From: an uncultured bacterium
GTDB lineage: Bacteria; CAYJRR01
Reading direction: 5' to 3'
NCBI GenBank assembly: GCA_964372275.1
Contig: CAYJRR010000042.1
Coordinates: 1-33,785 of the forward strand
DNA: 33,785 nt
Below are positions 1 through 33,785 of this stretch, piece after piece (the first letter of the stretch is position 1; each line of letters starts with the position of its first letter). The notes under the pieces were generated by a model. It was not told the DNA's origin, made no database searches, and worked only from the letters and a program-made list of their open reading frames with translations. The position numbers were made by a program, and so were the translations under genes.

Positions 1-542
1 GCCGCGTCGAGTGGCCGCGCGTCGGCGTGGCGTATCCACGTCTCCAGGAACGGCCGTCCGAGCTCGACGGTGGCGGGCCCCTCGATCGCGAGGTGCGCGT
101 CACGCCAGCCTTGACCGCCGGCGGATCGCGAAAGATGGCAGCGATCGAAGTTCAAGCCGCCCGCGAATCCGATGCGCCCGTCGACGACGACCGTCTTGCG
201 GTGGTTGCGCCGGTAGAACCCCCAGCGGCGCCTCCACGGTGCGATCGGGTGGAACGCGGCGACCTGCACGCCGGCGCGTCGGAGCGATTCGAACAGCGAA
301 GGGGGGGTGGTGAAACAGCCCACGCCGTCGTAGAGCAGCCTCACCTCGACGCCGGCGGCGGCGCGTTCGGCGAGGCGTCGGGCGAGCGCCCGGCCGACGG
401 CGTCGTCGCGCAGGATGTAGGTCTCGAGGTGGACGAAGCGGCGCGCCGAGGCGATCGCGTCCAGAATTGCGCCGTACGTCGGCTCCCCGTCGCGGAGGAG
501 GGTGACCCGGTTTCCGCCGACGTAGCGCTCGTCGGACTCCAT
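1..542 (-). CDS. cls: Cardiolipin synthase / phospholipase D family protein, 5' part (runs off the window start)
   Basis: Not in the ORF track because it is open at the edge. Reading minus from ATG at 542 gives MESDERYVGGNRVTLLRDGEPTYGAILDAIASARRFVHLETYILRDDAVG...VRLLYDGVG...RRNHRKTVVVDGRIGFAGGLN...WRDAHLAIEGP, with an HKD motif (HRKxxxxD). Confidence 0.9.
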   Translation of the reverse strand, partial: MESDERYVGGNRVTLLRDGEPTYGAILDAIASARRFVHLETYILRDDAVGRALARRLAERAAAGVEVRLLYDGVGCFTTPPSLFESLRRAGVQVAAFHPIAPWRRRWGFYRRNHRKTVVVDGRIGFAGGLNFDRCHLSRSAGGQGWRDAHLAIEGPATVELGRPFLETWIRHADARPLDA

Positions 543-600
543 CCTCCGGAAAGATAGACACGCTCCGGATCGGCGCATGCCTGCTCTATGCTCGCTGCCC

Positions 601-1809
601 ATGGCGGAGCGGTCGGCGAATCCGGGATTCCCGCGGACCGTCTGGGCGGTGGGGCTGGTCAGCCTCCTCACCGACGTCGGCGGAGAGATGGTCTTTCCGC
701 TGCTGCCGCGATTTCTCGGATCGATGACCGCGGCCGGGGCGGCGGCGGTCGGGGTGGTGGAGGGGGTGGCCGACGCCGTCTCGCAGCTGGTCCGGCCTTG
801 GGTCGGCGCCCGCTCCGACGCGCGCGGCCGCCGGAAGCCGTTCATGCTGCTCGGGTACGGGCTCTCGTCCGCGGCGCGGCCGTTGCTCGCCGTCGCGCAC
901 GGGGTGTTCGGGGTCGGACTCCTGCGTTGCGCCGACCGGCTCGGCAAGGGGATCCGAAGCAGCCCGCGGGACGCGCTGATCGCGAGCAGCGTCGAGTCGT
1001 CGCGACTGGCGCGCGCCTTCTCGCTGCATCGCGCGATGGATCACGCCGGCGCGGTGCTGGGGCCGATGCTGGCGACGGCGTTGCTCGCCGCGGGCTTGAG
1101 CGTGCGGCAGGTCTTCGCCGCGACCCTCGTGCCGGGGGCGCTCGCATGGCTGGCGATCGTGCTCTTCGTGCGCGAACCCGACGCGCTGCCGCGGCCGCCG
1201 CCGGTCGAGCCGTCCGCCGACGGAGCGGCGGAACCGGACCCCGCCGACCCGGCGGCGCCGCTTCCCGAATCGCTCCGCGCCTTCGTCAAGGTGTTGTTCC
1301 TGTTCGCCCTGGGATCGTCGACCGACGCGTTGCTCCTGTTGCGGGCGTCGGAGATGGGGCTTGGGTCGACGGCGGTGGCGGGGGCGTGGACGCTCCTCCA
1401 CGTGGTCAAGGTCGCGGCCAGCGTGCCCGGCGGCGCGTTGGCCGACCGCATCGGCCCGGTCCGGGCCGTCGGTCTCGGGTGGCTGGTCTACGCCGTCGTC
1501 TACGCCGGGTTCGCGGTCGGCGGAGGCGGATTCGCGCCGTGGGCGCTGTTCGGCGTCTACGGGCTCTACTACGCGCTGACCGAGGGGGCGGAGAAGGCGG
1601 TCGTGGCGCGGCTCGTCCCGCGCGGGGTCCGCGGGCGCGCCTTGGGTACGATGTCGTTCGCGCTGGGGGCCGGAAACCTGATCGCGTCGGCCGGAGCCGG
1701 CTGGCTCTACGCGCAGGCGGGCCCGGAGGTTGCATTCGGCAGCGGCGCGCTCCTGGCGCTGTCCGCGATGGTCGCGCTCGTGTGGTGGTCGGCGCGGTAC
1801 CGCCTCTAA
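601..1809 (+). CDS. MFS transporter (alternative start 577)
   Basis: About 12 hydrophobic segments; MFS motif A-like GARSDARGRRKP and GALADRIGP; family motif DRLGKGIRSSPRDALIA. Confidence 0.9.
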   Translation: MAERSANPGFPRTVWAVGLVSLLTDVGGEMVFPLLPRFLGSMTAAGAAAVGVVEGVADAVSQLVRPWVGARSDARGRRKPFMLLGYGLSSAARPLLAVAHGVFGVGLLRCADRLGKGIRSSPRDALIASSVESSRLARAFSLHRAMDHAGAVLGPMLATALLAAGLSVRQVFAATLVPGALAWLAIVLFVREPDALPRPPPVEPSADGAAEPDPADPAAPLPESLRAFVKVLFLFALGSSTDALLLLRASEMGLGSTAVAGAWTLLHVVKVAASVPGGALADRIGPVRAVGLGWLVYAVVYAGFAVGGGGFAPWALFGVYGLYYALTEGAEKAVVARLVPRGVRGRALGTMSFALGAGNLIASAGAGWLYAQAGPEVAFGSGALLALSAMVALVWWSARYRL

Positions 1810-2297
1810 TCGCGGAAGTTGACGAAGGCCAGCGGCAGCTCGAAGTCGAGCGCCTTCATCGCCGCGATCACCTCCTGCAACGAATCGCGACTCTTGGAGG
1901 AACAGCGCACGAAGTTCCCGTTGATCGAGGCCTGGACCTTCGGATGGCTGTCCTTGACGTGTTTCACCAGCTTCTTGGCGTTGACGTCGTCGATGCCGTC
2001 GCGGAGCTTGATCTTCTGTTTCGAGGTACCGCCCGGGCCCGGCTCCACCTTCTGCTTGTCGAGACACTTGAGGGAGACGGCGCGCTTCACCAGGCGCGTC
2101 TCGACGACGTCGAGCGCCGCCGTGACGCGGTCGTCGGTCGACGACCGGATCTCGAGCGACTTCTCCTTCTCGTTGAGCTCCAGGACGGTGTTCGTCCCCT
2201 TGAAGTCGAATCGCTGGCCGATCTCCTTGCGCGCCTGATCGACCGCGTTGACGACCTCGGGCCACTCCAGCTTGTTGACGACGTCCATCGACGGCAT
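1806..2297 (-). CDS. yajQ: YajQ family nucleotide/c-di-GMP-binding protein
   Basis: MPSMDVV...EVVNAVDQARKEIGQRFDFKG...KVQASING...SKSRDSLQEVIA...LPLAFVNFRD; AGGAGG RBS upstream. Confidence 0.95.
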   Translation of the reverse strand: MPSMDVVNKLEWPEVVNAVDQARKEIGQRFDFKGTNTVLELNEKEKSLEIRSSTDDRVTAALDVVETRLVKRAVSLKCLDKQKVEPGPGGTSKQKIKLRDGIDDVNAKKLVKHVKDSHPKVQASINGNFVRCSSKSRDSLQEVIAAMKALDFELPLAFVNFRD

Positions 2298-2414
2298 CGA
2301 TCCTCCTTGAAACGGCGGCGGATCCTACCTCAAAAAAAAATTGTTTTCGCCGCGCGCGCGAGGCGATGATCTGCGCGACGTTTGCCGTTCCATGTTTCTT
2401 TTGGAGGGGATCGA

Positions 2415-3059
2415 ATGAGGATCGAGATCGGTGGCGTTGTGCGGACGGGGGCCTTGGGGCTGTTCATGGCGGTGGCGGGTTCGGCGTGGGCGCAGGAGCC
2501 GGCGCCGGCCGCTCCGGCGGAGGCAGGCTCCGACGGGATGAGCATCCGGGCGGCCGTCTTCCTCGGGCAGAAGGCGCTCGACGACGACTGGGACTTCAGC
2601 GGAGACGGCGTTCCGGACGACTTCGATTTCAGCAAGCAGTTGGAATTCGGCGTCGAGACGACGTGGGATCCGCACAAATTCCCGGTGGCGATCGCCGCCG
2701 ATCTCTTCTACTCGATGGGCAGCGCCGACGACGAAGGGATCGAGCTGTCGGTGAGCACCATGGAGCTGGGGCTGGGCGTCCGCAAGTTCTTCGCCATGGA
2801 CAAGATCACCCCCTATGCCGGCGCCGGGATCCTCTACGGATCGGCGTCGTCGAAGCTCGAGTCCGACTTCGGCGACTCGGACGACAGCGAGTCGGCGATC
2901 GGCTTCTGGGCCGGTGGCGGCGCGCTGTACGGCATCAACGACAAGCTCTCGGTAGGTGCGGCGGTTCGTTACTCCTCCTACGAACCGGAGTTCGAGGACG
3001 ACGACATCGCCTCGGGCGGGCTGCACTACGGCCTGACGTTGAGCTACGTGATCAAGTAG
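2415..3059 (+). CDS. Outer-membrane beta-barrel protein (OmpW/OmpA-membrane-domain-like, about 8 strands)
   Basis: Signal peptide ending AWA-Q; amphipathic strands; PYAGAG motif; C-terminal GLTLSY; GGAGGG RBS before ATG 2415. Confidence 0.8.
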   Translation: MRIEIGGVVRTGALGLFMAVAGSAWAQEPAPAAPAEAGSDGMSIRAAVFLGQKALDDDWDFSGDGVPDDFDFSKQLEFGVETTWDPHKFPVAIAADLFYSMGSADDEGIELSVSTMELGLGVRKFFAMDKITPYAGAGILYGSASSKLESDFGDSDDSESAIGFWAGGGALYGINDKLSVGAAVRYSSYEPEFEDDDIASGGLHYGLTLSYVIK

Positions 3060-3062
3060 CGC

Positions 3063-3800
3063 GTGGCCGATCGTCGTCCGATGTGGCGCACGATCCGGAG
3101 GGAGTTCTGGCTGGCGGTGGTCGCGATCGCGGTCACCGCCAGCGCTGCCTCCGGTGGATCGCCGGCCGCCGCGGGGCTTGGGGGGAAGGGGACCTCCGCT
3201 CCGGCGGCGACGCCGGCTCCTGGCCAGGGCGGGACCGCTGTCCCGGGCCCGACGGCAACTGCCACCGCCAGCCCGACGCCGACACCGACACCGACGCCGA
3301 AAGGACTGACGATCGCCGGCTTCTTCGGGCGGAAGACGCTCGACGACGACGATTGGCCGGAGATGGACGAGCAGCGTGCCCTGGGCATCGAGTCGACGTT
3401 CGAGCTGCGGTCGCTCCCGGTCGACGTCGCGGCCGACCTCTTCTATTCGTCGGGGAAGGACAAGGCGTTCGGTACGCACTACGAGGGGAGCACGCTCGAG
3501 CTGTGCGCCGGCGCGCGACGGTGGTTCGAGCTCGGCCGCATCCGCCCCTACGTCGGCGGCGGCCTGTTGTGGGGGAAGGCGACGCAGAAGGTCGAGATCG
3601 AGGGGTTCAGCGAGACCGAGGACGAAGAGTCGGGGGTCGGCTTCTGGGCCGGCGCCGGCGCGGCCTTCGCCTTGACGAGCTCCTTCCAGATCGGCGCCAC
3701 CTTCCGCTACTCCTCGTGGGAGGTGGAGCTCGAGGAGGCCGAGATCGACGTCGAAGCCGGCGGCACCGCGCTCGGCGTCACCGCATCGCTCCGCTTCTAG
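3063..3800 (+). CDS. Outer-membrane beta-barrel protein, paralogue of the upstream gene, with a Pro/Thr-rich N-terminal linker (alternative start 3081)
   Basis: Signal peptide; PTPTPTPTP linker; RPYVGGG; C-terminal VTASLRF with terminal Phe (BAM-type signal). Confidence 0.8.
   Translation: MADRRPMWRTIRREFWLAVVAIAVTASAASGGSPAAAGLGGKGTSAPAATPAPGQGGTAVPGPTATATASPTPTPTPTPKGLTIAGFFGRKTLDDDDWPEMDEQRALGIESTFELRSLPVDVAADLFYSSGKDKAFGTHYEGSTLELCAGARRWFELGRIRPYVGGGLLWGKATQKVEIEGFSETEDEESGVGFWAGAGAAFALTSSFQIGATFRYSSWEVELEEAEIDVEAGGTALGVTASLRF
3273..3299 (+). repeat. Hexamer tandem repeat CCGAC(G/A) encoding a Pro-Thr linker
   Basis: ccgacg ccgaca ccgaca ccgacg ccg, read directly from the sequence. Confidence 0.8.
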
Positions 3801-3846
3801 TTCTGGCGCCCCGAGGGAGGGCGCTGTCCGAACCATCCCGCATCGC

Positions 3847-3875
3847 TTGACGGTCGCGCGCGCGCCTGGTACCTA
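3847..3875 (+). promoter_or_regulatory. Putative sigma70 promoter of tRNA-Thr
   Basis: TTGACG (3847-3852), 17-bp spacer, TG-G-TACCTA (weak -10), ending 16 nt before the tRNA. Confidence 0.45.
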
Positions 3876-3891
3876 GAAGCCGGCCGATCAC

Positions 3892-3967
3892 GCCGCTGTA
3901 GCTCAGTTGGTAGAGCAGCTGATTCGTAATCAGCAGGTCATCGGTTCAAGTCCGATCAGCGGCTCCA
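3892..3967 (+). tRNA. tRNA-Thr (anticodon CGT)
   Basis: 76 nt; acceptor stem GCCGCTG/CAGCGGC, D-arm GCTCAGTTGGTAGAGC, anticodon arm GCTGA-TTCGTAA-TCAGC, T-loop GGTTCAAGTCC, encoded CCA. Confidence 0.97.
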
Positions 3968-3970
3968 GTC

Positions 3971-4004
3971 GAAAGCCCCGCGCGTTGGCCGCGGGGCTTT
4001 CTTC
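3971..4004 (+). terminator. Intrinsic terminator after tRNA-Thr
   Basis: Perfect 12-bp inverted repeat GAAAGCCCCGCG / CGCGGGGCTTTC with a 7-nt loop, ending in TTTCTTC. Confidence 0.8.
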
Positions 4005-4093
4005 GTCTTGCGGGGCGCGCAGGCTCGCCTTTGGTTCGGCAAACCGGCGCCGATTCCGCCGTCGTTTCGCGGTGCGACCGGGCGGTCGCTTGG

Positions 4094-4113
4094 CTGATTG
4101 ACTTATCAGTCAG
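4094..4113. promoter_or_regulatory. Imperfect palindrome, candidate repressor operator overlapping a TTGACT -35-like hexamer
   Basis: CTGATTGA-CTTA-TCAGTCAG (7/8 arms), AT-rich in a GC-rich context, about 80 bp upstream of the ATG at 4195. Confidence 0.5.
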
Positions 4114-4194
4114 TTTTCGGTGGATCGGTGGATCGGCCTTCTGTAGAACAGCGCACCCGTCGGGGAGCGTGGGAGCTTGTAGGAGGACGATTCG

Positions 4195-5889
4195 ATGCGA
4201 CGCGCGACATGGCTCACCGTTTCGTTCGGGATCCTTTCGATCGTCGGCTGCGACGGTGGAGACGCCGGCGGCGGAGCGTCGGCGCCGGAGGAGGACGCGG
4301 CGAGCGTCGTCTCCTCCAATCTCCCCACGGCGCTTCTCTGCGGGCAGACGTTCGCCGCCGAGGTGGTGGTGAAGAACGAGGGGCTTAGCCACTGGACGCG
4401 CGACGCAGGGTACAAGTTGGGTGCCGTCGACGACGCCGATCCGTTCTACAACCTGGACACGAGGGTGTGGCTGGAGGAGGGGGAGATCGTTCCGCCGGGA
4501 GCCAGCCACACCTTCACCATCCCGATGCGCGCGCCGCCGCTCGCCGGGACCTACGTCACCGACTGGCAGATGGTGCACGAGTTCGTCGCCTGGTTTGGCG
4601 AGAAGGCGACCTCGACCGTCGAGGTGACGTGCGACTTCCCCCACCGTTCCGGACTCGTCCGGCTGACCGGTAACGCCCTCGAGGACGACCTCGGGACGTT
4701 CAACGCGCTCGGCACGACGATGTTCTGGGCGGCGTGGGGATACAAATACGACCGGCCGAAGCTCGAGGCGAACCTCGCCTTCCTCCAGGCGCACGGCTTC
4801 GATTACATCCGGGCGCTGGGGGTCGTCGGCGACTACGAGAACGCCGACTACTGGGACGGACGCGAGATCGACTGGCACTGGGAGGACTACGACCAGGTGA
4901 TCGCGGGGCTCACCGATCTGGCGTTCGACGTCTACGGGATCCGTGTGCAGTGGACGCTGATCGGCGACGGCCAGGTGAACATCCCGGAGGAGGCCGACCG
5001 CTACGCACTGGTCGACCGCTTCCTGGCGATGAGCGAAGGCCGCGAAGAGAAGATCATCCTCTTCGAGATCGCCAACGAGGCCTGGCAGAACGGATTCGAG
5101 GGGAGCGACGGGATCGCCCAGCTCCGGGCGCTGTCGTCGTACATGAAGGATCGCACCGAGATCCTCGTGGCCGCCTCGGCGCCGCTGGGCGAGACGTGCG
5201 AGGAGTTCGAGGCGGTCTACGCGGGTGGCGTCGCCGACCTCTCCACGATCCACTTCGACCGCAACGTGTCGCTGGTCGACGGCGCCTGGCGGCCGGTCCG
5301 ACAGCCGTGGGGGATCAACGACTGCAACCTGCCGCCGTCGAGCAACAACGAGCCGATCGGTCCGGGTTCGTCGGTCGCCAGCGAAACCGACCCGGTGAAG
5401 CTCGTCTCGGCGGCGATCGTCACCTACATCTCGACGCTGCCGATGTACGTCTACCACACGCGGGCCGGCGTCCGCGGCGACTTCGAGATCTACGACATGG
5501 AGGGGGCCGACGCCTTCGTCCACCTGAAGACGTTGCTCCCGCCGGACCTTCCGAACTGGTCACGCCGCAACGGCCACTGGGTCGACGCGCCGTTCGTGCC
5601 GTACGCGGGGGAGAACGGGACCCTCTACCCGAACGAGATGTGGCCCGACCTCGACGACCCCGAGAGTGGCGCGGTGCGGACCTACGGGTCGGTGAAGGGG
5701 GAGGAGTTCCTCGTCTTCCCGATGGGGATCCTCGGAAGCCTCACCCTGGAGCCCCGGCAGTACGCCATGGACGTCGACGTGATCGATCCGATGACCGGCC
5801 AGACGGTGGAACAGTTCTCACTGACGGCCGGCCAACCCTTCGTCCTGACCGGGTACGACGCGCTTCTCCTCAAGGGGCGCTTCAAGTAG
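4195..5889 (+). CDS. Lipoprotein with an NBR1-Ig-like domain and a GH-A clan (GH5-like) TIM-barrel glycoside hydrolase domain
   Basis: Lipobox-like IVGC; Ig domain (VKNEG..W...VPPG...FTIPMRAP..GTY...WQMV...WFG); ILFEIANE (acid/base Glu position) and SNNEP (candidate nucleophile); AGGAGG RBS. Confidence 0.65.
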   Translation: MRRATWLTVSFGILSIVGCDGGDAGGGASAPEEDAASVVSSNLPTALLCGQTFAAEVVVKNEGLSHWTRDAGYKLGAVDDADPFYNLDTRVWLEEGEIVPPGASHTFTIPMRAPPLAGTYVTDWQMVHEFVAWFGEKATSTVEVTCDFPHRSGLVRLTGNALEDDLGTFNALGTTMFWAAWGYKYDRPKLEANLAFLQAHGFDYIRALGVVGDYENADYWDGREIDWHWEDYDQVIAGLTDLAFDVYGIRVQWTLIGDGQVNIPEEADRYALVDRFLAMSEGREEKIILFEIANEAWQNGFEGSDGIAQLRALSSYMKDRTEILVAASAPLGETCEEFEAVYAGGVADLSTIHFDRNVSLVDGAWRPVRQPWGINDCNLPPSSNNEPIGPGSSVASETDPVKLVSAAIVTYISTLPMYVYHTRAGVRGDFEIYDMEGADAFVHLKTLLPPDLPNWSRRNGHWVDAPFVPYAGENGTLYPNEMWPDLDDPESGAVRTYGSVKGEEFLVFPMGILGSLTLEPRQYAMDVDVIDPMTGQTVEQFSLTAGQPFVLTGYDALLLKGRFK

Positions 5890-6288
5890 CTCGAGCACCG
5901 ACGAGACGAGCTCGTCGGCGTCGAACGGCTTGTGGAGGAAACCGTCGAGCGCGTCGGCGAACGCCTCCGCCCGGAGCGCGTGCCCGCTGCACCCGACGAT
6001 GCGCGTGCGCCGAAGGCGCGGATGGCGCCGGAGCGCGCGCACCAGCCGGGTGGTGCTGACCGGCATCACCACGTCGCAGAGAATCGCGTGCGGAGCGAAG
6101 GCCGCGGCCGCCGAGACCAGACGCTCGACGGGCAGTCCGGCGCGCGGATGCAGCGCCCAGGCGTCGATGCCCCGTTCGCGGAAGGTGTCGACCATCGCCA
6201 CGGCGAGGTCCCGCTCGTCTTCGAGCACCAGGACCCGGAGGCGGCTCGGCGTGGTGGCAGGGGAGGGGTCGGTCGTCGGTTCCGGCAT
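5818..6288 (-). CDS. Single-domain response regulator (receiver domain)
   Basis: C-terminal part of ORF 5818..6951 from ATG 6288: RVLVLEDE, ILCDVVMP (phospho-Asp), VGCSG, FLHKPFD. Confidence 0.85.
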   Translation of the reverse strand: MPEPTTDPSPATTPSRLRVLVLEDERDLAVAMVDTFRERGIDAWALHPRAGLPVERLVSAAAAFAPHAILCDVVMPVSTTRLVRALRRHPRLRRTRIVGCSGHALRAEAFADALDGFLHKPFDADELVSSVLELLEAPLEEKRVVPGQDEGLAGRQ

Positions 6289-6392
6289 GGTCCCGGAGGT
6301 AGGTCTCCGGACCGAGGCCGTCGAGGAAAATTCGCGCGTGCCGCGGAATCGGTTGCGGACGCACCGCGTGCGCGGAGCCGGCGCGCACGCGG

Positions 6393-7001
6393 CTACGATC
6401 GCGGAGGGTCGATGGCGTAGACGAGGTCGGCGGGCGGGTGACCTCCGTCGTCCGACCGGTCCGGGCCGCGCGACCACAGACGGCGCTCGCCTTCGGCGGA
6501 GACGTAGCGCGGCGGGCCGCCGTCGGCGTACGGATCGTCGGGTACCTCGAGGAGGAAGGCGGGGACGAGCTCGTCGAGCGTTTCCGGATACCGGTCCCGC
6601 TCCAACCGGAAGCGCTCGAGGGCGGCGCCGATCCGGGCCAGGTCGGCGTGGGCGCGCGCATGCCGCCGATCGCGGAGGAAGGTCGACCAGGGGCCGGCCA
6701 GCAGCGCGACCAGCAGGAACCCGAACCCCGCGGCGAAGACCAGGGCGAAGGACGCGACGAGCCACGGGAGTCGGGGAGACCTGCGTGGCGACGTCCCGTC
6801 CGGCCGCGTGCGGCGATCCGGCGGAACGACGCCGGAGCCGCGCGTCACCGCCTTCGCTTCCTCGCCGTCGAGGAGGCGCCGCTTGCAGCGTTCGCAGAGG
6901 AGGATCTTCTCGAACGGCACCACGCAGTCGGCGCAGAACTCTCCGCTGCATCCGCCGCAGGTCGCGACCGCGTCGCGGTCGGGATGGACGCCGCAGCTCA
7001 C
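6393..7001 (-). CDS. Membrane protein: B-box-like Zn finger, TM helix, GspG/pilin-like C-terminal domain
   Basis: CGVHP...CGGC...CADC...CERC; hydrophobic helix; ADLARIGAALERFRL...YPETLDELVP..L..VPDDPY...WSRGPD..DDGG. Confidence 0.7.
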   Translation of the reverse strand: MSCGVHPDRDAVATCGGCSGEFCADCVVPFEKILLCERCKRRLLDGEEAKAVTRGSGVVPPDRRTRPDGTSPRRSPRLPWLVASFALVFAAGFGFLLVALLAGPWSTFLRDRRHARAHADLARIGAALERFRLERDRYPETLDELVPAFLLEVPDDPYADGGPPRYVSAEGERRLWSRGPDRSDDGGHPPADLVYAIDPPRS

Positions 7002-7023
7002 GGCCGTGACTCCGCCGTGCCCG

Positions 7024-7821
7024 TCACGTCCGGCGGCCCCCCGCGGGGTCGGCCACCTGCAGCACGTCGCGGAGCAGTTGCTCGTCGGAAAGGAAGCCCC
7101 ACGGCGGGATCTTGAAGCGCCGGCGCAGGTGGTCGGCGAGCCGGCGCATCAGGCGGCGGCGCGAGGTGATCTCCAGAAACTCCCGCCGTTCCCAGGCCTC
7201 CCGCGCCAGCTGCAGCTCCTCGGGGGCGATCTCGGCCCGTACCCGGGCGGCGAGCACGGCGTCCTCGGCGATCGTGTTGCCGGACTCGAACGCCGGGAGC
7301 GGGGAGCCGGCCGCGACCGGCTCGACCGTCTCGGTGGCGACGACGATCGTACCGGCCGCATGGTCCCCCAACCGCTTGTTCCGCGACGACAGAAGGAGGG
7401 TGAGCCCGCCGAGGGCGTAGAGGCCCGGGAGCGCGTCGGCCACGCGTACCAGGTTGCGCACCAGGCTGTCGCCGAAGGTGATCCCGGCGCCGTGGTCCTG
7501 CACCACGCGGATGCCGACCGCGCGTTTCCCCGGCGTCTGTCCGTTCCAGACCAGCTCGAAGAAGAGGAAGTAGCCGAACAGGATCGCGAAGACGCCGACG
7601 ATCAGGAGCGCCACCATCCCCGAGGAGAGCAGATCGCCGGCGCCGGGAAGGGCGATGCCGAACAGGAGCGCGGCGAACCCCAGGCCGCTGACCACGATCC
7701 CGATCAGGAACGAGACGATCGCGTAGTCGATCGCCGCCGCGACGAGGCGGCTTGCAAATCCGGCGAGACGGAAGCCGAAGACGACGTTCTCCGGCGTGCG
7801 GATCTGGATCTCGCGGCGCAT
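7024..7821 (-). CDS. RDD family membrane protein
   Basis: TPENV...LAGFASRLVAAAID; GQTPGKRAVGIRVV; RNLVRVAD; KRLGDHAAGTIVV. Confidence 0.93.
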   Translation of the reverse strand: MRREIQIRTPENVVFGFRLAGFASRLVAAAIDYAIVSFLIGIVVSGLGFAALLFGIALPGAGDLLSSGMVALLIVGVFAILFGYFLFFELVWNGQTPGKRAVGIRVVQDHGAGITFGDSLVRNLVRVADALPGLYALGGLTLLLSSRNKRLGDHAAGTIVVATETVEPVAAGSPLPAFESGNTIAEDAVLAARVRAEIAPEELQLAREAWERREFLEITSRRRLMRRLADHLRRRFKIPPWGFLSDEQLLRDVLQVADPAGGRRT

Positions 7822-7844
7822 GCTAGGCTACGACGAAGAGGCCG

Positions 7845-8837
7845 ATGGTGACCCGCCGACGCTCGTTCGTCGAGGAGAAACGCCAGGACTGGCGGCGACT
7901 CGACGAGCTCTTGCGCGCCGTCGAGTCGAGGGGGCTGCGGTCGACCGGCGAAGAGGAGCTGCGCGAGGCGGTGCGACTCTACCGGAAGGCGACCTCCGAC
8001 CTGGCGCAGGCGCAGACCTTCGCGCGTGATCCGGAGGTGCTCGCGCTCCTCAACGGGCTGGTCGGCCGGGGACACGGCCTGCTCTACCGAACGCCGCCGC
8101 TGCGGGTCCGCTCGGCCGTGGAGTTCCTCTGGCGGGGGTTCCCGGAGCGGGTGCGGCGTCACCGAAAGGGGGTCGCGGCCGCGGCGGCGATCCTGTTCGG
8201 GACGATGGCGTTCGGCTTCCTCCTCGTCACGGTCGACTTCGAAGCGCGGGATTTCCTCCTGCCCGACGGCTTCCGGGCGATCGAGAAGTCGCTCGCGGAG
8301 CAGGATCGCTGGGCGGCGGAGCTGACCCCGGAGGTCGCCCCCGCGGCGTCGGCGTGGATCCTGACCAACAACATCCGCGTCGCATTGCTCGCCTTCGCCG
8401 GCGGGATTTTTTTCGGTTTCGGAGCGGTGGTGGTGCTCGCCTACAACGGCCTGATGATCGGCGCGGTGATGGGGACGATCCACCACTACGGGAAGCTGAC
8501 GATGCTCGTCGCCTTCATGGTCCCGCACGGAGTGATCGAGCTGACCTGCATCTGCATCGCCGGTGCGGCCGGGATGGCGCTGGGTTCCGGACTGATCTCC
8601 CCGGGTGAGCGCTCCGTCCGCGACGCGCTGGTGGAGCGGGGGCGTGACGCCGCGCTGCTCGCGCTGGGAACGGCGCCGCTCCTGGTCGTCGCCGGCGCGA
8701 TCGAGGGATTCATTTCGCCACTTCCGATCCCGCCGATGGCGGCCGGCTTGTTCGCGCTCCTTCCCGCGTCCGCACTGGCGTGGTACTTGCTCCGGAATAC
8801 CGGGGATGGCCTTTGGTCCGGTCGTTTGACCCGATAG
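7845..8837 (+). CDS. SpoIIM (DUF95) family membrane protein
   Basis: LYRKATSDLA...LNGLVGRGH; ILTNNIRVA; YNGLMIG; PHGVIELT; AGAIEGFISP. Confidence 0.92.
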   Translation: MVTRRRSFVEEKRQDWRRLDELLRAVESRGLRSTGEEELREAVRLYRKATSDLAQAQTFARDPEVLALLNGLVGRGHGLLYRTPPLRVRSAVEFLWRGFPERVRRHRKGVAAAAAILFGTMAFGFLLVTVDFEARDFLLPDGFRAIEKSLAEQDRWAAELTPEVAPAASAWILTNNIRVALLAFAGGIFFGFGAVVVLAYNGLMIGAVMGTIHHYGKLTMLVAFMVPHGVIELTCICIAGAAGMALGSGLISPGERSVRDALVERGRDAALLALGTAPLLVVAGAIEGFISPLPIPPMAAGLFALLPASALAWYLLRNTGDGLWSGRLTR

Positions 8838-8865
8838 GGAACTACGGCGTACGGTCCCTTCTTCC

Positions 8866-9372
8866 ATGCGCTGGCGACTGATCGATCGCATCGACGACAT
8901 CGTCCCCGGGAAGCGGGCGGCCGGCGCCAAGGCGGTCACCCTCGCCGAGGACTACTTCGAGGACCATTTCCCCCGGTTTCCGGTCGTTCCGGGCGTACTG
9001 GTGATCGAGGCGTTGGCGCAGTTGTCGGGGAAGCTGATCGAGCTGACGGTGTGGGAGGAGCGGGGGATCTGGCCCTTCCCGGTGCTCTCGATGGTGCGCA
9101 ACGCGAAGTTCCGCAAGTTCATCCGGCCGGGCGATCAGATCCGTCTCGAGACGGAGCTCGCCGAGTCGCGCGACGAAAGCGCGGTGACCCGCGCCAAGGC
9201 GCGCGTCGACGGCAAGACGGTGACCGAAGCCGAGCTGCTCTTCGTCTTCGACCCCGAAGGGCTGGCCGACAGCCTCGACCAGCGTGCGCTCAAGGAGATC
9301 GAGACGCAGGCGTTGAAGGTCCTGTGGCCCGGATTCGCGGCGTGGGCCGACGCCTCGAAGAGGGGGCTGTAG
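8866..9372 (+). CDS. 3-hydroxyacyl-ACP dehydratase, FabZ-like
   Basis: LIDRI; FEDHFPRFPVVPGVLVIEALAQ (His/Glu dyad); AKFRKFIRPGD; extra C-terminal helix. Confidence 0.9.
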   Translation: MRWRLIDRIDDIVPGKRAAGAKAVTLAEDYFEDHFPRFPVVPGVLVIEALAQLSGKLIELTVWEERGIWPFPVLSMVRNAKFRKFIRPGDQIRLETELAESRDESAVTRAKARVDGKTVTEAELLFVFDPEGLADSLDQRALKEIETQALKVLWPGFAAWADASKRGL

Positions 9373-9378
9373 GCTCCC

Positions 9379-10707
9379 GTGCGGTCGGGTCGCCGGCCGG
9401 TCGCGATCACCGGGCTCGGGGCGGTGACGCCGCTCGGGTTGGACGTGCCGTCGACGTGGGCCGGCTGCCGCCGCGGCGAATCGGGAGTGCGGCGCATCTC
9501 GCTGTTCGACGCCAGCGGCTTCGCCACCCGGATCGCCGGCGAAGTGCCGGGGTTCGATCCGCGGATCCACCTCTCCGACGAATCGTGCCCGCCGCGGCTG
9601 CGGAAGTACCTCGATCGGAAGGCGGCCTTCGCCCTGCGCGCGGCGCACGAGGCGTTGCGGCAGGCGGGGATTCGCCCCGGATCGGTCGACCCCGCGCGGT
9701 TCGGAGTGTCGGTCGGGACCGAGGCCGGCCGGCCGCTGCTGGAGGAGATCGCCACGCGATTCGTCGAGACCCGGGCGGTCCGCGCTTCACGCTCCTCCGG
9801 GGATCTCCCCGGACCCCTGGCGGCGGTCGATCTTGCCGAGGCGTTGGAGGCGCTCGATCCGATCGCGCTGGTGCGGGAGGCGGCGAATCTGCCGGCGTCG
9901 CTCCTGGCGCGGATCCACGGCGCGAAGGGGGCGAACGCGACCGTTTCGACGGCCTGCACGTCCAGCGCGCAGTCGGTCGGCGAGGCGTTCGACCGCATCC
10001 GACGTGGAGAGGCCGACGTGATGCTGGCCGGGGGCTGCGACGCGCTGGTCGAGGCGTTCATGGTGACCGGCTTCGGACTGTTAGGCGCCCTGTCCACCCG
10101 GAACGACGAGCCGGCGCGCGCGAGCCGGCCGTTCGACCTCCACCGCGACGGCTTCGTCCTCGCGGAAGGGGCCGGATTCGTGGTGCTCGAGGCGCTGGAG
10201 CACGCCCGCGCCCGAGGGGCAAAGGCCCTCGCCGAGCTGGCGGGGTTCGGCGCCTCGTGCAACGCCTATCGCATCACCGACAGCCCACCGGACGGCCGTG
10301 GCGCCTACCTTTCGATGCGCTTCGCGCTGGCCGACGCGGGGATCGATCCCGCCGAGGTCGGCTACGTCAACGCGCACGGCACCTCGACCCAGCAGAACGA
10401 CGTCTCGGAGACCAACGGTCTGAAGCGCCTCTTCGGCGACCGGGCGACGACCGTCCCGGTCTCCTCGACCAAGTCGATGATGGGGCACCTGGTCGCCGCC
10501 TGCGGAGCGGTGGAGCTGGTGGTCTGCGTGCGGGCGATGCTCGACCGGGTCCTGCCGCCGACGATCAATCTCGAGGCCGCCGATCCGAGCTGCGACCTCG
10601 ACTACGTGCCGAACGTCGCGCGACCGGCCGGGTTCGACGTCGCCGTGACCAACGCCTTCGGATTCGGCGGGAGCAACGGGACGCTCGCGATCCGGCGAAT
10701 CCCATGA
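9379..10707 (+). CDS. Beta-ketoacyl-ACP synthase (FabF-like), catalytically intact (KS-A)
   Basis: Cys-His-His triad: STACTSS, NAHGTST, KSMMGHL; NAFGFGGSN. Confidence 0.93.
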   Translation: MRSGRRPVAITGLGAVTPLGLDVPSTWAGCRRGESGVRRISLFDASGFATRIAGEVPGFDPRIHLSDESCPPRLRKYLDRKAAFALRAAHEALRQAGIRPGSVDPARFGVSVGTEAGRPLLEEIATRFVETRAVRASRSSGDLPGPLAAVDLAEALEALDPIALVREAANLPASLLARIHGAKGANATVSTACTSSAQSVGEAFDRIRRGEADVMLAGGCDALVEAFMVTGFGLLGALSTRNDEPARASRPFDLHRDGFVLAEGAGFVVLEALEHARARGAKALAELAGFGASCNAYRITDSPPDGRGAYLSMRFALADAGIDPAEVGYVNAHGTSTQQNDVSETNGLKRLFGDRATTVPVSSTKSMMGHLVAACGAVELVVCVRAMLDRVLPPTINLEAADPSCDLDYVPNVARPAGFDVAVTNAFGFGGSNGTLAIRRIP

Positions 10708-11807
10708 AGGCGGTGATCTCCGGGGTCGGGCTGGTGAGCGCCGCCGGAAGCGGGACGACCCCGTTCCACGGCGCGCTTCGCGCGGGCGTTCCGCTCGCGC
10801 GGCCGATCGATCGGTTCGACGCGTCGACCTTTCCGGTCCCGCTCGCGGGCGAGGTCCCGGGCCTCGACGCCCGTCGACTCGCGCGGGCGCCGAAGGAGGC
10901 GAAGCTGCTGGCGCGGGCGTCGGTCCTCGCGCTCGGCGCGCTCGCCGACCTGGAGCGCGCCTGCCCGGCGCCGTGGGGCTGCGATCCGTGGCGGACCGGC
11001 CTGTTCCTGGGGGTCGGACTGGAGCAGGGAGCGATCGACGACGTCGTCCCGTCGATCGCGGCCAGCGCGCGGGGCGGGCGGATCGACGACCGGCTCCTGG
11101 CGTCGGACGGGATGCCGGCGCTTCATCCGCTGGCCTCGCTCAAGACGCTGCCGAACATGGCGCTGGGGACGATCGCCATGCGTCTCGGAGATCGTGCCCC
11201 CCGCGGAATGAACGCCGCCTACGCGCCGTTCGACGCGGCCGCGGTCGAGGCGGTCGAGGGGGCGGTCGCGGCGCTGGACGACGGCGATGTCGAGGTGGCG
11301 CTCGCGGGCGGGGTCGACGCTCCCGTCTCGCCGATGGGGTTGTTGACCTTTCATCGGCTCGGCGTGACCCGTCCGCTCGGAGAGGCGGCGGCCCTGTTCC
11401 TGGTCGAAACGGCGGCGGGGGCCGCGGCGGGCGGGAGACCGGTCCTGGCGGAGATCGCCGGAATCGGCCGGGCCTCCGACGACGCGGTGCCGGGGAGGCC
11501 GCGCGCGACCGGCGCGGTCGGGGCGTTGGCGGCGGCGCTCGACCGTGCCGGGCGGACGGGCTCGGCGATCGACGCGGCCGTCGTTTCGGGGGCCGCCGAC
11601 GCGCAGGCGTTGGAGTCGGTCGGGATCCGGACCGACCGGCGCGTCGAGCCGGCGGCGATCGTCGGCGAGTGCGCCGCGGCGGGGGGCGCCGTCGGGATCG
11701 CGGCGGCGCTCGCGCTCCTGGCCGACGGCGCCTCCCGGGTCGTGGTCGGCGCGGCCGCGTTCGGCGGCGCCTACGGAGCGATCGTCCTCGAGAGGCCGGG
11801 CTCGTGA
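10704..11807 (+). CDS. Degenerate ketosynthase / chain-length-factor-like subunit
   Basis: From ATG 10704 (ATGA overlap): MKAVISGVGLVS...; Cys position reads YAPFDAAA; both His lost (VVSGAA, IVGECAA); GEAAALFLVE; AFGG. Confidence 0.8.
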   Translation: MKAVISGVGLVSAAGSGTTPFHGALRAGVPLARPIDRFDASTFPVPLAGEVPGLDARRLARAPKEAKLLARASVLALGALADLERACPAPWGCDPWRTGLFLGVGLEQGAIDDVVPSIAASARGGRIDDRLLASDGMPALHPLASLKTLPNMALGTIAMRLGDRAPRGMNAAYAPFDAAAVEAVEGAVAALDDGDVEVALAGGVDAPVSPMGLLTFHRLGVTRPLGEAAALFLVETAAGAAAGGRPVLAEIAGIGRASDDAVPGRPRATGAVGALAAALDRAGRTGSAIDAAVVSGAADAQALESVGIRTDRRVEPAAIVGECAAAGGAVGIAAALALLADGASRVVVGAAAFGGAYGAIVLERPGS

Positions 11808-13156
11808 ACCGCGCGGCGTCGACGCGAGGAGGTCCACGCGAAGGCCGCTCGCCGCGGCGCGTGGTCGTCACCGGAGTCGGGCTCGTCACCCCGTGCGGAG
11901 GGACGCTCGCGGCGGTCGGCGAGGCGGCGTGCGCCGGGCGTTCGGCGGCCGCGACGATCGCCTCGTTCGACGCCGGCGCGTTTCCGACCCGCTTCGCGGC
12001 GCAAGTGCCGCCGCCCGACCGCGCCGCCGCCGCGGCCGACCCCGACGGAGGAGAGCTCGCCGCAGCGGGCGATTGGAAGGGGGCGTTCGGCGTCCTGGCG
12101 GCGCGGCGCGCGATCGCGCACAGCCGATGGATCGCCGGGAGCGCCCTTCCGCCGGAGCGCGTGGGGCTCTTCCTTGGAACCGGTCTCTCCTCGCTTTCGA
12201 TCGCGGAGCTGGAGGAGGAGGTCCTTCCCTACCTGGCGGCCAGCGCCGGGATCGATCTTCGCCGGATGGGGGCGGAGGCCGGGTCTCACCCGGGCTCCCC
12301 CTTGCCGTGGCGGCACCTGACCGACCGCGTGAACCGGATCGTCGCGCGCCTGGCCGGGGCGGCGGGGGGCTCGGCGAGCCACTTCGGGGCCTGCGCGGCG
12401 TCGACGCAGGCGATCGGCGAGGCCTTCCGCCGCGTGCGGGACGGTTCGCTCGACGCGGCGCTGGCGGGGGGGATGGATTCGATGGTCCATCCGTTCGGGA
12501 TGATCTCGTTCATGCTCCTGGGGGCGCTTTCGACGAAGAACGAGCGTCCGGCGGAAGGGTGCCGTCCGTTCCACCGCGGCCGGGACGGGTTCCTCCTCGG
12601 GGAGGGGGCGGCGGTATTCGTGATCGAGGAGCGCGGCGCCGCCCTCGCGCGCGGCGCGACGATCCACGGGGAGCTCCGGGGGTACGGCGCGAGCCTCGAC
12701 GGGTATCATGTCACCGCGCCGCGTCCCGACGGGGCCGGCGCGCGCGCGGCGATGGAACGCGCGCTCGAGGACGCGGGGGTGCGTCCGGAGGAGATCGGCT
12801 ACGTGAACGCGCACGGAACGGGGACCGAGCTCAACGACCCGGCGGAGGCGGCGGCGGTGCGGGCGGTGTTCGGGAGAAAGGCGGCGGCGCTCCCGATCTC
12901 GTCGGTGAAGCCGGTGGTCGGGCACCTGGTGGCGGCCGCCGGCGCGATCGAGACGGCGGTCTGCCTCGCCGCGTTCGCGCTCGACCGGCTGCCGCCGACG
13001 GCCAACCTCGACGCGGCCTCGGTCGATCCGGATTGCGGCGGACTGGGGCACCTCTTCGAAGCGCGCCCGGGCTGCCCGGAGATCGTCATGACCAACAACT
13101 ATGGATTTGGTGGACAAAACGCGTCGCTGGTCCTGGCGAAGGGGGCGGCGCGATGA
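11804..13156 (+). CDS. Beta-ketoacyl-ACP synthase (FabF-like), catalytically intact (KS-B)
   Basis: GTG 11804 (GTGA overlap); RRVVVTGVG; FGACAAS, NAHGTGT, KPVVGHL; NNYGFGGQN. Confidence 0.92.
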   Translation: MNRAASTRGGPREGRSPRRVVVTGVGLVTPCGGTLAAVGEAACAGRSAAATIASFDAGAFPTRFAAQVPPPDRAAAAADPDGGELAAAGDWKGAFGVLAARRAIAHSRWIAGSALPPERVGLFLGTGLSSLSIAELEEEVLPYLAASAGIDLRRMGAEAGSHPGSPLPWRHLTDRVNRIVARLAGAAGGSASHFGACAASTQAIGEAFRRVRDGSLDAALAGGMDSMVHPFGMISFMLLGALSTKNERPAEGCRPFHRGRDGFLLGEGAAVFVIEERGAALARGATIHGELRGYGASLDGYHVTAPRPDGAGARAAMERALEDAGVRPEEIGYVNAHGTGTELNDPAEAAAVRAVFGRKAAALPISSVKPVVGHLVAAAGAIETAVCLAAFALDRLPPTANLDAASVDPDCGGLGHLFEARPGCPEIVMTNNYGFGGQNASLVLAKGAAR

Positions 13157-14079
13157 GGGCGTTCGTCTTCCCGGGGCAGGGCTCGCAGTACGTCGGGATG
13201 GGAAGAGGACTGGCCGAGCGTCATCCGGTCGCGCGGCGCACCTTCGAGGAGGCCGACGAAGCGCTCGGCGAGTCGTTGTCCACCTTGATCTTCGAGGGAC
13301 CGCTGGAGCGGCTCACCCTTACCGAGAACAACCAGCCGGCGATCCTCACCGTCAGCATCGCCTATTGGCGCGTGCTGCGCGAAGCGAAAGGTGAGTCGCT
13401 CGACGTGGGGGTCGTCGCCGGTCACTCGCTCGGGGAGTACTCGGCGCTGGTCGCGGCCGGGAGCCTCGACTTCCCGGAAGCGGTCCGCCTGGTGCGGGCC
13501 CGGGGGCGGTTCATGAGCGAGGCGGTCCCGGCGGGGGAGGGGACGATGGCGGCGATCCTCGGGCTCGACGCGGAACGCCTCGAGGGGCTCTGCCGCGAGG
13601 CGTGCGCCGGCGAGGAGGTGGTCGAGCCGGCGGGCTACAACTGCCCGGGCCAGATCGTCGTCGCCGGACACGTGCCGGCGGTGGAGCGTCTGATGCGGCG
13701 GGCGGAGGAGGCCGGCGGGAAGGCGATCGCGCTCACCGTGAGCGGCCCGTTCCACTCCCGCCCCTTGAAGCCGGCGGGGGACCGCCTGCGCGAGGCGCTC
13801 GCCCGCATCGGCTTCCGCGAGCCCATCGTCCCCTACGTTCCGAACGTCACCGCCGAGCCGACGCGCGATGCCGCGTCGATCGCGAGGTTGCTTACGGAGC
13901 AGGTCTACCGTCCGGTCCGCTGGGAGCCGTCGATGCGGGCGATGATCGCCCTCGGCGCGGGGGAGTTCGTCGAGGTCGGTCCGGGGCGGGTGCTCGTCGG
14001 ATTCGTGAAGAAGATCGACCGGAAGTTCCCCTGCCTGGCGGCGGACGACGAAGCGGCGTTCGCGCGCCTGGTGGGATAG
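13153..14079 (+). CDS. fabD: Malonyl-CoA:ACP transacylase
   Basis: MRAFVFPGQGSQ; QPAIL; GHSLGEY; SGPFHS; EVGPGRVL. Confidence 0.95.
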   Translation: MRAFVFPGQGSQYVGMGRGLAERHPVARRTFEEADEALGESLSTLIFEGPLERLTLTENNQPAILTVSIAYWRVLREAKGESLDVGVVAGHSLGEYSALVAAGSLDFPEAVRLVRARGRFMSEAVPAGEGTMAAILGLDAERLEGLCREACAGEEVVEPAGYNCPGQIVVAGHVPAVERLMRRAEEAGGKAIALTVSGPFHSRPLKPAGDRLREALARIGFREPIVPYVPNVTAEPTRDAASIARLLTEQVYRPVRWEPSMRAMIALGAGEFVEVGPGRVLVGFVKKIDRKFPCLAADDEAAFARLVG

Positions 14080-14097
14080 GTCTCGAAGGGAACGCTC

Positions 14098-15378
14098 GTG
14101 GGACGCCGCGTCGTCATCACCGGGATCGGGATGGTCACGCCGCTCGGAGTCGGGGCGGAGGAGACCTGGTCCCGCCTGCTCGAAGGGGCATGCGGGTTGG
14201 GCCCGATCGACCGTTTCGAAGCCGCCGGCCTTCCGGTGACGGTGGGGGGCGAGATCCGCGGCTTCCGCGCCCGGGAGTACGTCGACGGACCGAAGAGCCT
14301 GAAGGTGATGACGCCGATGGTGCAGTACGGGATCGGTGCGGTGAAGATGGCGATCGACGCCGCGCGCCTGCTTCCCGAGGTCGATCCGGAGCGGTTCGGC
14401 ATCGCCACCGGCGCCGGACAACCGACCGGGGAACCGGAGATGCTGCTGCCGGCGATCGAGGCGTCGGTCGACGCCGGCGGCCGCTTTTCGCTGCGGACGT
14501 TCGGAGAGGTGGGGGTTCAGGCGATCAATCCGCTCTGGCTCCTGCGCGGCCTGTCGAACAACGTGCTCGGGTTCGCGTCGGCGCAGTTCAACGCCCAGGG
14601 GTGGAACACCAATCTCTCCAACTCCGGGGCGAGCGGCCTGAACGCCGTCGGCGATGCGGCGCACGCCATCGCCAGCGACCGCGTCGACGTCGTCGTCGCC
14701 GGCGGCTACGACGCGCTCGTCTCGCCGGAGTCGATTCTCCGATACGCCCGCCTGGGGCTGCTGACCTCCTCCAGCGCGGCCGGGGCGGAGGCGAGCCGCC
14801 CCTTCGACCGCCGGCGGGACGGGTTCGTCCCCGCGGACGGCGCCGCCTTCCTGGTGCTGGAGGCGGCCGACCACGCCCACGCGCGCGGCGCGCCTCCGAT
14901 CGCGGAGGTGTTGGGCTACGCGGCGACCAACGACGCCTACCGGGTGCTCGACCCGGCGCCCGACGGGGAGGGTCTCTCGCGCGCGATGCGTGACGCGTTG
15001 GCCGACGCCGGGCTCGTGCCGGGCGACGTCCGCGCCGTCTTCGCCCACGGGACCAGCAACCCGCGCTACGACCGCGCCGAGACGTTGGCGATCCGGGCCG
15101 CGCTGGGGGGGACGGCGGCGAAGGTAGCGGTGCCGGCGATCAAGGGGGCCCTGGGCCATCCGGTCGCCGCCTCGGCGGCGATCGCCGCGGCGGCGGCGGC
15201 GCTGGCGGTGCGCGACGGCTGCGTGCCGCCGACGCTCCATCTGCGGGAGCGCGATCCGGAGTGCGATCTCGACCACGTGATCGAGGGCCGCCGGGCGATC
15301 AAGACGACGGCGGTGGTCGTCAACGCCAGCGGTCTCGGCGGACAGAACGCGGCGCTGGTTCTCGGCGAGCCGGCGTGA
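14098..15378 (+). CDS. FabF-like ketosynthase homologue lacking the catalytic Cys (CLF-like or decarboxylase)
   Basis: Full-length KS fold; Cys position reads LSNSGASG; His motifs kept (FAHGTSN, KGALGHP); SGLGGQN. Confidence 0.85.
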   Translation: MGRRVVITGIGMVTPLGVGAEETWSRLLEGACGLGPIDRFEAAGLPVTVGGEIRGFRAREYVDGPKSLKVMTPMVQYGIGAVKMAIDAARLLPEVDPERFGIATGAGQPTGEPEMLLPAIEASVDAGGRFSLRTFGEVGVQAINPLWLLRGLSNNVLGFASAQFNAQGWNTNLSNSGASGLNAVGDAAHAIASDRVDVVVAGGYDALVSPESILRYARLGLLTSSSAAGAEASRPFDRRRDGFVPADGAAFLVLEAADHAHARGAPPIAEVLGYAATNDAYRVLDPAPDGEGLSRAMRDALADAGLVPGDVRAVFAHGTSNPRYDRAETLAIRAALGGTAAKVAVPAIKGALGHPVAASAAIAAAAAALAVRDGCVPPTLHLRERDPECDLDHVIEGRRAIKTTAVVVNASGLGGQNAALVLGEPA

Positions 15379-15413
15379 CGGCCGGAACGGACGGCGTTGG
15401 AGTCGGAGGGACG

Positions 15414-16172
15414 ATGGGACGTTTGGCAGGAAAGGTGGTTCTCGTCACCGGCGGGTCGCGCGGGATCGGCAGGGCCGTCGCCCGGGAGGCGGGTCGCGAA
15501 GGGGCGCGGGTCGCTCTCAGCTTTCGCGAGAAGGAGGAGGACGCGGAGGCGGTGGTGCGCGAGATCGCGTCCGGCGCCGTTCCGGGGAGCGGAGGCGAGG
15601 CGGCCGCCTTCCGCGCCGATCTGGCCCGGCCGGAGGCCGCCTCCGAGCTGGTCGACGCGGTGCTGCAACGCTTCGGGGCGATCGACGCGCTGGTGAACAA
15701 CGCGGGGATCGTCCGGGACGGCCTGGTCGCGGCGATGGAGGACGGCGACTGGGAGGAGGTGCTGCGGGTGAACGCCGGCGGCGTCTTCCGGATGTGCCGC
15801 GCCGTGGCGATGCCGATGATGCGCGCCAAGCGCGGGCGGATCGTCAACCTCTCGTCGGTCGCCGCGACGAAGCCCGGCCGCGGGCAGGCGAACTACGCCG
15901 CGAGCAAGGGGGCGATCGAAGCGCTCACCCGCGCGCTCGCGATCGAGCTCGCGCCGAAGGGGATCGCGGTGAACGCCGTCGCCCCCGGCGTCATCGAGAC
16001 CGAGATGACCGCCTTCGTGCGCGGCGCCGCGCCGGAGGAGGTCTTGGCGCACATCCCGTTCAAGCGCTACGGCTCGGCCGACGAGGTCGCGCGGGCCGTC
16101 CTGTTCCTGGCGAGCGACGAGGCGTCCTACATCACCGGCGCCGTCCTTCCGGTCGACGGCGGCTTCCGTTAG
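15414..16172 (+). CDS. fabG: 3-oxoacyl-ACP reductase (FabG-like SDR)
   Basis: TGGSRGIG; VNNAGIVRD; GQANYAASK; NAVAPG; GGAGGG RBS before ATG 15414. Confidence 0.9.
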   Translation: MGRLAGKVVLVTGGSRGIGRAVAREAGREGARVALSFREKEEDAEAVVREIASGAVPGSGGEAAAFRADLARPEAASELVDAVLQRFGAIDALVNNAGIVRDGLVAAMEDGDWEEVLRVNAGGVFRMCRAVAMPMMRAKRGRIVNLSSVAATKPGRGQANYAASKGAIEALTRALAIELAPKGIAVNAVAPGVIETEMTAFVRGAAPEEVLAHIPFKRYGSADEVARAVLFLASDEASYITGAVLPVDGGFR

Positions 16173-16948
16173 GCCAGGATCGAGTAGCCGCCGTCCAACG
16201 TGATCGTCTGGCCGTGGATCATCGAGGCCTTGGCGGAGACGAGGAACTCGGCGACGTCGGCGACGTCCTCGGGGGTGGTCAGGCGACCCATCGGGGTGCG
16301 CGCTTTGGAGACGGCGAGCAGCGCCTCCTTGTTCGGAAAGTGCTCCAGCGCGCCGGTCTCGACCAGGCCGGGGGCGATGGCGTTGACGGTGATCCCTTTC
16401 GGCCCCAGCTCCATCGCCAGCGCCCGGACGCTGGCCTCCAGCGCCGCCTTGGAGGCGCCGATCGCGCCGTAGAGCGGGATCGCCCGGGCCCCGCCCAACG
16501 ACGAGAGGGCGAGGATCCTCGACCCCGCCGGCATCGCGGGCGCGAGCGCGTTGGAGAGCAGCAGGAAGGCGCGCGCGTTGATCCCGACCGTCCAATCCCA
16601 GTGCTTGGCGGTCAGCTCCGTTGCCGCCTTCAGCACCCCCGAGGCGGCGTTGCTGACGAACAGGTCGAGCGAGCTCCAGGCGGCGAGGAGCTCGTCGGCG
16701 ATCCGCTTGCAGTCGGCCGCCTCGGCGAGGTTCCCCCGCAGCACGCGCGGCTCCTTCCCGCCGACGGCGCGGATCCGGTCGGCGGTGGCGTCGGCCTCGG
16801 CGTGGTTGGAGAAGTAGCTGAAGGCCACCTCCGCGCCGAGCAGCGCGAATCGGACGCACAGCGCCCGGCCGATCCCCCCGCTCCCCCCGGTGACGAAGGC
16901 CCTCTTTCCGTCGAGGAACCCGAGTCGCGAAGTTGGAGGAGGCGCCAT
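16169..16948 (-). CDS. fabL: Enoyl-ACP reductase, FabL type
   Basis: TGGSGGIG; SNAASGVLK...HWDWTVGINARA (FabL signature NAASGV..HWDWT); YGAIGASK (Yx6K); ALEHFPN. Confidence 0.85.
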   Translation of the reverse strand: MAPPPTSRLGFLDGKRAFVTGGSGGIGRALCVRFALLGAEVAFSYFSNHAEADATADRIRAVGGKEPRVLRGNLAEAADCKRIADELLAAWSSLDLFVSNAASGVLKAATELTAKHWDWTVGINARAFLLLSNALAPAMPAGSRILALSSLGGARAIPLYGAIGASKAALEASVRALAMELGPKGITVNAIAPGLVETGALEHFPNKEALLAVSKARTPMGRLTTPEDVADVAEFLVSAKASMIHGQTITLDGGYSILA

Positions 16949-17006
16949 CGGGGCCGGAAGACTAGCACGGTTACCGCCCTACCCAGGGTGCGTGGGTTTC
17001 GCCGCG

Positions 17007-17036
17007 TTGACCCTCCGTCGGGGCGGGCGGTATCGT
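17007..17036 (+). promoter_or_regulatory. Putative sigma70 promoter of the ACP gene, probably leaderless
   Basis: TTGACC (17007-17012), 18 bp, TATCGT (17031-17036), then ATG 6 nt later with no SD. Confidence 0.55.
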
Positions 17037-17042
17037 GGAAAC

Positions 17043-17510
17043 ATGTCCGCCCGTTCGGGCTCCATCGGGCCACTCCCCGAACCCCTGTCCTCCCCGCTTC
17101 CGGCGCCGGTTCCGGCGGTGTTCGACAAGGTGCGCGAGGCGTTCGCCGAGGCGCTCGGGGTCGAGGTGGACGAGGTGACGCTCAAGGCCCGGGTGATCGA
17201 CGATCTCGGAGCGGAGAGCCTCGACTTCCTGGACATCGCCTACCGGCTGGAGCAGACGTTCAAGGTCAAGATCCCGCGCGGCGAGATCAAACAGAAAAGC
17301 CAAGAAGGACTCGATCCGACCGAATGGGAGAAGGACGGGCTCCTCACCGAGAAGGCGCTCTCCAAGATCCGCGAAGTGATGCCGGAGGTCGACCCGGCCG
17401 CGGTCCAACCGGGGCTGCGCGCCAAGGACATCCCCCGGCTGTTCACGGTCGAGACCTTCTACCGGATCGTGGTGAAGCTCGTCGAAGAGAGGTCGGCCTC
17501 CGCGAGATGA
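17043..17510 (+). CDS. Acyl carrier protein, long variant with internal insertion (alternative start GTG 17118)
   Basis: VFDKVREAFAEALG...IDDLGAESLDFLDIAYRLEQTFKVKIP, then about 55 extra residues, then LFTVETF. Confidence 0.88.
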   Translation: MSARSGSIGPLPEPLSSPLPAPVPAVFDKVREAFAEALGVEVDEVTLKARVIDDLGAESLDFLDIAYRLEQTFKVKIPRGEIKQKSQEGLDPTEWEKDGLLTEKALSKIREVMPEVDPAAVQPGLRAKDIPRLFTVETFYRIVVKLVEERSASAR

Positions 17511-17848
17511 TCCACGGCGTCGGGGTCGACCTCGTCGATCGCGCCCGTTTCCGCCGCTTCGCGCGCGATCACCGCCGGAGGCTCCGCGGGATCTTCACCC
17601 GCGCGGAGCGCGGGAACCGGCGGCTGGCCGAGGCGTTCTCGTTGAAGGAGGCGACGCTCAAGGCGCTCGGCGGGCTGTCGGGGTTCGAGGTCCGTTGGCG
17701 CGAGATCGAGACCATGGGCCGCGGCGGCCGCGTGCGTCTGGCCGGATCGGTGCGTGCCCACGCCGAGACGTTGGGGGTGCGGTCGGTCCATGGTGCCCTG
17801 GTTCGGCAGCGGGATGCCGTTCTGGCGATGGTGATCGCCGCCGCCTGA
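17507..17848 (+). CDS. acpS: Holo-ACP synthase (AcpS-type phosphopantetheinyl transferase)
   Basis: MIHGVGVDLV...IFTRAE...FSLKEATLKALG; ATGA overlap with the ACP stop. Confidence 0.88.
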   Translation: MIHGVGVDLVDRARFRRFARDHRRRLRGIFTRAERGNRRLAEAFSLKEATLKALGGLSGFEVRWREIETMGRGGRVRLAGSVRAHAETLGVRSVHGALVRQRDAVLAMVIAAA

Positions 17849-17866
17849 GGCAACGGGATCGAACCG

Positions 17867-18910
17867 ATGCGATTCGGTTTCGTCGTCCATCCGCTGAACC
17901 CGGTGCAGCGCGGCCTGGTCGCCGTTCGCACGCTCTCCCCGGCGGCGATCGCCGGAAACGGCGGCGCCGGAGGTCGGGTCGCGACCTTTCACGCGGTGCG
18001 ATCGGCGTGCGGCGCGGAGACGGCCGGTTGCGTTCGCGCGGTTCCGATGCTTCCGGAGGCGATGCTCCGCGAGCAACAGGAGGCCGTCGAGCGCGTGGCC
18101 GTCGCGGTGCGCGCGCTCGCCGAATTCGACCGGGCCGACGTCGTGGGCCTGGGATCGCTGTGCGCGGTGGTGGGACTTCGCGGGGAGGAGGTCGCCAGGC
18201 GCTCGCCGGTGCCGGTGACGACCGGCTCGTCGTTCACCGCCTTCGCGGCGGTGCGCACGCTGGAGCGCACCGCGGCGGCGCTCGGCGAGCGCCTGCACGG
18301 GTCGACGGTGGCGGTGGCGGGCCATCCGGGCGCGTTGGCGGAGGGGATCGGGCGGCTCCTCGCGGCCCGGGGCGCGGACGTCGTCCCGATCGACGGACCG
18401 CGCCGGGGGACGATACCGGCGCCCGACCCCGCCGAGGCGGTGAGGCGGGCCGACTTCGTGGTCGGCGCCTCCTCCACCGGAGACGCGATCGATCCGGCGT
18501 GGCTCGTCCCCGGCTCGGTGGTCGTCGACGTGGCGGAGCCGCGCGACCTGCGCGGGCGGACGCCGGCCGAGGTGCTGGTCGTCGACGGCGAAAACGTCAC
18601 CGCCCCGCCGGACGCCTTCGCCGGAGGCCCCTTCACCCGTCTCTACTCGTTTGTCGTCGGCCACCGGGGCGGAACGGTCTACGCCTGCTTCGCCGAACCG
18701 GTCGTCCTGGCGCTGGAGCGTGAGGCGACCCCTTATTCTCTCGGGCGCACGATCGACGTCGAACGATCGGAGCGGATCGGGCGGCTGGCCGAGCGGCATG
18801 GATTCGTGGTCGACCGGCTGTTGCGCCACGGCCGCCGGGTCGCGCAGGCGTCGATCGACCGGGTCGCCGCGCGCCGCCGATCTGCTACGCTTCGCGAAGG
18901 TTCGCCATGA
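17867..18910 (+). CDS. Acyl-ACP-reductase-like NAD(P)-dependent oxidoreductase (COG5322-like)
   Basis: FGFVVHP; VGLGSL; VTTGSSFT; Rossmann VAVAGHPGALA; VVDVAEPRD; YACFAE (matches the FACFAE catalytic-Cys motif of cyanobacterial acyl-ACP reductase); RHGF. Confidence 0.72.
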   Translation: MRFGFVVHPLNPVQRGLVAVRTLSPAAIAGNGGAGGRVATFHAVRSACGAETAGCVRAVPMLPEAMLREQQEAVERVAVAVRALAEFDRADVVGLGSLCAVVGLRGEEVARRSPVPVTTGSSFTAFAAVRTLERTAAALGERLHGSTVAVAGHPGALAEGIGRLLAARGADVVPIDGPRRGTIPAPDPAEAVRRADFVVGASSTGDAIDPAWLVPGSVVVDVAEPRDLRGRTPAEVLVVDGENVTAPPDAFAGGPFTRLYSFVVGHRGGTVYACFAEPVVLALEREATPYSLGRTIDVERSERIGRLAERHGFVVDRLLRHGRRVAQASIDRVAARRRSATLREGSP

Positions 18911-19485
18911 AACCGCCGCCGGTGAAGGTCGAAGTCGCGGGTCTCCGGATCGATCCGGTGACCAACATGCCGGTCCTGATCTTGGAGGCGCCCGAGACCG
19001 GCGAGCGCCTGCCGGTGTGGATCGGACTGGTGGAGGCGTCGGCGATCGCCACCCGCCTCGAACGGATCGAAACGCCGCGGCCGATGACCCATGATCTTCT
19101 GAAGAACGCGCTCGACGCCACCGGGGCGGCGGTCGTCCGGGTGGAGGTCTCCGAGGTGCGAGGCGACACCTTCCTGGCGGTGGTGGAGCTCGAGGTCGCC
19201 GGACGGAGGGTCGTCGTCGATTCCCGGCCCTCCGACGCCGTCGCGCTCGCGCTGCGCGCCGAGGCGCCGATCTTCATCGCCCGGGCGGTGCTGGAGGCGG
19301 CGAAGGGGACCTCGTTGGCGGCGTGGCCGGTCGCGTCGAGTCCGGTCGACGAACCCCCCGCGCCGGGGTGGTAATCGCTGGAACGACTCCGGGCGCAGGT
19401 GGCCACCGGGGAGCGGCCGGCCGCCGACTGGCTCGAGCTGCTGAAGAGCCTCTCCCCGGAGGACTTCGGCAAGTTCAAGATGTGA
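18907..19485 (+). pseudogene. DUF151 bifunctional nuclease family gene, interrupted by an in-frame TAA at 19372-19374 (nonsense allele or sequence error)
   Basis: PVLIL...LPVWIG..EA..IA...PRPMTHDL...DSRPSDAVALALR; the same frame continues past TAA as SLERLRAQVATGERPAADWLELLKSLSPEDFGKFKM* to TGA 19483-19485. Confidence 0.75.
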
Positions 19486-20012
19486 CCGTGGACGATCCGC
19501 GCCTCCGCCACTTCCGCGGCAAGAGCCCCGTCCTCGGCGACGGGGTCTATCTCGATCCGTCCGCCCAGGTGATCGGCGACGTCGTCCTCGGGGGACGGTC
19601 GAGCGTCTGGATGAACGCGGTGGTGCGCGGCGATGTCCACCCGGTTCGGATCGGGGATCGCACCAACGTCCAGGACTTAAGCCTGGTGCACGTCACCGGC
19701 GGACGGCACGCGACGTTCGTCGGAAACGACGTGACGATCGGCCACCACGTGACGCTGCACGGCTGCCGCATCGGCGATCGGGTGCTGGTCGGCATCGGCG
19801 CGATCGTCCTCGACGGCGTCGAGGTCGGCGACGACACGATCGTCGCGGCGGCGTCGCTCCTCCCGCCGGGCAAGCGCTTTCCGCCCGGGGTGCTGCTGCG
19901 GGGCAGCCCGGCCGCGGTGGTGCGGGATCTCACGCCGGAGGAGCGCGCATCGCTCCGGGCCTCCGCCGAACGGTACGTCGCCTACGCCGACGAGTATCGC
20001 CGCGGAACGTGA
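19482..20012 (+). CDS. Gamma carbonic anhydrase family protein (YrdA/PaaY-like)
   Basis: Hexapeptide repeats; VIGDV, VRGD, NVQD..VH, TIGHHVTLHGC; GTG 19482 overlaps the upstream TGA. Confidence 0.93.
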   Translation: MTVDDPRLRHFRGKSPVLGDGVYLDPSAQVIGDVVLGGRSSVWMNAVVRGDVHPVRIGDRTNVQDLSLVHVTGGRHATFVGNDVTIGHHVTLHGCRIGDRVLVGIGAIVLDGVEVGDDTIVAAASLLPPGKRFPPGVLLRGSPAAVVRDLTPEERASLRASAERYVAYADEYRRGT

Positions 20013-20497
20013 TAGGGTCCGGATTGAAGGTGGGGAAGATCAAGACGCTTCGGGCGAGCTCCTGCTTCCGGGGATTCGAGCCCCGCGAGCTGGCTCTGGT
20101 CGCGTCGCTCCTCGAGGAACGGGAGCTGTTGCCGGGGGAACGCTTCCTCGACGAGGGATCGTCGACCGAGGGCTTGAGCCTCGTGGCCGCGGGGTCGATC
20201 GACCTCCGGACCCGATTGCCGTCGGGGGGCGAGTCGGCGCGGATGGCGATCGGCCCCGGTCGCTCCTTCGGAGAGCTCGCGCTGCTGGGTCGCGGTGGCG
20301 GGGGGGACGGCGGGGGGTTCGTCTCGGCCGCGGCCGGCGGCGAAGGGGCGCGACTCCTGACGTTGCGACCGGAGGCGTTCGACCGCCTGACCCGCGTCGA
20401 TTCCAAGGCCGCGGCCAAGCTGCTCCGGAACCTGCTGGCCGAGTTTGGGCGGGTGGCCCGGGACGCGGCGGAGCCGCTCAAGAAGCTTCTGGGGTAG
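20009..20497 (+). CDS. Stand-alone cyclic-nucleotide-binding domain protein
   Basis: FRGF...EL...PGERFLDEG...LSLVAAG...GPGRSFGELALL; no HTH domain. Confidence 0.8.
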   Translation: MIGSGLKVGKIKTLRASSCFRGFEPRELALVASLLEERELLPGERFLDEGSSTEGLSLVAAGSIDLRTRLPSGGESARMAIGPGRSFGELALLGRGGGGDGGGFVSAAAGGEGARLLTLRPEAFDRLTRVDSKAAAKLLRNLLAEFGRVARDAAEPLKKLLG

Positions 20498-20510
20498 GGG
20501 ACGTGAGCCG

Positions 20511-23231
20511 ATGAACGGTCCGCGTGTTCACGCTCCCGGGGGGACGCCCCCCAACCCCCCCGTGGTCACCGCCACCACGCCGCTGATGCGGCAGTACCTG
20601 TCGATCAAGGGACGGCACACCGACGCCATCCTCTTCTTCCGGATGGGCGACTTTTACGAGATGTTCTTCGAGGACGCCGAGACGGCCGCCCGGGAGCTCG
20701 ACCTGACGCTCACGGCGCGCGACAAGAACGCCGGCGAACGGGTGCCGCTCTGCGGCTTTCCGCACCAGGCGGCGCAGGGGTACATCCACCGCCTGCTGGA
20801 AAAGGGAGACAAGGTCGCGATCTGCGATCAGACCGAAGATCCGAAGGAGTCGCGGCGGTCGGGGAAGGCGATCGTCGAGCGGGCGGTCACCCGGGTGATG
20901 ACGCCGGGCCTGGTGGTGGAGGAGGAGGCGCTGGACAGCCGCGCGCCGTCGTTCCTCGCGTCGGTGGCGCGTCGCGGCAGCCGGCTGGGGCTCGCCTTTC
21001 TCGACATCTCCACCGGGCACCTCGAGGCGACCGAGGTCGACGGAGACACCGACGCGTCGGCCGAGATCGACCGGCTGCGCCCGCGGGAGTTGCTGGTCGC
21101 CGCCGCGCCGAACGACGCGCGCGCGAGCGACGATCCGCTCGCGTCGGCCGCCGCGCGGGCGAACCCGCCGTTGCCGGTGACGCCGCGGCCGGCGCGGGAG
21201 TTCGAGGCCGGCCGCGCGGCCGAACTCCTCAAGGAGCAGCTCGGCGTGGTGACGCTCGACGGCCAGGGGCTCTCGGGGATGGACCTCGCCGTCGCCGCCG
21301 CCGGAGCCGCGCTCGCCTACGCGCGCGAGAACGCCCATGCCTCGCTGGTCCACGTGCGGAGGGTGAAGACGTATCGCCGTGGCGACGACCTCCTCGTCGA
21401 CGAGGCGACGCGGCGAAACCTGGAGCTGTTCGAGGCGACGACCGGCGGCCGGCGCGGCAGCCTGCTCGACGTCCTCGACGGGACGGTGACCCCGATGGGA
21501 GGCCGCCTGGTCCGCGCATGGCTCTCGTCTCCGCTCCGGAGCGTCCTCCAGATCCGCGCCCGACTCGACGCCGTCGAGGCGTTCCTTCGCCATCCGCTCG
21601 AGCGGGAGGGCCTTCGGCGGGAGCTCGCCGCCGTCCACGATCTGCCCCGGATCGTCGGGCGCGTGGCGACGTCGGTCGCCGGTCCCCGCGAGCTCCAATC
21701 GCTGCGCCAGTCGCTGGAGCGGGTGCCGGCGTTGCGCGCGGCCGCCGTCCGGTGCGCGGCGGACGGCATCGTCGAGGCGTCGCGCGGAGGCCGGCTGGAG
21801 GAGCTCGCCTCGGGCCTCGACCCGTGCGAGGACCTGGTCGAGGAGCTCTGGCGCACCCTCTCCGACGAGCCTCCGGTCCGCGTCTCCGACGGCGGCGCCA
21901 TCCGCGACGGCTTCGACCCCGAGCTCGACGAGATCAACGCCCTGGCGCGCGACGCCAAGGGGTGGATCGCCGCGATGGAGGCGCGCGAGCGCGAACGCAC
22001 CGGGATTGGCAGCCTCAAGGTCCGCTTCAACCGTGTCTTCGGCTACTACATCGAGGTCACGACGGCCAACCTCGCCAAGGTGCCCGCCGACTACCTTCGC
22101 AAGCAGACGACGGCGGGGGGGGAGCGCTACTACACCCCGGAGCTGAAGACGTTCGAAGAGAAGGTCCTCCACGCGGAGGAGAAGCGCCTGGCGCTCGAAC
22201 AGCGGATCTTCGAGGGTCTCCGCGCGCGCGTCGCCACCCATGCCGTCGCGATCCTCGGGGTCGCCGCCGCGGTCGCCGAGCTCGACGCCCTCGCCGGGTT
22301 CGCCGAGCGGGCGCAGACCCACGATTGGCACCGGCCGCAGGTGGACGACGGCGACCGCATCGCGATCGAGGCCGGCCGCCATCCGGTGATCGAACGGATC
22401 GGCTTGGCGGAACGCTTCGTGCCGAACGACGTCGTCCTCGACGGGAGCGCGCGGCTGCTGATCCTCACCGGTCCCAACATGGCGGGGAAGTCGACCGTGA
22501 TGCGGCAGACGGCGCTGATCGTCCTGATGGCGCAGGTCGGCTCGTTCGTCCCGGCGGCACGGGCGGAGATCGGCGTCGTCGACCGCGTCTTCACCCGGGT
22601 CGGCGCCTCCGACCTGCTGTCGCGCGGACAGTCGACCTTCATGGTCGAGATGAGCGAGACGGCGAACATCCTCAACAACGCGACCGATCGCAGCCTGGTG
22701 ATCATCGACGAGATCGGTCGGGGAACCAGCACCTTCGACGGAGTCTCCATCGCCTGGGCGGTGGCCGAGCATCTGCACGACACGGTTCGGGCCAAGACGC
22801 TGTTCGCGACGCACTACCACGAGCTGACCGCGCTGGCCCACGCGAAGGCGCACGCCCGGAACTTCCACATCGCGGTGAAGGAGTGGAACGAGAAGATCGT
22901 CTTCCTCCGCACGCTGGTGGAGGGGGCGACCAGCCGCAGCTACGGGATCCAGGTGGCGCGTCTTGCGGGGCTGCCGGAAGGGGTGCTCGCCCGAGCGCGC
23001 GAAGTCCTGGCCGACATGACCGGAACGGCCCCGGCCCCGCGCCTCCCGCACGTCGCGTCGGGAGGAATCCCGGCGGCGAACCCGGAGAACGCCAACGGCC
23101 GCGGCGTGCAAGGGTCGCTCTTCGCGCCGCCCGACGACGCGATCCGCGCGGAGCTTCGGTCGATCGAGATCGATCGGATGACGCCGCTCGAGGCGCTGCA
23201 GACGCTGGCGCGCCTCAAGGAGCGCGCGTAG
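20511..23231 (+). CDS. mutS: DNA mismatch repair protein MutS (MutS1)
   Basis: TPLMRQY; FRMGDFYE; TGPNMAGKST; DEIGRGTSTFDG; FATHYHEL; SYGIQVARLAG; MTPLEAL. Confidence 0.98.
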   Translation: MNGPRVHAPGGTPPNPPVVTATTPLMRQYLSIKGRHTDAILFFRMGDFYEMFFEDAETAARELDLTLTARDKNAGERVPLCGFPHQAAQGYIHRLLEKGDKVAICDQTEDPKESRRSGKAIVERAVTRVMTPGLVVEEEALDSRAPSFLASVARRGSRLGLAFLDISTGHLEATEVDGDTDASAEIDRLRPRELLVAAAPNDARASDDPLASAAARANPPLPVTPRPAREFEAGRAAELLKEQLGVVTLDGQGLSGMDLAVAAAGAALAYARENAHASLVHVRRVKTYRRGDDLLVDEATRRNLELFEATTGGRRGSLLDVLDGTVTPMGGRLVRAWLSSPLRSVLQIRARLDAVEAFLRHPLEREGLRRELAAVHDLPRIVGRVATSVAGPRELQSLRQSLERVPALRAAAVRCAADGIVEASRGGRLEELASGLDPCEDLVEELWRTLSDEPPVRVSDGGAIRDGFDPELDEINALARDAKGWIAAMEARERERTGIGSLKVRFNRVFGYYIEVTTANLAKVPADYLRKQTTAGGERYYTPELKTFEEKVLHAEEKRLALEQRIFEGLRARVATHAVAILGVAAAVAELDALAGFAERAQTHDWHRPQVDDGDRIAIEAGRHPVIERIGLAERFVPNDVVLDGSARLLILTGPNMAGKSTVMRQTALIVLMAQVGSFVPAARAEIGVVDRVFTRVGASDLLSRGQSTFMVEMSETANILNNATDRSLVIIDEIGRGTSTFDGVSIAWAVAEHLHDTVRAKTLFATHYHELTALAHAKAHARNFHIAVKEWNEKIVFLRTLVEGATSRSYGIQVARLAGLPEGVLARAREVLADMTGTAPAPRLPHVASGGIPAANPENANGRGVQGSLFAPPDDAIRAELRSIEIDRMTPLEALQTLARLKERA

Positions 23232-23247
23232 GAACTCGGAGAGAGCC

Positions 23248-24780
23248 GTGGACGGACGATTCGCGATCGCCGGTGGATGGGCCGTGGTGACGGTGTGGGC
23301 CGCGCTGGGGTGCGGCTGCGACGCGAAGGGCGACTCCGGGTCGAAGAGGACGTGGAACGCCGATCTGCAGGCGGCGCCGACCGGTGGCGCGACGGTGGCC
23401 GGCACGCTCCATCCGTCGTCGACGCGGTTGGCGGTGACCTGGTCGGCGGCCGCCGGCGAGGTCGACCATTACGAGGTCGACGCGACCGGATCGGGCCGGA
23501 CGGTGACCGTCGGCACGGCGGGGTCCGCCGTCACGCTCGAGGGTCTCGCATCGGACACGCCGTATTCGATCGGCCTTCGCGCCTGCCTCGATCCCGACTG
23601 CGCCGAGTCGCTCTCCCCGACGCAGGGGACGGTGTCGGCGTCGACCCCCGAAGAGGTCTGGCAGCTGCAGGGGACCGGCAGCGCCGTCCAGACCTTGACC
23701 AAGGTCGTCTCCGACGGAAACGTGAAGATCCATGCCTTCCGCTACGGCGGCGACGCGCCGGCGGGGCTCGCCGGGCGCGTGCAGCTCTACTACGGGCCGT
23801 CCGGGATGTCGGTGAAAGGGCTGACGGTCGGGACGAGCGGCACTGCCGCGACCGAGCAGATCTCGTCGGTCCTTTCGTTCTCGAGCCTGGCCGGCGTCGC
23901 GGGGCTGATCTCTCCGTCCTCCCCGGCGACGCTGGTCTCCGACGTCGCCACCGGACAGGCGGTTCCGCTGTCGGTCCCCCTCGGGTCGAAGGTTCGGCTC
24001 TACTTCGAGGCCAAGGGGGCCGACAACAAGACCCGGATCCTCTATCTCGACAGCCAGGACGGCTACGTCGGACGGGATTTCCATGCCGGCGGCGCGACCG
24101 TGTGCAGCACGGCCGCCGACTACGGTTCCGGGGGCGGGTGCGCCCCGATGGTCGCGATCGGCGTCCAGGGCGATGCGACGAATCCGGCGTCCGGCATCCC
24201 CAACGTTCGTCAGTTCAAGATCGGCGTTCCGACGCTCACCGACTGGCGGTGGGACGGTGCTGCCGGCACCTTCATGGTCTTCACCGTCGACGCGCTCACC
24301 GGCTGCTCGACGGCGTTCGCGAACCAGGGGTACGCGGTCTGGAACGGGACCGCGTGGTCGGTCCAGTACGAGGACGGAGGCTGCCCGAGACTGTTCCAGA
24401 GCGCCCAGGCGGCGATGCCGATGCACCTCGGGGGCGTCCGCTACAAGATGTACTTCGGAAACCCTTCGGACACGACCGGGATCGTGGCCGGTTCGACGCT
24501 GCCGTTTCTCGGCCCGAAACGGATCGTCTACGCGGACGGCGCGCGTTCGGGCGATCCGGCGCGCATCGACTTCGACGACTGGGAGACGACCGCCGAGGCG
24601 CGCGACGTCACCTTCCTGTGGCCGTCCGGGGCGGCGCTGAGCGCCGGCGCCGAGGGCTACATCGATGACTTCGCCTTCCTCGCGCCGACGGCGAGCCTCG
24701 ACTTCCAGGTGGCGTACGTCGCCATCACCGACGGCACGATCGTCCCGTTCACCGCGGCGGCGGTCCTGGTGAACCCATGA
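23248..24780 (+). CDS. Secreted/lipoprotein with an N-terminal fibronectin type III domain and an uncharacterised beta-rich domain
   Basis: Signal with LGCGC; Fn3 pattern LAVTWSA...DHYEV...TLEGLASDTPYSIGLRAC; Ser/Thr/Gly-rich remainder. Confidence 0.65.
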   Translation: MDGRFAIAGGWAVVTVWAALGCGCDAKGDSGSKRTWNADLQAAPTGGATVAGTLHPSSTRLAVTWSAAAGEVDHYEVDATGSGRTVTVGTAGSAVTLEGLASDTPYSIGLRACLDPDCAESLSPTQGTVSASTPEEVWQLQGTGSAVQTLTKVVSDGNVKIHAFRYGGDAPAGLAGRVQLYYGPSGMSVKGLTVGTSGTAATEQISSVLSFSSLAGVAGLISPSSPATLVSDVATGQAVPLSVPLGSKVRLYFEAKGADNKTRILYLDSQDGYVGRDFHAGGATVCSTAADYGSGGGCAPMVAIGVQGDATNPASGIPNVRQFKIGVPTLTDWRWDGAAGTFMVFTVDALTGCSTAFANQGYAVWNGTAWSVQYEDGGCPRLFQSAQAAMPMHLGGVRYKMYFGNPSDTTGIVAGSTLPFLGPKRIVYADGARSGDPARIDFDDWETTAEARDVTFLWPSGAALSAGAEGYIDDFAFLAPTASLDFQVAYVAITDGTIVPFTAAAVLVNP

Positions 24781-26243
24781 CCCCGCCCGCGATCCCGTCG
24801 CTCGACGCCGTGAGGCACGTCCATCTCTGCGCTGTCGCGGGGACCGGGATGGGGGCGCTGGCGGCGATGCTGAAGGCCCGGGGAATCCGGGTCACCGGCT
24901 CCGACCAGAACGTCTATCCACCGATGAGCACCCAGCTCGCCGAGGCCGGGATCGAGGTCCGGGTCGGGTACCGCGCGGAGAACCTCGAACCTCGTCCCGA
25001 TCTGGTGATCGTCGGGAACGCGCTTTCGCGCGGAAACCCGGAGATCGAGGCCCTGCTGACGAGCGGAATCCCCTACGTCAGCTTTCCGGACGCGCTGGGT
25101 CGCTTCTTCCTCGAAGGGCGCCACTCGCTGGTGATCGCCGGGACACACGGCAAGACGACGACCGGCTCGCTGGCGGCATGGCTGTTGGAGGCGGCGGGGG
25201 AGGATCCGAGCTTCCTGATCGGCGGCGTCCCGGTCAACTTCGGACGCGGCGCGCGGATCGGAGGCGGTCGCCACTTCGTCGTCGAGGGGGACGAGTACGA
25301 CACCGCCTTCTTCGACAAGGGGTCGAAGTTCCTCCATTACCGGCCCAAGACCGCGATCGTCACCAGCGTCGAGTTCGACCACGCCGACATCTTCCGCGAC
25401 CTCGATCACGTGAAGTCGGCCTTTCGCCGATTCGTGGCGCTGGTGCCGCCGGAGGACGGGCTGCTCGTGATCAACGCCGACGACGAAGGGGCGGTCGACG
25501 TCGCGTCGAAGGCGGCGGCGCCGGTCGAGCGATACGGCCTGCGCGCGGAGGCCGACTGGACCGCCGGTTCGGTCGACTGGCGAGAGGGCCGCGCGCGATT
25601 CGACCTCGTTCACCGGGGGCGGGCGGTCGAGGCATTCGAACTGCCGCTCCTCGGACAGCACAACCTCCAGAACGCGATCGGGGTGCTGGCGGCGCTGGTG
25701 TCGCGCGGCCTCGATCCCGCGCGCCTCGCGCGAGGGATGCGGGAGTTCCGCGGTGTGAAGCGCCGCCAGGAGGTGCGTGGCTCGGCGGCAGGGGTGACCG
25801 TCCTCGACGACTTCGCGCACCACCCGACGGCGGTGCGGGTCACGCTGGAGGCGATCAGGGGCGGATACCCGGGCCGGCGGCTGTGGGCGATCTTCGAGCC
25901 GCGCAGTGCGAGCTCCCGCCGGAAGGTCTTCCAGCGGGCCTACGTCGAGGCGTTCCGTCCGGCCGACCGCGCGGTGATCGCCGACGTCTATCTCGCGCAG
26001 AAGCTTCCCGAAGGGGAGCGTTTCGATCCCGCCGCGCTCGCCGCCGACCTCGTCGCCGCCGGGACCCCGGCGGCGGCGATCCCGACGACCGCGGAGATCG
26101 TGAGCCACGTCACACGGGAGGCGCGGGCCGGGGACGTCGTCGCCGTCCTTTCCAACGGCGGATTCGACGGACTTCACGACAAGCTGCTGGCGGCATTGGC
26201 CTCGCGCGTCGGCGGATCGCCGGCGCCGTCCGGCGGCGATTGA
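24777..26243 (+). CDS. mpl: UDP-MurNAc:L-Ala-gamma-D-Glu-mDAP ligase (murein peptide ligase)
   Basis: GTGMG; GSDQNVYPPMS; GNALSRGN; AGTHGKTTT; EGDEYDTAFFDKGSKF; EFDHADIF; DDFAHHPTA; FEPRS; SNGGF. Confidence 0.95.
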   Translation: MTPPAIPSLDAVRHVHLCAVAGTGMGALAAMLKARGIRVTGSDQNVYPPMSTQLAEAGIEVRVGYRAENLEPRPDLVIVGNALSRGNPEIEALLTSGIPYVSFPDALGRFFLEGRHSLVIAGTHGKTTTGSLAAWLLEAAGEDPSFLIGGVPVNFGRGARIGGGRHFVVEGDEYDTAFFDKGSKFLHYRPKTAIVTSVEFDHADIFRDLDHVKSAFRRFVALVPPEDGLLVINADDEGAVDVASKAAAPVERYGLRAEADWTAGSVDWREGRARFDLVHRGRAVEAFELPLLGQHNLQNAIGVLAALVSRGLDPARLARGMREFRGVKRRQEVRGSAAGVTVLDDFAHHPTAVRVTLEAIRGGYPGRRLWAIFEPRSASSRRKVFQRAYVEAFRPADRAVIADVYLAQKLPEGERFDPAALAADLVAAGTPAAAIPTTAEIVSHVTREARAGDVVAVLSNGGFDGLHDKLLAALASRVGGSPAPSGGD

Positions 26244-26280
26244 CGCGCCGCGTGATCGGCTTGCGGCGCCGGCCCACGCG

Positions 26281-26310
26281 TTGCCGGCGCAGGGCCGGCC
26301 GCGGTAGAAT
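26281..26310 (+). promoter_or_regulatory. Putative sigma70 promoter
   Basis: TTGCCG (26281-26286), 18 bp, TAGAAT (26305-26310), upstream of ATG 26338. Confidence 0.55.
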
Positions 26311-26337
26311 CAAGAGGGTCCCCGCCAACTTCGCCGT

Positions 26338-27753
26338 ATGAACAAGTCCGACAAGATCCGGTACTACGGACAGAAGGACTACCGCGAGCTGATCGAGTTC
26401 CCGGTCGAGCTCGTCGGCAAGGACGGCGTCGTCCGCAGCTACAGCTACGAGGAGTCGCTCCTCGTCTACGCCAAGCGGATCGAGTCGGCGCACCTCCGCT
26501 ACAACGACCAGGAGGTGGTCGCCGCCGAGGTCGACCATTGCTACAAGCGGATCGAGCAGCTCAAGCGGTCGTGGCGCTTCCTGAACGCCCGGCGCGGGGG
26601 ATTGCCGACCGACGACCTGGCGCGGGCCGAGGAGACGGCGGCGGCGGAGTGCCGCTCGTTCATCCGCGAGTACTTCGGGCGCGAGCTCGCCAACCGGGTG
26701 ACGACCGAAGAGGAGCCGATCCCGATCTATCTTTCGCTGATCCAGCACGAGGGGCCGCTCAAGGTCTTTCACGTCACGCTCGCCTCGCGCCGAGGGGGGT
26801 ACTTGCTCTACGCCTTCGCCTTCGGTTGGCAGCCGGAAGGGAAGAGCGAAGGGACCGGTGAGGCCGACGCCCGCGCCCAGTACGCCGATCTGGTTCGCGT
26901 CCTGACGTTCGGCGCGGATGGTGAAGAGGTGGAGCGCGCGCTTTCGGTGCGGGAAGGAAAGGAGTTCGGGTTCGTGCTCACCGGGTGCGGGCCGGGGACG
27001 ACTCCGGCGGCGATCACCGACGGCGAGACGGCGCTCGAGCGCGCCGGTCGATCGGGCGGGGAAGCAGCCGTACGGTCGGTGCCGTCCGGGGCGCGAGCCC
27101 GCGTGCAGGCCCACCTCGACGACGAGCCGACCGACGCCGAGGGGCATTACGCGATGGCGGTGGTGCTGGTCGGGGAGGGGGACCTCGAGGGTGCGCTCGA
27201 CAGCCTGAAGATCTGCCTCGAGCTCCAGCCCTACTACCTCGCCGCCTATCGCCTTCTCGGACGCTTGTCCGACCTGCTCGACGTGCAGGTCGATGTCGAG
27301 CCGTATCTACTGCAAGGCACGCACTACTTCCCCGACGACGCGCCGATCCATTTCCACCTCGGCCTCGTCCGGGCCCTGGAACGGCGATACGACGCCGCCC
27401 TGGCGACGTTCGCGCGGACGCTGCAGATCGACCCGGAGCACGCCGCGGCGGAGGCGGCGGCGAAGGTCGTCGAGCGGCTGCGCCGCCACGGCGGCGATCC
27501 GTCGGTGGCGCTCGCCCGCGTCCGCGAGCGGCGCGCGCCGGCCAAGACGCCGACGGCCGGTCTCTCCCGAGGACGTCTCGCGACGGCGATCCTGGCGCTC
27601 GCCCTGGTCTGCGCATTCGTCCTGAAGGTGCTCGCGCCGGTCGCCGGTCTCTACGCGTTGGCGTTGTTGATGACGCTGCTCGTGCTCGACACCGCGCCCG
27701 GCGGAGAGTCCGACCGCTCCCGCCACGGACCGGACCGCCACCTGCCTTCGTGA
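26338..27753 (+). CDS. TPR-containing membrane protein with an unrecognised N-terminal domain
   Basis: About 3-4 TPR-like repeats (AEGHYAMAVVL...P; AAYRLLG; PIHFHLGLV...IDPEH); two C-terminal hydrophobic helices. Confidence 0.75.
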   Translation: MNKSDKIRYYGQKDYRELIEFPVELVGKDGVVRSYSYEESLLVYAKRIESAHLRYNDQEVVAAEVDHCYKRIEQLKRSWRFLNARRGGLPTDDLARAEETAAAECRSFIREYFGRELANRVTTEEEPIPIYLSLIQHEGPLKVFHVTLASRRGGYLLYAFAFGWQPEGKSEGTGEADARAQYADLVRVLTFGADGEEVERALSVREGKEFGFVLTGCGPGTTPAAITDGETALERAGRSGGEAAVRSVPSGARARVQAHLDDEPTDAEGHYAMAVVLVGEGDLEGALDSLKICLELQPYYLAAYRLLGRLSDLLDVQVDVEPYLLQGTHYFPDDAPIHFHLGLVRALERRYDAALATFARTLQIDPEHAAAEAAAKVVERLRRHGGDPSVALARVRERRAPAKTPTAGLSRGRLATAILALALVCAFVLKVLAPVAGLYALALLMTLLVLDTAPGGESDRSRHGPDRHLPS

Positions 27754-28730
27754 CCGCCCCTCTTGCGGCGGTGATCCTGGCCGACTCCTCTCCCGAGTCG
27801 GTCGCCGCCGGCGTGTCGCTCGCCCGCCGGCTGCCGGCGACCACTTCGCTGGCATTCGCGCCACGCGACCGTCTCCACGCAGCGCTCGAGGCGCCCGCCC
27901 ACGCCCGGCGGGACCGGCCATACCGACTGATCGTCGTCGGCGCCGACCTCCCGGTCGCGTCCCGCCTTGCGACGGTGCCGGCCCTGGCGCGCGATCCCGC
28001 ATCGACCGTCGACTGGATCGACGCGAACCTCTGGTCCGACACCGACGCGGTTCTCGTTCGTCGGGTTTGTCGCGGAGGGGCATGGTTCAACGATCCGTCC
28101 GAACCGAGCCCGTTCCGCGCGCTCGGCTCGGCCGCCGGATCGCTCGGGCTCCGCGACGATCCGTTCTCCGAAGCCCTGCAGAAGATCGCGCGGTGCGAGG
28201 TCGGCGCGGATCGCCGGCTGCTGGCATGGCGCGACGCCCTCGAAGGGCTTCGCGCCCATCCTCTGGAGCTTCCGGCGTCCGTCGCGCCGCTCGTCGCCGG
28301 AGACCTGGAGGGAATGCTCGTCCCCGACCGGCTCGAGGCCGAAGCGCTGCGCCACCGGATCGACGAACTGGCGGCCGGAACGAGCTGGGTACGATTTCCC
28401 GTCCTTTCACCGACCGGCGGGCGGAAGACCGCGGTGCTTGTCGTCCTGCCATCGGCCGGAGCGATCCCGGCCGAGTCGTTCGCCCACGAGGCGATCGACC
28501 GAGCCGGAGCCGATCTGGCGGTGGTGCTCGCCGACCGAGGCAACGTCGCCCGCATCGTCGGCCGCCGACGGCCGGGAGGCGCGGAGGAGGTCGCCTTCAC
28601 CGAAACCCTCCTGCGGCGGCTACCGTGGGTGGTGCGCGATCGGCTTCGCCGCGATCTCGCCGGCTTCCTCTGGGTCGACCCCCCGACGGACGCAATCACG
28701 CGGTTCGTCGCGGCGCTCACCGCCCCTTGA
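27750..28730 (+). CDS. Hypothetical protein, degenerate DHH-phosphoesterase-like
   Basis: GTG 27750 overlaps the upstream TGA; ILADSSPESVAAG, LIVVGADL and VDWIDANLW resemble DHH motifs 1-3 without the catalytic residues. Confidence 0.5.
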   Translation: MTAPLAAVILADSSPESVAAGVSLARRLPATTSLAFAPRDRLHAALEAPAHARRDRPYRLIVVGADLPVASRLATVPALARDPASTVDWIDANLWSDTDAVLVRRVCRGGAWFNDPSEPSPFRALGSAAGSLGLRDDPFSEALQKIARCEVGADRRLLAWRDALEGLRAHPLELPASVAPLVAGDLEGMLVPDRLEAEALRHRIDELAAGTSWVRFPVLSPTGGRKTAVLVVLPSAGAIPAESFAHEAIDRAGADLAVVLADRGNVARIVGRRRPGGAEEVAFTETLLRRLPWVVRDRLRRDLAGFLWVDPPTDAITRFVAALTAP

Positions 28731-28793
28731 CCGGCCCGATCCTCGGCCGCGGTTTGACTCCGGGGGGCGAGCGCGCTATCCAGATGCGTTTCG

Positions 28794-29426
28794 ATGCGCG
28801 TCACGGAGATCTTTCGGTCGATCCAGGGGGAGTCCTCGCGAGCGGGGCTTCCGTGCGTCTTCGTCCGGCTCACCGGTTGCAACCTGCGGTGCGTCTGGTG
28901 CGACAGCGCCTATGCCTTCGAAGGCGGGACCGAACGCTCGCTCGACGAGATCGTGGCGGCGGTGGAGGCGTTCGGGATCCGGCGTGTCGAGATCACCGGC
29001 GGCGAGCCGATGCTCCAACCGGATACGCCGGAGCTGTGCCGACGTCTCCTCGATCGTGGATACGAGGTCCTTCTCGAGACCGGCGGCTCGCTTCCGCTCG
29101 ACGCCGTCGACCCCAGAGTCAAGAAGGTGGTCGACGTGAAGTGCCCGGGAAGCGGGATGGTCGACCGGAACCTCGGCGGGCTCGAGCGGACGCTCGGCGC
29201 GAACGACGAGATCAAGTTCGTCGTCGCCGACCGCGCCGACTTCGACTGGGCCGTTCGATGGATCCGCGACCGCGGCCTCACGCGCGACCCACGGTTCCTG
29301 TTCGCGCCGGTCTGGGACCGGTGCCGTCCGGACGAGCTTGCCGAATGGATCCTCGACAGCGGCCTCGACGCGCGTCTGAACCTCCAGCAGCACAAGGTCC
29401 TGTGGGGCGATGTCCCGGGTCGGTGA
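28794..29426 (+). CDS. queE: 7-carboxy-7-deazaguanine synthase (radical SAM)
   Basis: EIFRSIQGE; FVRLTGCNLRCVWCDS (CxxxCxxC); ITGGEP; LETGG; DVKCPGS; QQHK. Confidence 0.95.
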   Translation: MRVTEIFRSIQGESSRAGLPCVFVRLTGCNLRCVWCDSAYAFEGGTERSLDEIVAAVEAFGIRRVEITGGEPMLQPDTPELCRRLLDRGYEVLLETGGSLPLDAVDPRVKKVVDVKCPGSGMVDRNLGGLERTLGANDEIKFVVADRADFDWAVRWIRDRGLTRDPRFLFAPVWDRCRPDELAEWILDSGLDARLNLQQHKVLWGDVPGR

Positions 29427-30159
29427 CGTCGAGGTCGGCGCCTCCCGGAGCCGTCCGGTCGCGGTCGTGCTCGTCTCCGGCGGGATGGATTCGCTGGTCA
29501 CCGCGTCGATCGCCCGCCGGACGCACGACCTCTGCCTCCTGCACGCGACCTATGGGCAGCGGACCGCGGCGCGGGAGCGACGTTCGTTCGACGCCATCGC
29601 CCGGGCGCTCGACGCGCGGGCGACGTTGGTCGTACCGATCGATCACCTGCGCGCCATCGGTGGCTCGAGCCTGACCGACGCGGCGCGCGCCGTGGAGCGC
29701 TTCGATCCGGCGGCCGTCGGACGCGCGGCGGCGTCCGGAGCGGACGAGGTCGATCGAACGATCCCCGGAACGTATGTGCCGTTCCGAAACGGCAACCTCC
29801 TCGCGATCGCGGCCTCGTGGGCGGAGACGGCCGGCGCCGATTCGATCTGGATCGGCGCCGTGCAACAGGACTCGAGCGGCTACCCCGACTGCCGGCGGGA
29901 GTTCCTGGAAGCGTTCGAGACGGCGGTGAACCTGGGTACGCGACCGGAAACGCATCTCGCGATCCGCGCGCCGCTGCTCTCGATGACCAAGGGGGAGATC
30001 GTTCGCCGGGGGGTCGAACTCGGGTGCCCGTTCGAGCTCACCTGGTCCTGCTACCAGGCGGAGGAGGCGGCCTGCGGGACGTGCGAGTCGTGCGGTCTGA
30101 GGCTTCGAGGTTTCGCCGAGGCGGGGGCCGTCGATCCGATTCCGTATGCGACGGGGTAG
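29410..30159 (+). CDS. queC: 7-cyano-7-deazaguanine synthase
   Basis: SGGMDS; YGQR; GGSSLTD; TYVPFRN; GYPDCR; TWSCY...CGTCESC. Confidence 0.96.
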   Translation: MSRVGDVEVGASRSRPVAVVLVSGGMDSLVTASIARRTHDLCLLHATYGQRTAARERRSFDAIARALDARATLVVPIDHLRAIGGSSLTDAARAVERFDPAAVGRAAASGADEVDRTIPGTYVPFRNGNLLAIAASWAETAGADSIWIGAVQQDSSGYPDCRREFLEAFETAVNLGTRPETHLAIRAPLLSMTKGEIVRRGVELGCPFELTWSCYQAEEAACGTCESCGLRLRGFAEAGAVDPIPYATG

Positions 30160-30183
30160 GTGGCCCACGTCGGTGGCCGCGGA

Positions 30184-30296
30184 GGAAAACGGAAATGGAA
30201 AATGGAAAATGAAGAATGGAAAATGAAAAATGAATAGCCAAGGCGCGCCTTTCATTGGCCGGTTTTCCATTTTCCATCTTCCATCCTCCATTTCCC
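30184..30296. repeat. AT-rich inverted tandem heptamer repeat (GGAAAAT)n ... (ATTTTCC)n, hairpin-forming
   Basis: Left: ggaaaac ggaaat ggaaaat ggaaaat gaagaat ggaaaat gaaaaat; right: ttttcc attttcc atcttcc atcctcc atttcc. Confidence 0.9.
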
Positions 30297-30817
30297 TCGG
30301 GCGCGTTCTTCGGAAGAGCGACCCCCTCCGCGGCGCACTCATTTCCATCCTCGCCACAACCGCGGTGAGCCTCTCCTCCGCGGCATCCGCGCAGGACCTC
30401 CTACCGGGGCGCGTGAGACTTCGCGCCGAGGAGGTCGACGCCGCCGCCGGCCGACGCCTGGGACGGGTCAAGAGCTGCTACGGCGAGGCGCTCGCGCGCG
30501 CGCCGCGACTGTTCGGCGTGGTCTCGGTCGGGATGGCCGTCGACAAGGACGGCGGCGTCTCCGACCGGTGGATCCAGCTCTCGACGGTCGGTGATCCAAC
30601 GCTTGAAGAATGCATCCTCAAGTCGTTCGAAAAGATTGTATTTCCTCCACCGGGCGAGCCTGGGGCGGTCGTCCGTTACGGGCTCCTCCTCTCGACCGAC
30701 GAAACCCCCGCCACGGCGGTCGCCGCGCAAGAGGAGGCGTTCCGGCGCGGCGCCCGCCCGCCATCGGCCTCGCCGGCGGGGCCGGCCCCGGCGATCGCTC
30801 CGACCGCGGCCGACTAG
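30230..30817 (+). CDS. Exported protein with an AgmX/PglI-type (TonB-C-like) domain; start uncertain
   Basis: Signal-like ALISILATTAVSLSSAASA-Q; VKSCYGEAL...GVVSVGMAVDKDGGV...STVGDPTLEECIL...FPPP....VVRY. Confidence 0.7.
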   Translation: MNSQGAPFIGRFSIFHLPSSISLGRVLRKSDPLRGALISILATTAVSLSSAASAQDLLPGRVRLRAEEVDAAAGRRLGRVKSCYGEALARAPRLFGVVSVGMAVDKDGGVSDRWIQLSTVGDPTLEECILKSFEKIVFPPPGEPGAVVRYGLLLSTDETPATAVAAQEEAFRRGARPPSASPAGPAPAIAPTAAD

Positions 30818-30896
30818 AGGGCCTTCGGCGCGCTTCACCTTTTCGCCTCCGTTGCGCAAGAATGCGCGCGTCCCAACGCGACGGAGGGAAGGGAAG

Positions 30897-32024
30897 ATGG
30901 GTCTCCTGCAAGGACCGATGTCGTTGCGATTCTATCGGGTCGACGGCGAGCTCCCGCGGAAGAGTCCGGAGCGGGTGCTCGAACCGATCCGCCGCCACGC
31001 GTTCCGCGAGCTGGGACCGGAGAAGGAGACGGGGATGGGGTGGGTCTCCCCGGCCAACCTGCTCGATACAGACTTCGACGAACAGAAGGTCTTTTCCAAC
31101 CAGTACCTCACCCTTTCCTTGAGGGTCGACAAGAAGCAGATCGACGCTCGCCTGTTCCGTGCGCGACTCGAGAAGGAGATGGAGGCCGTCCAGAAGAAGA
31201 CCCGGCGAGAGCGGCTCCGTCCGGCGGAGCGGAAGGAGATTCGCCAAAAACTTCAGCGGGAGCTGCTCGCGCAGACCGACCCGGCACGGCGGGTCTACGA
31301 CCTGTGCTGGGACGTCGGCACCGGGCGGCTCTACTACTACTCGACCGCCGACGCCACGCAGGATCCGTTCCGCAACCTGTTCCAGAAGACCTTCGATCTG
31401 GAGGTCGAAGCGTTGAGCGTCAAGGGTCGCTTCGAGGCGGCGATCGGCGGACCGATCCCTCCCGACGTCGAAGACCCGGGGCGGGAGTTCCTTACCTGGC
31501 TGTTCTGGCGGACCGATCGGGAGGGAGGACGTTTCGAGCTTCCGAAGTCGGGCGAGATCTTCCTCTGGATCGAGGACCGGCTCGTCTTCAAGGACGGCGG
31601 CGAGAAGCCGGCGTCGACCGCGGTGAGCGGCGGGGATCCGGCGCGGGCCCCGGAGTCGAAGGCGGCCCTGGCCGGCGGGAAGCGGCTCGCTCGGGTCAAA
31701 GTGGGATTGAAGCGAGGCGAGCGGGAATGGTCGCTGACGCTCGACGGAGAGACGCTCGATGTGACGGCGCTCAAGATCCCGGCGTTGTTCACCGAACGCG
31801 AGGACGAGGTCTTGTACGAGCGGGTGGCGCTGCTGGAGGAGGCGGTCTTCGCGGTCGAAGAGCTGTTCGGACAGTTCGCCCGTGCGCGGGTCTCCGGGAC
31901 CTGGGAGCGGGGGGAACAGGCGGCGATCGCGCGCTGGATCGCGGAGGCGGCGCCGGGCGGCGCCGTCCGAGAAGGCGAGGGCCGCCCGAAGGCGCGCCGA
32001 AAACGGCCGGCAGTGGGGGCCTAG
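30897..32024 (+). CDS. RdgC-like (recombination-associated) protein, two tandem related domains
   Basis: MGLLQGPMSLRFYRV...AFREL...MGWV...LSLRVDKK...F.KTF; second half PGREFLTWLFW...ESKAALAGGK; GGAGGG upstream of ATG 30897. Confidence 0.65.
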   Translation: MGLLQGPMSLRFYRVDGELPRKSPERVLEPIRRHAFRELGPEKETGMGWVSPANLLDTDFDEQKVFSNQYLTLSLRVDKKQIDARLFRARLEKEMEAVQKKTRRERLRPAERKEIRQKLQRELLAQTDPARRVYDLCWDVGTGRLYYYSTADATQDPFRNLFQKTFDLEVEALSVKGRFEAAIGGPIPPDVEDPGREFLTWLFWRTDREGGRFELPKSGEIFLWIEDRLVFKDGGEKPASTAVSGGDPARAPESKAALAGGKRLARVKVGLKRGEREWSLTLDGETLDVTALKIPALFTEREDEVLYERVALLEEAVFAVEELFGQFARARVSGTWERGEQAAIARWIAEAAPGGAVREGEGRPKARRKRPAVGA

Positions 32025-33751
32025 GGAACCAACGCCAGCGAACGTCGGCGAAAGTCGATCTCGATCCTCGAGAAGCGTCGCAGGAAATCGAGCCCCACGA
32101 CGTCCCCGACGAGCGGATCGTCGACGGCGACGAAGGGGATTCCGGCGAAGTGCGCGCCGAACAGGTTGAGGTCGCCGACGGAGTGTCGGCGCCCGCGAAT
32201 CTCGGCCGATCTCCAGGCCGCGTCCCGGAGGTCGTCGGGCACGCGCAAGGCGCGGTGGACGAACGGGCGGGACTCGCCGGCGAGCCGTTCCCACTCCTCC
32301 GTCCGAAGGTAGAGCGTCGACTCCGCCGCTCCGAGGCCGAGGGTGAGGCTCCGGCCGCGGCCGTCGACGGTCGCCAGGAGCAGCGGGCCACCGGGGGACC
32401 GGTCGAGCGGCACGTCCCACCCGTCGCCCGACCGCTCCGCGGACGGGCGGAGACGGTCGTGCGGCGGGTCGAAGTTGGGCTGGAGCGTGAGTCGCGACGC
32501 GTTCGGCCGAAGCGTGACGCGGAACGATTGGAGCAGGTCGATGCCGATCACACCGTCGACCGGCCGGCCGTCGATCTCGAACGGCGCGATCGGCAGCACG
32601 CGCCACCCGACGAGCCGGGGCGCCGACGGATCGGAGCCCAGCTCGACGTCGGGAAGGCGGATCCCCATCCCCTCCGCGCCGTGCGAATGACCGTGCGCGT
32701 CGGCGGCGTCGAGGCCGAGCGCCTTCAGGCTGGACGTCGAGAGGAACGAGAACGGGGCCCGCGAATCGACCAGAAGGCGGGACGCCCGTCCGCCGATCGT
32801 CACCGGAACGATCAGCGGACCGCCCGGGTCGACCGGGAGCTCGGCGGCGCAGCGCTCCTGACCCACACGACAGTCGAGCCAGTGCCCGAAGCGGGAACGG
32901 AGGTAGGGACCCGGGAGTCGCGTTTCGCCCCCGGCGGTCGTGACCTCGCGTGTCTCGCCGGGCAACGGCCGCGTGAGCAGCAACGGACCGTCTCCCGGGG
33001 GCGCGGCCGCGATCGCCCCCGCAGCCGGGCGGCCGCCGAGCGCGACCTCCGGGTGCAGGTGCCGCGAGAGCGCGTCGGCGTCGCGGTCGCGGAGGTCGAG
33101 CAGCGTCAGCGGCGCGGCCTCCTGCTCGATCCGCTCGACATCGGCCGCGGTCAGGCCGCTCGCCGCTTGCGCCGGGACGAGCAGCAGGCGAAAGTCGATG
33201 AAGCGCAGGAGCAGCAGGCGGCGGTCGGCCCGCGCCGACGGAAGGAGGCGGACCGTCAACTCGCCCCCCAGGTCGAGGTAGCCGGGAAGCGGCCCGCCGA
33301 AGTCGTCGGTGCGCGCGCGACGGCGCCGGTCGCTCGAGCGGCCGGCTCCGGCCAGACCGGGGACGATCGTCCGTTCGACCGGAACGAGCTCCCCGAGTCT
33401 GCGCGCGCCCGCGCGCTGGTGGGGATCGTCCGTCGTCACCACCACGTAGGCGAGCGAAGCACCGTCGGTGAATCCGGCGGATCGCATCGCCGGAAGGAGT
33501 CGGCCCTCCACCTCGTCGGGAGGACCGGGGTCGACGACGGCGTGCAGTCCTTCGAACCGGCCGTTCGGCTCCCGGTCGTCGGCGGTCGAGATCCAGAGGG
33601 CATCGCCCGCACCGGTGCCGATCCAGCGGAGCGCCAGGTCGCGTCGCGGGCGAAGGTCGTCGGGGCGGAGGACGTGGCGGGTCTCGATCGGCTTGCAGGC
33701 CGCAGCGAGGAAGAGGAACAGCGGCGCAAGCGGCCGGAGCGGGGAACGCAT
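32021..33751 (-). CDS. Lipoprotein: degenerate ComEC/MBL-like domain plus two retropepsin-like aspartyl-protease domains
   Basis: Lipobox LAAAC; IGTGAGDALWI...VVDPG...VVVTTDDPHQ; IVPVTIGG...LLVDSRA...DGVIGIDLL; ATVDG...LGLGA...VVGLDFLRRF..EIDF. Confidence 0.6.
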   Translation of the reverse strand: MRSPLRPLAPLFLFLAAACKPIETRHVLRPDDLRPRRDLALRWIGTGAGDALWISTADDREPNGRFEGLHAVVDPGPPDEVEGRLLPAMRSAGFTDGASLAYVVVTTDDPHQRAGARRLGELVPVERTIVPGLAGAGRSSDRRRRARTDDFGGPLPGYLDLGGELTVRLLPSARADRRLLLLRFIDFRLLLVPAQAASGLTAADVERIEQEAAPLTLLDLRDRDADALSRHLHPEVALGGRPAAGAIAAAPPGDGPLLLTRPLPGETREVTTAGGETRLPGPYLRSRFGHWLDCRVGQERCAAELPVDPGGPLIVPVTIGGRASRLLVDSRAPFSFLSTSSLKALGLDAADAHGHSHGAEGMGIRLPDVELGSDPSAPRLVGWRVLPIAPFEIDGRPVDGVIGIDLLQSFRVTLRPNASRLTLQPNFDPPHDRLRPSAERSGDGWDVPLDRSPGGPLLLATVDGRGRSLTLGLGAAESTLYLRTEEWERLAGESRPFVHRALRVPDDLRDAAWRSAEIRGRRHSVGDLNLFGAHFAGIPFVAVDDPLVGDVVGLDFLRRFSRIEIDFRRRSLALVP

Positions 33752-33785
33752 CGGAGGAACGATCCTAACCGATCGACCCGGCTAG

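Follow-up and report, generated by a model that had tools for sequence, protein, structure and literature searches.

A conserved cluster of four ketosynthase genes, a long ACP and a thioester reductase in uncultured myxobacteria-type bacteria

Gene content of the locus

We analysed a stretch of 33,785 nucleotides from an uncultured bacterium (contig CAYJRR010000042.1 of assembly GCA_964372275.1), hereafter the window, in which eleven clustered genes span four ketosynthase (KS) paralogues, a long ACP and a thioester reductase (Table 1). An initial annotation made from the sequence alone had proposed these genes; all eleven were found at their positions by Pfam and NCBIfam matches, and the 4-base stop/start overlaps it described (ATGA or GTGA) can be read directly at 10704, 11804, 13153, 15375, 17507 and 18907. 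Its list of missing genes likewise stands for the 33 window ORFs scanned, which were picked by ORF list and third-position GC and have no Pfam domain of the FabH, thioesterase, cyclase, glycosyltransferase or acyl-CoA ligase type. The cluster of four KS genes, long ACP and thioester reductase is real, conserved and hitherto unstudied, and its hosts are uncultured myxobacteria-type bacteria. Searches of libraries and literature gave no characterised cluster that the system matched, consistent with the earlier statement that no known product could be assigned; nor did that literature yield a published description of a four-KS/long-ACP/reductase cluster.

Table 1. Features of the cluster, with positions in the window.
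Feature	Position	Strand	Description
FabZ-like 3-hydroxyacyl-ACP dehydratase	8866..9372	+	Pfam FabA-like domain, E 1e-22
KS-A	9379..10707	+	FabF-like, predicted active; Cys-His-Lys-His intact
Dead KS (CLF-like partner)	10704..11807	+	Cys to Asp, both His gone, internal deletions, shortened
KS-B	11804..13156	+	Second predicted active ketosynthase; Cys-His-Lys-His intact; Pfam KS N- and C-domains
FabD malonyl-CoA:ACP transacylase	13153..14079	+	Passes TIGR00128 (324 bits, cut-off 260.9)
KS-C	14098..15378	+	Full-length; Gly replaces Cys; His, Lys, His kept; Pfam KS N- and C-domains
FabG-like 3-oxoacyl-ACP reductase	15375..16172	+	NF009466 subfamily 242 bits (cut-off 222); TIGR01830 268 (cut-off 298)
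FabL-like enoyl-ACP reductase	16169..16948	-	NF005975 FabL 272 bits (cut-off 328); convergent with FabG
Sigma-70-like promoter match	17007..17036	+	TTGACC-18-TATCGT; just 5' of ACP start; consensus match only
Specialised long ACP	17043..17510	+	Pfam PP-binding; 155 aa; insert of ~45-50 aa before last helix
AcpS-type holo-ACP synthase	17507..17848	+	Pfam ACPS 30.7 bits (cut-off 25); NF000832 65 (cut-off 107)
AAR/PigE-N-family NAD(P)H thioester reductase	17867..18910	+	347 aa; predicted to convert acyl-ACP to aldehyde

The FabZ, FabG, FabL, ACP and AcpS proteins each score above their own Pfam domain cut-off and below the NCBIfam equivalog cut-offs. For the FabZ-like protein, two fabZ NCBIfam models fall under cut-off (114 against 155, and 108 against 113); it carries a family-specific C-terminal tail of ~35 aa, which the genome's other FabZ lacks, and the motifs DHFP..PV.PGV (His) and E(A/S)(L/M)AQ (Glu), which we take to hold the catalytic residues, are retained in 13/13 family members. 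The FabG-like gene, a second genome copy, may start at GTG 15375, within its GTGA overlap, or at ATG 15414. The promoter-like match ahead of the ACP gene is the sole one of its form in 7500-20600, a region for which shuffled sequences average 0.2.

Two ketosynthases retain the condensing residues and two do not

Alignment of the KS proteins to the genome's own FabF upheld the active-site calls of the initial annotation: the condensing set (Cys-His-His triad plus Lys) is complete in KS-A and KS-B, has its Cys replaced in KS-C and is lost altogether in the dead KS. KS-A and KS-B each keep their catalytic residues in 13/13 orthologues, and all 12 dead-KS orthologues are without the catalytic set. 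The seven full-length KS-C orthologues uniformly lack the Cys (Gly in 5, Ala in 1, Pro in 1) and retain His-Lys-His; seven more are half-size and have lost every catalytic residue. KS-C may be a malonyl-ACP decarboxylase or an inert partner, and decarboxylative priming by KS-C would not be general to the family, given the seven loci in which it is half-size and without His-Lys-His.

None of the four passes the fabF equivalog TIGR03150 (cut-off 493.75 bits; KS-A 446, KS-B 345, KS-C 343, dead KS 78), and KS-A alone passes the NCBIfam PRK07314 subfamily model (442.6 bits, cut-off 387); the dead KS has a Pfam match to the KS N-domain only, at 52 bits. In the phylogeny each of the four KS types has a clade of its own, supported at 98 or more, and at 99 for KS-A, for KS-B and for the single clade uniting all 14 KS-C sequences. 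Within each clade, loci L111-L115 and L117-L123 (where present) form separate supported subclades, and this recurrence in all four clades indicates that the four KS genes evolved as a unit.

The dead KS starts in an ATGA overlap with the KS-A stop, and KS-B in turn starts in a GTGA overlap; in four relatives (L111-L114), dead KS and KS-B are a single ORF. Pairing is therefore ambiguous, as four loci have the dead KS joined to KS-B and others have it overlapping KS-A. It is plausible, as proposed at the outset, that two KS/CLF pairs act in sequence.

The long ACP and its neighbouring reductase

The long ACP called by the initial annotation kept its domain assignment and lost part of its length: the likely start, chosen from the family alignment, is ATG 17043, giving 155 aa in place of 206. 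The protein scores 54 bits against the ACP NCBIfam equivalog (cut-off 71), and the Ser of its GAESLD motif is invariant across 28 sequences. In its AF2 model (pLDDT 89), ACP chains superpose on residues ~21-148 with only ~75-95 residues aligned. The top Foldseek matches of the model are 2kw2 and 3lmo (E 3.3e-4), which correspond to the AcpXL protein RPA2022; the AcpXL VIA Z scores of 11.4/10.8 are tied with 12.4 for ordinary ACPs, and this fold hint is not significant. Relatives of the long ACP number 3097 at E<=1e-8, and the taxon-labelled ones among the matches listed (n=5) are from Myxococcales or Bradymonadia. The gene lies directly 5' of the reductase gene in 10 split and 8 contiguous loci.

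The reductase belongs to the AAR/PigE N-domain family. It scores 212 bits against the PigE model NF053554 (cut-off 850), matching PigE residues 47-358 only and having no aminotransferase domain, and 57.4 bits in two stretches against the AAR model TIGR04058 (cut-off 449.7); the profile of its family matches PigE 4ppm over residues 1-357 (E 1e-79) and cyanobacterial AAR 6jzq over positions 35-332 (E 6e-34). Cys274, presumably equivalent to the AAR nucleophile, is invariant in 29 sequences, as are Gly152 and Gly155. The PigE N-domain reportedly acts as a reductase taking a thioester to an aldehyde (PMC8341465). No match to the aldehyde-deformylating oxygenase PF11266 was detected in the 94.6%-complete genome, for which a Synechococcus control was positive, and no aldehyde-using enzyme linked to the cluster was found. 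The view of the locus as a distinct KS-rich system apart from the canonical kind, with a long ACP of its own and a reductase of the aldehyde-forming type, is supported.

Conservation of the cluster in Myxococcota

The core FabZ-KSA-KSdead-KSB-KSC together with the long ACP-reductase pair recurs in genomes labelled or sampled as Myxococcota. The conserved core has seven parts: the tailed FabZ, KS-A, KS-B, the dead KS, KS-C, the insert-bearing ACP and the AAR/PigE-N-type reductase. It is contiguous in 8 related genomes (9 with the window) and split over two places in 5. Individual loci depart from it, with FabZ and KS-A absent within the 19 kb examined around L119 and no dead-KS match at L120. 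The remaining genes of the window are variable: FabG occurs in 5/13 related loci, FabD in 6/13, and FabL and AcpS in 0/13. The dedicated full reduction set proposed by the initial annotation thus does not extend to the family, whose conserved parts exclude FabG, FabL, FabD and AcpS, and the conserved core does not reveal the degree of reduction.

The ACP-reductase pair lies away from the KS block in at least 10 loci, raising the possibility that the two are independent modules, adjacent here by chance, with the pair acting on housekeeping-FAS chains. In 10 loci the pair indeed stands alone, its neighbours being rny, ybeY, phoH and a response regulator gene, and no KS gene lies closer than 10 kb; moreover, Bacillota and Chloroflexota have reductase homologues without any KS, and a dead-KS match is absent from 19 of the 46 reductase-positive Myxococcota genomes. 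However, at least 8 of these 19 reductase-only matches are weak (E 1e-16 to 1e-21), lie in 690-800-aa frames and probably represent another subfamily. Furthermore, the KS block was found elsewhere in 5/5 of the split genomes checked, each time in the order FabZ-KSA-KSdead-KSB-(FabD)-KSC and in 4/5 with FabG, and the modules are contiguous in nine genomes, the window included, across two different architectures. Among 301 Myxococcota genomes sampled, a dead-KS-like protein occurs in 35 and the reductase in 46, with both in 27, such that 27/35 dead-KS-positive genomes have the reductase; the Fisher p for co-occurrence (2e-19, n=301) is overstated because the sampled genomes are related. We consider two chance neighbours improbable, and treat the KS block and the ACP-reductase pair below as one system.

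The flanks of related loci hold the housekeeping genes rpoZ, dapF, ftsY, ybeY, phoH and rny, and no conserved aminotransferase, exporter, tailoring enzyme or regulator was found beside the cluster in the loci examined. A Ser/Thr kinase gene lies within the cluster in 4/4 related loci scanned, and the kinase-type loci (L117-L123, n=7) carry neither a KR nor an ER of their own.

Relationship to primary fatty-acid synthesis

The initial annotation had described the cluster as self-contained, a view that the genome context does not bear out. In this genome, which is 94.6% complete, no fabD outside the window reaches cut-off and no further AcpS-type PPTase was found, and the strongest ER candidate likewise lies in the window. 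Its FabD gene is also the only stand-alone copy found, the two other fabD matches lying inside ORFs of 2124 aa and 3652 aa on one contig (C7); similarly, in 4/5 relatives checked the cluster fabD is the sole match outside a giant ORF. The AcpS gene is the genome's only TIGR00516 match, and the sole other PF01648 match adjoins a PKS on the same C7 contig. The FabL-like gene is the genome's best match to both ER models, FabL (272 bits) and FabI (121 bits), each time below cut-off, and no FabK-like enoyl reductase matched at cut-off in the 94.6%-complete genome; by these scores it is the best candidate for the genome's ER. As the genome's only or best copies, FabD, AcpS and the FabL-like protein look to be shared with primary fatty-acid synthesis, and the cluster appears interlocked with that synthesis. 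The position of the sole fabD inside the operon, here and in 4/5 relatives, further argues for constitutive expression.

Such dependence invites a simpler reading, namely a primary FAS operon whose extra FabF paralogues make ordinary fatty acids, the reductase being an unrelated neighbour. The initial annotation had named as the mark of ordinary fatty-acid synthesis a locus holding the genome's only fabD, fabF and acp genes; this is so for fabD, and other copies of fabF and acp lie elsewhere. Indeed, the separate canonical locus it had asked after exists as plsX-fabG-acpP(86 aa)-fabF, with fabH at another place (396 bits). Judged by their residues, two of the four KS proteins would be incapable of condensation; dead-KS-like matches are confined to 35/301 sampled Myxococcota, and the long ACP and reductase tend to occur in the same genomes as the KS set and to cluster with it. 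An operon for ordinary fatty acids is hence very improbable, even with the only fabD and AcpS-type PPTase in the window.

Proposed pathway and product

The probable role of the cluster is to assemble a special fatty chain on a dedicated ACP and to release it as an aldehyde; in this genome it also holds housekeeping fatty-acid genes. FabD would load malonate onto the specialised ACP, on which the ketosynthases and their inactive paralogues, as heterodimers, would elongate an acyl chain. The starter may come from ordinary fatty-acid synthesis or from malonyl-ACP decarboxylation by the Cys-less KS-C. Keto-reduction would fall to FabG, dehydration to the dedicated FabZ and enoyl-reduction to the FabL-like protein, after which the reductase would free the finished acyl-ACP as a fatty aldehyde. 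We infer a long, mostly reduced chain from these parts; it is probably long or very long and largely saturated, and may serve a constitutive membrane or envelope lipid. The reading that we lean towards, and hold to be fairly probable, is that the genes in the window represent one form of a lipid cluster, conserved in Myxococcota, that couples elongation on a dedicated ACP to aldehyde release and is interlocked with primary synthesis.

Comparison with known systems

In the koreenceine (kec) cluster, from Pseudomonas koreensis, the ACP stands alone, and two full and two partial KS are proposed to pair up as two heterodimers; a reductase of the COG5322/AAR type, joined in one protein to an aminotransferase, is proposed to free the ACP-bound chain as an aldehyde en route to a tetrahydropyridine alkaloid, and KecG and KecH are the pathway's own reductases (PMC6498172). 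By gene content, the window shows the same set: an ACP, a COG5322-type reductase and four KS, of which two are partial or inactive. However, the window has no aminotransferase, its FabZ is dedicated and tailed, and its ACP carries a large insert; one of its inactive partners is full-length with His-Lys-His kept; and FabZ, FabD and AcpS, all present here, are not named in the kec description so far as it is accessible (PMC6498172).

The equal parts list nonetheless speaks for a type II PKS-like pathway to a specialised metabolite, akin to those for koreenceine or aryl polyenes, in which two KS/CLF heterodimers would yield a chain that is short or unsaturated and whose aldehyde is aminated or cyclised by unlinked enzymes. 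The reductase resembles the PigE N-domain more closely than it does cyanobacterial AAR, its homologue in Tumebacillus (L028) adjoins a small ORF and a putative class III aminotransferase ORF (assigned by eye), and the seven kinase-type loci are without their own KR or ER. Yet the cluster is flanked by housekeeping genes rather than by conserved aminotransferase, exporter, tailoring or regulatory genes, and embeds the genome's only fabD. Moreover, FabF models give the three full-length KS proteins 343-446 bits, far above the 165-199 bits that they reach with the polyketide KS model PRK07103, and KS-A falls next to the FabF of the same genome, with weak support (82). Aryl-polyene clusters have specific genes, such as those for a thioesterase, a CoA ligase or ammonia lyase, an MMPL exporter and two short ACPs; the Pfam scan of 33 window ORFs found no such domain. 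On this evidence we judge a PKS-like pathway unlikely, and return to the lipid cluster.

The mycobacterial FAS-II operon fabD-acpM-kasA-kasB likewise combines fabD, a long ACP and two elongating KS under Ser/Thr-kinase regulation, and the kinase gene inside four related loci scanned here is a further likeness; in that operon, however, both Kas enzymes are active, and it has neither inactive partners nor reductive release. At the release step, the reductase shares a protein family with AAR (6jzq, 6jzu) and the PigE N-domain (4ppm; PMC8341465), keeping the Cys and the Gly-rich nucleotide motif. It differs in scoring far under the curated cut-offs, in having no fused aminotransferase, in a genome with no aldehyde-deformylating oxygenase match, and in its carrier, a dedicated insert-bearing ACP encoded next door.

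For elongation, the rhizobial very-long-chain cluster offers a likeness in its specialised ACP, dedicated FabZ and two FabF paralogues. It comprises the five genes acpXL-fabZXL-fabF1XL-fabF2XL-lpxXL, supplies a constitutive envelope lipid component and, by our reading, leans on housekeeping FabD, FabG and ER, none of which lies within the five (PMC5613085). There the acyltransferase LpxXL puts the chain on lipid A, whereas the window cluster ends in a thioester reductase, and no LpxXL-type acyltransferase domain was detected in the scanned ORFs of the window or related loci; four KS paralogues, of which two are non-condensing, further set the window cluster apart. As a tentative extension, possible but doubtful, some uncultured Myxococcota may, as a constitutive trait, produce a new class of envelope lipid from very-long-chain fatty aldehydes or derived alcohols or ethers, joining AcpXL-style elongation (special ACP, own FabZ, paired KS) to AAR-style release, tied to primary metabolism by a shared, operon-embedded fabD and, in one branch, under an embedded Ser/Thr kinase. 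The closest known logic is that of the kec and rhizobial acpXL clusters, and the cluster in the window is a member of neither.

Gene content and layout

The four-ketosynthase cluster of the window is real and conserved; it varies a known logic, that of type II FAS/PKS-like systems, and has so far gone undescribed. Because the window is ~71% G+C, open reading frames were chosen by third-position GC and then scanned against Pfam and NCBIfam, and every gene named in the initial annotation was found (see the table). The 4-bp stop/start overlaps that it had reported were likewise borne out, as ATGA or GTGA junctions at KS-A/dead KS, dead KS/KS-B, KS-B/FabD, KS-C/FabG and ACP/AcpS; here KS-A and KS-B are active FabF-like ketosynthases, the dead KS is a degenerate CLF-like paralogue, and KS-C is a ketosynthase without the active-site Cys. 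The same type of overlap (ATGA) couples the reductase stop to the start of the next gene downstream, which encodes a bifunctional-nuclease domain and is therefore probably co-transcribed with the reductase. This gene is not kept beside the reductase in relatives, where one BFN-like match lies 3.3 kb off in locus L071. Further along the window, a short radical-SAM gene is followed by queC, the two probably being the queuosine genes queE and queC.

Coordinates of the cluster genes and of other features discussed in the text (window positions, unless a related locus, L, is named)
Feature	Position	Strand	Basis
FabZ-like	8866-9372	+	Pfam/NCBIfam
KS-A	9379-10707	+	Pfam/NCBIfam
Degenerate (dead) KS	10704-11807	+	Pfam/NCBIfam
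KS-B	11804-13156	+	Pfam/NCBIfam
FabD	13153-14079	+	Pfam/NCBIfam
KS-C	14098-15378	+	Pfam/NCBIfam
FabG-like	15375-16172	+	Pfam/NCBIfam
FabL-like	16169-16948	-	Pfam/NCBIfam
ACP	17043-17510	+	Pfam/NCBIfam; start from family alignment
AcpS	17507-17848	+	Pfam/NCBIfam
AAR/PigE-N-type reductase	17867-18910	+	Pfam/NCBIfam
Bifunctional-nuclease-domain gene	18907-19374		
Short radical-SAM gene, then queC	28794-30159		
Dead-KS/KS-B fusion ORF	L111:8573-10744; L114:9516-11936		
Ser/Thr kinase gene	L117:7572-10133; L119:6882-9932; L121:8743-10650; L123:9433-12141		
Serpin gene	L118:8135-9478; L117:11382-11933 (fragment)		
Aminotransferase-like and SRPBCC-like ORFs before reductase homologue	L028:8295-11089		By eye

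Ketosynthases

Aligned to the genome's own FabF, KS-A and KS-B carry Cys-His-Lys-His, in agreement with the active-site calls first made from the sequence; KS-C has Gly in place of Cys and retains His, Lys and His, and the dead KS is shortened, with Asp in place of Cys and both His gone. Counted over the window and 13 related loci, the catalytic set is intact in KS-A (13/13) and KS-B (13/13). Full-length KS-C lacks the Cys in 7/7 (Gly in five, Ala in one, Pro in one), keeps His-Lys-His and has Leu at the FabF Phe position, and all catalytic residues are lost from a half-size form of KS-C (7/7) and from the dead KS (12/12). In a quick maximum-likelihood tree, KS-A, KS-B, KS-C (including the half-size form) and the dead KS form four clades, each with SH-aLRT of at least 98, and within every one of them the split-form loci L111-L115 and the kinase-type branch L117-L123 are supported subclades; the genome's own FabF adjoins KS-A with weak support (82).

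That two KS proteins form a dimer is textbook knowledge. From the gene order and the overlaps, KS-A may pair with the dead KS and KS-B with KS-C, and natural fusions suggest a possible pairing of the dead KS with KS-B: in L111-L114 these two make up one ORF of 723-798 aa, in which Pfam detects two KS N-domain stretches (L111 and L114), and the window has them as two genes that overlap at a GTGA.

Link to primary fatty-acid synthesis

The window is an entire contig (C42) of a 4.64-Mb genome (225 contigs, 94.6% complete), and the separate canonical fab locus that the initial annotation called for does exist elsewhere in that genome, as yceD-plsX-fabG-acpP(86 aa)-fabF-rpiB. That locus contains neither fabH nor fabD; fabH (396 bits) lies on contig C24, and the cluster itself has no FabH. 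For fabD, the window copy is the only one in the genome over the model's cut-off, and two other matches to the model sit inside 2124- and 3652-aa ORFs on contig C7. Similarly, the acpS model matches the window alone, the only other PPTase-superfamily match adjoining the C7 PKS. No gene in the genome exceeds the FabI cut-off, the best being the FabL-like gene of the window at 121 bits, nor does any FabK-like match reach its cut-off; a FabV search was uninformative, as its control matched nowhere. The initial annotation had taken the cluster to be self-contained; because FabD, AcpS and the FabL-like enzyme look like the cell's sole copies, it is instead interlocked with primary synthesis. The sole fabD lies within the operon here and in four of five relatives, and the cluster FabD appears to be the housekeeping copy. 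Together with the housekeeping genes that flank the cluster in relatives, this embedding argues that the product is a lipid made constitutively and not a secondary metabolite made under certain conditions.

The C7 locus (~20-40 kb; L002, L005, L011, L012) is type I PKS-like: it has giant ORFs and AT domains, along with a FabH-like gene and an Sfp-type PPTase.

FabZ, the long ACP and the reductase

The FabZ-like protein keeps its His and Glu motifs in 13/13 and bears an extra C-terminal tail that is conserved in the family and missing from the genome's other FabZ. As first read, the ACP ORF spans 206 aa from 16890 and runs into the start of the divergent FabL gene. ATG 17043 (155 aa) is the likely start, as indicated by the alignment of the family and by a sigma-70-like match at 17007-17036, the sole one in 7500-20600. 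The match ends 6 bases before this start codon, and with such a spacing the ACP-AcpS-reductase transcript may have no leader or only a very short one. The attachment Ser (GAESLD) is kept in 28/28, and the predicted structure is an ACP helical bundle (pLDDT 89). Solved ACPs cover model residues ~21-148 with only ~75-95 residues aligned, so an insert of ~45-50 residues is predicted before the last helix. The best Foldseek match of the model is the very-long-chain-specific AcpXL of Rhodopseudomonas (RPA2022, E 3.3e-4), but its VIA-align Z is tied with ordinary ACPs. At E<=1e-8, 3097 relatives of the family occur in public metagenomes; among the 120 listed, the five with a taxon label are Myxococcales or Bradymonadia, and one more is labelled 'bacterium' only.

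Close relatives of the reductase are few, with 52 matches, all metagenomic, the best at 58% identity. A profile built from 29 reductase relatives matches residues 1-357 of the PigE sequence 4ppm (E 1e-79) as well as cyanobacterial AAR structures (E 6e-34), and all 29 sequences share Cys274 and the Gly152/Gly155 motif. In its passages on PigE, PMC8341465 describes the N-domain as an AAR homologue that reduces a thioester to the aldehyde. An alkane pathway was rejected, since no aldehyde-deformylating oxygenase (ADO) was found in the genome. A polyketide-cyclase/START-type domain (525 aa) and a PlsY domain of the acyl-phosphate acyltransferase kind (603 aa) are the fusion partners seen in the distant reductase relatives P0050 and P0051.

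Relatives and distribution

A reductase scan with one genome per species gave 324 loci, 80 of which were kept. Those of highest identity (~34-40%) carry Myxococcales, Nannocystaceae, Bradymonadia, Myxococcota or unplaced 'bacterium' labels; the remainder are Chloroflexota and Bacillota. Immediately upstream of the reductase, 10 of the 80 loci have a long-ACP homologue (45-63% identity over ~125-170 aa); all ten bear Myxococcota-type labels or are unplaced, and none has a KS or FabD within 10 kb. Five of these ten genomes were searched further, and in all five the block FabZ-KSA-KSdead-KSB-(FabD)-KSC occurs elsewhere in the window's order, followed by FabG in four (L111 lacks FabD, L113 lacks FabG).

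Within a phylum sample of 301 genomes centred on a Myxococcales-labelled MAG, a dead-KS-like match (E<=1e-15) occurs in 35, the reductase in 46 and both in 27. The two lie at most 8 kb apart in eight of these genomes, whose loci proved contiguous when fetched. L116 has FabG and a full-length KS-C; KS-C is half-size (~250-274 aa) in L117-L123, and in 4/4 of these loci scanned a Ser/Thr kinase gene (635-1016 aa) separates the dead KS from KS-B. A dead-KS-like stretch opens the kinase ORF in L119, and FabZ and KS-A are missing from the 19 kb fetched; L120 has no dead-KS match. FabL and AcpS are absent from 13/13 related loci. The window unites the full-length four-KS form with the ACP-reductase pair, plus FabD, FabG, FabL and AcpS. 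No cultured carrier is among the loci listed. In L117 and L118, two kinase-type clusters that are closely related, KS-B and FabD are separated by a serpin gene.

Bacillota and Chloroflexota reductases tend to a different setting: dus, a 185-aa HTH-like gene, a 299-aa gene of unknown function, the reductase, greA and lysS. Over 77 loci, dus is a neighbour in 33, the 185- and 299-aa genes in 30 and 33, greA in 23 and lysS in 25, with coaX upstream in 19/77 and birA in 12/77; carriers are L021, L026, L027, L038 and ~30 other loci of anaerobic Bacillota. No KS or ACP was found in these neighbourhoods among the clustered loci, and as a guide to the product they yield no usable clue. In Tumebacillus avium (L028), an ORF resembling a class III aminotransferase and a small SRPBCC-like ORF precede the reductase homologue, an arrangement that would be PigE logic spread over separate genes.

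Putative pathway and its significance

The gene inventory, the state of each active site, and the conservation, clustering and co-occurrence of the genes are observed; from these we infer a route of loading, extension, processing and release. FabD would load the special ACP, on which KS-A and KS-B, each with a non-condensing paralogue, would extend the chain; every round would be processed by FabG and the ER together with the dedicated FabZ, and the reductase would release an aldehyde. KS-C, without Cys and with both His kept, could prime the chain by decarboxylating malonyl-ACP, an idea that draws on the behaviour of KS Cys mutants and KSQ. Since the half-size KS-C cannot decarboxylate, it is no less likely than KS-C priming that the cluster elongates a chain supplied by the housekeeping FAS.

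Should its product be a structural lipid, the cluster would represent a new biosynthetic route, in which paired active and inactive FabF-like ketosynthases are followed by reductive release, and could lead to a new lipid biomarker for the Myxococcota of aquatic and sediment habitats. It also offers a test case for the way in which chain length is set by inactive KS partners beyond classical polyketide systems, for the role of a putatively insert-bearing ACP, and for why an essential housekeeping fabD stays within an accessory operon.

Comparison with known systems

The literature searched held no description of the cluster, and the window enzymes fall mostly under curated equivalog cut-offs. 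A 2026 paper (PMC13488336), in the portion bearing on these genes, names six phyla, Myxococcota included, in which MAGs carry faar/ado annotations, the expressed ones being cyanobacterial only. Closest in logic, when compared by description, is the koreenceine cluster, for which the relevant section of PMC6498172 gives an ACP, two KS with two further partial KS, and an aminotransferase to which a COG5322 reductase domain is fused; the window cluster, in contrast, has no aminotransferase. The rhizobial acpXL-fabZXL-fabF1XL-fabF2XL-lpxXL cluster, as outlined in part of PMC5613085, also combines a special ACP with a FabZ of its own and two FabF, whereas the window cluster lacks LpxXL. The window cluster belongs to neither; it has four KS paralogues and a predicted insert-bearing ACP.
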